Positions 1-64,000 of a DNA stretch of 64,000 nt are shown here, one piece after another. This stretch comes from a bacterium (GTDB taxonomy: Bacteria > SZUA-182 > DTGQ01 > JAFGSM01): positions 1,000 to 64,999 of the forward strand of contig JAFGSM010000080.1 of assembly GCA_016934595.1 (NCBI GenBank), given 5' to 3'. Made by a program: the position numbers and the translations under genes. Position 1 is the first letter of the stretch. Each line of letters begins with the position of its first letter. The notes below the pieces were generated by a model. That model saw only the letters and a list, made by a program, of their open reading frames with translations, was not told the origin of the DNA and made no database searches.

Positions 1-560
1 AGGAATTCCTCCAGGCTTATCGAGGTTTTTTGGGCGAGTGGATGGCTCGCATTCAAAGCAAGGGCCATAACATCCTCTATAAAATCGAAATATAAAAGTT
101 GATCTTCGTTGATCTTGCTGCCTATAACGCCCAAATCAAGGCCTCCATCTATAACCTCCTGTGCTATAGACAGGGTATCACCTATGCTGGAAAAAATCTT
201 TACACACGGGTTTTCTTTGCAGAATCTTTGAATAAAGGGCAAAAGGATATATGCCCCGGGGATATTACTTGAGCCCAGTTTAATTTCTCCCTTCCTGATC
301 CCCAGTATATCATTGATTGCCAGCCTCGCCTTTTTTTCGGATTCAACCATTATCCCTGCGTGCTGTAAAAGGATTTCTCCCGCCTTTGTCAAGACAATCC
401 TTTTGCCGAGACGGTCAAACAGTTTTGTTCCCAATTCCTTTTCCAATGCAATGATCTGGCAGCTTACTGAGGGCTGGCTTAGGTGAACTGCATTGGCCGC
501 CATGGAAAAGCTCTCCATCTCTGCGATCTTTATAAAACTTCTTAATTGTTCCAATGTCAT
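1..560 (-). CDS. LysR-family transcriptional regulator (partial; runs off window start)
   Basis: My translation of the reverse complement from the ATG at 560 gives MTLEQLRSFIKIAEMESFSMAANAVHLSQPSVSCQIIALEKELGTKLFDRLGKRIVLTKAG..., a typical LysR N-terminal wHTH followed by a substrate-binding domain. No stop codon before position 1, so the six-frame track does not list it. Confidence 0.7.
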   Translation of the reverse strand, partial: MTLEQLRSFIKIAEMESFSMAANAVHLSQPSVSCQIIALEKELGTKLFDRLGKRIVLTKAGEILLQHAGIMVESEKKARLAINDILGIRKGEIKLGSSNIPGAYILLPFIQRFCKENPCVKIFSSIGDTLSIAQEVIDGGLDLGVIGSKINEDQLLYFDFIEDVMALALNASHPLAQKTSISLEEF

Positions 561-575
561 ATATTCTTATCAATG

Positions 576-1451
576 TCACTTTATATCAGCCCAGGCATTT
601 TTTGTCTTTTCAATGGCCTCAGGCAAATATTTTATGATTTCCGAAATCTGTGTGGCAGGATTGGGATTAGCCAGCTTTCCAGCCCAGCGGTTGGCTTTTG
701 AGGCAAATGAGCAGGCTTCAACAATATTCATGCCCTTGTATATGAGGGCGGCGGCTATGCCCGTAATGGTGTCGCCTGTCCCGCCAATAGCCTCCAATAC
801 CTCCACAGAGGGGTCATCTACCTTCTCAACAATGGACCCATTGCAGCACACATAGTCTGTGCATCCCTTGACACATAAATATTTTGCCGAATTATTATAC
901 TTATAAGCCCTCTCTATCAGGGCAGCGGCCTCCCCCTCCAGGTGGCATATAAAACCCCTGGTGTAGGCAGGGTGGGAAGCCTTATCGTCAGCCAAAAACG
1001 CCAGTTCTCCAAGGTCAGGTGTAAAAAGGTCGTAAAGGGAGGCTTGTCCGGCAGCTTTGGCCACATACATTGATCCTGCGTCTGCTATCAGGCAAGGGAT
1101 TGGGTCAAGCCTTTGAATGACTGCCATAAGCCTTTTGTGATATTGAATGTTCGGCATAAGGTAATGAAGGACAAGCGTCTTTACCCTGTTTTTCTGAACA
1201 AACGCCTGTATTCCCTCGTATATATTGGCTCCACTTGTTTTTTGTCCTATATCGCCTGCCATTATAACATAGGGTGGGTCCAGATTAAAATACCGGCATG
1301 CTGCTGCAGCCGCCCCCACAAGGGAGGCTGTGCCACGAGTTAAAGGCAAATTCATTGCGTTTATCCTGATAATACCCTTTTCGCCAAAGTCTGCCCTCCC
1401 TGCTATGATCTCTCCAACATTACTTGGCACTGTGCCGGCAAGAAGAAGCAT
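576..1451 (-). CDS. YjeF C-terminal / NnrD-like carbohydrate-kinase-fold protein (ADP-dependent NAD(P)H-hydrate dehydratase family)
   Basis: Motifs LIADAGSM, FTPDLGELAFL, CVKGCTDYV and AIGGTGDTITG line up with the VlDADAL / LTPHpGE / vLKGsgT / GGsGDVLtG pattern of the YjeF_C/NnrD family. It is the last gene of the YeeE-TusA-DUF3343 operon. Confidence 0.5.
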   Translation of the reverse strand: MLLLAGTVPSNVGEIIAGRADFGEKGIIRINAMNLPLTRGTASLVGAAAAACRYFNLDPPYVIMAGDIGQKTSGANIYEGIQAFVQKNRVKTLVLHYLMPNIQYHKRLMAVIQRLDPIPCLIADAGSMYVAKAAGQASLYDLFTPDLGELAFLADDKASHPAYTRGFICHLEGEAAALIERAYKYNNSAKYLCVKGCTDYVCCNGSIVEKVDDPSVEVLEAIGGTGDTITGIAAALIYKGMNIVEACSFASKANRWAGKLANPNPATQISEIIKYLPEAIEKTKNAWADIK

Positions 1452-1454
1452 AAA

Positions 1455-2003
1455 TTAGGCCTCCGCTCCGCCCAGGAGATGTCTTATCTCTTCATAGGCC
1501 ACATTTAATGTGTAAGCGCAGAGGCTAAAACCGATCTGCGCTGGCCCTTCGCATTCATTAAGGGTTTTTCCTATCATCCGGTCAGCAAGATATGGGACAT
1601 CCGGACAACCACCTCCGGATATATTGACTATCTTCAGATTCCCTTTTTCAACGGTTATCTTCATGTTTGCTGCACGCACCATAAGATAACCGCCGAAGTC
1701 TTTTACCCTGCATAATTCCAGAGGGGACGTCGTTTCGTCCGACACAGGAACGATATTGAGCGGAGGGTTCCCGGATTCTTCAAGCTCCCTTGTCATAACA
1801 GTCTGCTCAATCAGATCGAAGGCCACGACAAGGTCGCACCCTGTCCTTATATGCGGAGGAGGCGCCATCAGGCGCACCTTAAAGCCGGCCTTTTTCAGTG
1901 TCTTCTCTGCCCTTATGGCCTGGCCTGCCTCCTGAAAAACAAAAAGCCCCCGTGCCTCTTCTCCTTTAGAATCAACCTTTTTCTTTAGAATATCTTTTAG
2001 CAT
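1455..2003 (-). CDS. DUF3343 (Pfam 'putative Se/S carrier protein-like') domain protein
   Basis: The N-terminal half (FVFQEAGQAIRAEKTLKKAGFKVRLMAPPPHIRTGCDLVVAF) matches the DUF3343 fold with its conserved Cys. The C-terminal half is uncharacterised and carries a GGGC motif. Only a 3-bp gap separates it from the downstream gene. Confidence 0.5.
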   Translation of the reverse strand: MLKDILKKKVDSKGEEARGLFVFQEAGQAIRAEKTLKKAGFKVRLMAPPPHIRTGCDLVVAFDLIEQTVMTRELEESGNPPLNIVPVSDETTSPLELCRVKDFGGYLMVRAANMKITVEKGNLKIVNISGGGCPDVPYLADRMIGKTLNECEGPAQIGFSLCAYTLNVAYEEIRHLLGGAEA

Positions 2004-2126
2004 GAAAAACCCGTGCCTTCATCTTTAAAATCCTGGGTTCCGGCTTTCGCCGGAATGACAGGAAAGGTTATTTTCATCTCCCTTTGTGAATCGGAGATTC
2101 ATGGGCGTTTCAAGAAAATCTACTTT

Positions 2127-2339
2127 CTACTTTTTAAGGGTAAGGATGAATTCGTCCCCCTCCTCTTTACATTCAATCTTCCATCCTTCATGTTCAGCCA
2201 ATCTGGAGATGTTGTCCCTCGAAGTGCCTGTGTCGACAATCACCTCAAATGTCCCCCTTCCCAATTCCTTCATCTTGTTCCTTGTCAAAACAACCGGTTG
2301 CGGGCAGGACAATCCCCTTGCATCAACTTTGTTAATCAT
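2127..2339 (-). CDS. TusA-like sulfurtransferase (CPxP motif)
   Basis: A 70-aa protein with the canonical N-terminal RGLSCPQPVV motif of the TusA/SirA family. The RBS aaaggagg sits just upstream of the ATG on the minus strand. Confidence 0.8.
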   Translation of the reverse strand: MINKVDARGLSCPQPVVLTRNKMKELGRGTFEVIVDTGTSRDNISRLAEHEGWKIECKEEGDEFILTLKK

Positions 2340-2450
2340 TATGTTTCCTCCTTTTTGTGGTTCCGGCTAGAGCCGTTAATTTCTTTGTAACCCCCATGAC
2401 CTTGCAGTCACAACGAAGCATAAAGTGGTGAACTATTACAATTTTTTAAT

Positions 2451-3521
2451 TCAAGCGGTTTGCCTCATGCCAAAGCCAATGCCTAAACAAACTATAATCC
2501 CTATTATTACAGATGCAGGGCCCCATACGGACGGACCTGTGGGGGCGCTTGCCATCGCAAAATTATGTGCAAAAGCGGCTCCGGCCAGCATCCCGAGTAC
2601 AAATATGGCTGCATCTCCATCCCCCTCGCCTGACATGAACAACTGCCTTCCAGGGCACCCCCCCGCAAGCGCAAATGCAAGGCCGGCCAGCACCATGCCT
2701 CCGAAATTCCATAAATGGTTGCTATGGGCTATTGGCTGGCCTGTTATTCCAGGTTGGAACTGCCTGAAAACAAGATTTGTAATAAAAGCTCCGGCTATCA
2801 AGGCAATAACCCCGGAAATAAGATGCGTGTCGCGAATCAGTATAATATCCCTGAATGCGCCCATTGTGCAAAACCTGGTCCTCTGTGCCAGGAATCCTAT
2901 GATTATGGCAATGCTAAGGGATATAAGAACAGGGGCATATTGCGCCCCTGGACCGCTTTCACTGAAAAAAAGGCCGCCTGTAGGGAGCTTTGGCCGGAAA
3001 AGAAGGAGGAGAAGGAATGCAATCATGGTGACAGGAAACAGCAGCCCTGCGAATGTGTTTGACTTATGGTTCCGGCCCAGACTATACCCCGATTTTATAA
3101 AAAGGACGCCGATCCATACCCCAACAACAAGACCCAATATCCCTAAAATGGCATTGCCATCCCCGCCAGCGAGCCTGAGCATGGCGCGCCATGGGCATCC
3201 AAGGAAAACAAGCGACCCTGTCATGGCAAAAAAGCCCAAGATAAACCTTGCGATGGGGGAAGATCCTCCTCTGGGCTTATATTCTTTAAAAAGCAATGCG
3301 GCGATAAATGCCCCAAGCACAAAACCGATGATCTCAGGCCTCATGTATTGCACAACCGCCGCACGGTGAAAACCCAGTGCCCCTGCAATATCCCTTTCCA
3401 TACAGGCCACGCATATCCCCATATTTTTGGGGTTTCCCAGCCTTTGTAAGATGGAGGCAAAGACGCCTATGATTGATCCCACAATGACAATGCCCTTCCT
3501 GGTTGTAAAGAATTTTGACAT
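2451..3521 (-). CDS. YeeE/YedE-family membrane transporter (thiosulfate/sulfur- or selenium-compound uptake)
   Basis: A 356-aa polytopic membrane protein with two repeated halves and conserved Cys-containing motifs (CVACMERDIAGALG and ALAGGCPGRQLF) typical of YeeE/YedE. It is immediately followed by a TusA-like gene, as in the known yeeE-yeeD pairs. Confidence 0.75.
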   Translation of the reverse strand: MSKFFTTRKGIVIVGSIIGVFASILQRLGNPKNMGICVACMERDIAGALGFHRAAVVQYMRPEIIGFVLGAFIAALLFKEYKPRGGSSPIARFILGFFAMTGSLVFLGCPWRAMLRLAGGDGNAILGILGLVVGVWIGVLFIKSGYSLGRNHKSNTFAGLLFPVTMIAFLLLLLFRPKLPTGGLFFSESGPGAQYAPVLISLSIAIIIGFLAQRTRFCTMGAFRDIILIRDTHLISGVIALIAGAFITNLVFRQFQPGITGQPIAHSNHLWNFGGMVLAGLAFALAGGCPGRQLFMSGEGDGDAAIFVLGMLAGAAFAHNFAMASAPTGPSVWGPASVIIGIIVCLGIGFGMRQTA

Positions 3522-3806
3522 ACTGTCGTAACCCCCCTTTCGTTTTAGATAAACAAGGCAGATTAGTAATTATTCAATATGCTGCTAATATGGCCCATAT
3601 AGCCTCTTTAGAAATTGCAGTTGTAAACTATTATATTATTAATAAAATCAATATGTCAAATTGAAATTTTAAATAATAGCCCCCTTTTGAATCAGAAATA
3701 ACTATATTTACGAGTCCATCAATATTTCGGTATGCGTGTTTCATTATTTTATAAATAGCAACCTTCAAATTGACAGATTTCCCTTCATATAGTAAGCTTT
3801 TCTGAT

Positions 3807-5870
3807 ATGATTTATATCCAGAACATCAAAAAACATTTCGGGCACAAAACCATATTCGATAGCGCTTCAGCCCATATACCCCCTAAGACTAGAGTTGGCC
3901 TGGTGGGACCCAATGGCTCTGGGAAAACTACGCTCCTTCGGATCTTAACCGGTGAAGAGGAACTGGATGGCGGCGGTATCTTTATAAATAAAGGAGCCCG
4001 GGCCGGTTATCTCAAACAGGAGGTATGGGATAATCCAGACCGCGGCATTTTGGCAGAGACGCTGTCGGGTTTTCCTGATCTTCAAAAGATTGAACAGGGC
4101 CTGATAGAACTGGAACGGCAGATGGAGGGCAAATTTCTGCCTGACACCCTTGAAAAATATGGAGAGTTGCGTCATCTTTTTGAGATACAAGGCGGTTACG
4201 ATATAGAACATCAGGCCAAGTCATTGCTTTGCGGCATGGGTTTCCGTCCGGAGCAATTCGCTCAGCCCCTGCACCAGTTCTCAGGCGGTTGGATGATGCG
4301 CGTCTGTCTCGCTAAATTACTATTGGCCAAGCCCGATGTGCTTTTGCTGGATGAGCCAACGAACCATCTTGACCTGGAGACTATATTATGGCTTGAAAAT
4401 TTTTTGCTTGAATATCCTGGCACCATCGTGTTCACAACACACGACCAGGTATTTATGCAGAATGTGGCAGGGCGTATTCTGGAAATCAGCCGGTGCAAGT
4501 TGTTTACATTTATAGGAAGCTTCGAGGAATATGTGGAGGAAAAGGCTTCCAGGCAGGAACAGATCGAGGCCCAGTATAAAAACCAGCAGAAAAAGGTCGA
4601 ACAGCAGGAGCGTTTTATTGAGCGCTTCCGGTACAAGGCCACCAAGGCAAAGCAGGTGCAAAGCCGTATCAAAATGCTTCAGAAAAAGGAACGGGTGGAT
4701 ATGATAGAAGACACCCCGCGTGCGATGAAGATTCGCCTGCCCCAACCACCCCGGTCAGGTCAAAAGGTGGTGCATGTCTCAAATGTTACAAAAAAATACG
4801 GCGAGAAGACGGTCTATGAAGGGCTAAACCTTATCATCGAACGGGGTGAGAAGGCGGTGCTGGTTGGGCCGAACGGTGCAGGCAAATCTACACTCCTCAA
4901 GATTATAGCCGGAGTAATAGACATCCAGGCTGGAACCGTATCTTATGGCCACCAGGTCACAATGGATTACTACGCCCAGCATCAGCTCGAAACCCTGAAT
5001 CCGGATTTCAGCATACTGGAGGAATTGACGGCTGTGACACAGGACTTCACTCTTGAGAAACGCCGAAAACTATTAGGGGCATTCCTGTTCTCAGGCGAAG
5101 ATGTTTTTAAGCGCATCTCCATTTTGTCCGGCGGCGAAAAGGCACGAATCGCCCTGGTTAAAATGCTATGCCGGCCAATGAATTTCCTGGTCATGGATGA
5201 GCCTACCAATCACCTGGATATCCTTTCTCGTCAGGTACTTGAGGATGCGCTGTCAGACTATGATGGAACACTTGTTTTTATCTCCCATGACAGGGCATTT
5301 ATCAATTCCTTCGCAAACCGTGTTATCGAGATCAGGGATGGCAAACTGCACAGCTATCCAGGAAATTACGATGACTATGAATGGAAAAAAGCCCAGGAAA
5401 AACCACAAACACCTCTTGATCAAAAAATAAAAAACCGGCTGTCACCCGAATGCGTGGCCCCGGATATTCACGGCTCAAATTCTAATGAAAAGCCCATGAA
5501 TCTTAGATTCACAAAGGGGAATGAAAATATACAGAAGGGATTTTCAGATAAAAAAATCCCGGGCAAAAAAGACGGGCGTCGCGTGCGAGCCGAAAGGATA
5601 CAGGAAAAATCCAGGCGTCTAAAACCGCTTAAGGAGAAACTGGCTATTCTGGAAAAAGATATAGCAGCCCTGGAAGCAGAAAAAGAGGTAATCTCATCGG
5701 CAATATGCGACCCTAATATCATAAGCGATACTTCAGTCTATCCGCAAAAACTCAAAAGACACCGTGTCCTTGAGACAAGACTCCAAATATATTATGACGA
5801 ATGGGCAGAAACTTCCCAGCAGATAGAGGAAACCCTTTCAGAGTTTTCAGAGTTACAACCGGGTGATTAA
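3807..5870 (+). CDS. ABC-F family ATPase (EttA/Uup/YheS-like, two ABC domains) with an extended C-terminal tail
   Basis: Two Walker A motifs ([18 protein letters not shown]), two ABC signature motifs ([19 protein letters not shown]) and no TMDs. The C-terminal roughly 150 aa is a coiled-coil tail that contains an in-frame copy of the dispersed repeat (aa ...[23 protein letters not shown]...). Confidence 0.85.
5496..5560 (+). repeat. One unit of the dispersed structured repeat family, inserted in-frame in the ABC-F tail
   Basis: ATGAATCTTAGATTCACAAAGGGGAATGAAAATATACAGAAGGGATTTTCAGATAAAAAAAT matches the units at 58878, 14803 and 8911. It contains two palindromes: TGAATCTtAGATTCA and GAAAATatacagaagggATTTTC. 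Confidence 0.7.
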
Positions 5871-5906
5871 GATCATCTTAAAAGTCAGACCAACACATTA
5901 ATGACA

Positions 5907-6308
5907 TTACAGATAATCGCAAACCATAAACTTATAACCATCCTCAAAAAGCACCTCCATTTTTTGTGGAGTGATTATATTAGTAACAATCCCTATGCCA
6001 AATTTACTATGATTGATTATCTCATCGATCTTATAAGAACCTCCCATAGTATATAATTTGGCCGAAGCAGAGTCCTTATTTGCCAGAATTTCCTTCCATA
6101 ATTCTGTCTCCTTTTCCTGTGTCCGCGCCAGTTTACCCCTTTTCTTCCTGGGCGCTTTTTCAGTCTTGGATACATCAGCGGACTCTTTCAGTTTAGCCTT
6201 TTTACGGATGCCTGGTTCGCTGGCTCTATAGATATGTTGAGCCTGGCAGGTAAGGCATTTCACCTTCTTGGGACGTCCATCTAAAATGGCCACTACAACA
6301 TGGTTCAA
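5907..6308 (-). CDS. Hypothetical small protein: N-terminal CxxC zinc-ribbon-like motif, Lys-rich linker, C-terminal UvrD/PcrA-C-terminal (Tudor-like) resembling segment
   Basis: A 133-aa ORF. KKVKCLTCQAQH and a basic low-complexity stretch are followed by KIDEIINHSKFGIGIVTNI, which resembles the GDxVxHxxFGxGxV motif. No confident family assignment. Confidence 0.35.
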   Translation of the reverse strand: MNHVVVAILDGRPKKVKCLTCQAQHIYRASEPGIRKKAKLKESADVSKTEKAPRKKRGKLARTQEKETELWKEILANKDSASAKLYTMGGSYKIDEIINHSKFGIGIVTNIITPQKMEVLFEDGYKFMVCDYL

Positions 6309-6662
6309 AACCAGTTTGCATTTTGTACAGTATGCGTCGATCTCATCGCCTGCTATTATTTCTTCTTTTATTTTAATTTTAATCTCCCCCTTCCCTTGAT
6401 AAAATATTTAAAATACAATATCGATCAATATGCCATTTGTGTTTACAGATTTTTCATAATGCCCCCAAATTTTAGATATTATATCAAAGATCAATCAAAA
6501 ATTGAAGTCGTGAAATAACTAATTGTAATCATATATAATAGGCAGAAACGCTTCAATTTTTGTGTCTAACTTTTTGATGAGTTTATAACTTCTAACCTCT
6601 AAAGTTTTAATTAATAAATACCGATAAATAATAGTAGATAATAAAATAAAGGAGGGGGGATA

Positions 6663-7076
6663 ATGAATCTCGTAGAAATAGGGGAAAGGGAAAAGGTTCA
6701 AAGGAAAAAAACCTTAAACCCGTGCCGGATATTGATCGTGGATGACGATCTTTCAATCCGTTCACTGCTGCAAAACTTGCTTAACATGAAGGGCTATGAT
6801 GTCTGGACAGCCGAAGATGCCCTTGCGGCATACCAGGAGATAGAAAGTATCAACCCTCAGTTAATCATTCTCGATATCAGATTGCCATCTGTGGATGGGA
6901 TTGATTTTTTGCATATACTCCAAAATAAGAATATCCATGCGAAGGTCATATTTATGAGCGCTTATGACGATATGGACATCGACAGGGCCTTTTATATGGG
7001 GGCGTATGATTATATAAAAAAGCCCTTTCACCCTGAAGAGATTATCCATTCTATAGAAAAAGTCCTGAATTATTGA
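6663..7076 (+). CDS. Single-domain response regulator (CheY-like receiver)
   Basis: ILIVDDDLSIRSLL...LIILDIRLPSVDGIDFL...KVIFMSAY...KPF carries the receiver-domain Asp pocket and the phospho-acceptor Asp in ILDIRLP. A strong RBS (aaggagggggga) lies 4 nt upstream of the ATG. Confidence 0.8.
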   Translation: MNLVEIGEREKVQRKKTLNPCRILIVDDDLSIRSLLQNLLNMKGYDVWTAEDALAAYQEIESINPQLIILDIRLPSVDGIDFLHILQNKNIHAKVIFMSAYDDMDIDRAFYMGAYDYIKKPFHPEEIIHSIEKVLNY

Positions 7077-7179
7077 GCGCCTTGATATTCCGCAGCTTTA
7101 AAAAAGGCACGAATCGTTCCGGCGCATCTGTCCCAAAGTGCATATTCAGCGGCTGTCAGATAAATTATCAACCTCGAAT

Positions 7180-8547
7180 TTAGATGCCTTTCATTTTCCT
7201 GGCAATGCCTTCCCATGTATAATTTTCTTGTATATTATTCCATCCTCTCTGGGCCATCATATGGGCATTTTGCCAATCAAACAAAATTTTCTCTACACCC
7301 CATACCATTGAACTCGTATTATCATAGATCTGAATGCCGTTTTCTTCATGATTTATCAGCCCACAACCTCCGGCCTGTGTGGCTACCACAGGTTTCTTTG
7401 CGCTCCATGCGGAAAGCACCTGAAATGGCTTAGCCCTTTTCCTATTCGGGATCACAACCATATCGGCAGTCTGAAACAGATCATAAAGGTCTCTTCCTTC
7501 CTTGTGACCGACTAAACGAATGGCATGTTCAAAATATAAATAATGGGCCTTAAGTCTCATAGTCCACATCAATTCGCCTTCCCCTACCAATAAAAACCGG
7601 ACCTGCGGATTATTCTTCAGCAAGGCAGGTATTGCATCCACTAAAATATCCGGAGCGTATGCATCATTAAACTCACCTACAAAAAGGGCCAAAGGGTCTA
7701 TAGGTCCTATCGCATATCTTCTTTTGATCTCCCCTTGATCTTTTATACCCTGAAAATCCTGCCAGTTAAATGGCTCTGAAACAACAAACAGCTTGTTATC
7801 AGGCAGTGAGAAACGTTCCTGGATGTCCGCTTTGACTTTCTGATCATGGAAGAAAATCTTTTGACTCCACTGGACTAATCCCTTCTCAAACAAAGCCGCC
7901 TGCCGGGCGGTCTCATCCGCTTTCTCAAATTCTATTAAATTATCATTCGAATGAAGGGTCAATACTATCCGCCTGGGTATGCCGTTTTGAAGGGATTCTA
8001 TCGCCTTTGCGGGCTGCCAATCATGACAATGAATCACATCAAAATGCCTTCCCTTTGCCTCTATCTCTTTTATTGTTTCATAGATACTGGCGCCAAAACT
8101 ATAACAGCTTTTCAACATTGAGAGGGAGGGATCGACCTGGATACGATGAAAATTTACTCCGTCTATTATCTCATTAGCGGCCTGACCCTGTTTTCTCCTT
8201 GTGAATACGTGGACCTCGTCACCTCCACGTGCCATGACAGATGCCAGGTTACAGGCATATACCCCTCTTGGCCCATTAGGTTCCCCATGTATACAATCCC
8301 AACTTAAAATGGCAACCTTCGACATCTTGGTTTGCAAAGCAACCGGGGTCAAGCTCAATACGGATTTCGGCTCTTCTGTCTCAATATCCTTTTTAACAGC
8401 CTGCTTATCTTCTTCACGGGGTTTGATAACCGTAAACTGTTCAAGCGACTTTTTAAAACCTTTACTCTTGGGATTTTTGACAGGTATTTTAACCTGCACG
8501 GGCTTTTGAGTTGAAGCCAACTCTCCTATTGGCGCCATCATATCCAT
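7180..8547 (-). CDS. Glycosyltransferase (GT1/GT5 glycogen/starch-synthase-like) with an ~80-aa Lys-rich N-terminal extension
   Basis: The central segment KVAILSWDCIHGEPNGPRGVYACNLASVMARGGDEVHVF resembles the GT5 N-terminal domain. The C-terminal segment FVGEFNDAYAPD...LVGEGEL...VVIPNRKRAKPFQVL matches the Glycos_transf_1 E-x7-E region. Confidence 0.65.
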   Translation of the reverse strand: MDMMAPIGELASTQKPVQVKIPVKNPKSKGFKKSLEQFTVIKPREEDKQAVKKDIETEEPKSVLSLTPVALQTKMSKVAILSWDCIHGEPNGPRGVYACNLASVMARGGDEVHVFTRRKQGQAANEIIDGVNFHRIQVDPSLSMLKSCYSFGASIYETIKEIEAKGRHFDVIHCHDWQPAKAIESLQNGIPRRIVLTLHSNDNLIEFEKADETARQAALFEKGLVQWSQKIFFHDQKVKADIQERFSLPDNKLFVVSEPFNWQDFQGIKDQGEIKRRYAIGPIDPLALFVGEFNDAYAPDILVDAIPALLKNNPQVRFLLVGEGELMWTMRLKAHYLYFEHAIRLVGHKEGRDLYDLFQTADMVVIPNRKRAKPFQVLSAWSAKKPVVATQAGGCGLINHEENGIQIYDNTSSMVWGVEKILFDWQNAHMMAQRGWNNIQENYTWEGIARKMKGI

Positions 8548-8910
8548 AGCAATCCTCCAATTTCCATAAAATTTAAGTGGATATTGTTTAAAGATAAATA
8601 AAAAAGGATATGCCCCCCCAACTTTTTAAACGGCCACCCTACCCTGCTAAAAATATTACTTACAAATCCTCATGCCGGATCGCGGCGATACAAGAATCAT
8701 AATAAACAACAAGATTTTTTCAAAACAAAGATAAACCAAAAGGGTTAAAAAATCAAATCGTATAAAAATTATATAATGTTTGGACTATTTAGATTTATAC
8801 CTAATTTGTAGTCGAATGTCAATCCGCTTTTTTGTCCATTTTTTTGTCATCCTGAAGACGTGAGGGGTTCATTTTCAATAGTTGGCGACCTTGGCTGGCT
8901 ATATGGCAAA

Positions 8911-8990
8911 TCAATGAAACACTCATGCCTAAATTCGACACAAAGGAGAATGAAAATCCAAAACTATTTTCAGGTGAAAATCAGCGCAGA
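8911..8990 (+). repeat. One unit of the dispersed structured repeat family (intergenic)
   Basis: AATGAAACACTCATGCCTAAATTCGACACAAAGGAGAATGAAAATCCAAAACTATTTTCAGGTGAAAA is nearly identical to one unit (rc) inside the ydbH-like gene at about 14880-14935. It is open-reading-frame-like (MPKFDTKENENPKLFSGENQRRKIEIPK*). Confidence 0.7.
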
Positions 8991-9173
8991 AAAATAGAAA
9001 TCCCGAAGTGATAACTTCGAGGAGTAAAGGTTGATATTTTAGGCTTGTTTATCTATAATTACACGCGTTAATTATCTGCTAAGATTCCTATTTAAACAGG
9101 GAGTTTCATGAAGGATGTTCGGGTGGAATTAAAGCTTAACTTAAATGACATTGGATTGCGAATTCATACGACT

Positions 9174-9246
9174 GCGCCCGTAGCTCAGGGGACAGAGCGC
9201 AGCGCTCCGGACGCTGAAGCCGAAGGTTCAAGTCCTTCCGGGCGCA
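9174..9246 (+). tRNA. tRNA-Arg (anticodon CCG)
   Basis: Hand-folded cloverleaf. Acceptor GCGCCCG/CGGGCGC, D-stem GCTC/GAGC with a G18G19 loop, anticodon stem CAGCG/CGCTG, loop CTCCGGA (U33, CCG, G37), T-stem GAAGG/CCTTC and T-loop TTCAAGT, discriminator A. No encoded CCA. The six-frame ORF 9108..9302 is an artefact over this tRNA. Confidence 0.85.
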
Positions 9247-9269
9247 TAATTATTTCCTTAATTAACAAT

Positions 9270-9391
9270 GATGGCCTCGTAAAAAGTCTAAAATGCCCTT
9301 AAAAATAAGTTTAATATTATAATTTTGATACATGTTTTGTCGATATAATCTTAGTTTTTCATCATTAAAAATACTTTTTACGAGGCCATCA
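9270..9391. mobile_element. MITE-like element: 18-bp perfect terminal inverted repeats (GATGGCCTCGTAAAAAGT / ACTTTTTACGAGGCCATC) flanked by a 6-bp direct repeat AACAAT
   Basis: Read directly: left TIR 9270-9287 is preceded by AACAAT (9264-9269); right TIR 9374-9391 is followed by AACAAT (9392-9397). The interior is AT-rich and non-coding. It lies 24 bp downstream of tRNA-Arg. Degenerate solo TIR-like copies occur at about 3697-3716 and 13683-13700. Confidence 0.6.
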
Positions 9392-9424
9392 ACAATGCCG
9401 ATAAGAAGATAGAACCTTTTCAAT

Positions 9425-11080
9425 ATGAAATTTAAGGGGGGAAATATGCATAAAAGATATCTATATAATAATAAACGCCCATGTCACCTTATATCGCCAC
9501 AAATAATGAGAATAAACAACGAGATTTATTTTAGGAACAAATATCCATGGCACTTTGGAGCCGCCACGAATCATGAAAATCGAACCTATTTTCGAGACAA
9601 ACGCTCATGCCGCTTCGCTGCGCCACGAATCATGAAAATAAACAACGATGTTTATTTTCGAGACAACAAGAATAAAAACCCTTTGTCCTCGATGTGCCTT
9701 TCTGTAATGATTGTAATGATGATGATAATATTGCCTTGTCTCATTTCTGGCCATGCTATAGCAGACGAAAACAGTGCATTCCCGTTCTATCCATCTTTAA
9801 TCATTCCGGCAGCAGACGGGGGAATAGGTCTGGATGCCTTTAAGGCCGCTATGTCCTGCAGAGGATGTCACCTTTCTACCTTCAAGGAATGGGAGGGATC
9901 AACACACTCCCTTGCCTTTAAAGACCCTGTATTTCTTTCGATGTGCAGATTAGGTTCCAAAGCAACAAACGGACAAACGGACAAATTGTGTCTTGGATGC
10001 CATACACCCATAGGGCTTATTACATCCGATATAACAACCCCTGATGATGAAACTAAGGCAAATCAAATCTCCAAAGATGGCGTTCAGTGCGATTTTTGCC
10101 ATGTCGTAAGCAATACGACCTATAACAAAGCCAAGACCGCTTCCCCCCAGAATGCGTCATTCCTTGTCCAGCCAGGGGAAATTAAATGGGGGCCGATAGA
10201 CAATTGTGAATCCACATTCCACAAATCGGAATTTTCCGAGCTTCATACCAGTTCCAAGTTTTGTGGCAACTGCCACAATATCTTCTTGACAGGCCAGGAT
10301 ATCAAGATTGTAAAGACCTACGACGAATGGGAAAAATCCGTTTACGCCCAGAAAGGTATAGAGTGCCAGGACTGCCATATGATGCCTGTTGAATTGGCAA
10401 AAATAGCGGCAGACAAACTGGAAAAACCTAAAAATTCCGGTAAGGCCGCATCCGTTGCGCCCTTGAGAGAAAATATACATGTGCACAGGTTTGTCGGCGG
10501 AGGATTCGATCTGGAAAAAGGCCCACGCGTAACTAATCAGCAGAAAGAGACGGAAAAAAGGCTAAAAAGCGCGGCAAGACTGGATATCGATGTTAAGCCC
10601 TCCCCTTCCTCAAAAGGCAGCCTGGTCTTAACGGTAACCGTACACAATGAAAGGGCGGGCCATAATCTGCCTACAGGGATCCCTGGCATAAGGCAGTTAT
10701 GGCTTGAGGTAATCATCTCAGACAAAGGCTCAAAAGAGGTGTTTCGTTCAGGCGGCCTGGATAAAGACGGAAATATCCAAAAAGACGCAAAGCGCCTTGG
10801 TGTTGCAGCCGTTGACAAATCAGGCGACCCTGTATATAAACCCTGGGAAATTGCGGCATTAAAGACAGATACAACCATCCCTCCGAAGGGAAAAGGGGGG
10901 TTCAAATTCGACGTAAGCCTTCCCGATGACATTGCGTGGCCGATGACTGCGAAAGCCATTCTTCACTACAGGGCATTCAGTCCATCATTGCTTAAGGATC
11001 TTTTGCCGGATGCCCCTCGTGAGATACCTGTCTTTGACATGGCAACATCAGAGATCGCCATACAAGGCCCTGTTCTCTGA
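9425..11080 (+). CDS. Multiheme c-type cytochrome (five CxxCH motifs), secreted
   Basis: CRGCH, CLGCH, CDFCH, CGNCH and CQDCH are present. A signal-peptide-like segment MCLSVMIVMMMIILPCLISGHAIA sits at about aa 90, which suggests the real start is near 9692. The first roughly 270 nt of the listed ORF are the tandem repeat units. Confidence 0.8.
   Translation: MKFKGGNMHKRYLYNNKRPCHLISPQIMRINNEIYFRNKYPWHFGAATNHENRTYFRDKRSCRFAAPRIMKINNDVYFRDNKNKNPLSSMCLSVMIVMMMIILPCLISGHAIADENSAFPFYPSLIIPAADGGIGLDAFKAAMSCRGCHLSTFKEWEGSTHSLAFKDPVFLSMCRLGSKATNGQTDKLCLGCHTPIGLITSDITTPDDETKANQISKDGVQCDFCHVVSNTTYNKAKTASPQNASFLVQPGEIKWGPIDNCESTFHKSEFSELHTSSKFCGNCHNIFLTGQDIKIVKTYDEWEKSVYAQKGIECQDCHMMPVELAKIAADKLEKPKNSGKAASVAPLRENIHVHRFVGGGFDLEKGPRVTNQQKETEKRLKSAARLDIDVKPSPSSKGSLVLTVTVHNERAGHNLPTGIPGIRQLWLEVIISDKGSKEVFRSGGLDKDGNIQKDAKRLGVAAVDKSGDPVYKPWEIAALKTDTTIPPKGKGGFKFDVSLPDDIAWPMTAKAILHYRAFSPSLLKDLLPDAPREIPVFDMATSEIAIQGPVL
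9473..9664 (+). repeat. Three tandem units (66, 60 and 66 bp) of the dispersed structured repeat family, immediately upstream of or inside the 5' end of the multiheme cytochrome ORF
   Basis: The three units are at 9473-9538, 9539-9598 and 9599-9664. Each contains CCACgAAtcATGAgAAT-loop-ATTTTcGAG-type hairpins (for example GAAAATAAACAacgaTGTTTATTTTC, an 11-bp perfect stem). All three are in-frame with the cytochrome ORF (…RFAAPRIMKINNDVYFRD…). Confidence 0.7.
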
Positions 11081-11086
11081 TGTATT

Positions 11087-11698
11087 TTAATCTTCCTCGT
11101 CTTCTTCGTTCAGGTCATTAAATATCTTTACCCAAAAATTCTGGATCCCCGTTAGATAGGCATCCATTCCCAGATCCACGGTAAATGCCTGAGGGTTATA
11201 ATAGACATTATAAGGATTTCCGGCATTCATATAACTGGTGGTTGTGGGAGGATAACCCCAAAACCCTGTGGCAGTGTTCATTTGGTTATTCCATGCACCC
11301 TGATCGACATAGGCATAAGGTATAGGATATCCGAATGTATCCACATCACGCCACCCATATCCGTTATAGTTGCCTGTATTATAAGAACCCAAAAAGTTCT
11401 GATTATAGCCTGCATTTACATTATAGGCCCCATTATATATGTTAAATCTGGTGTTATACGGATAATATACCCCCATAGCAGGCCCTAACATATATGGATC
11501 CGAAAATGCCTGATAACTGTTGTAATTCATATAATTGGATGGATTGCCCCAACCAATATTCATATTAGCAGTCCATGTGGGGATGTTATAATAGCCGTAA
11601 TAAGCCGATGCCTGGCCGGTCACACCCGCAGAAAATAAAACTATTATTGCAATAATAAAGATATGATACGATTTCATGTTTTTTGTGATGCCTTTCAT
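11087..11698 (-). CDS. Secreted Tyr/Asn/Gly-rich low-complexity (prion-like/amyloid-like) protein with an acidic C-terminal tail
   Basis: The N-terminal signal peptide is MKSYHIFIIAIIVLFSAGVTGQASA. The mature part is about 15% Tyr and 17% Asn with repeated YN/GY/NxY motifs, and ends in NEEDEED. It is convergent with the cytochrome gene with only a 6-bp gap. Confidence 0.5.
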   Translation of the reverse strand: MKGITKNMKSYHIFIIAIIVLFSAGVTGQASAYYGYYNIPTWTANMNIGWGNPSNYMNYNSYQAFSDPYMLGPAMGVYYPYNTRFNIYNGAYNVNAGYNQNFLGSYNTGNYNGYGWRDVDTFGYPIPYAYVDQGAWNNQMNTATGFWGYPPTTTSYMNAGNPYNVYYNPQAFTVDLGMDAYLTGIQNFWVKIFNDLNEEDEED

Positions 11699-11878
11699 TT
11701 TACTCCTCCAAATATTATTGTTATTGGCTAAAATCTCGATTTATAAGACGATAGAAAATAGAAAAAATTACTGCACCAGAATAAAAACCCAAGTAGATCG
11801 TTCAGTTATATCGATGCAATACATTTTGTTCGATCGATTCATTAACCTGGTATTTCCAATGCTATCTATCGGCAATGT

Positions 11879-11958
11879 GTAACTGCTCAATATCCTGTGG
11901 AAATAGTAACTCATTGCCATTTAGAAGCCTGATTGCCCATAACATATTGAGCAGTTAC
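11879..11958. mobile_element. MITE-like element: 15-bp perfect TIRs (GTAACTGCTCAATAT / ATATTGAGCAGTTAC) flanked by an 8-bp direct repeat GGCAATGT
   Basis: Read directly: GGCAATGT occurs at 11871-11878 and 11959-11966. The TIRs are at 11879-11893 and 11944-11958, enclosing a 50-bp non-coding core. It sits in the divergent intergenic region between the Y/N-rich protein gene and the MBL-fold gene. Confidence 0.6.
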
Positions 11959-12029
11959 GGCAATGTTATTTCATGAACGATCTGCTTGGGTTTGAAAATA
12001 TATCTCATTTCTGCTAATTACATATTATT

Positions 12030-13040
12030 ATGACACCTTGCTTTCACCCCAGGCTGGTCAATGGCCCTTTCCATGACCCTGCCTTATATATAGATTTCCT
12101 CTATCAAAACAGGGCCATCCTTTTTGATATAGGAGACATATCGGCGCTGACGACAAAACATATCCATAAAATCACGGATGTCTTTGTCACGCATACCCAC
12201 ATGGATCATTTCATAGGATTGGACTATCTGATAAGGCTATTTCTTGGCAGGGACAAGCGGCTTTCCATATACGGCCCCCCAAGGATAATCGATAATGTGG
12301 CAGGAAAGCTCTCGGCCTATACATGGAATCTGGTTGACAATTTTGAAAACAGTTTCGAGATCCATGTCTTTGAATCGCACACAGATCACATAGAAAAGGC
12401 GATTCTGAAATGCCATAACCTCTTCCAAAAGGAGATGTGCCTTGAAAAAGCGCCTTTCAAAGACAAACTCCTGGACGAAGATGAATTTAGCATCCATACG
12501 GCCTTTCTTGATCATTTTACACCATGCCTGACATTCTGTCTGAAAGAGAAGTCCCATATAAATATCAAAAAGGACGTATTGGACACACTTGGCCTGCCTT
12601 CCGGCCCGTGGCTAAACCAGTTGAAAACAGCGATAAGGCAGCAGGAGCCGGATAATTATCCGATAACGATCAAGGCCAAGAGTTCGGATGATTCTCAGGG
12701 GCAGAAGACTACCCTGGGCTGGGTCAAACAAAAAGGCCTTTTCACAATTTCACAGGGGCAAAAGATAGCCTATGTTACAGATATAGGGTACACACAGGAA
12801 AATATATCCAGGTTAACCTCTTTTGCAATGGATGCGGACTATCTGTTTTGCGAGGCCGCATTCCTTGAAGAAGACAGCCAATTAGCGAAAAAGAAATGCC
12901 ATCTTACAGCGCATCAGGCAGGGCTGATAGCCAGACAGGCAAATGCAAGGAAACTTATCCCTTTCCATTTTTCCCCAAGATATCAGGGCAGGGAAGACCT
13001 TATTTACAAAGAGGCTGAAAGGTCCTTTACTTCTTCATAA
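12030..13040 (+). CDS. MBL-fold metallo-hydrolase (RNase Z/ElaC-like)
   Basis: Contains the HxHxDH motif (VTHTHMDHFIGLDYL) and downstream His/Asp ligands (DHF..., H at TAHQAG) typical of the metallo-beta-lactamase superfamily. Confidence 0.65.
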   Translation: MTPCFHPRLVNGPFHDPALYIDFLYQNRAILFDIGDISALTTKHIHKITDVFVTHTHMDHFIGLDYLIRLFLGRDKRLSIYGPPRIIDNVAGKLSAYTWNLVDNFENSFEIHVFESHTDHIEKAILKCHNLFQKEMCLEKAPFKDKLLDEDEFSIHTAFLDHFTPCLTFCLKEKSHINIKKDVLDTLGLPSGPWLNQLKTAIRQQEPDNYPITIKAKSSDDSQGQKTTLGWVKQKGLFTISQGQKIAYVTDIGYTQENISRLTSFAMDADYLFCEAAFLEEDSQLAKKKCHLTAHQAGLIARQANARKLIPFHFSPRYQGREDLIYKEAERSFTSS

Positions 13041-13635
13041 CCCAAGCGCCATCCTCTTGCTGTATCCACCAACCGGCAGGAGTACTTTTTTGCCAGCTTT
13101 TGGAAAATATCCTTTGTATCTCTTCCATATGCTCTGGCCCTAAGTTGTTTGCCTTCAGTATCTCCTCATATAACAACTTGCGATCCTTGTTTTCATCATC
13201 AACCAGGCGCATCAGATTCGACTTTTCTTTTAATCCAAGCCCCTGCAACTCACGTGCTTCGATCAGTCCCCTGTTTGTCTCCCCTATCCTGCCTGACTCA
13301 TAAAAAGGCCTTAAGCCTGAAAACCTGTTCTTTAAAGACTCCTTTAAAGAACGGATTGCTGGCGTTGTCACCTCAATATCCATTGCAGCATACGCAGCCG
13401 TGACAAATATGGCAAAATCATTCGTCCTGTTGCGAAGCATTGTTTCCTTATCCCCGCCCCCTGAAGGGGCCTCATCTGTTCGTGTATTATCCGTTCCACC
13501 TCCCCTTACCTCACCTACGATCTCATCAGCAGCCTTCTGGACCTCTGCTGCCGGAAAATATATGTTGACAGTCACACATGCAGCCACAACAAACAAAAAC
13601 ATAACGCATAGGACAACAATCCTTTTCTCTGACAT
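13027..13635 (-). CDS. YdbL-like periplasmic protein (DUF1318)
   Basis: Signal peptide plus the conserved DDENKDRKLLYEEILKAN motif of DUF1318/YdbL. It lies directly downstream of an AsmA/YdbH-like gene, as in the E. coli ydbH-ynbE-ydbL operon (no ynbE is visible here). Confidence 0.55.
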   Translation of the reverse strand: MSEKRIVVLCVMFLFVVAACVTVNIYFPAAEVQKAADEIVGEVRGGGTDNTRTDEAPSGGGDKETMLRNRTNDFAIFVTAAYAAMDIEVTTPAIRSLKESLKNRFSGLRPFYESGRIGETNRGLIEARELQGLGLKEKSNLMRLVDDENKDRKLLYEEILKANNLGPEHMEEIQRIFSKSWQKSTPAGWWIQQEDGAWVMKK

Positions 13636-13740
13636 CTTCCAATCCCCCTTTCGATTTTTGAATCCATTATCTCTTCATTGATCGCCTCGTAAAAAGCCGA
13701 TATTACCCTTCCTGTCATTGTGAAATGAATAGACCTCCTG

Positions 13741-15192
13741 CTAATTGACCTTTACTGCCGTACCCCTGTCCTCGAAAATCCTGTTGATCCTTTCCCTCAT
13801 ATCCTTAAAGCTTATTATGTTATCAGGGTTCTGATTGACCATATCGATCCCGCGGAAAAGCCCTTTTCTTATAATAAACTCCTGGCCGTCCTCCTGAATA
13901 AGCCCCCTCAGTGAAAAGATATCGTTTCTTAGCTCGCACCTGAACCCTATTTTTGAGTATGGATAATAGGAAAAAAATCTGTTTAATCCGGAATTAAGAA
14001 CACTCTGAACACCGGAAGACCCTGTGCCGATCATGGAGAGGTTATTAATGGCATCCACGCTGATCTTCTGCCTTACCCCTTTCTGTTTAACCGATTCCAC
14101 CTCCATCAAAAACCTTGCAGGCTGACCATATTCTATCACAAAATCGGTCAACTTTCCTTTGATAACACCGCTGATCTTGCCGATGGGAACCCTTTCTGTC
14201 AGCTTATCAAGCCCTATGCCATCCCAAAAGATAGACCCGCCCAGCCTTCTCCCCTGGCTGAAGGGCATCTCAAGATAAATATCCTTGATATCTAAACCTC
14301 CTCCGAATATTTCAGCATAAAGCGAGCCTGTAAAATCGATCCTGTCATTCTTATATGTCAGATGAGGTATATCTCCATCCAATCGCCCGGATACAGGAAA
14401 ACCTGATCCCTTTGAAATCGTCATCAGATCCAATGCCTTAATGCCTATGGATGCCTGGAAAACAGCGTTTTTGGAGATTATCTCCGCGCCGCTCAGCTCC
14501 CTCAAAAAGACTTCCCCACCGAAGATATTTATATAGACAGGGTCCTTTATCTGGAAACGGTTTTGAGAAAACATGGGATGCAGCTCCAAGTCATCATAAA
14601 ATCCATTTAGCCAGGAAACCTTCTTGATACGGATGACCCCTGAACGTCCATCTGTGAATGGCCCCTGTTCACAGAATGAAGACGCTGCAAGTTCTAAAGG
14701 CAATTCTATAGTCAGTCCAGAGATGGAGATTTCACAGGCAGGTATATCTATTGATGGAAAAGATGCCTTCCATTCGCCGCTAAGCCTCCAACCGCCACTT
14801 TCATCTGAAAATCCCTTCTGGGTATTTTCATTCCCCATTGTGAATCTAAAATTCATGGGCGTTTCACCTGAAAATAGTTTTGGATTTTCATTCTCCTTTG
14901 TGCCGAATTTAGGCATGAGTGTTTCATCTATCATCGCCCTTAGTTTAAAAACAGAGCATCCCGATATATTAATCCCCTGTAAAGCAGGCGGTCCCTGTTC
15001 ATTGCCTTCCGCGATGATAAAACCGAGGAGAGCGGAATGGTTGATGCCAGACGTCTTTGTCTCTAAATCAAGAGACAATCCCTTTTGATCCATTTTTATC
15101 TGAAACCGCAGGCCCCCGATCTCTAAAATATCCAGAACCCCTTTAGACTCTAAACGCTGAAAGTTTGCAAAAAAAAACCGCTTAAATCCCAC
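13741..15192 (-). CDS. YdbH/AsmA-family protein, C-terminal fragment (same gene as 15150..16550 after a +1T correction)
   Basis: Inserting one T in the T9 run (plus-strand A9 at about 15170-15178) joins ...WDLSGFF to FANFQRLESKG... in one frame, giving about 940 aa, comparable to E. coli YdbH. It contains two in-frame repeat units (...MPKFGTKENENPKLFSGETPMNFRFTMGNENTQKGFSDE...). Confidence 0.6.
   Translation of the reverse strand: MGFKRFFFANFQRLESKGVLDILEIGGLRFQIKMDQKGLSLDLETKTSGINHSALLGFIIAEGNEQGPPALQGINISGCSVFKLRAMIDETLMPKFGTKENENPKLFSGETPMNFRFTMGNENTQKGFSDESGGWRLSGEWKASFPSIDIPACEISISGLTIELPLELAASSFCEQGPFTDGRSGVIRIKKVSWLNGFYDDLELHPMFSQNRFQIKDPVYINIFGGEVFLRELSGAEIISKNAVFQASIGIKALDLMTISKGSGFPVSGRLDGDIPHLTYKNDRIDFTGSLYAEIFGGGLDIKDIYLEMPFSQGRRLGGSIFWDGIGLDKLTERVPIGKISGVIKGKLTDFVIEYGQPARFLMEVESVKQKGVRQKISVDAINNLSMIGTGSSGVQSVLNSGLNRFFSYYPYSKIGFRCELRNDIFSLRGLIQEDGQEFIIRKGLFRGIDMVNQNPDNIISFKDMRERINRIFEDRGTAVKVN
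14803..14935 (-). repeat. Two tandem units of the dispersed structured repeat family, in-frame inside the ydbH-like gene
   Basis: The reverse complement reads ...TGAAACACTCATGCCTAAATTCGGCACAAAGGAGAATGAAAATCCAAAACTATTTTCAGGTGAAACGCCCATGAATTTTAGATTCACAATGGGGAATGAAAATACCCAGAAGGGATTTTCAGATGAAA... One unit is nearly identical to the intergenic copy at 8911-8990. Confidence 0.7.
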
Positions 15193-16550
15193 GAAACAGA
15201 GCGCCCGGACAAGTCTTTATATATTGTACCCCAAAGATATTCGCCGTTTTTAATATCTCCATGAGTTCTGAATGTAACCTTGTCATCCGTCGTCTGGGGC
15301 TGGGGATAAACCAGGTCCAGGTTAACATTCAGTTCGATCCCCTCGCCCGCCTTTGTGCCGTCATTGGAACTGAACCCTCCATCCTTTACCTTAATCTCCA
15401 GCCCCCCTTCGAATGTCCATTTCTCCTGCATCCTCATCCCTGTGAGTTGGACGCTGGCATCCCCTCTTCCCTTTACATCCCAAAGATTATTACCTTGGTC
15501 CAAAAACGGACCTATTATTTCAGTCAATCCTGTGATAAAAAAATCCCTTGTAAAAAGCGCAGCCCTGCTGGAACACCCCTCCTTAAAACAAACATCCATA
15601 TGCCCATCAATAACACCCATCTCCGGCGCTTCTGCCTTAAAACCTCTTATGCTCAAGGCCCCCCTTTGCAAATCATATACAATATCCGCATGGATATTAA
15701 TGCCTTTAAGCGCAGGGATATTACCCCCGTCGATCTGAATGCCATTTAACCCCATGTTCACGTCTGGAAGACTTATCTTCTGCGCATCGATAAAGACTCC
15801 GCAATCAAGGCGCATACCCTCTATTGATACGCCTTTTATTGTAATGCCAGAAAGGGATAAGGAAAAGTGCCCGCTGCCTGATAAAACCTGCGAAAGGGGT
15901 GCAAGATTGAGTGTCAACTCTATCTGCCCGGACGTACAGGATAAAAGCGAGGGAGGACATACCTGTAATGCCCCTTTTAAAAAGACCCTGCCCCCTGTGT
16001 CAGCGCCCATATCCCGAACCTCAACAACGGCGTCTTTCAGCTCCAAGATGCCCAGACTGTCGGAAATCTTGATGGAAAAGGCCCCGCCCTTTATATCCAT
16101 CTTCCTTATATACGGCATCTTTCTAATAATATCCTGCAAACGAGAAAAAGCCTGATTGGCATCTAAATGCCCATCACCGGAGGATCTGTCTTTTGAAGAT
16201 TTATTTTTTACAGCATCAGGCATTACATCCAATGCTATATCAGGCTTATAAAATACAAGGTCTACAATCTCGGGCCTGAAGCCGCTTCCGATCCTGCCGT
16301 CAAAGTTAACCGTCTCCACCTCTGCCCTTGCAGAGAGGCCGTCATCCCTCTTTATGGAAAGGCGTTCTATGTTCCCTTCCAATCCGGGTCTTAACGCAAA
16401 ACCTTTCGCATTCAGGGAAATACCGTATTTCAAACGCAGAACATATCCAAGGATATTGACAGGGATGGGGGTAAAGAAAAAAAGGGACACGCAAGCACAA
16501 AAAACTGCGGATAAAAAAATGGCTGTTATTACTATCTTTCTTTTATGCAT
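15150..16550 (-). CDS. YdbH/AsmA-family protein, N-terminal fragment (frameshifted; continues in 13741..15192)
   Basis: An N-terminal signal anchor is followed by long beta-rich repetitive sequence typical of AsmA-like/TamB-like lipid-transfer proteins. Its stop overlaps the next ORF at a T9 homopolymer. Confidence 0.6.
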   Translation of the reverse strand: MHKRKIVITAIFLSAVFCACVSLFFFTPIPVNILGYVLRLKYGISLNAKGFALRPGLEGNIERLSIKRDDGLSARAEVETVNFDGRIGSGFRPEIVDLVFYKPDIALDVMPDAVKNKSSKDRSSGDGHLDANQAFSRLQDIIRKMPYIRKMDIKGGAFSIKISDSLGILELKDAVVEVRDMGADTGGRVFLKGALQVCPPSLLSCTSGQIELTLNLAPLSQVLSGSGHFSLSLSGITIKGVSIEGMRLDCGVFIDAQKISLPDVNMGLNGIQIDGGNIPALKGINIHADIVYDLQRGALSIRGFKAEAPEMGVIDGHMDVCFKEGCSSRAALFTRDFFITGLTEIIGPFLDQGNNLWDVKGRGDASVQLTGMRMQEKWTFEGGLEIKVKDGGFSSNDGTKAGEGIELNVNLDLVYPQPQTTDDKVTFRTHGDIKNGEYLWGTIYKDLSGRSVSWDLSGFFLQTFSV

Positions 16551-16900
16551 AAAAAGGATTCAACTTTTTCTGATGTTTACCATTTCCCCTATTAATGGTG
16601 AAGTCCATGCTACTGAGATATATTTTACCATATTTTGTCGTTTTGTGCCTTACAAGCCCTGCCTCTATATCATGAGATGCTTGTTTTATTAATCTTTCGG
16701 TTGAATTAAGGTGGACAGCATAAACAACTTGATAAGAGGGTGATCTGGTGATATCTTTTCCGTCATTGTCTAATCCCTTTATAAAAATAGATTTGAAAAA
16801 AATCTGTTTCTATATATATTTGGCGTGTTATAATTGAAAATCCTTATTATGGATAAAATTTTTAATTTCAATTCGAATTCTAATCTTAAGAAAGAACCTT

Positions 16901-18511
16901 TTGAATGGATATGGGAAAAAGAGGTATATGTATCATATAAATAATAAGAGGACCCGGTTTTTCTGCCCTCTGGTTTTATATATCGCAGCCTGCCTTTTTG
17001 CGGGCTTTATATTCGGAGAGATAATGGGCGGGGTTTTCGTGGCAGAAAGCAACAGGCAGATACTTTCGGAACAGGAATGGCTGGAGTATAAGGGTTATTT
17101 AGCTGTGCCCGGTACAATTCTGCGTCCGGAGATAAAATCATGGAAGACATACCTCGCAGGAGGGCTGTTTTTTGCCCTCTCCATAGGGTTATGCTATGCC
17201 TTTTCCTGGGGGCTTTTCATCTGGCTTCTCAGCCTCTGGCCCAAGATATTGGCATATACTTCTGCAGGCATCCTCGGCACGATTCTGGCCCTTTTTGTAT
17301 CCACGCCTGGATATAGACAGGTATGGGCCTTTGGCCTTTTTCTCTTCACGCTCCCCCTCATCCTTTTAGCCATCCTTCCCATATTCAGTCCCGGCAAAGA
17401 CAGAAAAGCCGTTTTTTTCAGCGCTATCCCATTTGTCGCCGGGTTTCTGGCCGCCATGCTCGCCGTTTATATCTTTATAACCCCGTCCTTATCAAGCGAC
17501 GATTTTACAAGGATAAGAGATGGGCTGCTTGAAAGGACAAGCATGGGCAGAGCTGTAACCAGGTTTTACTATCAGTATACCCTCTATCCTGCGAGGGTTA
17601 TACAGTCTTACAGCCAGAGGCTTCAGGGATTGCTTAAGATAGAAGACCCGGGATTTACAGAAACAGAGATCAAACGTCTGAAGGATGCACTTGCATGGAG
17701 AGATATTTTTATCGGGGAGGATGCACCTGCAGCCACCATTTTAAAAAAAGACTCTAAGACCGGCAAACTGCTTTTCCTGGGTGATTCTCCACGGTTTCGA
17801 ATCGAGGCAGATATTGAGAGTTTCCTGTCAGATCCCCGCCCTTTATTAAAAGAATACTCTGGCAAGGCAGACCATGCCGTTTTTCTGAGAGAATCCGTAA
17901 AATGGAGCCTGTTCTTTGTATTGCCGGCGCTTCTGATCTTCCTGGTCTTCGGCCTTCTGAACATCCTGTTCAGTTTATTGTCGGGTCTGTTCTTTTCTGG
18001 TTTATTAGGTAAAAATATATCCCGGACAGGAGATATCCTTATGACATTCCTTTTGATGCTTTGCCTGATTGCTGGCCTTAGATTTCTTATTGCCCCCGGA
18101 GGCCCTGTTATCAAAACAGAGGATTTATTGGCTGTGATAGAAGGGAAGCGGCCTGGTGACAAGATAACGGCTGCCATCGAGGTATGGGGCAGGTTGAACG
18201 AGACCAGTGCAAAACCGGAAGATTTTACGCAACATTTTATGGGCATGCTGGGGGACTCCGATCCAAATATCCGTAAATGGGGCATCTGTTTTTTTGCGCT
18301 GGCAGGGGACAGGAAGGCATCAAGACCGCTTATCTCACTCTTGAACGATCCTCATATAGTTGTAGCCTATCATGCAGCCCGCGCACTGGGTACGATACAT
18401 GCCAAAGAGGCAAAGGCCCCCCTTTTAAAAGTGTTAAAGGGTGAGTATGGGTGGTATCTAAAAACAACGGCATATATCGCACTGAGAAAGATCGGATGGA
18501 GCCAGTCATAG
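16901..18511 (+). CDS. Polytopic membrane protein with C-terminal HEAT/PBS-lyase-type repeats
   Basis: There are about 8 predicted TM helices. The C-terminal cytoplasmic segment DSDPNIRKWGICFFALAGD...LLNDPHIVVAYHAARALGTIHAKEA...LKTTAYIALRKIG has the HEAT_2 repeat pattern. Confidence 0.45.
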   Translation: MNGYGKKRYMYHINNKRTRFFCPLVLYIAACLFAGFIFGEIMGGVFVAESNRQILSEQEWLEYKGYLAVPGTILRPEIKSWKTYLAGGLFFALSIGLCYAFSWGLFIWLLSLWPKILAYTSAGILGTILALFVSTPGYRQVWAFGLFLFTLPLILLAILPIFSPGKDRKAVFFSAIPFVAGFLAAMLAVYIFITPSLSSDDFTRIRDGLLERTSMGRAVTRFYYQYTLYPARVIQSYSQRLQGLLKIEDPGFTETEIKRLKDALAWRDIFIGEDAPAATILKKDSKTGKLLFLGDSPRFRIEADIESFLSDPRPLLKEYSGKADHAVFLRESVKWSLFFVLPALLIFLVFGLLNILFSLLSGLFFSGLLGKNISRTGDILMTFLLMLCLIAGLRFLIAPGGPVIKTEDLLAVIEGKRPGDKITAAIEVWGRLNETSAKPEDFTQHFMGMLGDSDPNIRKWGICFFALAGDRKASRPLISLLNDPHIVVAYHAARALGTIHAKEAKAPLLKVLKGEYGWYLKTTAYIALRKIGWSQS

Positions 18512-19182
18512 GCATAGGGCCTCAGCCTGAGAGATATGCCTTGCCCGCAGGCAGGGCGTTTATCCTTGTTTTATTGCTCATATCTCTGGAGATAATTGGG
18601 AATCTTGTATACCAAACCGTTCTAAGCGAATCAAGGATAGATCCACTCATTTTTACTGGCATCCTGAGGGCTATTGGGATGGCTGCAATCCTTGGCCTTG
18701 CTTTCAAATGGGGATACAGCCTTTCTCATATAGGGCTTTCCGCAGGCAGGCTTAAAAAGGGGCTCAAACACGGGCTCTTATGGTGTGCAGGATTTGGCCT
18801 GGCTGTAGGTATATCAGGGGCAATATTATTTTTGTCAGGGACAAATCCCCTATCCTTTTTTGGTCGTGCAGGGTCACGTAATACATCCGGAATAATCGCC
18901 TATTTTCTTATAGGGTGCCTGATAGGCCCGATAGTTGAGGATATGGCATTTATCGGGATCATTTACAACAGCCTCAGGGCCAGGTTGAATCTCGTCTTTT
19001 CTGTCCTGATCGTGGCAGGCATATTTGCAGCCGCGCATGGTTTAATCTCCCTTTCTCTGCTCATTCAGTTTACAGGCGCATTATTGTTCACACTATCGTT
19101 TGAGTTTTCAGGAAGCCTGCTTGCACCGCTAATAATACATTGCGCAGGCAACATGGCAATATTTGCCATTCAGTTTTTGTAA
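18496..19182 (+). CDS. CPBP-family intramembrane metalloprotease (CAAX protease/Abi-like)
   Basis: Contains the EExxxR-like motif (VEDMAFIGIIYNSLRAR) and FxxxH (IFAAAHG) plus 6-7 TM helices. The start was chosen at MEPVIG (the listed ORF starts at 18451). It overlaps the upstream gene. Confidence 0.6.
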   Translation: MEPVIGIGPQPERYALPAGRAFILVLLLISLEIIGNLVYQTVLSESRIDPLIFTGILRAIGMAAILGLAFKWGYSLSHIGLSAGRLKKGLKHGLLWCAGFGLAVGISGAILFLSGTNPLSFFGRAGSRNTSGIIAYFLIGCLIGPIVEDMAFIGIIYNSLRARLNLVFSVLIVAGIFAAAHGLISLSLLIQFTGALLFTLSFEFSGSLLAPLIIHCAGNMAIFAIQFL

Positions 19183-19248
19183 TGGGAATTGTCTTGCTGA
19201 AAAGCGCATTTGGGTTGAATAAAAGGGATTTGTCTGCTGAAATGAAAA

Positions 19249-20577
19249 TCAATCCAGTCCCAGGGTTTTTATCTTTTGATGGAGGAGGCTCCGTTCGATC
19301 TTCAACCTTCTTGCGGCCTGTGATATATTGCCATTGCATGCATTGATGGCCTTTGTAATAAGGCGGCGCTCAAACTCCTTTTTGGCATCCCTGAATGAAG
19401 GCTGTAGATGTTCTTTTCTTAATGATTCCGGTATGTCCATACGGGTGATATGTGAGCCTGGAACCATGATGACAAGACGTTCGACCATGTTCTTCAATTC
19501 TCTCACATTTCCTGGCCAATCGTATGCGAGAAGATCTTCCATCGCCTCTTTGGTTACCGTTCTTAAAGGTTTGCCAAGCTCATCGGAAAAAACCTTCAGG
19601 AAATGACCCACAAGGAGAGGGACATCCTCTTTCCTGTCCCTTAAAGAAGGGATATTAATAGGTATCACATGGAGGCGGTAGTAAAGGTCCTCCCTGAAAT
19701 TTCCCTTTTCCATTTCCTTTTTCAGGTCTTTGTTTGAAGCGGCAATGATCCGGACATCCACCGAGATGGTCTTGTTTCCTCCGATCCTTTGGAAACTCTG
19801 CTCTTCAAGCGCCCTTAAAACCTTGGCCTGGGTCTTCAGGCTCATATCGCCTACCTCGTCCAAAAAAAGGGTGCCTTGATCGGCCAGCTCAAACCTGCCC
19901 TTTCTTTTTACGGTCGCCCCTGTAAAGGAACCTTTCTCATGACCAAACAGCTCGCTTTCGATAAGATCTTCTGGTATGGCTGCGCAATTTAATCCGACAA
20001 AGGGTTTATCAAACCTCCGGCTCCTGTTATGGACCTCTCTTGCGACCAGTTCCTTGCCTGTTCCATTTTCTCCGGTTATAAGTATCCATCCATTGGTCGG
20101 CGCTGCAAGCGCTATCTGACGTTCCAGTTCCTTCACGGCCTTGCTGTCACCCACGATCTGATAACGGTTTGAGTCTTTATGCCTCAGCCTTCTGTTTTCA
20201 GTGCTAAGCCTCTGGGCCTCAAGCGCATGCTGGACTGTAAGCACAGTCTTTTCCAGAGACAAAGGTTTTTCTATAAAGTCATACGCCCCTGCCTTTATGG
20301 TCTTTACAGCAGTCTCTATGTTTCCATGACCTGAAATCATTACTACCGCAATATCAGGCCATTGCTCTCTTATCTTTTGAAGCGCCGCTATCCCGTCCAT
20401 TCCTGGCATCCAAATATCAAGCATAATAAGGTCGGGAGTGTCCTTTTCTATCATTTCCAATGCTTGACTGCCGTCTTCCGCAACACTGACCTCGTGTCCC
20501 TCGTCCTTGAGGATCCCTGCAAGGGCAGAGCGTATCCTTTTCTCGTCATCCACTATAAGTATATGTCCCTTTGTCAT
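19249..20577 (-). CDS. Sigma-54-dependent Fis-family response regulator (NtrC-like: receiver + AAA+ sigma54-interaction + HTH)
   Basis: The receiver is ILIVDDEKRIR...LIMLDIWMPGMDG. The AAA+ domain has GENGTGKELVAREVH, the GAFTGA-type loop (GSFTGA) and ESELFGHEKG. The C-terminal Fis HTH is GNISQAARRLKIERSLLHQKIK. Confidence 0.85.
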   Translation of the reverse strand: MTKGHILIVDDEKRIRSALAGILKDEGHEVSVAEDGSQALEMIEKDTPDLIMLDIWMPGMDGIAALQKIREQWPDIAVVMISGHGNIETAVKTIKAGAYDFIEKPLSLEKTVLTVQHALEAQRLSTENRRLRHKDSNRYQIVGDSKAVKELERQIALAAPTNGWILITGENGTGKELVAREVHNRSRRFDKPFVGLNCAAIPEDLIESELFGHEKGSFTGATVKRKGRFELADQGTLFLDEVGDMSLKTQAKVLRALEEQSFQRIGGNKTISVDVRIIAASNKDLKKEMEKGNFREDLYYRLHVIPINIPSLRDRKEDVPLLVGHFLKVFSDELGKPLRTVTKEAMEDLLAYDWPGNVRELKNMVERLVIMVPGSHITRMDIPESLRKEHLQPSFRDAKKEFERRLITKAINACNGNISQAARRLKIERSLLHQKIKTLGLD

Positions 20578-20599
20578 ATTTGCTAATTTAGTTGATTGA

Positions 20600-21937
20600 T
20601 CAACTGTATCTTTTACAAATCCAGTCTGTCAGCCTCAACGCAGAAAGGCACACCCCCTCCACGCCAAGGCATAGGGGAACACAATCTCCTGTTAAAAACA
20701 GGTTGCGATAGCATGTGAATTCAGAAAACGCCTTGTTGTGTAAAACAGAAAGGGTTTGAGGCACACCCTTTATCCGCCCTAACGGACGTCCGGTAAACCT
20801 CTCATAGGTGGCCGGTGTCGCAGATTCACAGAGACTTATGCCCTCATCAATGAAGGGCATCAGTCCCTTCAATCCATGGATTATCTCTTCCTCTATACGT
20901 TTTTTGCATGCAAAATATTCCTTGCCTTTATTCGCATGCTCATAGGGCTCATACTTGAATATTGACATGGCCCTATACCCTTCCGGCGCCCTCCCCATAT
21001 CCTCAGGAGGATTCATGGCTATAAAAAGAGGGGTTGCCGAATCATTTTCGCCTTTTGTAGGGCTTGGTATGTATAAGACCTCATGACACATCCGGGATGG
21101 TATGCACGACTCCTTAACCCCTAAAAATAAGGCAAAAACAGAGTTTGGGGTTGGCGTCTTTCTCATCCTGTGAATCATCCGCCGCATCCTGTGGCCGTCT
21201 GATATAAGCCTTTCATAGATTCCCCATGGGGTGGTATTTGCTATATAGCATCGCCCCTCCATAACCTCTCCGCTTTCAAGCCTGATGCCGACTGCGTCAT
21301 TTTTCTCCGTCAATATCTCTTTCACGCGGCAGCCCAGCCTGACCTCCCCTCTATGTGAACCTATGTATTCAAAAAGGGGGTTAGATATGGATCCACCCCC
21401 TCCCTTTAAACAAAACCCCCCTGTCGAAGGCAATCCCGCAACCTGGGATGCGAAAGGGATAGCAGTTTTTGTAAATTCTGTCTGTCCCCAAAACAATGTC
21501 TGAAGGTCGAATACAGGCAAAGCTGGGCTTTTTTTAAGTGAACGTGAAAGCGCCCTGCCTGAAGATTTATTTATTGATTTGAGCGCCTCAGGAAATTCCC
21601 TTGCCCATTCCTCCATCATGGCATCAGGGTTCCTGTAGAGGCTAATCCTGTGGCCTGGTATACAGACCTGATAGAATGTGTCCTGAAATATCCTTTCCAG
21701 ATCAAGCCCCAGTTCTCTGAATACCGAATCAAGGCCGCCCCACAGGATATTGGGGAAAAATGTCGGGCCGACATCGAATCTGAATCCTGACCTTGAAAAT
21801 GTCCCGCAGCAGCCGCCAATCCTTGAAGATTGCTCCAGCACAATGACCTTCCATCCCCTTTTTGCCAACAAGGCGCCTGTCGTCAAACCGCCGATTCCCG
21901 CGCCTATTATCAAGGCCAGATCATTCATCATATTCAA
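20600..21937 (-). CDS. FAD-dependent oxidoreductase, phytoene-desaturase (CrtI/amine-oxidase) family
   Basis: N-terminal dinucleotide-binding motif LALIIGAGIGGLTTGALLAKRGWKVIVLEQSSRIGG. Length and C-terminal architecture fit the CrtI-like family; substrate unknown. Confidence 0.65.
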   Translation of the reverse strand: MNMMNDLALIIGAGIGGLTTGALLAKRGWKVIVLEQSSRIGGCCGTFSRSGFRFDVGPTFFPNILWGGLDSVFRELGLDLERIFQDTFYQVCIPGHRISLYRNPDAMMEEWAREFPEALKSINKSSGRALSRSLKKSPALPVFDLQTLFWGQTEFTKTAIPFASQVAGLPSTGGFCLKGGGGSISNPLFEYIGSHRGEVRLGCRVKEILTEKNDAVGIRLESGEVMEGRCYIANTTPWGIYERLISDGHRMRRMIHRMRKTPTPNSVFALFLGVKESCIPSRMCHEVLYIPSPTKGENDSATPLFIAMNPPEDMGRAPEGYRAMSIFKYEPYEHANKGKEYFACKKRIEEEIIHGLKGLMPFIDEGISLCESATPATYERFTGRPLGRIKGVPQTLSVLHNKAFSEFTCYRNLFLTGDCVPLCLGVEGVCLSALRLTDWICKRYS

Positions 21938-22626
21938 TTGAAGAGGCCAAGTCTGACCCTTTTTTTCTTAAAGATGGAAACAAGAAACATGCCCGCGAAA
22001 AAACCTCCGATGTGGGCAAACCAGGCGACTCCGCCATGTCCTGCACCGCCTGCAAGGCTGAGGGTGCCGCTCATAAATTGAATAAAGATCCAGAAGCTCA
22101 ACAAAACCAAGGCAGGCAGTTTTACTATCCTTATGAAATAAAAAAACGTTATCAGGGTCAGCACCCTGGCGCGGGGATAAAGCAGCATGTATGCCCCAAG
22201 CACGCCTGATATGGCGCCGCTTGCCCCGATCATGGGCGTCATTGAATTCGGGTTGACAGCCATATGAGCCAGACTGGCAAAGGCTCCGCAAAGTATATAG
22301 AATATCAAGAATCGGAATTTGCCCATGGCGTCCTCAACATTATCTCCAAATATCCAAAGATATAGCATATTCCCGACAAAGTGCAAAATCCCTCCATGCA
22401 TGAACATGGAGGAAAAGATGGTCAGAAATGTGGGAAAAGGCACCAGCGGGGGTATGTCGGCAAAATTGGTTATTTCAAAAGGGATTGCCCCATATGCAGC
22501 GACAAAACCCTCTGCGTGTTTCCCCAGCGATATCTGAAAAAGAAACACCAGGGAATTGATAATCAGTATGCCAACTGTGATAAATGGGAAACTGCTTGAA
22601 GGGATGTCATCCTTTAGCGGGATCAA
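21934..22626 (-). CDS. Rhomboid-family intramembrane serine protease
   Basis: Catalytic GASGAISGV (GxSG) on TM4 and AHIGGFFAG (His) on TM6, with six TM helices. Start and stop overlap the neighbouring genes by 4 nt (ATGA coupling). Confidence 0.8.
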   Translation of the reverse strand: MIPLKDDIPSSSFPFITVGILIINSLVFLFQISLGKHAEGFVAAYGAIPFEITNFADIPPLVPFPTFLTIFSSMFMHGGILHFVGNMLYLWIFGDNVEDAMGKFRFLIFYILCGAFASLAHMAVNPNSMTPMIGASGAISGVLGAYMLLYPRARVLTLITFFYFIRIVKLPALVLLSFWIFIQFMSGTLSLAGGAGHGGVAWFAHIGGFFAGMFLVSIFKKKRVRLGLFN

Positions 22627-23057
22627 TTCTCGGTATCTAACTCCTTATCTAAATATCCCTTGAGTGTATTAAATACCAACTCTGCCTGAGCCAATGCCTC
22701 CTTTGCCTCCTCATCCCCATAGACTTTGGATGGAACCCATAATGGAAGGTCCGTTCGTTGATAAAGGGGGAACCTGGCCCTTGCTCCGTGTTTTTCCAGG
22801 CTTAACATCGCTTGATATATATCTTCCGCATTCGGAATCAGAGGGGTAAAAACCGCCTTAAACAAGGTTGAAGTCTTATGATCCCTTGTATAAATGCCTT
22901 TCGAAGCAAGGCAGGACTTTGCTATTTTTTCGACAGCCTCCTGCGCAAAATGGATGGTCCTGCTATACAGACCATTTACATGAGTCAATCTTGCCGTTTG
23001 GATATCTACGCTGCTTTCCAAAAGGTACGCCTCTGATATGTCTTTAGGATTGTGCAC
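22623..23057 (-). CDS. Small alpha-helical protein, HEPN-domain-like (tentative)
   Basis: The pattern ...FAQEAVEKIAKSCLASKGIYTRDHKTSTLFKAV... plus a C-terminal helix resembles non-catalytic HEPN domains. No partner nucleotidyltransferase is present. Weak assignment. Confidence 0.35.
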   Translation of the reverse strand: MHNPKDISEAYLLESSVDIQTARLTHVNGLYSRTIHFAQEAVEKIAKSCLASKGIYTRDHKTSTLFKAVFTPLIPNAEDIYQAMLSLEKHGARARFPLYQRTDLPLWVPSKVYGDEEAKEALAQAELVFNTLKGYLDKELDTEN

Positions 23058-23149
23058 TGTTATACCCTCCTTTTGTACGTTATTCTATCTTATTTTGTAA
23101 TGTCTCGTCAAACTTCATAACAAACTCTTCAAAAAACTTCAAAAAATTA

Positions 23150-24127
23150 TCATGAAACCAGATGACAGGCGACCTGGTGGCCGTCTTTCACCTCTTTCAT
23201 AACCGGCTCCTCTATTGAACATATCGGCATTTTTTGAGAACATCTCGTATGAAAACGGCAACCATCCGGAGGATTTACAGGAGAAGGCATATCCCCCTTC
23301 AGGATAATCCTGCCGGATTTGACGTCAGGATCAGGGATCGGCACGGCCGATATCAGACTCATGGTATAAGGATGTAAAGGTGAATCAAAGATCTTATCCA
23401 CACCGGCTTTTTCAACCAGTTTCCCTAGATACATCACTGCCACATAATCACTGATGTAGCGAATCAGGCTCAGATCGTGGGTTATAAACAGGTAGCTTAA
23501 TCCAAACTCCTTTTGAAGATCAAGAAACAGATTAATCACTTGCGCCCTGACAGAAACGTCCAGGGCAGACACGGGCTCGTCCGCCACAATCAATTCCGGA
23601 TCCACGCTCAGCGCTCTTGCAATGCCGATCCTCTGCCTTTGCCCGCCGCTAAACTCATGAGGATACCTCTTCATTAAATCTGAGGAAAGCCCGACCTTCT
23701 CCAGAAGAAAGGCCACCTTTTTTCTCCTCTCATCCTTGCTTAGGCAAATCCTGTTAACAATTAAGGGTTCTCCTATGATAGACTCGACGCTCATCCTTGG
23801 ATTCAGGGATGCATAGGGATCCTGAAATACTATCTGGAGCTTTCTCCTTGCTGCCCTCATACTATCGGAATCAAAAGCGAGCAGGTCATCGCCCTTGAAA
23901 AAGACATGACCTGACGTAGGCTCAACGAGCCTTATAATCCCGCGCGCAACGGTGGATTTCCCGCATCCGCTCTCCCCGACAAGCCCCAATGTTGAGCCTT
24001 TAGGAACAGAAAAACTCACTCCATCAACGGCCTTCAGCCTTTCTTTCACCCTGGAAAAGATTCCCCCCCTTATTGGGAAGTGCTTGACAAGGGCCTCTAC
24101 ACGAAGCAATTCCATGTTCCCGTTCAA
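23150..24127 (-). CDS. Oligopeptide/dipeptide ABC transporter ATP-binding protein (OppF/DppF-like)
   Basis: Walker [10 protein letters not shown], signature [12 protein letters not shown], Walker B LIVADEP, plus the C-terminal oligopeptide-transporter Cys-rich extension ([14 protein letters not shown]). Confidence 0.85.
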
Positions 24128-25101
24128 GGTTTAGCCTCCCAGCAGCTTACAAGATGGCCCGGCCCGATCTCAACAAGCCTTGGCATATCTGTAATGCAAC
24201 GCTGCCTTGCCCGCTCGCATCTTGATGCAAAAGGGCACCCTATAGGCATGTCAAAGAGGTCGGGAACCGTGCCTTTGATCGTCTTCAGCCTGCCGCCCGC
24301 GATTTTCCTGTCATCAAGCCTCGGCAATGAATCAAGAAGCGCGATGGTATAAGGATGTAACGGGCCGTGAAAAAGATCCCTTACCCCCGCCTCTTCAACC
24401 ACATACCCTGCATACATAACCGAGACCTTCTGAGCAGTTTCCGCAACCACGCCGAGGTCATGAGTAACCATGAGAACAGACATACCCAAGCTGTTTTTCA
24501 GGCTGTCTATAAGCTCAAGTATCTGGGCCTGTATAGTAACATCCAGTGCCGAAGTGGGTTCATCTGCGATCAAGAGATCAGGCTGGCATGAAAGGGCCAT
24601 GGCTATCATCACCCTTTGCCTCATACCCCCGCTCATCTGATGGGGATAATCCTTGATCCTTTTTGAAGGATCTGGAATGCCAACCATGTCTAAGATCTCG
24701 ACAGACCTTTGGACCGCCTTTTTGTGGTCAACCCTTTGATGCAGGCGGATAGCTTCGGCTATCTGTTCTCCGACAGTGAAGACCGGATTCAAAGATGTCA
24801 TAGGTTCCTGAAAGATCATGGATGTTTCGTTTCCCCTGATATCGCGCATCTCATCCGGATCGAGACCGAGCAGGTCCCTGCCGTTAAAAGTGATCCTGCC
24901 TGACATAATCCTGCCCGGCGGGTTTGGGACAAGCCTCATGATTGAAAGGGAAAGCACTGTTTTACCGCATCCGGACTCTCCAACCAAACCCAGCGTTTCG
25001 CCTTTTTTTATCTTAAGGTCAACCCCGTTCACAGCCTTTACAACCCCGTCAGAGGTAAAGAAAAAGGTGTGCAGGTCTTCGACAGCAAGCAGGTACTTCA
25101 T
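24124..25101 (-). CDS. Oligopeptide/dipeptide ABC transporter ATP-binding protein (OppD/DppD-like)
   Basis: Walker [10 protein letters not shown], signature [12 protein letters not shown], Walker [13 protein letters not shown], and the C-terminal [14 protein letters not shown] motif. Confidence 0.85.
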
Positions 25102-25161
25102 CTGAAAATCCCTTTCATGTGTTTTTCATCCCTGTTTGCAGATAGAAAATTAATAAGGGTC

Positions 25162-26769
25162 TCATCTCACCCATACACTGTCCAGAAAAAGATCGCCAAG
25201 AGAATTCGTGAAATCGCCTTTGACCCAGCTTCTGGCTGCCCATATCCTGTGAGGATAACAAAGATAAATGGCCACCACTGCCTTATCGATCACGGGGGAC
25301 AGGATGCTGAATGACATATCCCTGACATTGGGATCACACTCCTTGAGAGCCGATGAAAGGTCTTCTTCCCATGTATATGTAGATGCCCCCAGCTTGTTCT
25401 CTAAAGATGAATGGTGATAAAGCCGCCATGTGAATTGATCCGCCCCTCCACCTCCCCTCCAGTCCTCCCAGTCCTCGAGCGCCGCCTGAAAAAAAGCCCT
25501 GTCTTTCCCGCCCCGTCCATACACAAAGTCAAAAAGCTCATTTTTAGACATGGGAAATAAGTCCACAAGGACATTGATATGTGAGAGTTGTTCCTTGATG
25601 ATTTGGGCAATTGCACGGAAAGGCTCATCATCCGTATACATAAGGGAAAAAGAAACCTGCAAATCTGAGGTAAAACCCTCATCCGCAAGCAACTTTAACG
25701 CAAGATTCGGGTCAAAAAACTGCCCGCCGGCGCCTGCGTCATAAAGCCTGTGCCACTGAGGGAGACAAGACAGCGCAGGGGTTGCAAAACCGTCAAATGC
25801 CTTCTTTGCTATCTCCTCCCTGTTTATGCCCAATGAAATGGCCTTCCTGATGTTTGGCCTGTCAAATGGGGACCGGTCTGCATTGAGGTATATCTGGCAT
25901 ATTCTCTGTCCAGGCTTATGAACAAGCCGGATGTATGATCTTGAGGCAAGCCCGGATGCCTCGTTTGTGGAAAGATTTGCAGCGATATCTATCCTTCTTC
26001 GTCTGAGGTCTTGAACCACATCGCTGCCAGGCTCTGGAAAATGGAATATTATCCTGTGGAGAAAGGGATTGTTGGCCTTGTCTGTCTTATATGAATAGTT
26101 TCTTTCAAGGATTACATCCTTTCCCCTTTCCCATTCAATAAATCTGAAAGGGCCTGTGCCAACGGCTGCAACCTTGCCGTAAGAAGACCCATACCGGGTC
26201 ACAGCCTTAATGGAAAGGGGGCGCATCTCATGCCTGGCAAGCAATTCCAAAAGATCAGGGCAATCATGACCTAAAGTGATCTTTATCTGCATCGGAGCAA
26301 TTACCTCAACAGAGTTAATGCCTTGAAATATTTGTCGTGAAGGGCATTGAGTGGCCGGATCAAGCAGCCTCTTTATGGTAAATACAACGTCATTGGCATC
26401 AAGCGGCTTCCCATCATGAAACTTTATATCATGCTTAATCTCGAGTATATATTCATGATCGCTTATTCTCACAGGCATGGATGCTGCAAGCACTGGAACT
26501 ATTCTGTCGTTTTGGTCGTACTCAAGGAGGCCGTCATAAATTTGTTCTATTAACCATTTATCGGACAGGGTTTCCGCCTTTTGAGGGTCTAGTGTATAAA
26601 CATGATCAGGACATGCTAGGACAAGCGCGCCCCCCTCGTGTATTTTGACTTTGTGCGGCTCTTGATGGGTTTTCTCTGGGTAGACAGATAATCCAGCGCC
26701 TATCGTAAGGGAAAATATTACAGATGCTAAAAATACCGTCCTCAAACTAAAAACAAACGGATTCCTCAT
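25162..26769 (-). CDS. ABC transporter substrate-binding protein, family 5 (peptide/nickel/opine type)
   Basis: A signal peptide plus about 510 aa with the SBP_bac_5 pattern (…YTLDPQKA…, …GTGPFRF…). It is followed directly by the two ATPase genes, but no permease genes are adjacent. Confidence 0.75.
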   Translation of the reverse strand: MRNPFVFSLRTVFLASVIFSLTIGAGLSVYPEKTHQEPHKVKIHEGGALVLACPDHVYTLDPQKAETLSDKWLIEQIYDGLLEYDQNDRIVPVLAASMPVRISDHEYILEIKHDIKFHDGKPLDANDVVFTIKRLLDPATQCPSRQIFQGINSVEVIAPMQIKITLGHDCPDLLELLARHEMRPLSIKAVTRYGSSYGKVAAVGTGPFRFIEWERGKDVILERNYSYKTDKANNPFLHRIIFHFPEPGSDVVQDLRRRRIDIAANLSTNEASGLASRSYIRLVHKPGQRICQIYLNADRSPFDRPNIRKAISLGINREEIAKKAFDGFATPALSCLPQWHRLYDAGAGGQFFDPNLALKLLADEGFTSDLQVSFSLMYTDDEPFRAIAQIIKEQLSHINVLVDLFPMSKNELFDFVYGRGGKDRAFFQAALEDWEDWRGGGGADQFTWRLYHHSSLENKLGASTYTWEEDLSSALKECDPNVRDMSFSILSPVIDKAVVAIYLCYPHRIWAARSWVKGDFTNSLGDLFLDSVWVR

Positions 26770-27210
26770 TTACAGCCCCTTCACAATCTTCCAGCCTCCA
26801 TCCTCCTTCCTAAGAAAGATCTGTTCCTTTCCCCTGGCGCGGTCTCTTTTAGCGCCGGCAAAAAAAACAATCTCATAATCCTCAACAAGCATGGCCTTTT
26901 GACCTTCCAAATAGACCGTCCTTTTTGATGTCAAAAAATCTATCATTTCAAAGACCTCAAAGTTTTTCTGCATCCTTTCCCTTACCACATCAAAGGAGTC
27001 TTCTCTGTCTTTGTAATCTTTGGATATGCATGTCATATAAAGGTCTATGTCCTTTTCCCTTATAGCCTTTTCTCTGATGGACATAACTTGATTTATCGCC
27101 TTTTCCGCCTCTGCGCTTGATCGATCTGTAGATGCGCAGCCTGCAAAAAAGGCCACAAAAAACATGAGGGGGATGGTTATGGTATTTATTCGGGCTCGAT
27201 ATCTTTGCAT
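26770..27210 (-). CDS. Hypothetical lipoprotein (NTF2/SnoaL-like fold plausible)
   Basis: Signal peptide with lipobox FFAGC. Small alpha+beta protein; no confident family. Confidence 0.35.
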   Translation of the reverse strand: MQRYRARINTITIPLMFFVAFFAGCASTDRSSAEAEKAINQVMSIREKAIREKDIDLYMTCISKDYKDREDSFDVVRERMQKNFEVFEMIDFLTSKRTVYLEGQKAMLVEDYEIVFFAGAKRDRARGKEQIFLRKEDGGWKIVKGL

Positions 27211-28019
27211 GAAACCTTGATCTTTTCCGTGAAAGGGCTTTCTGGAAACTCCCGGCAGAGGTATGCCTGAACGCCCCTCGCCTCGTCTAACATGCCCTCC
27301 ATCATGTATGTCTGGGAAAGCAGATAAAGGGTCTCATCCCTCCACGGGACTTCAGGATAAAGCGACCATATCTTCTGAAGCCTGCCTCTTGCCGCCTTGT
27401 ACGAGCCGGTCTTCAGGTAAAACCTGGCCACATAGAGGTCATGCTCAGAAAGCCTCAAACGGCATTTGGATACACTATCCTTTGCCTCTTCTGTCATCTG
27501 GCTCTGCGGATATTCCTTGAGGAATCTCTCGAATGATTCCAGAGCCTTGATCGTATAAGTCTGATCCCGATCCGGCCCCAATATTTGCTTAAAAAATGTC
27601 TGCCCTATCCTGAACCTAGCCATGTCAGCCTTTGAATGGAGGGGGTGAAGATTAAGGAATCTCTCGTATTCCGCCCTTGCAGAATCAAATTCTTTGAGTT
27701 GAAAATAACAATCGGCCCTGTTCAGTCTGGTCTTGGCCATCAAAGGGCTCTCAGGATACTCCTCTGTCAGCCTGCCAAAGACCTCCTCCGCCTTCCGGAA
27801 TTTGTCCTTGCCCAGATAATCCATGGCCTGATTATATAGCTCCTGATCCGTAAGCACTCTTGCCTTTTTGCTGCAAGAAGGCAAGGCTGGGGACATGATG
27901 ACAAGGAGGCAGATAACCCATAGAGAAAATATGGTACGTCCTTTTTTATTTTCAATAAATATTTTCGTCTGAAAATCGTTTATGATTTTCATCCTCCTTT
28001 GTGCCAATTTTATTGGCAT
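27186..28019 (-). CDS. bamD: Outer-membrane protein assembly factor BamD-like TPR lipoprotein
   Basis: Lipobox ALPSC after a signal peptide, then TPR repeats with BamD-like motifs (YNQAMDYLGKDKFRKAEEVF..., ...YVARFYLKTGSYKAARGRLQ...). The true start is probably an internal Met. Confidence 0.65.
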   Translation of the reverse strand: MPIKLAQRRMKIINDFQTKIFIENKKGRTIFSLWVICLLVIMSPALPSCSKKARVLTDQELYNQAMDYLGKDKFRKAEEVFGRLTEEYPESPLMAKTRLNRADCYFQLKEFDSARAEYERFLNLHPLHSKADMARFRIGQTFFKQILGPDRDQTYTIKALESFERFLKEYPQSQMTEEAKDSVSKCRLRLSEHDLYVARFYLKTGSYKAARGRLQKIWSLYPEVPWRDETLYLLSQTYMMEGMLDEARGVQAYLCREFPESPFTEKIKVSCKDIEPE

Positions 28020-28091
28020 GGTTGTTTCATTATAATTTGTAAAGGTAAATTAAAAATCCATTAAATAGTTTTGCCGAAAGATTGTCGCTTG

Positions 28092-28235
28092 TCAGCGCAA
28101 GCATTCCAAAAAACTTTGTCTCACGCCAGGGACGCAGGGCATGTCGGGCATAAGACATCCGCAACCGGAGATGAACAAAAAAACAAGGGCGATACAAAGG
28201 AAAAAAGCAAACCTCTTTTTTAACCATATCATCAT
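28092..28235 (-). CDS. Small Cys-rich lipoprotein-like ORF (47 aa), translationally coupled to trpA (ATGA overlap)
   Basis: My translation is [47 protein letters not shown]. It has a positive n-region, a hydrophobic core and an ISGC lipobox, and its ATG overlaps the trpA TGA stop. The listed six-frame ORF 28030..28281 is in a different frame and looks spurious. Confidence 0.3.
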   Translation of the reverse strand: MMIWLKKRFAFFLCIALVFLFISGCGCLMPDMPCVPGVRQSFLECLR

Positions 28236-29083
28236 GATATCCTGTCCTCCATAGCATGTTTAATCTTGGCGGCAAAATCACCTGTCAGGTCAAGGGCGTG
28301 TTCAGAAAAGCCGTTTTCTTCGAGGATATTAATAATGGCGCTTCCAACTATCACCCCGTCTGCCCACTCCGCTATCCGTGCTGCATGTTCCGGAGTGGAC
28401 ACGCCAAAACCTACTGCGACAGGCATGTCAGTGACCGACCTTATCTCTTTTATGTGGTCTCTTATTGACAATGGCAAATCATCCCTTGCACCGGTAACCC
28501 CTGTGACGGATACATAATAGATAAAACCTGTGGCCTTTTCAGCAACGAGACTTATCCTCTTCATAGTGCTGGTCGGGGCAAGGAAAAAGATGACAGCGAT
28601 ACCGTGCCTCTGCCCCAGGGAGATCAATTCCTCACCCTCCTCTGGCGGAAGGTCGGGACAGATCAGGCCATCAACCCCTGCGTCAACCATCCATCTGAAT
28701 GTCTCGTCAAGACCAGGCCTCAGGACAGGATTATAGTAGCTCATCAAAGCTATAGGAATTTTTATATCCTTGCGAATGCCCTCTATGAAATGGCAGATTT
28801 TCCTGAGTGTCGCCCCTTTTGCAAGGGCACGATGGGATGCCCTCTGGATGACAGGCCCGTCTGCAAGAGGATCTGAAAACGGGACGCCAAGTTCTATGAT
28901 GTCGGCCCCATTTTTCTCAAGGATCGTGACGAGGCTTCTGGTCATCTCAAGATCAGGGTCGCCTGCTGTGACAAAGGGGATAAAGACCTTTCGCCCATCC
29001 TTTCTTGCCGACTGGAAGACCTTGCTAATCCTGTCCATCTGCTGCTCCCAGGATTTGCGTGGCCTGCTGGACATCCTTGTCAC
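28232..29083 (-). CDS. trpA: Tryptophan synthase alpha subunit
   Basis: ...[47 protein letters not shown]... is the canonical TrpA active-site region. The likely start is MDRISKVF (internal Met) because the listed ORF overlaps trpB by 59 nt. Confidence 0.9.
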
Positions 29084-30233
29084 CCCTTCCGGACAGGCAG
29101 ACTATTATGATTTTGTCCTTTTCCAGGGCAGGGGCGAGTTTTTTAAGATATGCCAGCGCGTGGGCGCTTTCAAGGGCGGGTATGATCCCTTCCTTCACAG
29201 AGCATAACTGAAAAGCCTCAAGGGCCTCATCGTCCGTGATCACTTCGTATTTAACCCTGCCTGAATCCCTAAGATAGCAATGCTCAGGGCCGACTCCGGG
29301 GTAGTCAAGGCCTGCTGACACTGAATGGGCTATCTTTATCTGTCCATCCTCATCCTGAAGGAGATACCCTTTGCTGCCGTGGAGCACCCCTATGCTTCCA
29401 TGGCATATAGAAGCGGCATGTTTTCCTGTGTTCACTCCAAAGCCCCCGGCCTCGATTCCTACCATCGAAACCCCTTTGTCATCCAAAAAACGGTAGAAAA
29501 GCCCCATGGAATTGCTTCCGCCTCCGACACATGCGACAAGAAAATCAGGCCCCCTCCCTTCGGCCTCCATAACCTGCCTTTGAGTCTCATTGCCTATAAC
29601 CGTTTGGAAATCCCTAACCATCATGGGATAAGGGTGTGGTCCGGCAACAGACCCTATCACATAATGGGTCGTCCTGACCGTCGTCACCCAGTCACGAATG
29701 GCCTCATTCATGGCGTCCTTCAGGGTCTGGCTGCCTGATTTAACAGGCGTCACCTTCGACCCCAGAAGATTCATACGGAAGACATTCAGGCGCTGCCGCC
29801 GGATATCTTCCACCCCCATATAGACCTGGCATTCAAGTCCAAACATGGCGGCGGCGGTCGCAGTGGCGACCCCATGTTGTCCTGCCCCTGTCTCTGCAAT
29901 GACACGCCCCTTGCCCATCCTCTTTGCAAGCAGTACCTGCCCTATGGTATTGTTGATCTTGTGGGCGCCTGTATGGCACAGGTCTTCCCTTTTCAGATAG
30001 ATCCTGGCGCCTCCAAAGTGGTCTGTCAGCCTCCTTGCAAAATACAAAGGCGTAGGTCTTCCGACATACTGACGAAGGTAGTATTCCAATTCCTCATGAA
30101 AACGCCTGTCCTTTTTTGCATCGCCGTAAGCAGCCTCCAGCTCTTCCAGTGCAGGCATAAGGGTCTCCGGGACATATTTGCCCCCATAAGGCCCAAAATG
30201 CCCATTGGCGTCAGGCATGATCTCAACCATCAA
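29025..30233 (-). CDS. trpB: Tryptophan synthase beta subunit (TrpB1)
   Basis: The PLP-lysine motif HTGAHKINN and GGGSNAMG-like GGGSNSMG are present; length is about 400 aa. Confidence 0.9.
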
Positions 30234-30287
30234 TCCATAACCCTTTATTATTTTGCGATATCAACGCGATATCAATATGAATAGGTC

Positions 30288-31649
30288 TCAATACGATTCG
30301 ATCAGGGGCAGCCTGCTTAACGCCTCCCTGATCTTTTCCTCCGGATGTTCATAGTCTTCAAGCTTATTTGCGAGATATGCATCATAGGCGGCAAGGTCAA
30401 AATAACCGTGACCGCTAAGATTAAAGGCTATGACCTCTTCCTTCCCTTCCTCTTTGCATCTTTTGGCCTCTTCAACAACGGCCATTATAGCATGTGCGGC
30501 CTCAGGGGCAGGGATTATGCCCTCTGCCTTTGCAAATAGCACAGCATTGTCAAACACAGGGTTCTGATGATAGGCAGCCCCTTCGACTATCCCTTCCTTT
30601 ACAAGATGACTCAAAAGCGGGGAATCCCCATGGTACCTGAGTCCTCCCGCATGTATCCCTGCAGGCACAAAATCGTGCCCAAGTGTATACATCTTCATCA
30701 GAGGCGTCAACTCGGCAGTGTCCCCGAAATCATAGCGGAATTCACCTTTTGTGAAGGTTGGACAGGCTGTAGGCTCAACCGCCACGAACCTTATATCCTC
30801 TCCTGCCATCTTATCCCTTACGAAGGGTATCATAAATCCGCCATAATTGCTCCCGCCTCCGCAACACCCTATTATGACATTCGGTTTGACGCCTGCCTCT
30901 TCAAACTGCTTTTTCGATTCAAGGCCGACTATGGTCTGATGCAGGAGGACATGATTAAGAACGCTCCCCAGGGAATAATTAGTCCCTTCGTGGGTCGCTG
31001 CATCCTCCACTGCCTCGCTTATAGCTATACCAAGGCTTCCCAGGGATTCTGGATCCTTGGCGAGTATCCTTCTGCCTGCCTCTGTATCCCTGCTTGGGCT
31101 CGGCACAACCGTGCTTCCCCAGACCTGCATCATGGAACGGCGGTAGGGTTTTTGCTGATAACTTACCTTGACCATATATACCTTGCACTCAAGGCCAAAA
31201 AAACTGCACGCAAAGCTTAGTGCGCTTCCCCACTGGCCTGCGCCTGTCTCGGTAGTCAGGCGTTTCACACCCGCCTTTTTATTATAGTATGCCTGTGCCA
31301 CGGCTGTATTTGGTTTATGGCTGCCAGGAGGGCTCACCCCTTCATATTTATAATATATCTTTGCAGGGGTGCCCAATGCCTTTTCCAGATTGTAGGCGCG
31401 AAACATCGGCGTTGGTCTCCACAAGCTATATACGTCCATCAATTCTTCAGGGATGGGGATTTCAGATTTGGGGCTCATTTCCTGCTCGATAAGGGCCATT
31501 GGAAATATGGCGGCCAAGTCTTCAGGATTGATCGGTTTTTGGGTCTTGGGATTGAGAGGCGGCGCCAATGGTGTTTTCAGCTCAGGCAATATGTTATACC
31601 AATATCTTGGAATATCCTTTTCTCCTAAAAGTATCTTGCGGTCTTTCAT
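30288..31649 (-). CDS. Tryptophan synthase beta-like protein, TrpB2 type
   Basis: A roughly 450-aa TrpB paralog with the characteristic TrpB2 N-terminus ([24 protein letters not shown]...) and [14 protein letters not shown] around the PLP-Lys. Confidence 0.8.
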
Positions 31650-31744
31650 CTTCTTCCTCCTGAGTTATTAATATTTAACTGTTCGTAATGATTTTCTTGC
31701 CCCCTGCCTCGGGTCAAAGTTTAAATAATTGCATATGCACACGG

Positions 31745-32074
31745 CTAATTTTCAAAGGGACTGTTATCGTTATCTATGTTCAGCCTCAAATTTAACTCAT
31801 TCAGGAACGCCCTGTCCTCTGTTGTCAGCTCAAACCTGATTTCTTCATTTGGTATGGCGCCGTTGCCTGAATCTTTCTGCATTAAATCAGTATTGCAATA
31901 AAGGCCAAGGCCGATTACCATAGAAAGATCAACCCCCAGCCCCCATTTTCTCATTTGCCTCAAAACCTCCTGCACGTCATCAGAATGAGACAATGTATCG
32001 TTTATCACATCTCCCAGTTTTTTAAACAACAGCTTCAGCTCTTCTTTTTTTTCCTTGGATTCTCCTTCAATCAT
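31745..32074 (-). CDS. Hypothetical protein
   Basis: A 109-aa ORF with reasonable codon usage in a 3-gene-wide gap. No recognisable motifs. Confidence 0.3.
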   Translation of the reverse strand: MIEGESKEKKEELKLLFKKLGDVINDTLSHSDDVQEVLRQMRKWGLGVDLSMVIGLGLYCNTDLMQKDSGNGAIPNEEIRFELTTEDRAFLNELNLRLNIDNDNSPFEN

Positions 32075-32093
32075 TTCAGCAATAACCCCCTTC

Positions 32094-33887
32094 TTATAGG
32101 ATAGATTCCAGTTTGGAATCCGCTGTCCTTTTCTTGTCTTCTATCATGTTTCTGACCTTGGCCGCTATATGGGGCAATCCCTCCCTGACCACATCCTTTG
32201 AATCCCGCCATTTCATCTCCACCATACCTTCTCTCAGGGATTTAATGCCCACAGTAACCCGAAGAGGGATGCCTATAAGGTCAGCGTCCTTAAATTTGAT
32301 TCCCGGGCTTTCATCACGGTCATCCAGCAAAACCTCTATTCCCTCCTTCTGCAAATCCTGATAAATCTCCTCCCCTGCGCCGGAAACGTCTTCGTTGTCC
32401 ATGTTAACCGGAAGTATATGCACCTGAAACGGCGCAATTGGAAGGGGCCATATAATGCCATCCTCATCATGATTTTGCTCGATCGCAGCAGCCATAGTCC
32501 TTCCAATGCCTATACCGTAACAACCCATTATCATGTATTGTTCCCTTCCGTCCTCATCCAGAAACACGGCCTTCATGGATTTGCTATATTTCGTCCCCAG
32601 CTTGAATACATGCCCGACCTCAATGCCTCTATGAAAATTAAGGATCCCTGAGCATCTTGGACATTTATCCTTATCAGTTATGTATCGAAGGTCGGCGTAA
32701 CGGTCAACCTTAAAGTCACGATCCAGATTCACGTTCAAGAGGTGTTTATCCGCCTCATTTGCCCCAACGACAAAATTCACCATCCCTTTTAAAGACAAAT
32801 CCGCCAGTATAGGCAACCCTTTTAGGCCGACCGGCCCGGAAAAACCGCTGGGGCCGCCGGTGGCGTATTCAATGGTTGACTCATCCGCCAATATCACTTC
32901 AGAAACCCCGCCGAGGAGGTTCTTCAATTTGATCTCATTGACCTCATGATCCCCTCTTACCAGAACAGCCAAAGGTTTCCCCTCCTGAATGAATATCATT
33001 GTCTTCACCAGCTGCTCCGGCCTGCAGCCGAGAAATTCACAAACATCTTCCACAGACTTCCTGCCGGGTGTCTCAACCTCGGCCATATCCTTCATGCAGG
33101 GACCCTCAGGCAGTTCATTCATCCGTGGCCCGACGCATTCCGCCTTTTCCAGATTGGATGCATAATCACACTCTGTACAGCTTGCGATCGAATCCTCCCC
33201 TGATTCGGCCAGCACCATAAACTCATGCGAGAAGCTCCCTCCAATAGGGCCCGAATCTGCCTCAACCGCCCTAAAATCAAGGCCGCACCGTGCGAATATA
33301 CGATTGTATGCCTTATACATCATAGAATAAGCCCTCTGCGCGCCCGCCTCATGCCTGTCAAAACTATATCCGTCCTTCATCATAAACTCCCGCCCCCTCA
33401 TAAGACCGAAACGGGGCCTGATCTCGTCCCTGAACTTGGTCTGTATCTGATAAAGGTTAATGGGAAGCTGCCTGTATGAACGCACCTCCCTTCTCACAAG
33501 GTCTGTAATCACCTCCTCATGGGTAGGACCTAAACAAAAATCCCTGCCGTGCCTATCGGTGATCCTCATAAGCTCCTTGCCATAGGCATCCCACCTGGCG
33601 CTTTCATGCCATAACTCTGAAGGACAAAGCACAGGGAGAAAGACCTCCTGCGCGCCTGCCAGTTCCATCTCCTCGCGGACAATCTGCTCGATCTTTTTCA
33701 TAACCCTCCACCCAAGGGGCAGAAAATTGTAGACGCCCGCAGCCAGTTTTCTTATCAGCCCTGAGCGCAGCATGAGGCAATGGCTCACTATCTCCGCCTC
33801 GCCAGGATCTTCCCTGAGCGTAGGGATAAGCATTCTTGAATATCTCACAACCGCCTCCAAGATATACAATGGGTTTTTAAATTTCAA
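32094..33887 (-). CDS. proS: Prolyl-tRNA synthetase (bacterial type with INS editing domain)
   Basis: Class II motifs: ...PTLREDPGEAEIVSHCLMLRSGLIRKLAAGVYNFLPLGWRVMKKIE... in the N-terminal catalytic core, with an anticodon-binding C-terminus. The true start is probably MLIPTLRE. Confidence 0.9.
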   Translation of the reverse strand: MKFKNPLYILEAVVRYSRMLIPTLREDPGEAEIVSHCLMLRSGLIRKLAAGVYNFLPLGWRVMKKIEQIVREEMELAGAQEVFLPVLCPSELWHESARWDAYGKELMRITDRHGRDFCLGPTHEEVITDLVRREVRSYRQLPINLYQIQTKFRDEIRPRFGLMRGREFMMKDGYSFDRHEAGAQRAYSMMYKAYNRIFARCGLDFRAVEADSGPIGGSFSHEFMVLAESGEDSIASCTECDYASNLEKAECVGPRMNELPEGPCMKDMAEVETPGRKSVEDVCEFLGCRPEQLVKTMIFIQEGKPLAVLVRGDHEVNEIKLKNLLGGVSEVILADESTIEYATGGPSGFSGPVGLKGLPILADLSLKGMVNFVVGANEADKHLLNVNLDRDFKVDRYADLRYITDKDKCPRCSGILNFHRGIEVGHVFKLGTKYSKSMKAVFLDEDGREQYMIMGCYGIGIGRTMAAAIEQNHDEDGIIWPLPIAPFQVHILPVNMDNEDVSGAGEEIYQDLQKEGIEVLLDDRDESPGIKFKDADLIGIPLRVTVGIKSLREGMVEMKWRDSKDVVREGLPHIAAKVRNMIEDKKRTADSKLESIL

Positions 33888-34057
33888 AAAAATAGACGAT
33901 CGATTCTAACAAAATGACAGCCATATTGCAATATTGTTAACTCCCCCCCCATGACCTTACAATCGCAACAACATGAGAATGATTGAAAACAAAGTATTGT
34001 CCGATCGTTTTCATATAAATCCCAAAATCATTGACCTGTTCAATCTTGCATTGCTTA

Positions 34058-35389
34058 TCAACCTAAAACTGCAGTAATCTTACCCCAGGTTCCTTCCTCC
34101 GCAACCTTTTCCACCCTTACCATAACCATTTTATTAAACTTGTCAGCGCCGGCCTTGATATAAACAGGTATATAATTTCCTGTTAGAGCGACCTTATAAC
34201 CTGGTTCAGGAGCAGACTGGTTCAGCACCAGCCCTTTAAGTTCTTTACCGATAAACCTGCTTCTAAACATACCCCTTTTGATGCGTCCAATCCTTCTTAA
34301 ATAAAGGCTCCTTTCCTTCTTTGTTTGAATATCCACCTGATCCGGCATAAGCTCTGCAAGAGTGCCCGGCCTGGGAGAATAACTGAATACATGAAGATAG
34401 GCCAATGGAAGGGTATCTATAAGCCTGCAAGTCATCTCAAAATCGCTGCCGGTTTCACCAGGAAAGCCTGTCATTACATCAGCACCTATCGCAGATAAGG
34501 GATTCCGCTGGTTTATCCTGTAAATTACATCAGAATATTCCTCAGGGGTATATGGCCTTCCCATACGCTCCAATATCCTTTTGCTTCCGCTTTGCAAAGG
34601 GACATGAAAGTGAGGGCATAAATTTGGGGCAGAACCTATAAGATCAAAAAGCCTTTCTGAAAATTCACTTGATTCGATTGAGCTCAAACGCAATCTGTTC
34701 TGTCTGTTATCTGATAAGAGCCTGTCCAGCAATCCACAAAGATCATTCCTCGGGTGCAAGTCCTTCCCGTATTGCCCCAGATGTATGCCCGTAAGAACGA
34801 TTTCCCTGTAGCCAGATCCCCATAATGTGAGCACCTGGCTGACGACCTCATCAACAGGGACGCTGCGTGCAGGCCCTCTTGCCTTAGGGACTATACAATA
34901 TGTGCAATGGGCGTCGCATCCCTCCTGAACCTTAATGAATGATCGTGTATAGTCAGTGAATCTTTTGATTGACATAGGAAAAAGCGGGATGTTTTTTTGC
35001 CCCCACCCGCAGACCTTGACCCTGAGGGGCTCTCCTTTTTTCAAACCATCCAAAAAACTTAAAATATGCGCCTTTTCCCTGTTGCCAACCACCAAATCCA
35101 CGCCGGATATAGAGCCAAAACCATTCGGATCAACCTGAGCCGCGCAGCCGGTCACTATAACTATCCCATCGGGATTCCCCCTTATCGCCCTTCTGACCGC
35201 CTGATATGAATGTTTTTGACTTTTTGATGTCACGGCGCATGTATTGATCAGATAAACATCCGCCTTTGAAGGAAACGGCGCCTGCTCATATCCCATATCC
35301 TTAAAGAGATCTGCTATGTAAGCCGTTTCAAACTGGTTGAGTTTGCAACCAAGCGTAAATAAAGATACCTTTGACATACTATCCTTCAT
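34058..35389 (-). CDS. MiaB-family radical-SAM methylthiotransferase (MtaB-like, tRNA modification)
   Basis: The N-terminal UPF0004 domain (VSLFTLGCKLNQFETAYI) and the radical-SAM motif CDAHCTYC are followed by a C-terminal TRAM-like domain. Confidence 0.8.
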   Translation of the reverse strand: MKDSMSKVSLFTLGCKLNQFETAYIADLFKDMGYEQAPFPSKADVYLINTCAVTSKSQKHSYQAVRRAIRGNPDGIVIVTGCAAQVDPNGFGSISGVDLVVGNREKAHILSFLDGLKKGEPLRVKVCGWGQKNIPLFPMSIKRFTDYTRSFIKVQEGCDAHCTYCIVPKARGPARSVPVDEVVSQVLTLWGSGYREIVLTGIHLGQYGKDLHPRNDLCGLLDRLLSDNRQNRLRLSSIESSEFSERLFDLIGSAPNLCPHFHVPLQSGSKRILERMGRPYTPEEYSDVIYRINQRNPLSAIGADVMTGFPGETGSDFEMTCRLIDTLPLAYLHVFSYSPRPGTLAELMPDQVDIQTKKERSLYLRRIGRIKRGMFRSRFIGKELKGLVLNQSAPEPGYKVALTGNYIPVYIKAGADKFNKMVMVRVEKVAEEGTWGKITAVLG

Positions 35390-35449
35390 GTTAAACCGAC
35401 TTCACCGGTAATCTTTTTCTTTTTTTTAGTTTTTTATAATATTTTTGCC

Positions 35450-35478
35450 TTGACAGGATTTATAACCAATGATAATAT
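35450..35478 (+). promoter_or_regulatory. Candidate sigma-70 promoter (TTGACA-17nt-TAATAT) upstream of the pilin gene cluster
   Basis: Read directly: TTGACAggatttataaccaatgaTAATAT. The orientation is toward the pilin genes, about 410 bp upstream of the first ATG. Confidence 0.3.
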
Positions 35479-35886
35479 CATTTCGAATATCTATAAGTAC
35501 AGAGTCAAAGCGGCCTTGATTTGGGTTGCCGGTAATCAGGCTTTTGCTTGCAAACACCAGGGCCTCTTCAGAAATAGTCATTCTGAGGCGTCCGGGAGGG
35601 GGGTGAGTATATAGCAAGTCGGATTTTTTCTTTTTAACACATACCTTATATAAACATATACAGAGACTACCATTACAAACAGGGTTTATGAAATATGCGC
35701 CAGTTCTTGCTCATCCTTATATGTTTCTTGTCTAACTAACAGTATACAGTATTTAGAAATCCGTCAATAAGATTGATACACAGATCGATCGTTATTATTT
35801 TTTATCCCTATGGATTATTATTTATTTATTTTATTGTCTATTATTATACGAAATTGCCAACAGCTTAAACGGGGGAGGTCAAAGAA

Positions 35887-36369
35887 ATGATTAAGATTCT
35901 TGGTTCTTTAAGAAAAAACGAGACAGGCTTTACCTTGATCGAGGTAATGGTTGTGATAATCATGGTGGGTATCCTTGCGGCAATAGCCGTGCCCATTTAC
36001 ACCAATTATGTATACAGGGCCAGAACCAGTGAAGCTGTCTCAACACTGGGCGCAGTCAAGACTTATGTCCTGGAAAGACGCAATGCAACAGGCCGTTGGC
36101 CTACCGTTGATGAAATTAGAGCCGAATTTAGAGGCTTTAACGAGCTTTATTACTTCAACAACTCCACAATTAGACTCATTGAATCAGGGGATCGTTTGGC
36201 TGTACGTCTTGAGGCATCGGCCAATTTTGACGCGCCAAGCTCTATTACCGAACAATGGGTACAGTTAGATATCGATTTGAATGGGAATGATGCGAATATG
36301 GGATGGAGCGGGGGGATAGTAACCAGCTATGCAAGCCATCTCAAAGGATGCACATCCCCTTTAACATAA
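35887..36369 (+). CDS. Type IV pilin / pseudopilin (prepilin N-terminal methylation domain)
   Basis: ...NETGFTLIEVMVVIIMVGILAAIAVPIYTNYV... has the prepilin peptidase cleavage site (G|F) and the conserved Glu at position +5. Confidence 0.75.
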   Translation: MIKILGSLRKNETGFTLIEVMVVIIMVGILAAIAVPIYTNYVYRARTSEAVSTLGAVKTYVLERRNATGRWPTVDEIRAEFRGFNELYYFNNSTIRLIESGDRLAVRLEASANFDAPSSITEQWVQLDIDLNGNDANMGWSGGIVTSYASHLKGCTSPLT

Positions 36370-36427
36370 GCGAGTATCTGTATTCTTAATCTAAATAATA
36401 TAACAAGATATAAAGCGTGTTAACATA

Positions 36428-36901
36428 TTGAAAATTAGAATATTTTCAGGTTTAAAAGATCAGAAGCCGTCTTATGGTTCTATATTGATCGAGGTCCTGA
36501 TCTCTATTTTATTGCTGAGTTTTTTTATAATCGGATCTGTTTATTCTTATAGTTTTGTGCACCAGAGGATTCGCCGGCAACTGCATCGAAGAGTACTTTT
36601 AAGCGCCGCGCAGGGATGGATAGAGCAGACAAGGTTTCATTTAGTTAATATTGCCAGGGATACTACCTTGGATCCAAACCAGATCATGACCTCTTCGTTT
36701 CAACGAACCCAGGAAGGTTTGCTCAAGGCAAGATTCGATAAAGAATCCCAGGATATGTTAAACCTGGAACCTGATATGGCGACTATTGATATACATTTAA
36801 GCAATTCTGAGAATAATTTTGTAAATATTTTGATAACTGCGGAACTGGACGGATCGCCAGTAATATTATATACGCAGATCAGCCCGGATATACACAGATA
36901 A
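36428..36901 (+). CDS. Minor (pseudo)pilin, PilV-like
   Basis: Atypical prepilin N-terminus ...PSYGSILIEVLISILLLSFFIIG with the Glu at position +5 relative to the putative cleavage site. Confidence 0.5.
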   Translation: MKIRIFSGLKDQKPSYGSILIEVLISILLLSFFIIGSVYSYSFVHQRIRRQLHRRVLLSAAQGWIEQTRFHLVNIARDTTLDPNQIMTSSFQRTQEGLLKARFDKESQDMLNLEPDMATIDIHLSNSENNFVNILITAELDGSPVILYTQISPDIHR

Positions 36902-36927
36902 ATCAAGAACAGGTAATAAAAAGGCCA

Positions 36928-37539
36928 TTGGTATTAAAAGCTATCCGTAAAAAAAATATACATGGATTTACCCTGATAGAGATTTTGGTTGTTGTCGGCA
37001 TCATTGGCATATTGTTCAGCGCCGGCTTTGGATATTTTTTTAGCGGAGTCTGGCAAGAGCATCGAATATCTGAACAAAAACATTACCTGCAAAGGGAAGC
37101 CAGGTTTGCCATGGATTTTATAATCAATGGAACCATGCAGGCAAATAATCAGGGGTATTTTCGTTTTGGAGGTATCATCGGTTCCCACTTTGTTGAAATC
37201 AGCAATGACCCGAACAGCCAAGGGGGTAATGTGATAACGCTGAAGGACAAAGATAATAATCTGACCGGCCGCATCATGGGTTTCCCCGCGGAAAATCCTG
37301 TGTCTTTGATATTTGATGTAGATCAGGTATCGGGCAATGGCAATGAATTTGTTATAATCCCTCATCAGGTGCAGGATGAACCAGGCGCATTTGGTGTGAC
37401 TGTGAATTTTAGCCAGGACCCAAACAATCCTTCCCTGATCGGCATTGGCATCCAGCTTGACCGGCAAACACCGCAGGGCAGAGATTTAACTGTCCGGTTG
37501 TATTCATCTGTTGCATTAAGGAATGTAGGGGGCATTTGA
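36928..37539 (+). CDS. Minor (pseudo)pilin, PilW-like
   Basis: ...NIHGFTLIEILVVVGIIGILFSAGFGYF... prepilin-type N-terminal domain. Confidence 0.6.
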   Translation: MVLKAIRKKNIHGFTLIEILVVVGIIGILFSAGFGYFFSGVWQEHRISEQKHYLQREARFAMDFIINGTMQANNQGYFRFGGIIGSHFVEISNDPNSQGGNVITLKDKDNNLTGRIMGFPAENPVSLIFDVDQVSGNGNEFVIIPHQVQDEPGAFGVTVNFSQDPNNPSLIGIGIQLDRQTPQGRDLTVRLYSSVALRNVGGI

Positions 37540-37583
37540 ATACCCTTTGAAATGTTTATTTAGTTAGATATCTAATAAAAACC

Positions 37584-38969
37584 ATGGCTAACATAAACGA
37601 TATTAAAAATAATGATGACGGGGCTGTTCTTGTCCTTACAATGGTAGTTTTGCTTATCATCTCGATCCTCACATTATCCTTCTTCTATCTTCAAATCATG
37701 GAGGTAGATTTAATAGCCTATGAAACGGATTATATCCAGGCGTTTTACCTTGCAAATGCCGCTTTAGAGCATGGAATTAAACGCCTTATCGATGACCCAA
37801 ATGGTATTTCCACACAGTGGATATCTCTCAATCTCGAATCTGATATAGTAACGGCGCTAAATCTTGAGGAACCTCCTTTTATAGATTACAGGCATATACA
37901 AAACCAGGATGGAACTATCACAGTTCTGGCCAAGGCCAGGGTCAATAATATAGAAAGGAGAATCCAGGCAGGCATCATCCCCCCCAGCCGTTTTGGAAGC
38001 CAAAGCAGCGATTTCAATAAAAAAATATATGAAACAATCGAGGATCTAAAGGGTGATATACTAAAAGATGCAACCTTTACATCCATAAATAAACTGACAG
38101 GCGAGGTTCCCCTCAAATTGGTAGACATAGAGGCTAATCCCTATGGGATAAAGTTGTTGACGACAGATGATGCATACAAGGACGAATACGCCGCTGATAT
38201 TATAGAAGCATCCCCAAATGATGAACGTTATGCGGCTCTTTATATTGATCCCGAAAACACAAACTCCCTTGTCAAGGGATGGACGTATAAGATAAGCAGG
38301 GTAAGCGCTAACGATTATAACAACAACGAGCTTCTTTTTTACAAGGATGACGGCATCAGGGATTGTTATGAGTGGTGGACTAAAACTATCGATTGGGCAG
38401 ATTACAGTGAGTTTAACTTTAGCGAAAAGCGCGATGCCAAAACCAGCGCAGGGATTCCGGTTCATCCGATTTTGACACTCAAGGAGGGGAAAACACTTGT
38501 CCTTGTGCCTGGAACGTACTTTTTTGAAGAACTGACCCTGATGAAAAACTCAAGATTGGTCACAAACGGAGAGGTCATATTATTTGCCACAAAATGTATA
38601 ATAAACGAGGGCGCAAAGATGATGGGAACGGATCCGGATGACCTGAACAAACAGGTTCCTGAAAACCTGATAGCCATAATTGCAACGACAGTCGGCTCCA
38701 ACCTTACCCCCCAGATAGAAATAAAGGGAAGCGCAGAGGTGCATGGACATATTTTGGCTCCGGATGGCAAAACAACCCTCTATACAGGCACAAACTCCAA
38801 AACCCTTGTCAATGGTTCAATCTTTACAAAGGATTTTGCCTCGACATATACAAAAAACTATTATTCTTATACCTATCAAATTGGTTACGAGGGATGGCCT
38901 AATATGGGACGGCTGCAAACAATACCTGGATCTTGGAAAGAGATAGGGGACCCTAATGGAATATTATGA
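37584..38969 (+). CDS. PilX-like large minor pilin / pilus tip-associated protein
   Basis: An N-terminal hydrophobic helix following ...DDGAVLVLTMVVLLIISILTLSFFYL... matches the PilX_N pattern. It is a large, 461-aa beta-rich protein. Confidence 0.5.
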   Translation: MANINDIKNNDDGAVLVLTMVVLLIISILTLSFFYLQIMEVDLIAYETDYIQAFYLANAALEHGIKRLIDDPNGISTQWISLNLESDIVTALNLEEPPFIDYRHIQNQDGTITVLAKARVNNIERRIQAGIIPPSRFGSQSSDFNKKIYETIEDLKGDILKDATFTSINKLTGEVPLKLVDIEANPYGIKLLTTDDAYKDEYAADIIEASPNDERYAALYIDPENTNSLVKGWTYKISRVSANDYNNNELLFYKDDGIRDCYEWWTKTIDWADYSEFNFSEKRDAKTSAGIPVHPILTLKEGKTLVLVPGTYFFEELTLMKNSRLVTNGEVILFATKCIINEGAKMMGTDPDDLNKQVPENLIAIIATTVGSNLTPQIEIKGSAEVHGHILAPDGKTTLYTGTNSKTLVNGSIFTKDFASTYTKNYYSYTYQIGYEGWPNMGRLQTIPGSWKEIGDPNGIL

Positions 38970-39861
38970 ACTGTTCGGTTTAAAAAGGGAACCTTTTTCC
39001 TTATCTCCGGATCCGGATTTTTTTTATCATTCCCTTCACTATACCGAATGCCTGCAAAGGCTTGAAATATCCATCAGGCTTAGGCGCGGACTGAACCTTA
39101 TACTGGGGGATATGGGCACTGGAAAGACAACCATCAGCAGGATACTGATCAATAGATTTAAAAACGAAAAGGACAGGTTTCTATTCTTTCTAATCCTTGA
39201 CCCGTCATATAATTCGGAATTTCAATTTCTCTCTGCCTTGCTGCGGCTTTTTGATATAAAGCCAAAAAGGAGAAGCAGCCTTGATTATAAAGAGGCGTTG
39301 CAGGACTTTCTTTTCACCAAAGGCGTGCAGGAAGGAAAGGTTATAGTGCTCTTAGTGGACGAAGGGCAAAAGCTGGGGTCAATCCAGATCGAAATATTGC
39401 GAAGCCTTCTCAATTATGAGACAAACGAATACAAGCTGCTCCAACTTGTCATACTTGCCCAGCTTGAATTTCTGAATTTAATAGTGGAACATAAAAATTT
39501 TCTTGACCGTGTAAATTTCAATTACACAATCAGGCCGCTTACCCTGGAGGAGGCCAAATCTCTTATAGAATACAGGCTTCAAAAGGCAGGGCAGCCTGAA
39601 GGCAAATCCCTTTTTGCAGACGAGGCTATACGCCTGATCCATTTACATACAAAGGGATATCCCAGAAAAATAATCAAGCTGTGCCATCATTCTTTGATCT
39701 CCATGTACGCAAGGGGGAAGCAATGTGTGGATATCGGGATCGTGCAATCCCTTCAAGAAAATCAGGTTGTATTGGATAGCGACCTTTTCGCATTGAAACG
39801 AAATCTTCAACAATTCGGCAGGAGATGTTCACGCCCCTGGGCTCAGGCAGGCATTAAATGA
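38956..39861 (+). CDS. ExeA/GspA-like AAA+ ATPase
   Basis: Walker A GDMGTGKTTISRIL, Walker B VLLVDEGQKL and an overall AAA_22-like organisation. Confidence 0.7.
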   Translation: MEYYELFGLKREPFSLSPDPDFFYHSLHYTECLQRLEISIRLRRGLNLILGDMGTGKTTISRILINRFKNEKDRFLFFLILDPSYNSEFQFLSALLRLFDIKPKRRSSLDYKEALQDFLFTKGVQEGKVIVLLVDEGQKLGSIQIEILRSLLNYETNEYKLLQLVILAQLEFLNLIVEHKNFLDRVNFNYTIRPLTLEEAKSLIEYRLQKAGQPEGKSLFADEAIRLIHLHTKGYPRKIIKLCHHSLISMYARGKQCVDIGIVQSLQENQVVLDSDLFALKRNLQQFGRRCSRPWAQAGIK

Positions 39862-39884
39862 AAACTTACGGGTATTAATCAAAA

Positions 39885-41222
39885 ATGGAAGATAAAGATA
39901 AAGAGATCGCTGCCACAAACAGGCTCCTTAATATTATCAGGGGAGATGAAGGAGATTATAGTCCACAGCAAAAAGCAGTTAAGACATCTTCCAATGATGA
40001 GCAGAAGGAAGCCCAAAAAAAAGAGACAGGCTGGAAGACTGGAGGAAACCAGGACAATTCTGCATCGGCTATCAAGGTCCAAGAGAAGTTTTCACCTTTG
40101 CCCCAAAGTGGTTCGCCTCCTGCACAAGCCATATTCCAAAAAAAGGAAAAGAGACCGTCATGGCTCTCATGGATAAGAAACAGTGAAAAAAAGGCATTGG
40201 GTGTTGATATAGGTTCATACAGCCTTAAATATGTGCTTGTTCAAAAGGGTATTGGCGGCATTAAGTTGCTGGATTATAATATAGTTGACCTGCATCCAGA
40301 GGGAGGCGGCGATGCAGATGGCGGGATGTCGCCAGAAAAGGCCCTGCGGTCAATGGTTTCAGGAATCGATCTTGATTCCACTAAAGTAATTAGTTCGGTA
40401 AGCGGGCCATCTGTTATCGTCAGGCACGTCCAGTTCCCCCAGATGAGCGAAAAGGAGCTAATGTCATCATTAAACTGGGAGGCAAGGAGCTATATCCCCT
40501 TCCCGCTTGACGAAATCAACCTGGACTATCAAATCCTGCCCAGAAAGGAAAAGGACCGAAGGCTGGATGTCATTCTGGTGTCCGTCACAAAAAAACTGCT
40601 GCGCTCTCACCTGGATCTTTTGGAAAGCGCATATATAGAGCCTGCTATTGTGGATATAAATCCTTTATCCATGATAAACACTTATATGATGACCTGCAAT
40701 GACAATGAGGCCAAGACAATCGCCCTTCTTAATATGGGCGCCCAGTCTTCTTCATTGAGCATATATAGGATTGGAAGTCTATTTTTTACAAGGGATATCC
40801 GGATCGGTGGCAATTCGTTCACAAAACTGGTTCAATCAAAATTCAAGATTTCATATGCGGAGGCGGAATCGATAAAAAAGGGGGCATCCGGCAATGATAC
40901 CCCGACGGAAAAAACCCAGGATATGCAGAACATCTTCAAACCATTGCTTGATGAATTGATTTTGGAGACAAGGAGGTCATTGATTTATTATGACAACCAG
41001 ACAGGGAAAAAGGGCTTCAGTTTTATCGTATTGACCGGAGGCGGATCCCTGCTTAATGGCCTGCCTGAAACCCTGGAATCCGAGCTTGATATCCCTGTAC
41101 AATTTCTGGAACCTTTTAGAAAACTGCGCTTAGAGGGGGTCGTCTCCCCTGCGCTTTTGAAAAAAGAGATATCAGAAAGACTATCATTAAGCATCGGCCT
41201 TGCGTTAAGGGGGATTTCATGA
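39885..41222 (+). CDS. pilM: Type IV pilus assembly protein PilM (actin-like) with a ~100-aa disordered N-terminal extension
   Basis: LGVDIGSYSLKYVLVQK... (actin-fold phosphate-1 motif) and ...IVLTGGGSLLNGLPE... (phosphate-2 motif). Confidence 0.8.
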   Translation: MEDKDKEIAATNRLLNIIRGDEGDYSPQQKAVKTSSNDEQKEAQKKETGWKTGGNQDNSASAIKVQEKFSPLPQSGSPPAQAIFQKKEKRPSWLSWIRNSEKKALGVDIGSYSLKYVLVQKGIGGIKLLDYNIVDLHPEGGGDADGGMSPEKALRSMVSGIDLDSTKVISSVSGPSVIVRHVQFPQMSEKELMSSLNWEARSYIPFPLDEINLDYQILPRKEKDRRLDVILVSVTKKLLRSHLDLLESAYIEPAIVDINPLSMINTYMMTCNDNEAKTIALLNMGAQSSSLSIYRIGSLFFTRDIRIGGNSFTKLVQSKFKISYAEAESIKKGASGNDTPTEKTQDMQNIFKPLLDELILETRRSLIYYDNQTGKKGFSFIVLTGGGSLLNGLPETLESELDIPVQFLEPFRKLRLEGVVSPALLKKEISERLSLSIGLALRGIS

Positions 41223-41842
41223 AAAAAACCTTATTCAACATAAATCTGTACATGCCTGAGAAGAAGAAAAAAAAGGTGATTAAACCTCCCCGCGACGGCA
41301 GGTTCATGGGCATCGTTGCCTTTTTCGCGGCCATTGTGCTTATTCTCGTTATCGGATACCTTTTCTTTGGCATATATATCCCGCAAATGCGTATGATCGA
41401 GGATGCCCATTCCGAGGAAGAAAGGCTGGAATCGCAGCTTCAGGGGATAAAGGCCGTTTCACAAAGGCTGGCAAGGAAAAAGGGATTATATTTAGATATA
41501 AGGGGCGAGGCCGTTTCCTGGCCTGAAAAATTGCTTGCGATTATGGATGCCTTGCCTGAAAGCATCTGGCTTCACAAGCTCGACTTTCAGGGCCGGTCTG
41601 GAGATGTCAAAGGGGGACAGACCCTTACTATCTCCGGATTTACATTCTCAGGCGCAATGAAAGGCAACCTTGATCAAATCGGGATATTTTTAACAAACAT
41701 AAATCAATCCGCCGAATTTGAAGCAGAATTCGACCCGCTGCGGCTGGATTTTACCCGCAAATCGAAATCTGAACAGGGCACAGTCGAATTTCAGCTCACG
41801 GGAAAGGCCAGGGATTTGGCTTTGTCGGCATACACCCGATAA
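41219..41842 (+). CDS. pilN: PilN-like inner-membrane pilus assembly protein
   Basis: A short cytoplasmic N-terminus, one TM helix (MGIVAFFAAIVLILVIGYLFFGI) and a periplasmic coiled-coil domain. Position after pilM, with a 4-nt overlap. Confidence 0.6.
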   Translation: MKKTLFNINLYMPEKKKKKVIKPPRDGRFMGIVAFFAAIVLILVIGYLFFGIYIPQMRMIEDAHSEEERLESQLQGIKAVSQRLARKKGLYLDIRGEAVSWPEKLLAIMDALPESIWLHKLDFQGRSGDVKGGQTLTISGFTFSGAMKGNLDQIGIFLTNINQSAEFEAEFDPLRLDFTRKSKSEQGTVEFQLTGKARDLALSAYTR

Positions 41843-41856
41843 GGAATTAATAAAAT

Positions 41857-42822
41857 ATGAAAAAGGCCGGTTATTACTTCATTTTTATTTGCCTGTTTTT
41901 GGTTGTCGCTATATGTTTCGTCTTTTATTATACCTTGTATAGACCCAATCAGGTTGAATTGACGCGAACCGAAAACAAGATCAATGCCCTCAAGGAAGAA
42001 ATCCGGTCAAACGAAAAGACTATCGACGCGATAAGAAAAGATATATCGGGTTTTGACCTCAGTCCGGTGAACATCAACTATTTTAACCGTAACAAGGGCA
42101 AAGGAGAAGAAAGGTCCGCCCTTTTTCTCAAATCTTTAAATGACCTTTCAAACAAACTGGGTGTAAGGTTGATTTCTATAACACCAGGTCCTTCCAAACA
42201 AAATCCGGATTACACAAAAGACACCTTCGAGGTACTATTGACATCCGATTTTCAGAGATTGATACACCTCCTTTTTTATTTGAAAAACACCATCGGCCTC
42301 AATATGGACCGTTTGAACATCGTCAAGGAGGATAATAAAGGCATTTCCGACCTGACCGTCCTTTTATTGCTGAACACATTGGAAATGACAGAGCCTGAAG
42401 AACAAAAAGCAGGCAACCTCGAAGAGCTTAGGGCCTTGCATATTGAAAGCGAGCCGAACCTTAGCGATATAAAACCTGCAAAAACAAAAGATCCCGACAA
42501 TTTTCTTGCATCCCTGGGCGTTGCGCAGGACAATGCGAGGGACCCCTTTGCAAAACCCGAATTTATAGCGCAAGTCCAGGAAAAATTAAATCAGATCGAA
42601 AAGGATTTACAGGCAAGCAGGCTTCTAGGCATAATCGATTTTGACGGACAAAGGCATGCCATAATCGGGAATCATACAGTAAAAAGGGGTGAAAAAATCT
42701 TCAACATGGAGGTTCTGGAGATATTGCCGGATGCCGTAGTCCTGGGAAACAACAATTTAAGGTTTACATATCAGCTTAAAGAAAACGAAACCAATTTAAA
42801 CAAAAAACAAGGAGAACTCTAA
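41857..42822 (+). CDS. PilO-like protein with a C-terminal PilP-like beta domain (apparent PilO-PilP fusion)
   Basis: TM helix plus coiled coil (PilO-like). The C-terminal ...LLGIIDFDGQRHAIIGNHTVKRGEKIFNMEVLEILPDAVVLGNNN... resembles the PilP beta-sandwich. No separate pilP ORF lies before the secretin gene. Confidence 0.5.
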   Translation: MKKAGYYFIFICLFLVVAICFVFYYTLYRPNQVELTRTENKINALKEEIRSNEKTIDAIRKDISGFDLSPVNINYFNRNKGKGEERSALFLKSLNDLSNKLGVRLISITPGPSKQNPDYTKDTFEVLLTSDFQRLIHLLFYLKNTIGLNMDRLNIVKEDNKGISDLTVLLLLNTLEMTEPEEQKAGNLEELRALHIESEPNLSDIKPAKTKDPDNFLASLGVAQDNARDPFAKPEFIAQVQEKLNQIEKDLQASRLLGIIDFDGQRHAIIGNHTVKRGEKIFNMEVLEILPDAVVLGNNNLRFTYQLKENETNLNKKQGEL

Positions 42823-42823
42823 T

Positions 42824-44371
42824 ATGAAGGATCATCATATATCTGCATCATGCAGGGTGTTATTGTGTATATCCTTGATGCTCACAATGGTCTTGTTTGC
42901 CAACATGACATCATACGCTCAATTCAGACGCAGGTATCATGGAATAGATCTCGATTTCCCCGGGAAAAAATGCTCTATGAAATTAGTGGGCGCAGAAGTC
43001 TCAGATGTCCTCCGCACATTTGCCAATCAGTACAAGCTCAACCTTGTTGTCGGGGCTGACGTATCCGGCAAAATCGACCTGACGTTAAAAGATGTGGATA
43101 TCAAGGATGCCTTTTTGACTATACTTCGTTCTGCCAAACTGGCATATATAAAAGAGGGAAAGATTTACAGGATCATGCCTCTGGAAAAACTGGCAGAGGA
43201 AAACAGGCTGGAAGAAAGCTCGCTTGATATGGAAATAAAGATATTCAGCCCCCAATATGCAAGCGCTCCGAGGCTTGCAAAAAGCATGCAAAATCTTCTG
43301 TCAAAAAGGGATGGCACTTTCATAGATGCCGATGAAAGGACCAATTCCATTGTCGTCAAGGACATTCCGCAAAAACTTTATGAAATGGAGAGACTTTTCA
43401 GATTATTGGATGTGGAACAGGTTACAGACGTTCGCTCTATAGACACAGAAATCATAGAATTAAAATTTATAGATATAAAGGAGATGGGCAAAAATGTGGG
43501 GTCAATGATATCAAACGCAGGGAGGGTTGACATCAATGAAAAAACCCATTCCTTGATAATATCGGATATAAGCGAAAATCTTGTGCAGATCAAAAACCTG
43601 ATAAACAAACTGGATAAACCTTCAAGACAGGTATATATAAAGGCGAAGATAGTTGAGGTCACAAAGAACTTTAGCAGAGACATTGGCATACAATGGGGGG
43701 GACATTATACAGACGGCCCCCCGTCAGGCAAGACGTTTCCAAAGGTTACCCTGACTGGGATGGGTGATATCCAGAATTTCGCCGTGAATTTGCCTACGAC
43801 CTTAAACCCGGCATACGGCGGAATCGGCCTCTCCCTCGGACACATTAATAATAAAGCGCAATTGGATGTTCAATTAAAGGCGCTGGAAGACAAGGGCGAG
43901 GCCCATGTCTCATCCTCGCCTGAAATAGTCACCCTGGACAATACAAAGGCCGTAATAGAAACGGGGACACGGGTTCCATATAGAACCTTAGATTTGGGCG
44001 CAGGAACAGCCGAAGCCGCCACTGTTAAATATTTTGATGCCTTTACACGGCTGGAGGTCATACCCCACATCACCTCGGATAACCGTATAAAGATGAAAAT
44101 CATAGCAGATAAGGATTGGGCTGATATTACAAAAGGGGTGGATGGCAATCCATTGATATTCCGGAAGGGGGCTGAGACAGAACTAATAGTCAAGGATGGC
44201 GAGACAACTGTGATAGGGGGTCTCTCTATAAGTGAATCCAAGGAATCCCGGAAAAAGGTGCCGTGGTTTGCCGATATACCCTTAATCGGCGCCCTGTTTA
44301 AAAATAGTTTCAAATCCAAAAACTATGATGAGGTCCTGATCTTCATCACGCCTCATATTATTGAAAATTGA
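42824..44371 (+). CDS. pilQ: Type IV pilus / T2SS secretin (PilQ/GspD family)
   Basis: Signal peptide, secretin_N repeats and the conserved C-terminal secretin domain (...TTVIGGLSISES...VPWFADIPLIGALFK...VLIFITPHII). Confidence 0.85.
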   Translation: MKDHHISASCRVLLCISLMLTMVLFANMTSYAQFRRRYHGIDLDFPGKKCSMKLVGAEVSDVLRTFANQYKLNLVVGADVSGKIDLTLKDVDIKDAFLTILRSAKLAYIKEGKIYRIMPLEKLAEENRLEESSLDMEIKIFSPQYASAPRLAKSMQNLLSKRDGTFIDADERTNSIVVKDIPQKLYEMERLFRLLDVEQVTDVRSIDTEIIELKFIDIKEMGKNVGSMISNAGRVDINEKTHSLIISDISENLVQIKNLINKLDKPSRQVYIKAKIVEVTKNFSRDIGIQWGGHYTDGPPSGKTFPKVTLTGMGDIQNFAVNLPTTLNPAYGGIGLSLGHINNKAQLDVQLKALEDKGEAHVSSSPEIVTLDNTKAVIETGTRVPYRTLDLGAGTAEAATVKYFDAFTRLEVIPHITSDNRIKMKIIADKDWADITKGVDGNPLIFRKGAETELIVKDGETTVIGGLSISESKESRKKVPWFADIPLIGALFKNSFKSKNYDEVLIFITPHIIEN

Positions 44372-46110
44372 TTGACATGTCCCAGAAAAAGTACCGATCA
44401 GGATATACACAGATAGGAGAGCTGCTAATACAGGAAGGGCTGATTACCCAGCCCCAATTAGAGCAGGCTTATAATAAACAAAAACATACAGGCGAACGAA
44501 TCGGCGTGATCCTGGTAAACATGGGTATCATTTCGGAGCAGAGTCTTCTAAAAGGTTTGGCCAAACAGCTCAATATAGATTACATCCCTGCCCCTGATCT
44601 TGCTAAAATAGATAGTGACACTGCCGGTATTATCCCTGAGCATCTGGCCCGCAAACACCTGGCCATACCTTTTAAAAAAGTCCATGATTCCCTAAAGGTG
44701 ATTATGGCCGACCCCTTCGATCTTCTCTCAATCGATGATTTACAGCGAATCACAGGCATGGATATCAAGCCTGCCATCAGTTCAGGAAAGGATATCGAGG
44801 CAGCCATCGCCCAAATCTATAAACCAAAAGAGGAGAAAAGGATACTCGAAGTGCTCGAGAACCTCCAATCCACACAGATGGAGGTCGAAAAGAAGACAGA
44901 CGAAGAAGGCCCGGACCTGGAAACAATAAAGGAACAGGTTGAGGATGCGCCTATTGTCAAGCTTGTCGATTACATAATCACCAATGCCGTCAATAAACGG
45001 GCAAGCGACATACATGTAGAACCGCAGGAAGGCAATGTTCTAATCCGGTACCGGATCGACGGCGTGCTCTATGACATAATATCGCCTCCCAGAAATCTCC
45101 GCATGGCTATCACTTCCAGGATAAAAATCCTTTCCAATCTTGATATAGCGGAAAGAAGGCTCCCTCAAGACGGGCGTTTTACAATCAAATACAACAACAG
45201 AGAGATAGACCTGCGCGTATCATGCGTGCCAACTATATTTGGAGAAAAGATTGTCTTGAGGCTGCTGGAAAAAACGGTGTTCGGTTTTCAGTTTGAAAAA
45301 CTCGGATTGGATACAAACCAGCTTGAGATAGTCAAACATTACATGTATCAGCCATACGGGATGATCCTCCTTACAGGGCCAACAGGAAGCGGCAAATCAA
45401 CCACCCTTTATGCTATACTATCGAGGATCCGTTCCCCTGAAAAGAATATTATTACTATTGAAGACCCCGTTGAGTATCAAGTCAAGGGAATAAATCAGAT
45501 TCAGGCAAATTTCAAGATAGGGCTGACCTTCGCGAATGGCCTTCGGTCTATTCTGCGTCAGGACCCTGATACGATTATGGTGGGAGAAATCAGGGACCAG
45601 GAAACGGCTGAGATAAGCATCCGTTCAGCGCTAACCGGTCATCTGGTCTTTTCTACTTTGCATACGAATGATGCGATCGGCACAGTGGTGAGATTGATAA
45701 ACATGGGAATCGAACCTTTTCTGGTATGCAATTCCCTATCTCTTGCAATAGCCCAAAGGCTGGTGCGCCGTATCTGCGTTGAGTGCCGCGAGGCATATAC
45801 GCCCAGCTCCACCCTCCTCGAAAACTTCGGCCTTAAACCCGACAAAAGAGAAGAGATACTCTTCTATCGCGGCAAAGGCTGCAACGCCTGTAATTATACC
45901 GGTTATCTGGGCCGTGTAGGTATCTTTGAGGTCATGGTCATGACACAGGACATTCGGAACCTTGTGTTACAAAACGCACTTCCCAGCATTATAAAACGGA
46001 AGGCCCAGGAAAATGGGATGACAACGCTCCTGGAGAGCGGCCTTCATAAGGTCATCCAGGGCGTGACCAGCATAGATGAGGTCATGAGCACTTGTATTGA
46101 GGAAGAATAG
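44368..46110 (+). CDS. pilB: Type IV pilus assembly ATPase PilB / GspE family
   Basis: N-terminal GSPII_E_N domain, Walker A GPTGSGKSTT, Asp box, Walker B ...IMVGEIRD, His box, and a tetracysteine motif CVECREAY...CNAC. Confidence 0.9.
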   Translation: MIDMSQKKYRSGYTQIGELLIQEGLITQPQLEQAYNKQKHTGERIGVILVNMGIISEQSLLKGLAKQLNIDYIPAPDLAKIDSDTAGIIPEHLARKHLAIPFKKVHDSLKVIMADPFDLLSIDDLQRITGMDIKPAISSGKDIEAAIAQIYKPKEEKRILEVLENLQSTQMEVEKKTDEEGPDLETIKEQVEDAPIVKLVDYIITNAVNKRASDIHVEPQEGNVLIRYRIDGVLYDIISPPRNLRMAITSRIKILSNLDIAERRLPQDGRFTIKYNNREIDLRVSCVPTIFGEKIVLRLLEKTVFGFQFEKLGLDTNQLEIVKHYMYQPYGMILLTGPTGSGKSTTLYAILSRIRSPEKNIITIEDPVEYQVKGINQIQANFKIGLTFANGLRSILRQDPDTIMVGEIRDQETAEISIRSALTGHLVFSTLHTNDAIGTVVRLINMGIEPFLVCNSLSLAIAQRLVRRICVECREAYTPSSTLLENFGLKPDKREEILFYRGKGCNACNYTGYLGRVGIFEVMVMTQDIRNLVLQNALPSIIKRKAQENGMTTLLESGLHKVIQGVTSIDEVMSTCIEEE

Positions 46111-47356
46111 GGAGAGACAAGACTTGCCTTTTTATACATACAAAGCTAGAGAATTTAATGGCAAAACCTTTAGCGGCATTATGGACGTGGAAAATGAGGA
46201 TGCCTTGATAGAAAGGCTGCACCGGAGGGATGCGGTGCCCTTAAATATCAATATTGTCAATGCGCCGCCCAAAAGATCCTCCTTCTTTGAAAAACTTAAG
46301 ATAGGGATCAAACGCACAACCAATCCTATAAGGCTGCATGAGATCCTCATGTTTACGCATCAGTTGTCGGCGATGTTCAGCTCCGGCATACCACTGTCAA
46401 GGAGCCTTCAATCGATCGCCATAGACTCGAAGAACAAACACCTCCAGGAGATCATCACAGAAATATACCGCTCCATTGAGGCAGGGGAAGACCTGTCCCA
46501 GGCCATGTCCCGATATCCGGAGGTCTTTGATGAATTATATGTTAATTTGATCCGTTCAGGGGAGATAAGCGGAACCCTGGCGATAGTCTTGCCCCAACTC
46601 GTATCATATATTGAAAGGTATTTAGAGGTCAGGGGTAAGGTTAAGGCCGCCATCACATATCCTTTTGTCATTATAAGTTTCGCCATACTGGTTATAGCCT
46701 TTCTGGTTCTTATCATCGTACCCAAGTTCGGCATCATATATAATCGCCTTAAGGCCCCGCTTCCATTGCCGACCAAGATACTTCTTACAGGGAGCCAGTT
46801 GATCAGACAAAATTTTTTTGCGATGATATTTTTATCGCTGATGATCCTGTTTCTGCTTTATCTATGTTTTCAAACCGAAAGGATAGAGTTTTTATGGGAC
46901 AGAGCAAAGCTAAGAATCCCCATATTTGGCCCCCTTGTTCTAAAAAGCATTTTTGCCAAATTCTGTAAAACACTGTCCGTTCTTCTCCAAAGCGGATTGC
47001 CCATTATTCAGTCTATACAGATTGCTTCCAATACACTAAACAACCGCTATTTGCAGCATGTCCTTGAAAAATGCAATCTGAGCATACAGAAAGGGGCATC
47101 GATATCAGAGGCATTTGCGGAATCCAGCGCCTTCCCTGATTTACTGATCCAAATGGTCTCTTCAGGCGAAGAATCTGGCACCCTTCATATAATGTTAGAG
47201 AAGACATCAAATTTTTATCAGCAACAGGTCAATAGCACTGTCAACGCATTAACCTCTATAATAGAGCCCATATTGATCATCATTATCGGAGTGATAGTCG
47301 CCGGGATAGCCATAGCCGTTTTCCTTCCGATCTTTAAAATGGGAGAGGCGTTGTAA
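46097..47356 (+). CDS. pilC: Type IV pilus / T2SS platform protein PilC / GspF family
   Basis: Two T2SSF repeats (…FTHQLSAMFSSGIPLSRSL… and …FCKTLSVLLQSGLPIIQSI…) with three TM helices. Confidence 0.85.
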   Translation: MRKNRERQDLPFYTYKAREFNGKTFSGIMDVENEDALIERLHRRDAVPLNINIVNAPPKRSSFFEKLKIGIKRTTNPIRLHEILMFTHQLSAMFSSGIPLSRSLQSIAIDSKNKHLQEIITEIYRSIEAGEDLSQAMSRYPEVFDELYVNLIRSGEISGTLAIVLPQLVSYIERYLEVRGKVKAAITYPFVIISFAILVIAFLVLIIVPKFGIIYNRLKAPLPLPTKILLTGSQLIRQNFFAMIFLSLMILFLLYLCFQTERIEFLWDRAKLRIPIFGPLVLKSIFAKFCKTLSVLLQSGLPIIQSIQIASNTLNNRYLQHVLEKCNLSIQKGASISEAFAESSAFPDLLIQMVSSGEESGTLHIMLEKTSNFYQQQVNSTVNALTSIIEPILIIIIGVIVAGIAIAVFLPIFKMGEAL

Positions 47357-47390
47357 AAAAGCGCTCAGATTAAGGAGATTTCAACCGCTC

Positions 47391-47702
47391 ATGGTAGAGT
47401 TCAAAAAATTTTCATCAAAAATGAAGAAGGCCAACATCAGGGTAATAATCTATGTGTCAGGCTTTAAAATTTTTGGCAACATCCACCTGCCCATAGGTGG
47501 CAGGCTGACTGATTTTCTTAATACCAAGGGGCTTGGCGCAGAAGGCGAAGTTTTTATACCCGTCACCGATGTCAGCATTCACGACATCTCCGATGGAAGG
47601 CTTCTGCATTACACATCCTTTCTCAATGTGAACAAGGATAAGATTTTATTCATTTTCCCATTCGAGGATGTTAAGGATTCCAAACCAGAGAAAAAGGATT
47701 GA
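47391..47702 (+). CDS. Hypothetical small protein (possibly degenerate PilZ-like)
   Basis: A 103-aa ORF directly after pilC. ...HDISDGRLLH weakly resembles the PilZ DxSxGG motif. Low confidence. Confidence 0.3.
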   Translation: MVEFKKFSSKMKKANIRVIIYVSGFKIFGNIHLPIGGRLTDFLNTKGLGAEGEVFIPVTDVSIHDISDGRLLHYTSFLNVNKDKILFIFPFEDVKDSKPEKKD

Positions 47703-47765
47703 GGAAAAAACTTGACACCAAAAACATTATAGCTTAGGATCAAAAGCCAGAAAAAGGAAAACATC

Positions 47766-48590
47766 ATGGACAAAAACTTGCTTAAGATATCCTTCTCTGT
47801 CATCTTTATCCTGTGTGTATTATTATCTTCAGGATGTCAGTCTAATGATCTAAAAAATACCGTTCAAAAGGATCTGGATGACATCCAGAAACAAATATTT
47901 GAGATGCAGCAGGATCAGGCATATATAAACACAAAAGTCGAGCAGACATCCGCAAAGATTTCCCATATCAATGAACTTATGGATACTCAAGACAAGCGGA
48001 TAATGGAGATTTTACAGAGACAGGATGACATTGATAAAAATATAAAAACCTTGAGGGAAAAACCTGCGGCGCAATCAGCAGCGCAATCAGCAACGCAATC
48101 AAAAAAGTCAGAAATGCGATCAATAGATATGGATAAAGATATTGACGCTTATAAAAAGATCGCTTTTGACGCAAACCAAGATATGGATGTCTCAAAGGAG
48201 ATGTATTTAAGCCCAAGAAAGCTGTATGACAAAGCATTGGAGATGATATTTTCAGGGAAGATCGACCCTGCCATCCCTCTTCTAAATAAATATATCGAGC
48301 TTTATCCACGCACTGAGCTTGCAGACAATGCACAGTACTGGCTTGGGGAATCCTATTACAAGAAAGGAGATATTCAGAAGGCTATTCAGGAATTCAAAAA
48401 GGTTATGACCGATTATCCGAGTGGAAACAAGACCCCTGCGGCGCTTCTTAAATTAGGCTATGCATATTACGAAATCAAACAAATACCGCAATCCCTGGAA
48501 ACATTGGAGAGGGTCGTTAGGGAATTTCCAAATGATCCATCCAAGGTTTTGGCTCAAAAAAAGATAGACATTATTTTGTCAGAAAGGTGA
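47766..48590 (+). CDS. CpoB/YbgF-like TPR lipoprotein (coiled-coil + TPR)
   Basis: Signal peptide with lipobox LLSSGC, an N-terminal coiled coil, and C-terminal TPRs (AQYWLGESYYKKGDIQKAIQEFKKVMTDYPSGNKTPAALLKLGYAYYEIKQ) typical of YbgF. It contains an AAQSAAQSATQS tandem repeat. Confidence 0.55.
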   Translation: MDKNLLKISFSVIFILCVLLSSGCQSNDLKNTVQKDLDDIQKQIFEMQQDQAYINTKVEQTSAKISHINELMDTQDKRIMEILQRQDDIDKNIKTLREKPAAQSAAQSATQSKKSEMRSIDMDKDIDAYKKIAFDANQDMDVSKEMYLSPRKLYDKALEMIFSGKIDPAIPLLNKYIELYPRTELADNAQYWLGESYYKKGDIQKAIQEFKKVMTDYPSGNKTPAALLKLGYAYYEIKQIPQSLETLERVVREFPNDPSKVLAQKKIDIILSER

Positions 48591-48594
48591 ATAT

Positions 48595-49692
48595 ATGTTG
48601 GAAAAACTGCCTTTTAAAAATCTCATCAAGACGTTATCCGCTTTGTTTTATGTTTTTGTTCTATCCATCCTTTTCGTTAATTCGTTAAATATCGCCCGAG
48701 CCCAAGAAGCGAAATCAGTTTCAGACATATATATCGTGACGGAAGGAGACACCTTATGGGACATATCAGCCAGATTTTTTGGCGATCCCTTCCTTTGGCC
48801 AAGCCTGTGGCAAAAAAATCCACAGGTCAATGACCCTCACTGGATATACCCAGGACAAATCATCTACCTGAAAGAATCTCCCCTGGCGGTTTCTAAACCC
48901 AGCCCAATCAAGCCCCTTAAAACATCCCTTGAAAAAGAGGCTATTGAAACAAAGGCCGTGGCCATCGAAGATTCTCTAACTGCCAAAACCCGTTATGATA
49001 TCTCGCAGGACAAGATGGATAGCTGCAGCTATATAATCCCTGTCTCGGTTTTTAATCAAAGGCAGAAAGAAGAAGGTTCCGGCAAGATCACCAACAGCAA
49101 AGAAGAAAAAATAAGCCTCAGTTATCTTGATCATGTCTATATAGATTTGGGTGAAGGAAAGGTCAAACCTGGGCAAATCATGAGCATATTTAGGGCCGAA
49201 TATGACACAAATGGCCTTAAAGGACTAAATGAGCCCCATTGCATGATACGCATCCTTGGAAAGGCAAAGGTATTAGAGGTGCAAGATAATATGAGCTTGG
49301 CCGAGATCATAAAATCCTATCATGCAATATCCATAGGGGATATGCTAACGCCTTATCAAGCGATGCCCAAACCCGTCCTTAAACCTCCGAAGGTAAAAGA
49401 CCTGGATGGTTCAATAGTTGCGAGCGAGGAACCAAAGGAATATCTTTCCGATTTTGATACCGTTTTTTTAAATTTAGGGAAAAGGGATGGATTGGAATCC
49501 GGAAATCCTCTTGAAATATACCGTCTGAAGCAAATTAAGACGGGAGCAAACGATAAAACGGGAGATTTGATTGTTGTTCCGCTTGGCGAAGTCCTTGTAT
49601 TAAAAACCGAGGATGGCACTTCAACAGGGATGGTCACCAAAAGCATTCAGCCTGTCCTGCTTGGAGACAGAATAAGGGTTTATCAGGATTAA
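48595..49692 (+). CDS. LysM-domain peptidoglycan-binding protein
   Basis: Signal peptide, then the LysM motif IYIVTEGDTLWDISARFFGD...LWQKNPQV...PGQIIYL. Confidence 0.65.
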   Translation: MLEKLPFKNLIKTLSALFYVFVLSILFVNSLNIARAQEAKSVSDIYIVTEGDTLWDISARFFGDPFLWPSLWQKNPQVNDPHWIYPGQIIYLKESPLAVSKPSPIKPLKTSLEKEAIETKAVAIEDSLTAKTRYDISQDKMDSCSYIIPVSVFNQRQKEEGSGKITNSKEEKISLSYLDHVYIDLGEGKVKPGQIMSIFRAEYDTNGLKGLNEPHCMIRILGKAKVLEVQDNMSLAEIIKSYHAISIGDMLTPYQAMPKPVLKPPKVKDLDGSIVASEEPKEYLSDFDTVFLNLGKRDGLESGNPLEIYRLKQIKTGANDKTGDLIVVPLGEVLVLKTEDGTSTGMVTKSIQPVLLGDRIRVYQD

Positions 49693-49726
49693 ACCCTCAT
49701 GAACAAAAGTTGTTCGCACCAGAGGA

Positions 49727-49762
49727 TGAAAATGTATTTTCATGGTAAAAGGCGTGGTTCAA
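49727..49762. promoter_or_regulatory. Short member of the structured repeat family, placed as a bidirectional terminator-like hairpin between convergent genes
   Basis: CACCAGAGGATGAAAATgtATTTTCATGGTAAAAGG contains an 8-bp perfect palindrome (ATGAAAAT/ATTTTCAT). It shares the CAC.A..GG.ATGAAAAT-ATTTTCA.G..AAAA frame of the repeat family. Confidence 0.45.
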
Positions 49763-49766
49763 TCAC

Positions 49767-51767
49767 CTAATTTTTTGTATCCACTCCGTCACTATCAAAT
49801 ATGATTGCCGGACTTTTATCCATTTGCCGATCCAAGACCTGTATAAATGCATGAACAACCTTGGGGTCAAATTGGGTACCTGCGCATCGCCTGAGTTCCT
49901 CTATGGCAGCTTCATGACTTTTTGCCTTTCTATAAGGGCGATCGGATGTCATCGCATCATATGAGTCAGCCACGGATAATATCTTTGTTTCTATAGAAAT
50001 ATCCGAAGGCCCAAGGCCGTCTGGATAGCCTTTGCCGTCATATCTTTCATGATGGTGACGGATACCGTCCTTTACATCCTTTAAAAAGTCTATATGGTCT
50101 ATAATCCTGCTGCCTATCTGGGAATGCTCACGAATAATCTTGATCTCTTCAGGAGTCAGGTTTATAGTCTTGTGAAGGATATTCAGGCTTACGCCGATCT
50201 TGCCTACATCATGAAGAATGCCTGCGTGCCGAATGACCTCCAGGCTTTTTTCGCCAAGATTTAGAGACCTGCCGACTTCCAGCGACAGGCGTGTAACCCT
50301 TTCGGAATGTCCATATGTATAGGGGTCTTTTGCTTCTATGGCATTTACCAGCGCCCTTATCGCATCAAAATAACTCTTCTTAAGATCTCTGTACAGATTG
50401 GAGTTTTCAAGGGCCACCGCCGCTTCACATGAAATAGTAGTAAGAAGTTCCAAGTCGCTTACAGAAAAGGCGCATCCGTCATCCCTGTCTATCATCCCAA
50501 TGATCCCTATTATCTTTCCCTTGGCCTGAAGGGGGGCATAGAGTACAGTTTTAGGGATGTATGTCCTGTCACCGTTACCTAAAAACCGGCCGTCTGCTTT
50601 GAAATCCGGCAAAAGCAACGCCTTTTCACTTTCAAACACATATTTCGCTATCTTTCTGTGTATCGAATCCTCCCAGAATTCCTTTCCTTTATCTGCGCAC
50701 ACCAGACATTTCAGTTCTATCTCGCCTGTGTTCCTCTCAACTACCGATATGAGCCCCGCCTTTGCATGCACAATAGCCGATGTCATCTTAAGGATCGAGT
50801 CCAAAAGGGTGTCTATATCCAGCACCGAATTTATATCTTTGCCGATATTATTAAGCGTCGTCAAGATGTTTAATGTCCTCTGTAACAAACGGTTTTTTTC
50901 TTCTATCTGAGATTTATACTTTAATTCTTCCTCTGCTTTTACAAGGGCATTCTCCTTCTTCAGGTCTTCTTCGTGAAGGCTGTTTATCTCCTTGATCATA
51001 AAGTTGAATGTATTGCCTAATTCTCCGATTTCATCTTCGGTATCAACCTTGACCCTTGCATGCCAATCGCCGTTCCTAACGATATCCATAATCCTGATTA
51101 ATCTTCTAACCGGACGGTCAACTAAATGCCCTAAAATGAAGTATATGGATATAGAAATAAGCAACAATGTGAAGACTGCGGAGATAATCATAAAGACGCG
51201 TGTGGCGATTATCGGAACGCTCATCCATGCAATAGACACATTGACATCCAGGACGCCCATTATGTTTTCATCTTTTGTATGGCACTCATAGCATGGAGGC
51301 TTGCCTTCAATAGGCTTGAGCATGGATATGAGCCTTCTTTCGAGATCGATATGAACGACCTCCCGCTGCCCGTTTCTGATCATATTTAAATTAGGCAATT
51401 CTGTCTTCTGTCCTTCTTCATCCATCTTTGCAGAGATCAATATAAGCCCATCCTCAGTAACTATACGAAGATCCCTCATATCGCTCTCAGATCCGATAGT
51501 GAACAACAGGTCCCTTACATCATCATGTTTGCCTATCAACATTGAATGGACAATACTGTTCTCTATTGTCTCAGTTAAAAGGATTGCCCTGCGGCGGGAA
51601 TTGTCCAAAAATTGCCTGGTCTGCATGTATATGCTGATATAGGTCGAGGAGCCTATCCATATAACAAGAATAAGAAACATGAAAAGGATCACTTTGAGAT
51701 AAAGCCGCCTTTTTATATAGTTATGAAGGGAAAAGATAAAATGTCTGATTGTGTTTTTAATCTTCAC
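49767..51767 (-). CDS. Membrane sensor protein: periplasmic domain with a c-type heme-binding CxxCH motif, then HAMP, GAF and an HD-GYP c-di-GMP phosphodiesterase domain
   Basis: Two TM helices bracket a roughly 150-aa periplasmic domain containing PPCYECHTKDEN. HAMP-like coiled coils and a GAF domain follow. The HD-GYP motifs are HDVGKIGV, HHERYDGKGYPDGL and a conserved metal-binding HD. Confidence 0.75.
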   Translation of the reverse strand: MKIKNTIRHFIFSLHNYIKRRLYLKVILFMFLILVIWIGSSTYISIYMQTRQFLDNSRRRAILLTETIENSIVHSMLIGKHDDVRDLLFTIGSESDMRDLRIVTEDGLILISAKMDEEGQKTELPNLNMIRNGQREVVHIDLERRLISMLKPIEGKPPCYECHTKDENIMGVLDVNVSIAWMSVPIIATRVFMIISAVFTLLLISISIYFILGHLVDRPVRRLIRIMDIVRNGDWHARVKVDTEDEIGELGNTFNFMIKEINSLHEEDLKKENALVKAEEELKYKSQIEEKNRLLQRTLNILTTLNNIGKDINSVLDIDTLLDSILKMTSAIVHAKAGLISVVERNTGEIELKCLVCADKGKEFWEDSIHRKIAKYVFESEKALLLPDFKADGRFLGNGDRTYIPKTVLYAPLQAKGKIIGIIGMIDRDDGCAFSVSDLELLTTISCEAAVALENSNLYRDLKKSYFDAIRALVNAIEAKDPYTYGHSERVTRLSLEVGRSLNLGEKSLEVIRHAGILHDVGKIGVSLNILHKTINLTPEEIKIIREHSQIGSRIIDHIDFLKDVKDGIRHHHERYDGKGYPDGLGPSDISIETKILSVADSYDAMTSDRPYRKAKSHEAAIEELRRCAGTQFDPKVVHAFIQVLDRQMDKSPAIIFDSDGVDTKN

Positions 51768-51993
51768 TAACTTGTCCTCTTATCTTTATAAATCGGCTTT
51801 TTGCCCGTTGATGAACTAAAATCAGGATAATATGACATATAACTTTTTCTATTTGACATTATGGATAGACAAAACTATACTGTCAAATGGAATAAGTGTT
51901 TTCATTTAAAGCGACCCTGTTGTTTTTTGTTTTCAAAAATATCTCATTAAACATCCAAGACTATAAATATTTAAAATAGTCATAAACAAGCAC

Positions 51994-52038
51994 GAAAATA
52001 GATTTGATGCTGTTCTGGACAGGATCAAATCTATTTTC
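51994..52038. promoter_or_regulatory. 15-bp perfect inverted repeat (GAAAATAGATTTGAT-15nt-ATCAAATCTATTTTC) with a palindromic loop, 13 nt upstream of the HIT gene start
   Basis: Read directly. The loop GCTGTTCTGGACAGG is itself palindromic (CTGTTC/GGACAG). The flanks (CAC..., ...AAATTAAAA) resemble the dispersed repeat family frame. Confidence 0.4.
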
Positions 52039-52050
52039 AAATTAAAAAAT

Positions 52051-52548
52051 ATGAATATTGCCTGGGCGCCCTGGCGGATGGATTATATCCAAAGTGAATC
52101 ACCTGATGGATGTATATTCTGCAGTAAATTTTCCGAATCCAAAGATAGAGAAAATTTTATACTCTATCGGGGCGATTCGGGGTTTGTTATGCTTAATATC
52201 TATCCGTATAACAACGGCCATATAATGATTGCCCCGATAAGGCACATAGGGGATATAACCCTTTTGGAGAAAAAGGAGATTTGCGAGATGATGTGTCTTG
52301 TCCAAAAATGTGTTGCTATTTTATCCCTGGTTTATAAACCAGGGGGTTTTAACATAGGCATGAATCTTGGGACAGTCGCGGGGGCAGGGATAGCGGATCA
52401 TTTGCATATACATATAGTTCCCAGATGGCAAGGGGATACTAATTTTATGCCTGTGTTGGCCGACACAAAGGTAATGCCGCAATGCTTAAAAAACACCTAT
52501 GAGTGCCTGTTTGGGCACTTTTCCAGTATAAATAATCTAAATAAATAA
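52051..52548 (+). CDS. HIT-family hydrolase (histidine triad)
   Basis: The histidine triad DHLHIHIVPRW is present, with an N-terminal CxxC. Confidence 0.75.
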   Translation: MNIAWAPWRMDYIQSESPDGCIFCSKFSESKDRENFILYRGDSGFVMLNIYPYNNGHIMIAPIRHIGDITLLEKKEICEMMCLVQKCVAILSLVYKPGGFNIGMNLGTVAGAGIADHLHIHIVPRWQGDTNFMPVLADTKVMPQCLKNTYECLFGHFSSINNLNK

Positions 52549-52566
52549 AGATAAGGAGATAATTCA

Positions 52567-52899
52567 ATGCAAGTTCTAAAGATGATATTATTTATACTCC
52601 TTGTGGTGCTTGTAGTCACCTTCGTGCTTCAAAATCAATGGATAATACAGGAAAGATTCTCTGTGAGATACTTTTTATATGAAACTGTCCCCATATCTTT
52701 GTCTATTATACTGCTGATCACCTTTTCCCTTGGCGCGTTTCTTTGCGCATGCTGTTATATTATAAAAAACAACAAATTGAAAAGGCTCCTAAATCAGCAT
52801 AAAAAAAAGATAAAACAGATGGAGAAGGAGCTTGTCTCTCTAAGGAACCTTCCTATAACTGAAGATCAAAAAAGGGAAACGCCTATCCAGGCTGGCTGA
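52567..52899 (+). CDS. lapA: LapA-like inner-membrane protein (DUF1049)
   Basis: Two TM helices followed by a basic coiled-coil tail. It lies directly upstream of a LapB-like gene with a 2-nt gap. Confidence 0.55.
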   Translation: MQVLKMILFILLVVLVVTFVLQNQWIIQERFSVRYFLYETVPISLSIILLITFSLGAFLCACCYIIKNNKLKRLLNQHKKKIKQMEKELVSLRNLPITEDQKRETPIQAG

Positions 52900-52900
52900 T

Positions 52901-54070
52901 ATGTCGTTTTATATTTTATCAATCATATTCGCATGCATAGCCCTTTTTATCGGGATATTAGTGGGCCGTTATTTGATTCCATCATCATCACAACCAGAGC
53001 CACTTGATGCCCTTGAAATGGAAAAGGGGGCTTATATCAAGGGTTTAAAATACATCATCTCCAACGAGCCTGATAAGGCCATTGCGGAATTCACCCGCGC
53101 AGTTCAAATAAACTCTGATACGGTTGAAATCTATATCAATCTTGGAAATCTCTTTAGGGAAAAGGGTGAAATTGAGAGGGCTATAAGGATACATCAAAGC
53201 ATACTGCTCAGACCCAAACTCAGTCAATCGGTCAAAGAATCCGCTCTTATGGATCTGGGCCTTGACTACTCGGCTGCCGGTCTTTTTGACCGGGCTATCA
53301 GCACGTTTCAACAGCTCATATCCCTGAATCCCGACAATCCTCAAGCACACAGAGAGCTTGAAAAACTCTATGAGGAAGAAGCAGAGTGGGAAAATGCCTT
53401 TGATGAGGCCAAAAAATATAAAAGAATGTCCGGTTCCGATGCCTCTTCTCTGTTGGCTCATATTATCACAGAGCTGGGAAAAGAGTTGTATAACAAAAAT
53501 GAAAACAATCAGGCTATTAAGGAACTAAAACGGGCTATAAGCATTAATAAAAATTCCACAGAGGCATATCTGATACTTGGCGATATATTTTTTTCCGAGG
53601 GAAAACTCGGCCATGCCATAGCTGCGTGGGAAAAGATCATACATCTTAACCTCCCTTTTAGCTATTTTGCGTATGAAAAATTGGAGAAGGCATATCTAAA
53701 AAAAGGGGACTATGATCATATAGAACAAATCTACAGAGAGGTTCTTGCCAAAAGGCCTGATGATTTTACCACCCGAATCATACTTGCGGAATATTATCAA
53801 AAGAAGGGGCTAAGCAATAAGGCCGTCAAAGAACTACGGGATGCCATAAGGTTTAAGCCCAAATCCTTAACCATTAGAAAAAAGCTTGGCGAGATATTGT
53901 TGAAGGAAGACCTCAAAGACGCAATCCGCAATGAATATCAGGCTTTGATTGAAGAAATGAAAGGGCAAAGGATTTACTCCTGCAGTAAATGCGGTTATCA
54001 GGGAATAGATTTTATATGGAAGTGTCCCCAATGCAAAGAATGGGACACCTTTGTTGAAGAAGATACATGA
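52901..54070 (+). CDS. lapB: LapB/YciM-like TPR protein with a C-terminal rubredoxin-type zinc ribbon
   Basis: N-terminal TM, multiple TPRs, and C-terminal CSKCGYQGIDFIWKCPQCKEWDTF (CxxC...CxxC), as in LapB. Confidence 0.8.
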   Translation: MSFYILSIIFACIALFIGILVGRYLIPSSSQPEPLDALEMEKGAYIKGLKYIISNEPDKAIAEFTRAVQINSDTVEIYINLGNLFREKGEIERAIRIHQSILLRPKLSQSVKESALMDLGLDYSAAGLFDRAISTFQQLISLNPDNPQAHRELEKLYEEEAEWENAFDEAKKYKRMSGSDASSLLAHIITELGKELYNKNENNQAIKELKRAISINKNSTEAYLILGDIFFSEGKLGHAIAAWEKIIHLNLPFSYFAYEKLEKAYLKKGDYDHIEQIYREVLAKRPDDFTTRIILAEYYQKKGLSNKAVKELRDAIRFKPKSLTIRKKLGEILLKEDLKDAIRNEYQALIEEMKGQRIYSCSKCGYQGIDFIWKCPQCKEWDTFVEEDT

Positions 54071-56690
54071 AATGGGCAACAGTGAAACCCCTTTGATGAA
54101 GCAATATGCCTCCATCAAGGCCGAATATCCTGAGCATATATTATTTTTTAGACTTGGCGACTTTTATGAGATGTTTGATCAGGATGCAGTCACGGCCTCA
54201 AAAATACTCAACATCACGCTTACAACAAGAGACAAGAAAAAAGAGGATGCAGTCCCTCTATGTGGAGTCCCTTATCATTCTGCCAATACATATATAAAAC
54301 GGCTCCTTCAAAATGGCTTCAGGGTAGCCATATGTGAACAGATAGAAGATCCCAAGATTTCAAAGGGTATCGTCAAACGCGATGTTGTCCGCCTGGTAAC
54401 ACCGGGCACCGTTTTTGAAACCGACCTGCTAAACGAAAAGGAACACAATTTCCTTGCAGGCATTTATCTTGAAGAAAACGGCATGGGGATATCCTTTTTA
54501 GACCTGACTACAGGAGAGTTCAGGACAACTCAACACACGGGCAAAGACTATCTTGCCCGGCTGAGGGGCGAGATAAGCCGAATGGACCCAAAAGAGATAG
54601 TCATACCCCGGGATTATAAAACCGATAAAAATATAGCGACAATCCTCGATTCGTTTTCCATTCAATTAAGCCGTATTGATATTGATAGCCTTGGGTTTGA
54701 AGAAGCAGCCGAAAGATTAAAATCCTTTTATGGAATACCACAGGCAGAAGGGATGGGCCTGAATGACAAGCCTTTTGCTTGTATTGCCTCGGCGTATCTT
54801 ATTGAATACCTTAAGATGTCGCAAAAGAGGCCCCTTTTTCATATCAAACCCCCTCATCTTTACGGCCTTGGTGACATCATGATCCTTGACCATACAACTC
54901 TTATGAATCTTGAACTGGTAAGATCCATGGACCCAGGGACAAAAGGTGGAACGCTCTTAGAGATAATCGATCAGACATCCACCCCTATGGGGGCCAGATG
55001 CCTTAAAGACTGGGTACTGCATCCATTGATTGATTGTGATTCCATCCAAAAAAGGCTCGATGCAGTAGAGGAATTGTTATGCAATCAAGACACAAGATCG
55101 AGGATCAGTGGCCTTTTAACGGGCATATTCGACCTGGAAAGGATATGCGGACGCATTTCCCTTGGAATCGTATCGTCACAAAACATGCTTGCTTTAAAGT
55201 CAAGCATCCCTCTAATACAGGAAATCCGGAAAGAGGCTTCTGCATTTGAGTCGCCCCTTCTTAAGGAAGAAAATGAAAGATGTCATCCTCTTCAGGAGGT
55301 TTATGACCTGATAAACAATACATTGGCTGACGACAATCCATATAGCCAGCAAAAGACCGGCCTTATAAAAAGAAACGTAAATGAAGAACTTGACCGGCTT
55401 TACGATATTTCCCGGAATGGAAAGGAATGGATTTCACGCCTTGAGGCAAAGGAGCGAAAAAGGACGGGAATAACCTCCCTTAAAATCGGTTATAATAAGA
55501 TATTCGGCTACTATATTGAGGTTACCAAGGCCAATCTGCCTTATGTCCCTAATGAATACATACGCAAACAAACCATTGTAAACGGCGAACGATATATCAC
55601 GGAGGAATTAAAAAAACTCGAATACGAGATCCTGGGAGCTGAAGAAAAAATAATGGGGCTCGAAAAGGAAATCTTCGGCCAGCTCGTAAATGCCCTTATT
55701 ACATATCTATCTCTGATTCAGGAAACCGCTCAATCATTATCCAATTTGGATTGCCTTGTTTCGCTGGCTGAGGTGGCTGCAAAACACAACTACACCAAGC
55801 CCCAGATTGATTTGTCTTTGGAACTGGATATCAAACAGGGAAGGCATCCTGTTCTGGAGGCCGCAGAAAAGGAAAGGCCGTTTGTTCCTAATGATATCTT
55901 CATGGATTGTAAAGGGCAACAACTAATAATCCTTACAGGTCCAAATATGGCAGGGAAATCTACCTATATGCGTCAAGTCGCGCTTATAGTGCTTATGGCG
56001 CAAATAGGTTCATTTGTGCCCGCAAAGAAGGCCAAAATTGGCCTGGTAGACAGAATATTTACCAGAGTTGGGGCATCTGACAGGCTTTATAAAGGGCAGA
56101 GCACCTTTTTGGTAGAAATGATAGAAACAGCCAGTATTTTACACCAGGCCACACATAGAAGCCTTATAATATTGGACGAAATAGGAAGAGGTACAAGCAC
56201 CTATGATGGGATAAGCATCGCCTGGGCCGTTGCTGAATACATACATGATGATGAAAAGCTGGGGGCCAGAACACTTTTTGCCACACATTATCATGAGCTG
56301 ACCGAACTGTCTAATTGCCTCGAAAGGGCCAGAAATTTCACTATTGACGTCCATGAAGAAAACGGCAAGGTAATCTTTTTATACAATGTTATAGAAGGTG
56401 GAAGCGACAAAAGTTATGGGGTGCATGTCGCCGAACTGGCCGGCCTTCCAAGAAATGTTATAGAAAATGCCTACTCTATTTTGAATGAAATGGAATATAG
56501 AAGGGGCGTTGAGATTACCCAAATTAAATCGATACATAAGTATAAATTTGCCTCAAAACCTAAGCAGTTGGCCCTTTTTTCTGACCCCAAAGCAAATATA
56601 ATAAGAGATATCAAAGATCTTGATCCAACCAGACTATCTCCGCTTATGGCGCTAAAAAAAATAAACTCCTGGAAAAAAAACCTGACTTAA
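54051..56690 (+). CDS. mutS: DNA mismatch repair protein MutS
   Basis: Mismatch-binding N-terminus TPLMKQYASIKAEYPEHILFFRLGDFYEMF, ATPase Walker A GPNMAGKSTYMRQ, and STFLVEM...DEIGRGTSTYDG. The likely true start is MGNSETPLM (about 54072). Confidence 0.95.
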   Translation: MLKKIHEMGNSETPLMKQYASIKAEYPEHILFFRLGDFYEMFDQDAVTASKILNITLTTRDKKKEDAVPLCGVPYHSANTYIKRLLQNGFRVAICEQIEDPKISKGIVKRDVVRLVTPGTVFETDLLNEKEHNFLAGIYLEENGMGISFLDLTTGEFRTTQHTGKDYLARLRGEISRMDPKEIVIPRDYKTDKNIATILDSFSIQLSRIDIDSLGFEEAAERLKSFYGIPQAEGMGLNDKPFACIASAYLIEYLKMSQKRPLFHIKPPHLYGLGDIMILDHTTLMNLELVRSMDPGTKGGTLLEIIDQTSTPMGARCLKDWVLHPLIDCDSIQKRLDAVEELLCNQDTRSRISGLLTGIFDLERICGRISLGIVSSQNMLALKSSIPLIQEIRKEASAFESPLLKEENERCHPLQEVYDLINNTLADDNPYSQQKTGLIKRNVNEELDRLYDISRNGKEWISRLEAKERKRTGITSLKIGYNKIFGYYIEVTKANLPYVPNEYIRKQTIVNGERYITEELKKLEYEILGAEEKIMGLEKEIFGQLVNALITYLSLIQETAQSLSNLDCLVSLAEVAAKHNYTKPQIDLSLELDIKQGRHPVLEAAEKERPFVPNDIFMDCKGQQLIILTGPNMAGKSTYMRQVALIVLMAQIGSFVPAKKAKIGLVDRIFTRVGASDRLYKGQSTFLVEMIETASILHQATHRSLIILDEIGRGTSTYDGISIAWAVAEYIHDDEKLGARTLFATHYHELTELSNCLERARNFTIDVHEENGKVIFLYNVIEGGSDKSYGVHVAELAGLPRNVIENAYSILNEMEYRRGVEITQIKSIHKYKFASKPKQLALFSDPKANIIRDIKDLDPTRLSPLMALKKINSWKKNLT

Positions 56691-57628
56691 CGAAATATCT
56701 TTTTCCCCAGAATGGTCATCATAACCCAGAACATAAGGTTGCCAAACAATACCTCGGTAATGACCAGACACATGCCAAATATAGTTCGGGGCAGGATGTC
56801 TCCAAAACCCAGAGTTGTAAAGGTAACAACGCTGAAATAATAGCGCTCGACGACCCTGCTGAATCCGGTAAGTCCGCGATCCGTTTCAAGATATGTAAAA
56901 TAATAAAAACTTGCATAAAAAGTTATGACAAAAAGGCACCAGAGAACCCACCGTCCTACGCTTGTACCATAATTGCTGGTAAGCCCCCAAAACCAATACC
57001 AAACCTTTTTGATAGTGCTCGCATTTATTTTTGCCTTCCATTTGATATGCTCTATTGTAATGCTGTCGTATTCCTTAGAAAAATCCCTTTCATTCAGCAT
57101 GCGTAAAATCTTTTTATATTTTATATCTATAAGGTGGACACTTAATTTCTCAGCCTCGTCCGTTAGATTGCTCATGACCCCCGCTTGCCATTTTGGAATC
57201 AATTTAAATTGCCTGATCCCCTTGTTAAAAGCCTCGCGATGAAAATAGATGTCCTCGGGATTATTGAGATAACATTCCACTGCCCTGCAATATTCCAATC
57301 CAGCCAATTCATGCCAATTTTGTCCTGGCTGATTATTTTCGGCACATGCGACAAAGCACTCCGCTGATATAAAGTGAAAATTCCCTGCCCTGTCCCATTT
57401 GTTTCTGAATATCGACTCGTTTTGGCCTTCATGCCAGTTGGCTAAATTATGAAACAATCTTCCAGCCGATTCAAAATTTCGTAAAAGCTTTTCTCTTCTT
57501 GCTAGATCTTCCAATTCCCTGACTTCTTCAGGAATCACAGGTTCCAGATTTGAGCCCAAATAACTATCCGCCGGCATAAATTTACTGGTCTTGGTTATCC
57601 CCTGGCTTTTGACATCCATTTCGCTCAC
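56687..57628 (-). CDS. Two-TM potassium-channel-like pore protein (TTLGFGD selectivity filter) with a ~210-aa uncharacterised cytoplasmic N-terminal domain
   Basis: The C-terminal segment is ...WVLWCLFVITFYASFYYF...YYFSVVTFTTLGFGDILP...MCLVITEVLFG... (an Ion_trans_2-type pore). The N-terminal domain has no recognisable motif. Confidence 0.55.
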   Translation of the reverse strand: MSEMDVKSQGITKTSKFMPADSYLGSNLEPVIPEEVRELEDLARREKLLRNFESAGRLFHNLANWHEGQNESIFRNKWDRAGNFHFISAECFVACAENNQPGQNWHELAGLEYCRAVECYLNNPEDIYFHREAFNKGIRQFKLIPKWQAGVMSNLTDEAEKLSVHLIDIKYKKILRMLNERDFSKEYDSITIEHIKWKAKINASTIKKVWYWFWGLTSNYGTSVGRWVLWCLFVITFYASFYYFTYLETDRGLTGFSRVVERYYFSVVTFTTLGFGDILPRTIFGMCLVITEVLFGNLMFWVMMTILGKKIFR

Positions 57629-57773
57629 AGCCTCAATCCTCTCGATTATTGTTTATATCAATTATGGATTAGATTGATATCATCATAAGATTTATCGGTC
57701 AAAAGCCTAATATTCAGCGGCAAATTGCCTGACACAAATTACCTTGCTTGGCTATCCGATTGAGACGCTAAAA

Positions 57774-58745
57774 TCATATTGAATAGTCTAATCCAACATT
57801 GTGTCTGGCCTTGGAAAGATACTCCCCCGCGATATTTCTGGCCTTCTCGGAACCCTCCATCAGGATTTCCTTGACAACATCTATCTCTTTGATTAAATTT
57901 TCCCTTTTTTTGCGAAATGGGGCAAAATATTCCCAAATGACCCCTATAAGCTCTTTTTTTATATCGCTATATTTTAAGCCCGGCGTAAGATAACGGTCCC
58001 TGAGCTTTGATCGCTGTTCGTTGTCAATAAACAGTGAATAAAGGGCGAAGAGAATGCATTTGTCCGGGTCTTTAGGCGCCATTACAGGGGTAGAATCTGT
58101 CTTTATGGATAATATCTTCTCTTTTAATTCAGTTTCGCTACAAAAAATCTGTATTGTATTATCGTAAGACTTTGACATCTTTTGTCCATCTATCCCAGGT
58201 ATGACAGCCACATCCTCTGGTATCTCTGCCTCAGGTATGACAAATGTATCACCATAAGTATTGTTGAAACGAATAGCGATATCCCTTGTCATCTCAACAT
58301 GCTGTTTTTGGTCTTTACCTACAGGTATCTTTTCAGAGCCGTATAAAAGAATATCAGCAGCCATAAGAACAGGATATGAAAATAGGCCATGATTAGGCAC
58401 CATCCCTCGGGCCAGTTTATCCTTGTAAGAATGCGCCCTCTCCAGGAGACCGACATTAACCACATTAGAAAGAATCCATGTCAATTCTGTAACCTCAGGA
58501 ACGTCTGACTGGACCCAGAAGACAGATTTTTCAGGGTCTATGCCAAGGCTGAGAAAATCACACGCAGCATTAATTGTGTTTCCTCGAAGCCGTTTTGCAT
58601 CAAATACAGAGGTGAGGGCATGATAGTTAACTATAAAACAAAATAGCTCATGATTTTTTTGATACTCTATCATCCTTTTCATCATAGCAAAATAATTACC
58701 AATATGCAGAGACCCTGAGGGCTGGATGCCTGAAAGAATGCGCAT
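57774..58745 (-). CDS. trpS: Tryptophanyl-tRNA synthetase
   Basis: Class I HIGH (SGSLHIGNYF) and KMSKS motifs are present. The length of about 320 aa is typical for bacterial TrpRS. Confidence 0.9.
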   Translation of the reverse strand: MRILSGIQPSGSLHIGNYFAMMKRMIEYQKNHELFCFIVNYHALTSVFDAKRLRGNTINAACDFLSLGIDPEKSVFWVQSDVPEVTELTWILSNVVNVGLLERAHSYKDKLARGMVPNHGLFSYPVLMAADILLYGSEKIPVGKDQKQHVEMTRDIAIRFNNTYGDTFVIPEAEIPEDVAVIPGIDGQKMSKSYDNTIQIFCSETELKEKILSIKTDSTPVMAPKDPDKCILFALYSLFIDNEQRSKLRDRYLTPGLKYSDIKKELIGVIWEYFAPFRKKRENLIKEIDVVKEILMEGSEKARNIAGEYLSKARHNVGLDYSI

Positions 58746-58877
58746 TTTTTCTCCTCTCCTTGTCTTTTGTTAATTTATAAATATACCTTGAAAGGTCATA
58801 ACCCGAATATTCATAGATTATAAGTGAGATATTCAAATGAATCAATTAAATATGGAAAAAACTTTGATGATAGGATA

Positions 58878-59035
58878 AAATGAAACACCCATGAATCTAC
58901 GATTCACAAAAAAGGATGAAAATACCCAAAGGGGATTTTCAGGTGAAAAAATAAAATGAAACACACATAAATCTCTCGCCTCACAAAGAAGTGTGCGAAT
59001 ACCCAAACAGGGATTTTCATGTGAAAAAATAAAAA
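58878..59035 (+). repeat. Two tandem units of the dispersed structured repeat family (intergenic, upstream of an epimerase gene)
   Basis: Unit 1 is AAATGAAACACCCATGAATCTACGATTCACAAAAAAGGATGAAAATACCCAAAGGGGATTTTCAGGTGAAAAAATA. Unit 2 is AAATGAAACACACATAAATCTCTCGCCTCACAAAGAAGTGTGCGAATACCCAAACAGGGATTTTCATGTGAAAAAATA. Unit 1 is itself a mini-ORF: MNLRFTKKDENTQRGFSGEKIK*. Confidence 0.7.
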
Positions 59036-59132
59036 ATGCCTACTTTCACAAGCTATTAAGCATTTATGATAAATCCTTTTTCCGGGACATTAGGCATTTA
59101 TGACAAATCTTATAAAGACATAAGGCAAAGGG

Positions 59133-60053
59133 ATGCGAAAACGAAAAATACTAATAACAGGAGCAAGTGGATTTCTGGGTAATCACCTGACAAAATTATA
59201 CTTAGGGGAAGCTGAAAAATTTGAGGTTTTTGCGACCTTCTATAACAATCATCCTCACGGTTTGCAAGGTATAAAGCTTATTGGCATTAATCTTGGCGAT
59301 TCCAATACAACTAAGGACCTAATCCAGAAAATACAACCCGATATCTGTTTTCATTTGGCAGCGCTGTCAAGCCCTGATAAATGCCATACAAACCAGGAAC
59401 TCGCAAAAAGTATTAATATCCTCGGGACAAAAAATCTTGTAGACTCTTTGCCTGTGTCCTGCAAATTAATTTTCACCTCCACGGATTTGGTATTTGATGG
59501 AGAAAAGGGCTGGTACTCTGAATCCGACTCCCCTAATCCAACCAATTATTATTCTCAAACAAAATTAGAGGCTGAAAAAATAACAAATAATTTTAAAGGC
59601 ATTTATTGCATCGTCAGGCTCTCTTTGATGTTTGGATGGGGAGATGATAATCATCAAAGCTTCTCTGACTGGATAATAAATTCGATCAGGGGTGAAAAAA
59701 CCATCGGTCTATATACTGATCAATTCAGGACCATGATTTATGTAAAACATGCTGCACTTATTTTAAAATGGATTAGCGAATCCAGCATCAAAGGGACAGT
59801 TCACCTGGGGGGCTTCGACAGGATATCAAGATACAATTTTGGCATTCAACTTTGCGAGGCATTTGGCTTATCTAACAGGCTATTGAGGCCAGTTAAAATG
59901 GGCATTTGTAATGGAAAAGCCGTCAGAGGGAGGGATTGCTCCCTTTCAACCACAAGGTTGATCCATGAATTAGGGATTAAACCTTATACCATAAAGATGG
60001 GCTTGGAAGATATGAAAAGAGATGACAGTTTTTCATCACAACAGGCATTTTGA
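59133..60053 (+). CDS. NAD(P)-dependent sugar epimerase/reductase (SDR family, RmlD/GDP-sugar-reductase-like)
   Basis: Rossmann motif ILITGASGFLGNHL and catalytic YSQTK (YxxxK). Confidence 0.7.
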   Translation: MRKRKILITGASGFLGNHLTKLYLGEAEKFEVFATFYNNHPHGLQGIKLIGINLGDSNTTKDLIQKIQPDICFHLAALSSPDKCHTNQELAKSINILGTKNLVDSLPVSCKLIFTSTDLVFDGEKGWYSESDSPNPTNYYSQTKLEAEKITNNFKGIYCIVRLSLMFGWGDDNHQSFSDWIINSIRGEKTIGLYTDQFRTMIYVKHAALILKWISESSIKGTVHLGGFDRISRYNFGIQLCEAFGLSNRLLRPVKMGICNGKAVRGRDCSLSTTRLIHELGIKPYTIKMGLEDMKRDDSFSSQQAF

Positions 60054-60098
60054 CATTTTTTATTAAAGCTCGACATTCAGATTGACATGATCTTTGAC

Positions 60099-60131
60099 AT
60101 AATCTTGGTATAATCTTGGTATAATCTTGAT
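60099..60131 (+). promoter_or_regulatory. Three tandem 11-bp repeats (ATAATCTTGGT x2, ATAATCTTGAT) carrying TATAAT-like hexamers, preceded by two TTGACA hexamers, about 100 bp upstream of ispH
   Basis: Read directly: TTGACATGATCTTTGACATAATCTTGGTATAATCTTGGTATAATCTTGATG. Spacings to the -35-like hexamers are non-canonical (9, 20 or 21 nt), so the promoter assignment is tentative. Confidence 0.3.
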
Positions 60132-60235
60132 GATTTATGGATATTGTGTTAAAATATTTAGCAATATTTAAGGCAATAGCCTGCCTTGAGATTATATCTT
60201 ATCTAAAAAATAGACCGTAAATCATAAGGGTTTTT

Positions 60236-61078
60236 ATGGAAATCGAAATAGCAAGCAAATCGGGTTTTTGTTTTGGCGTACAAAGGGCTGTTGATATAGC
60301 CTTTAAGCTGGGATGCAAGTACTCTAAAGGGGTATATACTCTGGGGCCTATAATACATAATCCCAAGGTTGTTGAACAACTTGAAAAAGCCTCTGTCCAC
60401 ATGCTTAACGATATAGACAACATAAAATCAGGGATACTTATTGTTAGATCTCATGGATTGCCGCCAAACATCATAGACGAGGCAAAAAAAAAGGGCCTTA
60501 AGGTTGTAGATGCTACGTGTCCTTTTGTTAAAAAGGTTCAAACCTATGCAATATCGCTCAAGGAAAAAGGTTATCCTGTATTGCTTATCGGTGATAAAAA
60601 TCATCCGGAGGTCATAGCCATAAGAGGATATGTTAATGATGAGATCATAATCTGTGAATCCGTCAATGACCTTAACAAATTGGATATTCCTCCCAAACTG
60701 GGTGTTGTTGCGCAGACCACTCAAGACTATGAAAAATTCAAAACGATAGTCACTAATTTGCTTGATTGTGTGAGGGAACTAAAGGTTTACAACACTATTT
60801 GTGATTCTACAGTTGTTAGGCAGCAGTCCGCTCTCAAACTTGCCAAAAAGGTAGACTTGATGTTCGTGATAGGAGGGAAAAACAGCGCCAATACGAACCG
60901 GCTATCAAATATATGCAGCATTGTAAATCCAAAAACTCATTTAATAGAATCTTCGGAAGAGATCGATGAAAAATGGCTTGATAGCATTTCTAAGATAGGA
61001 ATTACCGCAGGGGCATCAACACCAAAATGGATTATAGATGATGTTGTTGAAAGGCTTAAAAATATTTCTATAAATTAG
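60236..61078 (+). CDS. ispH: 4-hydroxy-3-methylbut-2-enyl diphosphate reductase
   Basis: MEIEIASKSGFCFGVQRAV (first Fe-S Cys), and later conserved Cys at ...DATCPFV... and ...YNTICDST..., the canonical three-Cys pattern of IspH/LytB. Confidence 0.9.
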   Translation: MEIEIASKSGFCFGVQRAVDIAFKLGCKYSKGVYTLGPIIHNPKVVEQLEKASVHMLNDIDNIKSGILIVRSHGLPPNIIDEAKKKGLKVVDATCPFVKKVQTYAISLKEKGYPVLLIGDKNHPEVIAIRGYVNDEIIICESVNDLNKLDIPPKLGVVAQTTQDYEKFKTIVTNLLDCVRELKVYNTICDSTVVRQQSALKLAKKVDLMFVIGGKNSANTNRLSNICSIVNPKTHLIESSEEIDEKWLDSISKIGITAGASTPKWIIDDVVERLKNISIN

Positions 61079-61155
61079 CGATATATTTTTATTAAAGCAT
61101 AAAAGGCTGTAATAAATATGGCCTATATTATTTATATCAGGGGGTATAAAATCAG

Positions 61156-63108
61156 ATGAGTTCGGACAAAAAAACAAGAAAGGAAGAAACCCTTAAAGAG
61201 GCGGTCAGCGACAAGGCAAATGACAAAATGCCTGACATAAGGGATTCAGAAACAGTTAGTGTTCAGTTAAAGGAAGAAAGGGAATCGCAAAACGATATGT
61301 CATATGATTATGAAGCTGAGACGGAATTTGATTATGATGAAATGTGTTCATTGTATGAAGAAACCCTTGTAAATATAGAAGAGGGCGAGGTTGTAAAGGG
61401 TAAAGTTATAAAAATCTTGGAAAACGATGTCCTTGTTGACGTTGGCTATAAATCAGAAGGCACTATACCTATTGAAGAATTTCAAAAACAAGGAAAAGAG
61501 ATGGCCCTGAAAGAGGGAGATGTCATCGATGTTTTTTTGGAAAACATCGAAGACTCAGACGGACTTGTTGTACTATCAAAAGAAAAGGCTGATAAGATAA
61601 AGATATGGGATGATCTAAACAAGGCATACGAAAATGAAACCGTGATAAAGGGGAAGGTTGTAAAAAGGATCAAAGGCGGCTTAACTGTTGACATAGGCAT
61701 ACCCGCTTTTCTTCCCGGCTCTCAGATTGATACAAAGCCTATCCGGAATCTTGATCTTATGATAAACGAAGACATAAAGGTCAAAATTATAAAGCTCAAC
61801 CGCAAGAGAGGAAATATTGTTGTCTCCAGACGTTCGATCCTTGAGGAAGAAAGAGAAAGCAAGCGGATTGAGACGATAAAAAACATCGCTGAGGGAAACC
61901 TTGTCAAGGGCATTGTAAAGAATATCACAGAATATGGGGTTTTTATCGATCTTGGAGGAATAGATGGATTGCTTCATATCACTGATATGTCCTGGGGCAG
62001 GATACGTCACCCGTCGGAACTATTTATGATCGGTGATGAGGTAGAGGTCAAGGTATTGAAGTTCGATCCAGAAACAGAAAAGGTTTCATTAGGCCTAAAG
62101 CAAAAAACTGTTGACCCGTGGGAAAAGGCTGATGAAAGATACGTCATCGGAAACAGAATCAGGGCAAAGGTTGTCAGCCTTACTGATTATGGCGCTTTTG
62201 TTGAACTCGAAGAGGGCGTTGAGGGTCTGATACATGTGTCTGAGATGTCCTGGACAAAAAAGATCAGGCACCCATCGCGCGTTGTTGCCATCGGTGACGT
62301 AGTTGAGGTTATAGTGCTGGATGTTGACAAGGAAAGGAAAAGGATCTCGCTTGGCATGAAACAGACCGAACCTAATCCATGGCTTATTATCGAAAATAAG
62401 TATAAGATAGGTTCGAAAATAACAGGCAGGGTTAGAAATTTAACAGATTTTGGCGCTTTCGTTGAATTAGAAGAAGGGGTCGATGGATTAATACACATAT
62501 CTGACATGTCATGGACTCAAAGGGTCAAACACCCTTCTGATGTTATAAAGAAAGGAGAACGGATCGAAGCGGTTATATTAAACATTGACAGCAAAAATGA
62601 AAGGTTGTCGATGGGTATAAAGCAGCTTACACCTGACCCATGGTTGAGTGTTCCGGAGAAATATCCGATAGGTTCAAATTGCAAATGCAAGGTGGTCAAA
62701 CTAATCGAAAATGGCGCTATCGTTGAGCTTGAGGAGGGGATTGATGGTTATATACATATTTCTGAAATCTCAGAGGAGGATATTAACTCACCAAAAGACG
62801 TCTTAAAGGAAGGTGATTTCATAAGGGCTAAAATCATAAGACTCGATCCTGAAAACAGAAAGATAGGTCTTAGCATAAGGGCTCATAACAAAGAGCAATC
62901 TGATCTGGAACTTTCAAACTACAACAAGAAGGGAGAAATGCTTAACACATTAGACTCTGCCCCCTTAAAAGAAATCATAGAGGCCCATGCAAAGGCCAAG
63001 CAGCCGATAATATCTGTAGACGAAGATTTAACTGTGGGTGAAGAAAGTCACGAAACTGAATCATCAGGCTCTGATGATATTTCAGACTCTGATGATGTTA
63101 AGGATTAA
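61156..63108 (+). CDS. rpsA: 30S ribosomal protein S1 (multiple S1 domains) with acidic N- and C-terminal extensions
   Basis: At least five repeated S1 OB-fold domains (GxV...G.FV.L..GV.GL.H.SE.SW). The ispH-rpsA adjacency is a common conserved arrangement. Confidence 0.85.
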   Translation: MSSDKKTRKEETLKEAVSDKANDKMPDIRDSETVSVQLKEERESQNDMSYDYEAETEFDYDEMCSLYEETLVNIEEGEVVKGKVIKILENDVLVDVGYKSEGTIPIEEFQKQGKEMALKEGDVIDVFLENIEDSDGLVVLSKEKADKIKIWDDLNKAYENETVIKGKVVKRIKGGLTVDIGIPAFLPGSQIDTKPIRNLDLMINEDIKVKIIKLNRKRGNIVVSRRSILEEERESKRIETIKNIAEGNLVKGIVKNITEYGVFIDLGGIDGLLHITDMSWGRIRHPSELFMIGDEVEVKVLKFDPETEKVSLGLKQKTVDPWEKADERYVIGNRIRAKVVSLTDYGAFVELEEGVEGLIHVSEMSWTKKIRHPSRVVAIGDVVEVIVLDVDKERKRISLGMKQTEPNPWLIIENKYKIGSKITGRVRNLTDFGAFVELEEGVDGLIHISDMSWTQRVKHPSDVIKKGERIEAVILNIDSKNERLSMGIKQLTPDPWLSVPEKYPIGSNCKCKVVKLIENGAIVELEEGIDGYIHISEISEEDINSPKDVLKEGDFIRAKIIRLDPENRKIGLSIRAHNKEQSDLELSNYNKKGEMLNTLDSAPLKEIIEAHAKAKQPIISVDEDLTVGEESHETESSGSDDISDSDDVKD

Positions 63109-63116
63109 ACATTTAA

Positions 63117-63234
63117 CTCTACTTTCGCACTTTTTTGTGTAACCCTATGAAAATATTGATAAAATATGTTGTTTTGTTTAATAAGATATCTTATTGAAAA
63201 ATATGGCTTTTTATAAAAAAGTGCAAAAGTAGAG
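63117..63234. mobile_element. MITE-like element: ~19-20-bp TIRs (CTCTACTTTCGCACTTTTTT / AAAAAAGTGCAAAAGTAGAG, one mismatch) flanked by a 6-bp direct repeat ATTTAA
   Basis: Read directly: ATTTAA occurs at 63111-63116 and 63235-63240. The interior is AT-rich and non-coding. It lies between rpsA and sppA. Confidence 0.55.
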
Positions 63235-63245
63235 ATTTAATATTA

Positions 63246-64000
63246 ATGAATATTTATCGAATTATTAAAGGGATAATTTATTTTACTATAACCATACTGC
63301 TTGTATATTTGATAACGCTTGTCTTTTCTTTGTATTTTGGCAACAGAATAATAACCGGCAAAGAAGGCAAAATTGGTTTGATAAATGTCGAAGGTGTTAT
63401 AATCTCATCAAAATCTTTTATAAAACAACTTGAAAGATTTTCTGATGATGACTCGGTAAAGGCCATTGTAATAAGGATAGACAGCGGTGGAGGCGGCGTG
63501 GCGCCATCACAGGAAATGTATGAGGCGGTTATCAATTTCAAGAAAGAAACAAAGAAAAAGGTGGTAGTTTCTTTTGGTAATATAGCCGCCTCGGGGGGCT
63601 ATTATGTCGCATGCGCCGCAGACAAGATCGTATCAAATCCTGGGACTATAACGGGAAGCATTTCTGTAATAATGAGAATCCCTAATCTTCAATCCCTGTT
63701 CAAAAAGTTAGGATATGAAGAACAGATTGTGAAAAGTGGAAAATTCAAAGATATTGGATCTATTTCAAGAGCCATGACAAAAGAAGAAAGGGCAATATTA
63801 GAAGATATGATGCTTGACGTGCACGAACAATTTATAGAGGCTATTTCACGGTCACGAAATATAGATTTAGAATATATTAGAGAGATTGCTGACGGAAGAA
63901 TATTTTCCGGCAGGCAGGCAAAGGAACTCAACCTGGTTGACAATCTTGGAACAATGGAAGATGCTATTGATCTTGCCGGAAAATTGGCAGGCATCTCAGG
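63246..64000 (+). CDS. sppA: Signal peptide peptidase SppA (36K type), partial (runs off window end)
   Basis: My translation from the ATG at 63246 is MNIYRIIKGIIYFTITILLVYL...KAIVIRIDSGGGGVAPSQEMYEAVINF...GNIAASGGYYVACAADKIVSNPGTITGSI..., matching the ClpP/crotonase-fold S49 peptidase with catalytic Ser in AASGGYY. Confidence 0.8.
   Translation, partial: MNIYRIIKGIIYFTITILLVYLITLVFSLYFGNRIITGKEGKIGLINVEGVIISSKSFIKQLERFSDDDSVKAIVIRIDSGGGGVAPSQEMYEAVINFKKETKKKVVVSFGNIAASGGYYVACAADKIVSNPGTITGSISVIMRIPNLQSLFKKLGYEEQIVKSGKFKDIGSISRAMTKEERAILEDMMLDVHEQFIEAISRSRNIDLEYIREIADGRIFSGRQAKELNLVDNLGTMEDAIDLAGKLAGIS

Follow-up and report, generated by a model that had tools for sequence, protein, structure and literature searches.

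An MNT-less HEPN gene beside rhomboid protease, CrtD-like flavoenzyme and NtrC-type regulator genes in the chromosomal core of an uncultured bacterium

Introduction

HEPN proteins of the PF05168 family are classically paired with MNT antitoxins, and we know of no MNT-less HEPN-T protein for which a biochemical role has been established. HEPN-T proteins of MNT-HEPN pairs carry an Ex3K motif and a conserved histidine N-terminal to an R-(Y/F)-P loop, and loss or replacement of the canonical Rx4-6H endoRNase motif is typical of this clade (PMC3710099). Non-catalytic HEPN regulators of the MtlR type, which are small, stand-alone proteins without the canonical RNase motif, are encoded in metabolic operons and not in conflict systems (PMC3710099).

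The genes that accompany the HEPN gene studied here resemble components of other described systems. Rhombosortase and GlpG have a six-TM core with a Ser/His dyad and an HxxxN motif; NtrC, NtrX and PilR combine a receiver (REC) domain, a sigma-54 AAA+ domain and HTH_8, with a phospho-acceptor aspartate and a GAFTGA-type loop; CrtD and CrtISO share an N-terminal GxGxxG FAD fold; and Rce1-like CPBP domains with a fixed membrane partner are found in ABC_perm_CPBP fusions and MroQ. In modules of regulated intramembrane proteolysis (RseP/sigma-E- or rhombosortase-like), the protease is co-conserved with a substrate, an anti-sigma factor or a regulator. Here, we describe a locus that brings such components together in a 64-kb stretch of DNA (hereafter the window) from an uncultured bacterium, and compare it with 89 related loci.

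Results and Discussion

Organization of the locus

The six open reading frames and the tight packing reported in a preliminary description of this DNA match the sequence exactly in their coordinates, and all of its domain calls are correct according to Pfam. The features are as follows.

16901-18511, plus strand: HEAT-repeat membrane protein, 536 aa
18451-19182, plus strand: CPBP protease, 243 aa
19249-20577, minus strand: NtrC-type regulator, 442 aa
20600-21937, minus strand: CrtI-superfamily FAD oxidoreductase, 445 aa
21934-22626, minus strand: rhomboid protease, 230 aa
22623-23057, minus strand: HEPN protein, 144 aa
23066-23071, minus strand: Shine-Dalgarno sequence AGGAGG, 8 nt 5' of the HEPN GTG start, read from the sequence
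23082-23111, minus strand: sigma-70-type promoter of the HEPN operon, TTGACG-18-TAGAAT, matching at 10/12 positions

On the minus strand the order is HEPN, rhomboid, CrtD-like FAD enzyme, NtrC-type regulator, and neighbouring genes lie between -4 and 22 nt apart, the 22 nt being the spacing previously given between the FAD and NtrC genes. Two 4-nt overlaps had been claimed as well. The first stands, with TTGA at 22623-22626 forming the HEPN stop and the rhomboid TTG start, while the second (TTGA at 21934-21937, rhomboid stop and FAD-gene TTG start) depends on the start chosen, as the public gene call uses an ATG 2 codons further 3' (443 aa), leaving a 2-nt gap and no overlap; the two genes are tightly packed under either choice. 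The 4-nt HEPN/rhomboid overlap occurs only in the window genome, with gaps of 17 to ~280 nt at the orthologous loci.

The TTGACG-18-TAGAAT sequence is the top promoter-like site within 16.4-23.3 kb, and its -35 (TTGACGA) and -10 (GATAnnAT) elements are invariant across 7 orthologous upstream regions. The AAGGAGG sequence and GTG start of the HEPN gene are invariant in the orthologues, and both promoter and Shine-Dalgarno sequence are kept in 7 orthologous loci though the upstream gene varies. The four minus-strand genes are real and, judging from the spacing and this one conserved promoter, probably co-transcribed, in agreement with the earlier reading of the block as an operon. A literature search turned up no earlier account of an operon of this kind, as that reading had also held.

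The HEPN protein

The 144-aa protein matches PF05168 over profile positions 3-115 of 117 (E = 2.7e-13, 50.6 bits versus a cut-off of 22), and a search of PDB sequences with the family profile matched 1wol, 1o3u and 1ufb. Its AF2 model (pLDDT 86.5, pTM 0.81) retrieved only HEPN structures as top Foldseek matches in the PDB, namely, 1wol, 1ufb, 2hsb, 1o3u and sacsin 3o10 (TM 0.64-0.81). The MNT-HEPN proteins among these (ST0689, 1wol; TT1696, 1ufb; AF0298, 2hsb; TM0613, 1o3u) share its family and fold, with a probability of 1.00 and TM scores of 0.76-0.81 normalised to the target. The HEPN fold that had been proposed, a four/five-helix up-down arrangement, is thus borne out, and on the Pfam match and the predicted structure we assign the protein to the HEPN-T clade as a true HEPN.

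Invariant positions comprise E43-x3-K47, D59-H60 and G91-A-R-x-R-F-P-L-Y...D-L-P-x-W-x-P-S, of which E43, K47, D59, H60, R93 and R95 are unchanged in 18 homologues with identities as low as 48%; the conserved histidine of 1wol is the counterpart of H60 in the alignment. The canonical Rx4-6H motif is absent from the window protein and sporadic (R53...H60) in its homologues, which does not exclude membership in HEPN-T because loss of this motif is typical of the clade (PMC3710099). As in the HEPN-T proteins of MNT-HEPN pairs, the window protein has an Ex3[KR] motif and an alternative conserved histidine N-terminal to the basic residue of the R-(Y/F)-P loop (PMC3710099).

Unlike the members of MNT-HEPN pairs, the window HEPN has no adjacent or fused nucleotidyltransferase, and its neighbours are rhomboid and receiver-domain genes and not MNT or restriction-modification genes. 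The flanks consist of housekeeping genes (ProS, TrpBA, BamD-like, Opp) that are syntenic in relatives, with the order ProS-TrpB-TrpA-BamD-SBP5-HEPN common to the window and locus L003. The HEPN gene is located in the chromosomal core and vertically inherited, with 65-89% identity in relatives and two stable paralogues per genome. These features bear on a possible role of the protein in a toxin-antitoxin or anti-phage system, as its toxin or RNase effector, with the downstream genes as antitoxin or regulator. The classical MNT partnership of the family speaks for a toxin, as do the retained alternative His/Arg site (PMC3710099) and the MNT-HEPN pairs seen at three archaeal out-group loci (L044, L087 and L089), which hold the closest archaeal relatives at 35-37% identity. 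No MNT gene, however, adjoins the HEPN gene in the window or at any bacterial locus of the family, and PADLOC gives no match for the HEPN, rhomboid, HEAT or CPBP genes. Together with the missing Rx4-6H motif, the housekeeping neighbourhood and the vertical inheritance in two copies, this makes a toxin role very improbable.

The MtlR-type regulators offer another parallel, in that the window HEPN is also small, stand-alone, without the canonical RNase motif and encoded within a housekeeping operon, and non-catalytic HEPN proteins in metabolic operons are a precedent for a regulatory role (PMC3710099). It differs from MtlR in belonging to another HEPN family (no MtlR Pfam match) and in having no sugar-utilisation genes nearby; any repressor role here would be hypothetical.

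Conservation of gene order

The full block (HEPN-rhomboid-FAD-NtrC with convergent CPBP/HEAT) is present in the window and at seven further loci (L004-6, L011-13 and L015), representing ~5-6 species-level genomes, so the arrangement is not confined to this genome, a point that had been put forward as a check. A shorter HEPN-rhomboid-NtrC form without FAD, CPBP and HEAT genes is found at L017, L019, L047 and L049-52, and HEPN-rhomboid, in the same order, in one Nitrospirota MAG. HEPN and rhomboid remain adjacent at identities as low as 54%, the genome concerned having 57% GC versus 45% here. Elsewhere, the next gene after HEPN encodes an SH3 protein (L003, L016), PBP1A (L002), an aldehyde dehydrogenase (L031) or a Na/H exchanger (L034).

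The genes also differ in constraint, with identities among subclade genomes of 79-89% for HEPN, 76-85% for NtrC, 67-74% for rhomboid and 45-65% for FAD, CPBP and HEAT, the last three being found at the HEPN locus in one subclade only. Within the cluster, HEPN is oldest and under the strongest constraint. The rhomboid joined early yet is dispensable, having been pseudogenised or deleted in several genomes, and one subclade later gained the FAD gene.

Accompanying enzymes

The rhomboid (PF01694, E = 2e-33, 115.9 bits) has the core architecture of rhombosortase and GlpG. Inspection of the translation against established GlpG residues located HFVGN (HxxxN, TM2), GASGA (GxSG serine) and AHIGGFFAG (TM6 catalytic His and GxxxG). 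It scores far below the NCBIfam cut-offs for rhombosortase (TIGR03902, 32.1 bits versus 84) and for the GlpG models (16-20 bits versus 250-335), and in contrast to rhombosortase/GlyGly-CTERM systems no GlyGly-CTERM substrate gene is adjacent. Unlike dedicated rhomboid systems, it can be dispensed with, as only remnants of it are left in at least four species (L009/L010/L018, L014, L030) in which HEPN and NtrC are intact.

The FAD enzyme carries the Pfam domains Amino_oxidase and NAD_binding_8, with the N-terminal GxGxxG fold and a C-terminal domain alignable full-length to the CrtD and carotenoid isomerase models. All NCBIfam scores are below cut-off (CrtD TIGR02733, 182.5 versus 549.7 bits; crtI_fam TIGR02734, 94.1 versus 238.1; carotenoid isomerase, 149.8 versus 586.9), and on these matches CrtI membership holds only at the superfamily level. 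The gene is fast-evolving (47-66% identity among orthologues). Orthologues of the window enzyme are only 47-54% identical, and beyond its own clade the enzyme is ~30% identical to cyanobacterial CrtD. It is further set apart from bona fide CrtD by an internal deletion of ~46 residues, seen in the alignment with 491-aa orthologues, and by its surroundings, since a Pfam scan of 46 window ORFs detected no carotenoid-pathway gene (phytoene-synthase and cyclase families). No rhomboid gene adjoins the closest FAD homologues from outside the clade.

On the opposite strand, and convergent with the NtrC gene, the CPBP gene (Rce1-like PF02517, E = 3e-12) overlaps the gene of a polytopic membrane protein with C-terminal HEAT_2 repeats at residues 449-529, as previously described. 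The same pair occurs at unrelated loci (L090, L091 and L092), including one MAG of the window's own lineage, and in other lineages the homologues of the HEAT gene, at 23-31% identity, invariably have an overlapping CPBP gene after them. HEAT and CPBP therefore form an independent two-gene module, HEAT first and CPBP second, which happens to lie here and is linked to the HEPN operon in one subclade only. Like the ABC_perm_CPBP fusions and MroQ, it combines an Rce1-like domain with a polytopic membrane partner, here translationally overlapped and conserved across lineages, but the partner differs in having C-terminal HEAT repeats; we found no description of such a pairing.

The NtrC-type regulator and the proteolysis-module reading

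The regulator shows the full Response_reg, Sigma54_activat, AAA_lid_14 and HTH_8 domain series (E 1e-11 to 1e-71) and, by inspection, the phospho-acceptor D54 in the context LIMLDIWMPGMDG, a Walker A motif (GENGTGKE) and a GSFTGA loop. Its best NCBIfam match is NtrX, at 502.2 bits versus a cut-off of 600, and the models of all named equivalogs (NtrX, NtrC, AtoC, ZraR and others) fall below cut-off. In contrast to NtrC, NtrX and PilR, no HisKA/HATPase gene adjoins it at any locus examined, and it is an orphan enhancer-binding response regulator. A sigma-54 promoter upstream of nearby operons, suggested earlier as a check, was not detected: the 64-kb window has 37 matches to the GG-N10-GC consensus versus 30.8 expected by chance, none of them in a correctly oriented intergenic region, and no site is conserved across 11 orthologous loci.

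The preliminary description had suggested a membrane-stress or regulated-proteolysis module. Spelled out, the six genes would form one envelope-stress or regulated-intramembrane-proteolysis module, in which the rhomboid (perhaps also CPBP) would cut membrane substrates and the enhancer-binding protein would relay the signal, with HEPN and the flavoenzyme as accessories. The presence, within 4 kb, of two intramembrane proteases together with a signalling regulator (Pfam) is consistent with this proposal, as are the retention of the six-gene arrangement in ~5-6 species at 45-89% protein identity and the occurrence of the same HEPN family with a rhomboid in the Nitrospirota MAG and with an M50 site-2 protease and a REC-HisKA protein in Methylomirabilota. 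Against it, loss or truncation of the rhomboid beside intact HEPN and NtrC genes has happened at least three times, the CPBP/HEAT pair is autonomous even within the same lineage, FAD genes are restricted to one subclade and lack protease neighbours in the out-group, and the Methylomirabilota M50 gene is parted from HEPN by an AIR-synthase-like gene. Moreover, the cluster contains neither a sigma-54 promoter nor a gene for an anti-sigma factor, a candidate substrate or a kinase, and the co-conservation that marks RseP/sigma-E- and rhombosortase-like modules was not found. As the cluster breaks into layers and the pattern that recurs is HEPN-receiver, we therefore consider a single proteolysis module unlikely.

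HEPN genes beside receiver-domain genes

About half of the 89 loci (~45) show HEPN-REC adjacency, which persists to HEPN identities as low as 46% and takes three layouts: with an NtrC-type regulator here, with a stand-alone REC followed by PBP1A at the paralogous locus, and with REC-HisKA in Methylomirabilota. The three receiver domains are 28-37% identical, belong to different subfamilies and are not mutual closest relatives, and few independent evolutionary events lie behind the link; the class-2 REC may derive from duplication and not from independent recruitment, since it looks NtrC-like. An MNT-less HEPN that repeatedly adjoins receiver-domain genes is the only deeply conserved, and mildly new, part of the locus.

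It could be argued that the genes are functionally unrelated and merely packed and co-transcribed in a compact genome, with all adjacencies, including HEPN-REC, as historical accidents. Apart from HEPN, every component has undergone gain, loss or replacement in at least one relative, the genes downstream of HEPN vary as listed above, and the different receiver subfamilies point the same way. The persistence of HEPN-REC across three architectures, the retention of HEPN-rhomboid at 54% identity despite the difference in GC content, and the conserved promoter and leader position argue against this view, which we regard as rather unlikely.

Our preferred explanation, to which we give about an even chance, is that the operon is composite and lineage-specific, lies in the chromosomal core and was assembled stepwise, and did not evolve as one machine. 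Sigma-70 transcription from the conserved promoter would yield a soluble HEPN-T protein that, without canonical Rx4-6H but with its alternative His/Arg and Ex3K residues, may be an accessory factor, binding RNA or nucleotides or acting as a weak RNase, and partner the downstream receiver-domain protein. The rhomboid, with its catalytic residues intact, would cleave putative single-pass membrane substrates, and a lipophilic compound resembling an isoprenoid or polyene would be the substrate of the flavoenzyme. We would further expect an unlinked kinase to phosphorylate the orphan regulator at D54, and the regulator to switch on sigma-54 promoters at other sites in the genome.

A more far-reaching and distinctly speculative idea is that the MNT-less HEPN subfamily is an unrecognised connector of two-component signalling, acting directly on or with receiver domains and possibly linking intramembrane proteolysis and a cue from RNA or nucleotides to the output of the phosphorelay. 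The receivers concerned would be the NtrC-type regulator, REC-HisKA and the stand-alone REC that precedes PBP1A, and the proteases the rhomboid here and M50 in Methylomirabilota; the window operon would then be one instance of a wider arrangement.

HEPN neighbours two unrelated intramembrane protease families, the rhomboid here and in the Nitrospirota MAG and, two genes upstream of HEPN, M50 in Methylomirabilota, which pure accretion would not predict and which sits uneasily with stepwise assembly.

Gene layout and family assignment of the cluster

The cluster comprises four minus-strand and two plus-strand open reading frames, whose positions in the preliminary description proved exact when read from the sequence, and whose domain calls were all upheld by Pfam:

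22623-23057, minus strand, HEPN gene (144 aa, GTG start; PF05168, E=2.7e-13), with AGGAGG read from the sequence 8 nt upstream on the same strand
21934-22626, minus strand, rhomboid gene (230 aa, TTG start; Rhomboid, 2e-33)
20600-21937, minus strand, FAD gene (445-aa ORF opening with TTG at 21937; Amino_oxidase and NAD_binding_8)
19249-20577, minus strand, NtrC gene (442 aa; Response_reg, Sigma54_activat, AAA_lid_14 and HTH_8)
16901-18511, plus strand, HEAT gene, overlapping the CPBP gene (HEAT_2)
18451-19182, plus strand, CPBP gene, the HEAT/CPBP pair converging on the NtrC gene (Rce1-like)

The HEPN TGA stop and the rhomboid TTG start share TTGA, and the first of two proposed 4-nt overlaps stands; the second, between the rhomboid and FAD genes, holds only with the TTG start at 21937, the public FAD gene call (ATG two codons later, 443 aa) leaving a 2-nt gap and no overlap. 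The 22-bp spacing proposed between the FAD and NtrC genes is indeed 22 nt. The flanks are ordinary chromosomal core (ProS, TrpB/TrpA, a BamD-like protein, an Opp transporter, MutS, ribosomal protein S1 and a type IV pilus cluster), and the order ProS-TrpBA-BamD-SBP5-HEPN is syntenic between the window and the related locus L003.

With respect to named equivalogs, no cluster protein qualifies, and all belong to well-known families at the family or superfamily level. In NCBIfam the flavoenzyme is closest to CrtD and carotenoid isomerase and the regulator to NtrX, NtrC and AtoC, both under the curated cut-offs, while the rhomboid scores far under the rhombosortase and GlpG cut-offs. The rhomboid carries HxxxN, GxSG and His, and judged by its sequence it looks catalytically competent.

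Fold and motifs of the HEPN protein

HEPN domains are best known from the RNase toxins that act in defence and toxin-antitoxin systems. A profile built from 18 homologues of the 144-aa protein matches the solved HEPN proteins 1wol, 1o3u and 1ufb, and an AlphaFold2 model (pLDDT 86.5, pTM 0.81) has its best PDB matches, at TM 0.64-0.81, in ST0689 (1wol), TT1696 (1ufb), AF0298 (2hsb), TM0613 (1o3u) and the sacsin HEPN domain; together these identify the HEPN fold, for which the preliminary description had proposed a structure prediction. A toxin-antitoxin or defence role, the classical setting of the domain, is very improbable, and we reject it, since PADLOC gave no match for the HEPN, rhomboid, HEAT or CPBP proteins and no minimal nucleotidyltransferase (MNT), the classical partner of PF05168 proteins, was found beside HEPN in the window or in the bacterial loci of the family.

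The window protein lacks the canonical Rx4-6H RNase motif, and the family has as invariant positions E43-x3-K47, D59-H60 and a long loop, G-A-R-x-R-F-P-L-Y-x-R-x-D-L-P-x-W-x-P-S. This is exactly the pattern of the PF05168 "HEPN-T" clade, in which the canonical motif is lost, a conserved His lies elsewhere and an Ex3[KR] motif is present; the stand-alone HEPN-T proteins listed there have MNT or restriction-modification surroundings (Anantharaman et al. 2013, PMC3710099). Homologues are rare; among 5.8 billion proteins they make up 48 clusters, every one of them from unclassified MAGs.

Conservation of the gene neighbourhood

We fetched 89 related loci (L handles), whose neighbouring genes, identified by tblastn and Pfam, fall into five layouts. 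We give about even credence to a composite operon assembled stepwise, in which a vertically inherited, MNT-less HEPN-T gene with its own conserved sigma-70 promoter would have acquired a dispensable rhomboid gene early behind it, the CrtD-like flavoenzyme would be a late, fast-evolving arrival behind the rhomboid, and an orphan NtrC-type regulator, last in the operon, would have its targets elsewhere. That the gene packing is pure accident seems unlikely. The neighbourhood comparison suggested in the preliminary description gave a divided answer, the four-gene block with convergent CPBP/HEAT recurring in several loci and the rhomboid, FAD and CPBP/HEAT genes being missing or reduced in others.

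The first layout, that of the window lineage, is (BamD-like, SBP_bac_5)-HEPN-rhomboid-(FAD)-NtrC. The window, L004-6, L011-13 and L015 have all four genes of the block and the convergent CPBP/HEAT pair, and L014 has the block with the rhomboid reduced to a remnant of ~290 nt. HEPN-rhomboid-NtrC without FAD, CPBP or HEAT occurs in L017, L019, L047 and L049-52, where NtrC is followed by hisI-rpsU-dnaG-rpoD. The rhomboid is cut to its first 94 codons in L009, L010 and L018 and to two fragments of ~30 codons in L030; HEPN and NtrC are intact in these loci, as in L014. In L003 and L016, BamD-SBP5-HEPN runs on into genes for an SH3 protein and an Mrp antiporter.

In the second layout, a paralogue of the HEPN gene (65-70% identity), carried by the same MAGs as the first, stands ahead of genes for a stand-alone receiver domain and for PBP1A, a transglycosylase/transpeptidase; this order is conserved in L020-L029, L053-L058 and L083 (e.g., L022:10001-13170), and PBP1A directly follows the paralogue in L002/L028 (one contig). 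The third, in Methylomirabilota (NC10; 46-50% identity), consists of an M50 protease, an AIR-synthase-like gene, HEPN and a 256-aa REC-HisKA protein, and is conserved in L039-L042, L063 and L069-L082 (e.g., L042:7782-11227), one NC10 sub-branch being without the REC gene. The M50 protease is of the site-2 type, the REC-HisKA protein has no ATPase domain, and the AIR-synthase-like protein falls under every NCBIfam cut-off, its nearest models being HypE, ThiL and SelD. The fourth layout groups three loci with U32 peptidase genes, HEPN and an aldehyde dehydrogenase, one Planctomycetota locus with an ABC-2 gene, HEPN and a Na/H exchanger, and one Nitrospirota MAG in which HEPN (54% identity) precedes a rhomboid 50% identical to that of the window. 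The fifth, an archaeal out-group (35-37% identity), has classical MNT-HEPN pairs.

Separable modules within the cluster

When the window is compared with the other members of its subclade, identity is 79-89% for HEPN, 76-85% for NtrC and 67-74% for the rhomboid, and only 45-65% for FAD, CPBP and HEAT. The window FAD protein is missing ~46 residues in its least conserved segment. We considered and rejected exceptional degeneration of this gene: deletion aside, it is 52-60% identical to its orthologues, which are 48-66% identical among themselves save for one near-identical pair (87%). No rhomboid neighbours were seen beside the nearest out-of-clade FAD homologues (33-34% identity).

The polytopic HEAT membrane protein has homologues in other, distant lineages (23-31% identity), and behind each of them, in unrelated surroundings, lies an overlapping CPBP gene, the two forming a conserved module (L090:4057-6326, L091:6001-8129 and L092:4277-6384); the HEAT+CPBP pair is therefore autonomous and merely juxtaposed to the HEPN operon. 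The DAOURK MAG, of the same broad lineage, has the pair, and its HEPN locus is without FAD, CPBP and HEAT. We found no description of a HEAT-membrane/CPBP pairing.

The preliminary description read the cluster as a possible membrane-stress or regulated-proteolysis module. The best support for an integrated module of this kind is that, in different phyla, genes of the HEPN family have intramembrane proteases of two unrelated families as neighbours, but the rhomboid is repeatedly lost, HEAT/CPBP is autonomous, the FAD gene is confined to a subclade, and a sigma-54 promoter, a substrate gene and a kinase gene are all absent, so that we consider the module unlikely. Reading the eye-catching rhomboid/flavoenzyme/CPBP combination as an evolutionary patchwork guards against mistaking it for a new proteolytic signalling system.

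Association of HEPN with receiver domains

A HEPN gene with a downstream receiver-domain gene is a recurring association, seen in three architectures, which suggests a functional link. The three receiver domains are not each other's closest relatives, and a common origin was rejected (28-37% identity, no higher than to unrelated RECs). The receiver of the paralogue loci has its top scores against the NtrC and AtoC receivers, which limits independent HEPN-REC events to two or three at most. It is a long shot that this HEPN serves two-component signalling as a new accessory or connector protein. The family appears to be an MNT-less, core-genome HEPN-T subfamily tied to receiver-domain genes, all functional inference here being drawn from synteny in uncultured organisms. 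If true, an MNT-less, vertically inherited HEPN family retained beside response regulators in several deep lineages (a sediment lineage, Methylomirabilota and one Nitrospirota MAG) would suggest that the fold serves a housekeeping or signalling function, and would offer a concrete, testable candidate for it. Full-text literature searches turned up no account of HEPN arranged with a rhomboid or with a response regulator, in agreement with the earlier view that the operon type is unrecognised.

Within the window, tblastn with the HEPN proteins of the paralogue and NC10 loci returned the known gene alone. A stand-alone receiver-domain protein (6663-7076, plus strand, 137 aa) has no HEPN upstream and is unrelated to the receivers of the paralogue loci (34-38% identity).

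Promoters

The best sigma-70-like site of the region, TTGACG-18-TAGAAT (23111-23082, minus strand), lies just 5' of the HEPN gene. In aligned upstream regions of seven orthologous loci, the -35 TTGACGA, the -10 GATAnnAT, AAGGAGG and the GTG start are invariant, and these signals persist although the gene 5' of the promoter varies (OppF in the window, a multihaem cytochrome gene elsewhere). In orthologous loci (L004:1010-1119 and others), the conserved -10 box and the HEPN Shine-Dalgarno site have between them a leader of ~90-100 nt whose sequence is poorly conserved; the leader is lost in the window (23058-23082), leaving a very short HEPN 5' UTR.

A sigma-54 promoter (GG-N10-GC), for which the preliminary description had proposed a search upstream of nearby operons, was sought with TGGCAC-N5-TTGCW (<=2 mismatches) in the whole window and with a GG/GC-anchored scan of window 13-29 kb and 11 orthologous loci, with a negative outcome. 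The 37 consensus matches in the window (30.8 expected) included no intergenic, correctly oriented promoter, no GG-N10-GC site was conserved across the 11 loci, and none was seen by eye upstream of the pilin genes. The conserved sigma-70-like site and the negative sigma-54 search indicate that the operon is most likely sigma-70 driven, with the enhancer-binding protein probably acting elsewhere.

Other features of the window

An Rfam scan of the window returned one tRNA only. A type IV pilus/MSH-like cluster (35887-47356, plus strand; pilins, PilM, secretin, T2SSE and T2SSF) is preceded by ~500 nt of non-coding sequence (35390-35886) with a strong TTGACA-17-TAATAT near 35447-35478 and no sigma-54 consensus or Rfam match. 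Two large adjoining ORFs of 466 and 483 aa (13741-16550, minus strand), divergent from the HEAT gene, have no Pfam match, and the second holds two copies of a dispersed repeat of ~65 nt (core TTCACAAAGGRGAATGAAAAT), present in 7 copies against 0.03 expected by chance:

2070-2090, repeat copy
5486-5549, repeat copy
8914-8979, repeat copy
14800-14930, two tandem repeat copies
27969-28005, repeat copy
58882-58948, repeat copy

Several copies lie in-frame within ORFs, e.g., the 483-aa ORF (13741-15192) and an ABC-F gene (3807-5870), and others at gene 5' ends, an arrangement reminiscent of in-frame MITE/RPE-like elements.

Follow-up and report, generated by a model that had tools for sequence, protein, structure and literature searches.

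The gene at positions 49,767 to 51,767 of the window (the whole 64-kb stretch of DNA that we analysed) encodes a membrane protein in which a periplasmic domain homologous to the haem-c sensor domains of Geobacter is followed by HAMP, GAF and HD-GYP domains. We put a probability of roughly three in four on the reading that a ligand switch at a periplasmic c-type haem is relayed through the transmembrane (TM) helices, HAMP and GAF to the HD-GYP domain, where it would control hydrolysis of c-di-GMP, with the adjacent type IV pilus as the likely target.

Gene and domain organisation

The open reading frame begins with a GTG codon that has AAGAGGA 8 nt upstream, and its product is identical to an NCBI entry labelled 'HD domain-containing protein'. 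We assigned the following features:

49767..51767, minus strand: whole gene, 666 aa, sCache_haem-TM-HAMP-GAF-HD-GYP
51858..51886, minus strand: promoter-like TTGACA-17-CATAAT, 11 of 12 consensus matches, ∼90 nt upstream of the GTG (consensus match only)
51624..51704, minus strand: TM1, aa 22-48, from hydropathy; the N-terminus before it is positively charged and cytoplasmic
51213..51623, minus strand: periplasmic haem-c sensor domain, aa 49-185, predicted sCache_haem / PF21563 Mcp40H-20_sensor type
51540..51542, minus strand: Met76, predicted distal axial haem ligand, from conservation and alignment to GSU0935
51279..51293, minus strand: CYECH, aa 159-163, predicted haem-attachment Cys pair and proximal His163
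51129..51212, minus strand: TM2, aa 186-213, from hydropathy
50982..51116, minus strand: HAMP, aa 218-262 (Pfam E 1e-9), followed by a coiled-coil linker at ∼aa 263-315
50409..50819, minus strand: GAF, aa 317-453 (Pfam E 5e-10)
49857..50354, minus strand: HD_5/HD-GYP, aa 472-637 (Pfam E 3.7e-39)

Kyte-Doolittle hydropathy analysis revealed two hydrophobic segments, at approximately residues 22-48 and 186-213. Since the N-terminus and the stretch that follows TM2 are both positively charged, residues 49-185 face the periplasm. The order TM1, periplasmic CYECH domain, TM2, HAMP, GAF and HD-GYP was established, together with the topology, the homology and the conservation of haem and catalytic residues described below. 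An earlier note on this DNA had described a membrane-bracketed periplasmic domain with a single CYECH motif, and the reading frame at exactly 49767-51767, its hydropathy and the motif at residues 159-163 confirm that description; our Pfam searches also placed the boundaries of HAMP, GAF and HD-GYP where the note had proposed them. The gene may have its own promoter region, the candidate being the consensus match listed above; promoter-like sites in the region were at chance level, with no enrichment above shuffled sequences.

The periplasmic domain and its predicted haem ligands

A word-indexed homologue search with residues 1-216 returned one truncated relative only, and we used an exhaustive HMMER search instead, which identified 211 relatives of the sensor domain. 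Starting from the window domain we built a profile of 40 relatives, which matched the domain of GSU0935 (PDB 3b42) with an E-value of 1e-16 and that of GSU0582 (3b47) with 4.7e-12. The alignment to both runs end to end (positions 4-128 of the 135-residue chain) with the CxxCH motif and a Met in register, and both crystal structures carry CQSCH in line with C159, C162 and H163. The Pfam family PF21563 (Mcp40H-20_sensor) was matched by 72 of 91 relatives. The window protein alone scored 14.8 bits against PF21563, below the Pfam cutoff of 27, and as a single sequence it matched 3b42 at E 1.6 only; its single-sequence similarity to the GSU0582 and GSU0935 domains is only ∼23%. Because the single window sequence is sub-threshold, its membership in the 'sCache_haem' group, to which the two Geobacter domains have been reassigned (PMC12889525), rests on the profile. 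These profile comparisons establish genuine homology between the periplasmic domain and the haem-c sensor domains of Geobacter, which supports the likeness drawn in the earlier note.

A single-sequence AlphaFold model was unusable (pLDDT 35) and we relied on an AlphaFold2 model from the 40-sequence alignment (pLDDT 91.8, pTM 0.85). This model predicts an sCache/PAS-like fold between the two TM helices, with CxxCH in a helix at residues 157-161 directly before the last β-strand. The likeness to GSU0582 and GSU0935 extends over the full domain: these proteins have the same type of fold, the same position between two TM helices with HAMP next, CxxCH in an insertion before the last β-strand, and the aligned Met. 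The best Foldseek matches were the sCache domain of WalK (E 2.4e-6, TM 0.63), then 3b42, 3b47, CitA, DcuS and Tll0287. The Geobacter crystals contain helix-swapped dimers and our model a monomer with no swap, which accounts for its TM-score of 0.44 and rmsd of ∼14 Å to the crystals. The window protein also differs from the two Geobacter proteins in its output, with GAF-HD-GYP in place of an MCP signalling domain, and in having Gly rather than Asn at position 155.

M76 aligns with the 'YMM' of 3b42 and the 'LMM' of 3b47, where Met60 of GSU0935 would fall by position. Of 141 sensor relatives 138 keep this Met, as do all 49 full-length sequences of the orthologue alignment, the window protein among them. 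We discarded H74 as the distal ligand, since it is conserved in 34 of the 141 relatives. For the Geobacter haem-c sensors, Met60/His144 ligation, a redox-linked spin switch and reversible binding of NO and CO have been reported (PMC8396549), and signalling-linked sCache_haem domains show NO-sensor-like behaviour (PMC12889525).

The same protein with the same haem could have NO (or CO), not redox potential, as its physiological signal, the gas displacing Met76 or binding a five-coordinate haem, and c-di-GMP hydrolysis being controlled as in H-NOX/NosP circuits. NO binds to GSU0582 and GSU0935 whether the haem is oxidised or reduced, and CO to the reduced form, with reversible displacement of Met60 (PMC8396549), and the window sensor shares its fold and haem residues with these domains; a 2026 preprint also reports for one HAMP-linked sCache_haem an NO off-rate comparable to that of H-NOX/NosP and no stable O2 complex (PMC12889525). 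However, the NO-sensing P. azotoformans protein was chosen for lacking an axial Cys ligand, water being suggested as the sixth ligand, whereas the subfamily of the window protein has a near-invariant Met, in common with the Geobacter proteins; the difference in midpoint potential among the latter has been interpreted as redox-range sensing (PMC8396549). We also found no NO-metabolism genes among the window ORFs scanned. Sequence alone does not discriminate between the two signals; we regard a gas signal as a plausible minority reading and favour periplasmic redox potential.

The HD-GYP domain

When the whole protein was used as query, the best match among solved structures was PmGH of Persephonella marina (4mcw, E 8.5e-46) over residues 366-648, comprising part of GAF plus HD-GYP. 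PmGH is likewise a GAF-HD-GYP unit, and the two proteins have in common seven of eight metal ligands, the residues K225 and D308, the GYP motif and Rxx(K/R); PmGH is soluble and lacks sensor, TM and HAMP, whereas the window protein has all three. By alignment, PmGH residues H189, H221, D222, H250, H276, H277 and D305 correspond to H487, H519, D520, H548, H572, H573 and D601, and Y483 takes the position of PmGH E185. These seven ligands are invariant in 49/49 aligned full-length proteins, as are K523, D604, the HHExxDGxGYP signature (HHERYDGKGYP, aa 572-582) and the RxxR motif R610-P-Y-R613. Rxx(K/R) is a guanine-recognition motif that confers selectivity for c-di-GMP over cGAMP (10.1101/600031).

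The eighth ligand, the E/D of an E/D-T-G motif, is absent: Y483 lies in D-P-Y-T-Y-G-H and the position is Tyr or Phe in 49/49. The E/D-T-G ligand defines a trinuclear subfamily, and a Y/F subfamily is predicted to be binuclear (PMC4159591); the Y-T-Y at the E185 position assigns the window protein to the latter, in contrast to PmGH with its E185 and trinuclear iron site. Absence of this ligand does not exclude HD-GYP membership. The earlier note had named loss of the catalytic metal ligands as grounds for abandoning its reading, and apart from the replacement of E185 by Tyr we found no such loss, so that the prediction of a c-di-GMP phosphodiesterase with intact catalytic residues is supported. 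In the neighbouring GAF domain, a CLVC motif (C354/C357) was considered as a second redox site and rejected as a family feature.

We think it unlikely that the domain degrades 3',3'-cGAMP in place of c-di-GMP, like the V-cGAP enzymes and PmxA. The isolated HD-GYP region does match V-cGAP3 of V. cholerae (5z7c, E 2.5e-35) marginally better than PmGH (E 2.3e-33), but the whole-protein query ranks PmGH first, and cGAMP-specific HD-GYPs carry Rxx(Q/N) where the selectivity residue R613 is present in 49/49; a Q518R mutation is sufficient to switch PmxA to c-di-GMP (10.1101/600031). The surroundings also argue for c-di-GMP, since the type of MshEN motif found in the neighbouring pilus ATPase binds this nucleotide but binds cGAMP only weakly (PMC5013675), and the partner gene in five relatives is a GGDEF cyclase.

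Quite unlikely, in our view, is a catalytically weak or inactive domain that serves as a c-di-GMP-binding or protein-interaction module, like the degenerate Bd1817. Some Y/F-subfamily enzymes, for example PA4781, are reported to be poor c-di-GMP hydrolases and one of the eight PmGH metal ligands is here replaced by Tyr, but the seven ligands common to both active subfamilies are invariant along with K523, D604 and the signature, and the match to Bd1817 (3tm8) is weak (E 8e-6). Moreover, the E185A mutant of PmGH is still active (PMC4159591).

Conservation of the haem motif and relatives of the protein

Of the ORFs of 100 aa or longer in a six-frame translation of the window, only two contain CxxCH, the HD-GYP gene and a cytochrome ORF with five CxxCH motifs at 9425-11080. 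The presence of this multihaem cytochrome implies that cytochrome c maturation machinery must exist in the organism. C159 and C162 are the sole extracytoplasmic Cys residues of the protein and both lie inside CYECH. The motif is invariant in 48/48 full-length orthologues (32-72% identity) and occurs in 141 of 150 sensor-domain relatives, those without it being mostly short fragments, and the two residues inside it vary freely. C159, C162 and H163 are invariant in our 91-sequence and 40-sequence alignments; in the 141-sequence alignment they are found in 140, 120 and 138 sequences respectively, and the lower count for C162 may reflect an alignment shift. The Asn four residues before CxxCH is present in 130/141 relatives; the window protein has Gly155 in its place, and it is one of 15 proteins with Gly at this position among the 49 full-length sequences aligned.

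We infer from this conservation that the CxxCH motif, whose chance occurrence the earlier note had named as fatal to its reading, is very probably not fortuitous and that it binds a covalent c-type haem. A fortuitous or vestigial motif in an ordinary haem-free, small-molecule-binding sCache domain is highly improbable: the haem-free sCache domains of WalK, CitA, DcuS and DctB among the top Foldseek matches, the protein's own sub-cutoff PF21563 score and the Asn155Gly substitution favour it, but the motif persists down to 32% identity while its inner residues vary, the Met ligand co-varies with it (138/141), the profile puts it in register with two crystallographically haem-bound domains, its Cys are the only two in the periplasmic loop, and the maturation machinery must be available given the multihaem cytochrome.

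The full-length architecture was found in ∼50 orthologue clusters at 90% identity, and HD_5 outputs occurred in 11/91 sensor-domain relatives. A listing in PMC8396549 (citing Londer 2006) has GSU2622 of Geobacter sulfurreducens as a HAMP/GAF/HD-GYP protein that contains a single c-type haem motif. The architecture is therefore not new, having been catalogued in Geobacter since 2006; the earlier note was right that a haem-c domain is coupled through HAMP and GAF to HD-GYP, but in calling this uncommon it overstated the case. By its published description GSU2622 has the domain order of the window protein, and the two may be orthologous. The order to which GSU2622 belongs, Desulfuromonadales, also has full-length orthologues in Desulfuromonas sp. 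TF and Geothermobacter ehrlichii (∼33-35% identity, 679-684 aa, PF21563-positive); a cluster look-up for GSU2622 itself returned only Geothermobacter and Pseudomonadota MAG names. The window protein carries Gly in place of the family Asn before CxxCH and, unlike the Desulfuromonas orthologue, is encoded next to a pilus cluster. We found no haem-binding, redox or enzyme assay of a haem-c/HD-GYP fusion, GSU2622 included, in the literature.

Comparable designs are known with other cofactors. A gas- or redox-sensing cofactor domain likewise controls an HD-GYP phosphodiesterase in the globin-coupled protein of Vibrio fluvialis (PMC10882959), as does a metal-cofactor sensor in the hemerythrin-HD-GYP of Ferrovum, as cited in 10.1101/2021.11.05.467447. 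Those sensors lie in the cytoplasm, rely on haem b or a di-iron centre and are joined to the output without an intervening relay, whereas the window protein has a predicted covalent haem c in the periplasm and would signal across the membrane via HAMP. PmxA of Myxococcus xanthus (Cache-TM-HAMP-HD-GYP) likewise has an extracytoplasmic Cache-type sensor, two TM helices, HAMP and HD-GYP; it differs in lacking GAF, in having no reported haem motif, and in being cGAMP-specific with RxxQ where the window protein has RxxR (10.1101/600031).

The neighbouring pilus cluster

The genes on one side of the HD-GYP gene make up a pilus cluster, in which we noted the following:

35887..47356, plus strand: MSHA-like type IV pilus cluster with pilins, PilX, AAA_22, PilM, PilN, secretin, MshE-type ATPase and T2SSF
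44410..44568, plus strand: tandem MshEN motif, 53 residues, N-terminal in the pilus ATPase encoded at 44368-46110, predicted to bind c-di-GMP

The HD-GYP gene, on the minus strand, is convergent with a LysM gene at 48595-49692, the last of the pilus block, the stop codons of the two genes being 74 bp apart; a terminator scan of this gap revealed no convincing bidirectional terminator. It is thus adjacent to the cluster, as the earlier note had said, but is not transcriptionally downstream of it. The adjacency was found in 8/8 related MAG loci. These syntenic loci include three at 56-59% identity, and the other flank differs in L003 and L007, the two with upstream sequence. In five relatives the next gene downstream of the HD-GYP gene encodes a GAF-GGDEF cyclase; the window has none. 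The orthologue of Desulfuromonas sp. TF (33% identical), in contrast to the window gene, sits among housekeeping genes.

The MshEN domain of the pilus ATPase (Pfam match E 2e-17) reads QIGELLIQEGLITQPQLEQAYNKQ-KHTGE-RIGVILVNMGIISEQSLLKGLAKQ, that is, two 24-residue motifs with a 5-residue spacer. This motif layout, and the importance of the first Arg of motif I for binding, are known from MshE of V. cholerae (PMC5013675). Motif II of the window protein is a perfect match; motif I has Gln instead of Arg at position 1 and Tyr instead of the last Leu, and position 1 is Arg in the relative L008. Among the ∼45 window ORFs scanned for GGDEF, EAL and PilZ there was no other c-di-GMP gene, and an Rfam scan of the window identified only a tRNA at 9174-9246 and thus neither a c-di-GMP nor a cGAMP riboswitch in the vicinity of the pilus genes.

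The adjacency in all eight MAGs and the MshEN motifs in the ATPase make the pilus link suggested by the earlier note better supported than its author could know. The evidence for the link is one of neighbourhood, and the gene is convergent with the cluster rather than co-transcribed.

Proposed mechanism

Four elements of the mechanism that we propose are inferred: that haem is bound, what the signal is, in which direction it regulates the enzyme, and that the pilus is the output. The gene product would be a dimeric inner-membrane one-component signalling enzyme. Residues 49-185 are predicted to fold as a single-Cache/PAS-like domain of the GSU0582/GSU0935 family (sCache_haem, PF21563) and would carry one c-type haem on C159 and C162. 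Its proximal ligand would be H163, and its exchangeable distal ligand M76, at the end of a long N-terminal helix continuing from TM1. By analogy with the Geobacter domains, the oxidised haem would be high-spin with Met off and the reduced haem low-spin with Met on, and NO or CO could displace the Met. Periplasmic redox potential would be the primary signal and NO a displacing ligand. The ligand switch would move the M76-bearing helix, and this movement would be relayed by the TM helices to HAMP, the coiled coil, GAF and finally HD-GYP. The HD-GYP domain, which resembles that of PmGH and belongs to the Y/F subfamily with its predicted binuclear metal site, would hydrolyse c-di-GMP. The physiological target in this lineage is likely to be the adjacent MSHA-type pilus, reached via the MshEN receptor domain of its assembly ATPase, so that the periplasmic redox or NO state may tune pilus assembly and surface attachment.

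A narrower proposal, which we offer tentatively and consider doubtful, is that the enzyme is a dedicated local regulator of this pilus: periplasmic redox potential or NO, sensed at the covalent haem, would set the local c-di-GMP level to which the MshEN domain of the ATPase responds, and so switch the pilus and attachment depending on whether external electron acceptors are available, and in sister genomes a co-transcribed GAF-GGDEF cyclase would join in.

Significance

The gene is the correct annotation of a known design and not the discovery of a new kind, and what it adds is genomic context, namely the pilus cluster, the MshEN ATPase and the GGDEF gene in relatives. A 2021 survey of HD-GYP proteins stated that there was no experimentally characterised HD-GYP enzyme whose sensor is extracytoplasmic (10.1101/2021.11.05.467447), a statement qualified by PmxA, a partly characterised Cache-HAMP-HD-GYP enzyme (10.1101/600031). 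The pairing of haem c with HD-GYP is missing from the extracytoplasmic sensor partners listed in the survey, and also from the common sCache_haem outputs named in the Fig. 2 legend of PMC12889525. With ∼50 clusters in which haem and catalytic residues are invariant, the family offers a tractable system for following a periplasmic haem ligand switch to second-messenger turnover, and the conserved neighbourhood of the MshEN pilus ATPase, together with the GGDEF partner in sister genomes, provides a concrete, testable circuit in which surface attachment would respond to redox or NO conditions. If the enzyme does act as a local regulator of the pilus, it would provide the first characterised example of an HD-GYP enzyme under the control of a cofactor-based sensor outside the cytoplasm, and one connected to a defined output.

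Gene and domain organization

The HD-GYP gene has a ribosome-binding site (AAGAGGA) 8 nt 5' of its start codon and encodes the domains listed here with other features of the window.

49767-51767 (-): HD-GYP gene, 666 aa, GTG start
51279-51293 (-): CYECH (C159-Y-E-C162-H163), in the periplasmic loop, aa 49-185
aa 218-262 (-): HAMP, Pfam E 1e-9
aa 317-453 (-): GAF, Pfam E 5e-10
aa 472-637 (-): HD_5, the Pfam model covering HD-GYP, E 3.7e-39
9425-11080 (+): multihaem c-type cytochrome, 551 aa, five CxxCH, Cytochrome_C554 Pfam match
13741-15192 (-), 15150-16550 (-), 11087-11698 (-), 41857-42822 (+): ORFs without Pfam match

Two hydrophobic segments, roughly aa 22-48 and 186-213, stand out in the hydropathy analysis, and because basic residues lie at the N-terminal side and after the second segment, the loop between them should be periplasmic. 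The earlier note had proposed a CxxCH in a membrane-bracketed periplasmic domain followed by HAMP, GAF and HD-GYP; the two segments do flank the loop carrying CYECH, and Pfam confirmed all three domains. C159 and C162 are the sole extracytoplasmic cysteines. CxxCH occurs in just two of the window's six-frame ORFs of 100 aa or more, this gene and the five-haem cytochrome; the latter shows that the organism matures c-type cytochromes. A tRNA gene (9174-9246) immediately precedes the cytochrome gene. The GAF domain also has a CLVC motif (C354/C357, aa 354-357; nt 50697-50708, minus strand), where orthologues have Tyr/His and Gly instead; this is likely a chance occurrence, although the motif might act as a thiol switch specific to the lineage.

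The periplasmic domain belongs to a haem-c sensor family

Searched alone, the window sequence matched PF21563 (Mcp40H-20_sensor) over profile positions 3-111 of 112, below the 27-bit cutoff (14.8 bits, E 0.037), and a single-sequence search of the PDB returned 3b42, the sensor domain of the Geobacter chemoreceptor GSU0935, at E 1.6. An exhaustive HMMER search with aa 44-190 against 1.84 billion representatives gave 211 matches at E <= 1e-3. CxxCH was present in 141 of the 150 relatives listed of these 211, the exceptions being mostly short fragments. M76 is kept in 138 of the 141 aligned sensor domains, in which G107, S112, G119, P152, I153, C159, C162, H163, G171 and L173 are also near-invariant. 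The Asn of PIxNxxxCxxCH is nearly so (130/141); the window protein has Gly155 there (nt 51303-51305, minus strand), a residue found at this position in 15 of 49 aligned full-length proteins, the window protein included. A 40-domain profile matched GSU0935 at E 1e-16 and a second Geobacter chemoreceptor, GSU0582 (3b47), at E 4.7e-12. Both alignments were near full-length; they placed the CxxCH motifs in register and set M76 against the Met-Met stretch to which the known distal ligand belongs. PF21563 itself is matched by 72 of 91 full-length relatives at E <= 1e-3. The domain is a genuine member of the haem-c sensor family, as its supposed likeness to Geobacter sensors had implied, and haem binding by the window protein is predicted from its sequence. 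That the CxxCH is fortuitous is contradicted by its conservation and is extremely improbable.

AlphaFold2 with a 40-sequence alignment modelled the sensor domain (pLDDT 91.8, pTM 0.85) as a long N-terminal helix with M76 at its end and a five-stranded sheet, CxxCH lying on a short helix that precedes the last strand. A Foldseek search of the PDB returned the WalK extracellular sCache domain (E 2.4e-6, TM 0.63), and next 3b42, 3b47, CitA, DcuS, DctB and Tll0287. The TM-score of 0.44 and high rmsd against 3b42/3b47 are expected, since the crystals are helix-swapped dimers (PMC8396549, PMC3460858) and the modelled chain is a monomer without the swap. The haem ligands of GSU0935 are His144 and Met60; in the Geobacter sensor domains the oxidised haem is high-spin and the reduced haem low-spin, and Met is displaced reversibly by NO and CO (PMC8396549). 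A 2026 preprint reclassified the entire DUF3365/Tll0287 and GSU0582/0935 family as 'sCache_haem', with at least 99% CxxCH conservation, and reported that a HAMP-linked member has kinetics like those of an NO sensor (PMC12889525).

The HD-GYP output domain

Metal ligands were mapped by aligning the C-terminal domain to PmGH, the Persephonella marina GAF-HD-GYP c-di-GMP phosphodiesterase (4mcw).

Equivalent residues in PmGH and the window protein
H189: H487
H221/D222: H519/D520
H250: H548
H276/H277: H572/H573
D305: D601
K225: K523
D308: D604

Seven PmGH metal-ligand positions are present and the HHERYDGKGYP signature (aa 572-582) is intact. The eighth ligand, E185 in PmGH, is instead Tyr483 (D-P-Y-T-Y-G-H); the PmGH paper names a 'Y-T-Y' cluster as part of a Y/F subfamily predicted to be binuclear, not trinuclear (PMC4159591). 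The selectivity motif is R610-x-x-R613, the canonical c-di-GMP type, whereas cGAMP-specific HD-GYPs have Rxx(Q/N) (10.1101/600031). All of 48 full-length orthologues (32-72% identity) share these residues, as they do CxxCH and M76. Hydrolysis of cGAMP is disfavoured by RxxR and unlikely; an inactive domain, contradicted by the intact ligands, is more unlikely still.

Genomic neighbourhood

35887-47356 (+): MSHA-like type IV pilus cluster, at lower coordinates than the HD-GYP gene
44368-46110 (+): pilus assembly ATPase, tandem MshEN motif at 44410-44568
47391-47702 (+): DUF6812 gene
52567-54070 (+): LapA (PF06305) and LapB (TPR + Zn_ribbon_LapB), beside a HIT-family gene and mutS

Within the cluster are genes for pilins, PilX, an AAA_22 ATPase, PilM, PilN, a secretin, a T2SSE ATPase with MshEN and T2SSF; beyond it come those for DUF6812, a YbgF-like TPR protein and a LysM protein. 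The siting of the HD-GYP gene beside it, also remarked upon earlier, holds as adjacency, kept in 8/8 related MAG loci (56-79% identity), but the gene is on the opposite strand and convergent, with stop codons 74 bp apart and one good promoter-like site in its own upstream region. In Desulfuromonas sp. TF, an orthologue with 33% identity has no pilus genes nearby, so the association is lineage-specific. On the other flank, HIT, LapA, LapB and MutS are kept in closer relatives only (L003 has an oligopeptide ABC transporter instead); the LapA/LapB pair indicates a diderm, LPS-containing organism. Each of the eight related loci has the DUF6812 gene (52-69% identity), which lies directly after the pilus platform gene and may therefore encode an uncharacterised pilus accessory. 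The ORF at 41857-42822, within the cluster at the PilO/PilP or MshK position, is kept in related loci at 24-49% identity.

The ATPase N-terminus, QIGELLIQEGLITQPQLEQAYNKQ-KHTGE-RIGVILVNMGIISEQSLLKGLAKQ, consists of two 24-residue MshEN c-di-GMP-binding motifs in tandem, set apart by the correct 5 residues, as defined in PMC5013675. Motif II matches perfectly; motif I has Gln for the first Arg and Tyr for the last Leu, its first residue being Gln also in L001, L002 and L004 and Arg in L008. In five of the eight loci, a gene for a 375-aa GAF-GGDEF diguanylate cyclase shares the strand of the HD-GYP gene and lies directly 3' of it, between it and the convergent LysM/pilus block.

Positions of the GAF-GGDEF gene in related MAG loci
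L001: 11953-13080 (+), overlapping the HD-GYP gene 3' end by 25 nt
L002: 11986-13110
L004: 12038-13126
L005: 924-2006
L008: 8705-9793

It is absent from L003, L006, L007 and the window, which has only 74 bp there (49693-49766).

Distribution of the architecture

NCBI already holds an identical protein under the name 'HD domain-containing protein [bacterium]'. Some 50 clusters (90% identity), many already annotated with PF21563 and including proteins of Desulfuromonas sp. TF and Geothermobacter ehrlichii, cover at least 90% of the window protein with the same HAMP-GAF-HD_5 content. Outputs among the 91 full-length sensor relatives were histidine kinase (68), HD-GYP (11), GGDEF (2) and nucleotide cyclase (2); GAF occurs in 16, of which 11 have HD-GYP. 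PMC8396549, citing Londer et al. 2006, lists GSU2622, a 'HAMP/GAF/HD-GYP protein', as one of twelve signal-transducing proteins of G. sulfurreducens that carry c-haem motifs; the architecture, called uncommon in the earlier note, is therefore a minority output, yet recurrent and already catalogued. HD-GYP is missing from the figure of frequent sCache_haem outputs in PMC12889525. The Galperin and Chou survey does not include a haem-c sensor among extracytoplasmic HD-GYP partners and states that no HD-GYP coupled to an extracytoplasmic sensor had been characterised experimentally (10.1101/2021.11.05.467447), a statement qualified by the partly characterised PmxA (Cache-HAMP-HD-GYP; 10.1101/600031). 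Our literature search found no biochemical study of the haem-c/HAMP/GAF/HD-GYP architecture, and the HD-GYP gene adds a member to a known protein type that has so far been described only.

Proposed signalling mechanism

Both the observation and the interpretation of the earlier note were essentially right. We consider it probable (roughly 0.75) that a haem-c switch controls c-di-GMP hydrolysis by the HD-GYP domain, with the MshEN ATPase as the likely local target. The analysis establishes the homology, topology and order of the domains and which residues are conserved; haem binding, signal, sign of regulation and output are all predictions for this protein. With H163 as proximal ligand, M76 would move on and off the haem in response to the redox potential of the periplasm, to NO or to both. 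The signal could also be NO instead of redox, a possible but less favoured choice; sequence does not separate the two. The M76-bearing helix continues from TM1. The TM helices, HAMP, a coiled coil and GAF would relay the signal to an HD-GYP domain of the binuclear type, which would hydrolyse c-di-GMP. A dedicated module leading from redox or NO through c-di-GMP to the MSHA pilus is a more doubtful proposal, in which the pilus ATPase would be the receiver.

Follow-up and report, generated by a model that had tools for sequence, protein, structure and literature searches.

The segment at positions 63117-63234 of the window (the whole 64-kb stretch of DNA that was analysed) is in all likelihood a non-autonomous derivative of the IS701 family, either a MITE or an internally deleted IS copy; the probability of this reading is estimated at roughly 0.85. 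The putative parent subgroup consists of IS701-family ISs whose termini read CTCnACTTTTGCACTTTT. The element is 118 bp long, contains no transposase gene and is recognized by its inverted arms, its fold and the matches of its ends to IS701-type termini.

Anatomy of the element

The element occupies the spacer between two genes on the + strand. Upstream, rpsA (61156-63108) encodes a ribosomal protein S1 of 650 aa, and ends 8 nt short of the element; the protein is 100% identical to P0001, NCBI MBN2373023.1, "30S ribosomal protein S1 [bacterium]". Downstream, sppA (63247-64000, cut by the window end) encodes a signal peptide peptidase of the S49 family, and its ATG lies 12 nt past the element. 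The sppA assignment follows from the orthologous genes in five relatives (L040-L044), which carry Pfam Peptidase_S49.

The two arms correspond to the two ends of an IS, where IRL denotes the end upstream of the transposase gene (the transposase-proximal end) and IRR denotes the other, distal end. The left terminal inverted repeat, CTCTACTTTCGCACTTTTTT, occupies 63117-63136 on the + strand and is of the IRL type, whereas the right one, at 63215-63234 on the - strand, is of the IRR type and reads AAAAAAGTGCAAAAGTAGAG on the top strand and CTCTACTTTTGCACTTTTTT on the minus strand. The right arm is the reverse complement of the left arm at 19/20 positions, with one C/T difference. Read from IRL to IRR, the element points in the same direction as rpsA and sppA. 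A subterminal block, GTGTAACCCTATGAAAATATTGATA, follows the left arm at 63137-63161 (+ strand) and derives from the transposase-proximal IS end, as an in-register match to four IS ends indicates; it closes with a -35-like hexamer, TTGATA (63156-63161, + strand), 40 nt in from the left end. The target-site duplication ATTTAA directly abuts both arms, with the left copy at 63111-63116 and the right copy at 63235-63240, and the chance probability of such an exact abutting 6-bp direct repeat is approximately 1e-3 by our own estimate from the local base composition.

The spacer that holds the element has a GC content of 22%, compared with 43.6% window-wide. The longest ATG ORF read inside the element has 16 codons and no obvious ribosome-binding site. 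These results reproduce a preliminary description of the stretch, in which inverted repeats of about 20 bp with one C/T mismatch bound a 118-bp AT-rich non-coding segment flanked by ATTTAA on both sides; the coordinates and the AT-richness agree, and the direct repeat is exact. The same description had found no transposase gene in the 64 kb. This also holds, as no transposase Pfam domain was detected in the 50 ORFs searched of the 55 longest non-overlapping window ORFs, and tblastn with the IS701-type transposase against the 64-kb window was negative as well.

Termini of an IS701-type subgroup

The exact 18-mer CTCTACTTTYGCACTTTT was used as a query against 185,579 species-representative genomes, metagenome contigs and viral contigs. 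The species-representative genomes gave 39 scattered single matches in unrelated taxa, against approximately 35 expected by chance according to our own estimate; none came from the source organism, and none was accompanied by a partner arm or a similar interior. Two Herbinix contigs with the 18-mer contain one repeat common to both that is unrelated to the window element and were set aside. The metagenomes gave 53 stretches, mostly chance matches or one recurring human-gut locus, and the viral contigs gave one chance match, on the same contig as L065. The informative loci are L082, L091 and L075 from the metagenomes and L020 from the genome scan. A pair of end-like motifs 1668 nt apart at L080 encloses no transposase-like ORF and was discarded as a chance occurrence.

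A comparison of L082 with L020, which are independent contigs, reveals a sharp boundary: the two are 99% identical over a region that starts exactly at CTCTAC, and their flanks differ right up to this point. The L082 element extends over 1561 bp (97-1657) from the motif to an inverted copy of it, with the ends CTCTACTTTTGCACTTTTT and CTCAACTTTTGCACTTTTT, and the same 18-19 nt that form the window arms are the exact terminus of this IS. On the minus strand, the right arm of the window element is identical to the L082 end CTCTACTTTTGCACTTTTT over 19 nt; the ATAA that follows the T-run is likewise common to the window right end, the distal end of the L082 IS and L075. The L082 IS contains a single ORF (177-1499, - strand) encoding a transposase of 440 aa, which matches the NCBIfam model NF049999, "IS701 family transposase", at 240.6 bits (cut-off 170) and Pfam DDE_5 at 1.9e-17. 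Because the IS with the same ends encodes a transposase that passes NF049999, the window arms are identified as termini of IS701-type ISs.

Four further ISs were reached via transposase homology and not through the DNA pattern; the termini that they have in common with the window element are therefore independent evidence, since these ISs were found through protein similarity. All four end in CTCnACTTTTGCAC-type repeats, and their transposases are 47-76% identical to that of L082. The IS encoding P0126 (73% identity; loci L098-L107) is 1552 bp long with the ends CTCGACTTTTGCAC and CTCAACTTTTGCAT, and that encoding P0147 (47% identity; loci L108-L117) is 1516 bp long with the ends CTGAACTTTTGCAG and CTGAAGTTTTGCAG. 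The transposases P0124 and P0125 are both 76% identical to the L082 protein: P0124 belongs to an IS (L118) with the end CTCAACTTTTGCAC, whose right end is not reached, and P0125 to a 1560-bp IS (L119) with the ends CTCAACTTTTGCACTTTTTT and CTCAACTTTTGCAG. The right arm of the window element matches the IRL end of the L119 IS at 19/20 positions.

Homologues of the L082 transposase were found only in metagenomes, mostly on contigs of approximately 1.5 kb, a length typical of repeats at which assemblies break. On three long, well-assembled contigs, the full ISs are flanked by AT-rich target duplications of 7 bp, which read TCAATTA at L108 and ATAATAA at L109 and L110. The flanks on the short IS contigs are mismatched, as expected where assemblies have collapsed over a repeat. 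The related ISs all come from unnamed organisms and, as far as was seen, correspond to no named IS, and tblastn of the IS701-type transposase against plasmids returned relatives at ≤26% identity only and no named IS.

The assignment to the IS701 family, for which the models are NCBIfam NF049999 and NF033540 and Pfam DDE_5, is consistent with the general features of these ISs. The full lengths of 1516, 1552, 1560 and 1561 bp, with inverted ends of 14-20 nt, agree with an IS701 element and lie at the upper limit of the 1400-1550 bp given for the family (PMC6352166) or exceed it by approximately 10 bp, and the L082 IS encodes a single DDE transposase that matches the curated model. The usual target duplication of the family is 4 bp (PMC6352166), but those of named members in Deinococcus geothermalis vary from 2 to 8 bp (PMC8369957, Table 2), so that the length of the duplication is not diagnostic; the 7-bp duplications of L108-L110 fall inside the 2-8 bp range. 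The window element resembles the family in its termini, which match five uncultured ISs (L082, L098, L108, L118 and L119) including the subterminal transposase-proximal part, and in its AT-rich target duplication. It differs in its size of 118 bp, in its lack of a transposase and in a duplication of 6 bp where the parent-like ISs have 7 bp.

The similarity to the ISs continues past the inverted repeat. In an alignment of the two miniature elements (the window element and the one at L091, described below) with four IS ends, columns 1-3, 5-9 and 11-18 are invariant, and beyond the inverted repeat columns A25, A26 and T32-A36 (TGAAA) are also invariant in all six sequences. The left end of the window element matches the transposase-proximal IS ends in register for approximately 45 nt, that is, approximately 25 nt past the inverted repeat. 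The in-register score against the four IS ends is 66/104, compared with 42.2 ± 5.7 for dinucleotide shuffles, and was reached by 0/5000 of them. In the stretch TAAC..TATGAAA..ATTGATA, the window element and the L098 IS agree at 18/22 positions. For the interior next to the distal end, local alignment with the sampled IS ends revealed no significant similarity. Since approximately 45 nt of IRL and approximately 24 nt of IRR are kept with their asymmetry intact, the element has the form expected after an internal deletion in such an IS. The preliminary description had called it MITE-like and IS-derived, and both the IS701-subgroup arms and the similarity that runs approximately 25 nt past the inverted repeat bear this out.

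Several observations were made at loci with related sequences. The L082 IS sits near the 3' end of an IS1634-family transposase gene (L082 1-96 and 1658-2959; NF033559, 199 bits); no target duplication can be seen at the nested insertion, perhaps owing to recombination or a chimeric assembly. At L075 (reverse strand, 384-1233), a terminus identical to the window right arm over 24 nt is followed by the distal-end-type sequence ATAATCAA. The 1.2-kb contig contains no partner end, and the next ORF has a LAGLIDADG-like motif (..VYLAGAIIGDGSL..) as read in its sequence. A different repeat of approximately 35 nt, GGAGGGACGTTCTCTACTTTTGCACTTTTTCG, contains the same 19-mer as the window right arm and extends outward from it; it occurs at L045 (135-166, 1519-1550 and approximately 470-510), L071 (641-1010) and L019 (3700-3900). 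This repeat bounds an inverted-repeat element of approximately 370 nt in L045 and L071, and it is arranged in tandem in L019, where it adjoins four copies of GAGAGAAACGTCCCC.

A second miniature element and the proposed history of the insertion

A metagenome contig (Ga0307378_10004166) contains a miniature element of 147 nt with the same ends (L091, 43-189). Its left end is identical to that of the window element at 20/20 positions, including a C at position 10 that is absent from the full ISs, and its right end matches at 17/18. The flanks, TTCCTTA and TTTCTTA, form a 7-bp repeat with one mismatch. Like the window element, which is of similar size, it contains the TAA..TTGAAA subterminal block of the transposase-proximal IS end, and the score of this IRL block is significant, being reached by 10/5000 shuffles. 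The interior is unrelated to that of the window element and contains a GC-rich palindrome, TCCCGCCTTCGCGGGA. The genomic context also differs, as the L091 element adjoins a small gene that, judged from the sequence, may encode an XRE/HigA-like antitoxin. Miniature derivatives with these ends thus occur more than once. Within L091 (96-175), the palindrome TCCCGCCTTCGCGGGA is preceded by a related sequence, CCAGCGAAAGCGGGAAG, and looks like a second, nested type of repeat.

The window element has several features of a MITE: it is small and without a transposase gene, its terminal inverted repeats agree at 19/20 positions over 20 nt, it abuts a target duplication (ATTTAA) that is 1 bp shorter than the 7-bp duplications of the related full ISs, and its ends are common to autonomous ISs, with matches to five IS701-type ISs in metagenome contigs. 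Known bacterial MITEs such as the Correia element of Neisseria, ERIC, MITEAba12 and QMITE (PMC10969869) are likewise small, non-coding and bounded by terminal inverted repeats and a target duplication. They also share with the window element an intergenic position beside a gene start, a long predicted hairpin if transcribed and a remnant of an IS promoter. In sequence, the window element is unrelated to Correia, ERIC, MITEAba12 and QMITE.

Alternatively, a full-length IS701-type IS may have inserted once at this site and lost its interior. In that case the short form would be a single-copy scar with no history of movement of its own. This in-situ origin is less likely, although several results are consistent with it: the 64 kb contain one copy of the element and no transposase, no relation of the interior to L091 or the sampled ISs was detected, and the asymmetric IRL and IRR ends stand in the order expected of a simple internal deletion. 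Against it, short derivatives recur, since L091 is another one that differs from the window element but shares its left-end variant with C at position 10, and the near-perfect arms together with the exact duplication suggest a recent event. The in-situ remnant and the mobile MITE differ only in copy number.

If the element moved as a short unit, a cognate DDE transposase encoded elsewhere would have bound both of its inverted ends and mobilised it in trans. By this route, an ancestral IS would have lost its transposase gene and retained approximately 45 nt of IRL and 24 nt of IRR, and the derivative would have inserted into the AT-rich target ATTTAA, 2 nt past the rpsA stop codon, where repair of the staggered cut would have produced the 6-bp duplication. 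The empty site would join ...ACATTTAA directly to TATTAATG. Removal of the element and one ATTTAA leaves an rpsA-sppA spacer of 14 nt, which is much shorter than the 63-159 nt of the relatives.

Fold, syntenic relatives and expression

The whole segment folds into a single long imperfect hairpin of -37 kcal/mol, whereas shuffled sequences give -19.2 ± 2.7 kcal/mol (z = -6.6), and 0/200 shuffles are as stable. Such a strong fold, together with the presence of some hairpin in the same spacer of every relative, would also be expected of a native, non-mobile RNA structure, such as an rpsA terminator or attenuator or an sppA leader hairpin. The five relatives L040-L044, whose RpsA proteins are 73-77% identical to that of the window, keep the order ispH-rpsA-sppA-argS in 5/5 cases and have rpsA-sppA spacers of 159, 152, 63, 80 and 158 nt, respectively. 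These spacers are unrelated in sequence to one another and to that of the window, and each folds into a different hairpin. The end motif is absent from all five with 1 mismatch allowed, and the element is missing from each of these syntenic loci, where at 73-77% RpsA identity the spacers are too diverged to be aligned with that of the window. Because it is absent from the spacers of the five relatives, the stem is not a conserved rpsA terminator or sppA leader; conservation of this stem as a terminator or attenuator, which had been named in the preliminary description as the finding that would speak against a mobile element, did not appear.

Further results make a native RNA structure highly improbable. 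The arms are identical to IS termini, the similarity runs into subterminal IS sequence, and a direct repeat flanks the element. The stem is AT-rich, with arms 78 nt apart, and is followed by ATTTAATATT with no T run, and a terminator scan of the + strand from 62800 to 63500 yielded no site. Rfam 15 at the gathering threshold detects only a tRNA in the whole window (9174-9246) and nothing at the element. An intrinsic (Rho-independent) rpsA terminator was rejected on the grounds that a GC-rich stem with a T run and conservation in the orthologous spacers are both lacking. A similar GC-rich hairpin (GCGGGGTCAG...CTGACCCC) is present in the rpsA-sppA spacers of L041 (6026-6062) and L044 (5859-5888), and in L044 it is nested in a longer 16-nt inverted repeat (TTTTAGTTGTTAAAGA..., 5835-5925); this hairpin may be a terminator specific to the lineage or one more small repeat. 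The neighbouring RpsA has a long acidic, polar N-terminal extension (61156-61400) and an acidic C-terminal tail (62990-63105) with an 18-nt tandem repeat at 63064-63099 (TCAGGCTCTGATGATATT and TCAGACTCTGATGATGTT), and RpsA length among close relatives varies from 621 to 673 aa.

A coincidental inverted repeat in the AT-rich spacer, which might be considered because short palindromes are frequent in a region of 22% GC, is effectively refuted by the specific match to the IS ends and L091, by the 0/200 shuffles that fold as well, and by the 20-mer, which at ≤3 mismatches has only the two arms as sites in 64 kb, against an expectation of 0.01 per window and two matches in 0/100 shuffles. Palindrome-associated elements of the IS200/IS605 type have neither terminal inverted repeats nor target duplications, and this class was dropped for that reason.

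In the full ISs, a promoter-like site lies 30-39 nt in from the transposase-proximal end; the best example, in L098, combines TTGATA and TATAAT with an 18-nt spacer and agrees with the consensus at 11/12 positions. The TTGATA of the window element is as far from its end as the -35 of L098 is from its own, and the -10 region is gone. A promoter consensus scan of the + strand inside the element found no site that passes. The preliminary description had raised the possibility that the element supplies the sppA promoter through TTGATA...TAATAAG; this candidate fails the consensus criteria because its -10 lacks the final T. The proposal is thus weak, with only the -35-like hexamer surviving and no acceptable -10, and the element is unlikely to provide a good sppA promoter.

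Because no terminator-like site is found on the + strand between rpsA and sppA, the element is probably transcribed within an rpsA-sppA transcript. If so, it would fold into a double-stranded rod of 118 nt, which, by analogy with MITE hairpins in the mRNAs of other bacteria, could be a substrate for RNase III or affect the stability of the mRNA. RNase III processing of MITE hairpins in transcripts is known from Neisseria and Yersinia, as is the exposure of RNase E sites by such hairpins, and the documented effects of Correia or ERIC elements include promoters, RNase III or RNase E processing and IHF binding (PMC10969869). A more specific proposal, that the element has been co-opted as a regulatory insulator in a formerly tight rpsA-sppA operon with the rod as a processing site for RNase III or another enzyme, seems quite unlikely. 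If it were true, sppA would be uncoupled from the very highly expressed S1 mRNA in both stability and translation, and the -35-like hexamer might contribute to a weak sppA promoter in combination with a new -10.

The element is of an ordinary, common kind of bacterial repeat and does not challenge current understanding. The appropriate annotation for the stretch is an IS701-derived miniature element rather than a terminator or a small RNA. Searches for the parent IS and for sister copies in this uncultured lineage can start from the end motif CTCnACTTTTGCACTTTT, with CTCNACTTTYGCAC as the pattern on both strands. The comparison also documents an unnamed IS701-type subgroup: its ends are conserved, its target duplications are AT-rich and 7 bp long, and it has given rise to at least two miniature derivatives. 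The element would be a small natural test case for the effect of a MITE hairpin on a ribosomal-protein transcript, provided that this rpsA-sppA spacer is transcribed.

The inference of a genome rich in miniature elements, made in the preliminary description, rests on three inverted-repeat elements in 64 kb, one of which is the single copy of the present element. The element at 9269-9391 is 123 nt long, has perfect inverted ends of 19 nt (TGATGGCCTCGTAAAAAGT) with ACAA on both flanks and lies 21 nt downstream of a tRNA-Arg(CCG) gene (9173-9247); its ends are unrelated to those of the rpsA-sppA element, and it is probably one of the other MITE-like elements noted earlier. A 209-nt segment at 11785-11993 has inverted ends that agree at 19/20 positions (AAACCCAAGTAGATCGTTCA), with no clear target duplication seen. 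It is located in the spacer between ORFs 11087-11698 (-) and 12030-13040 (+), and a 22-nt inverted repeat is nested within it at 11879-11900 and 11937-11958.
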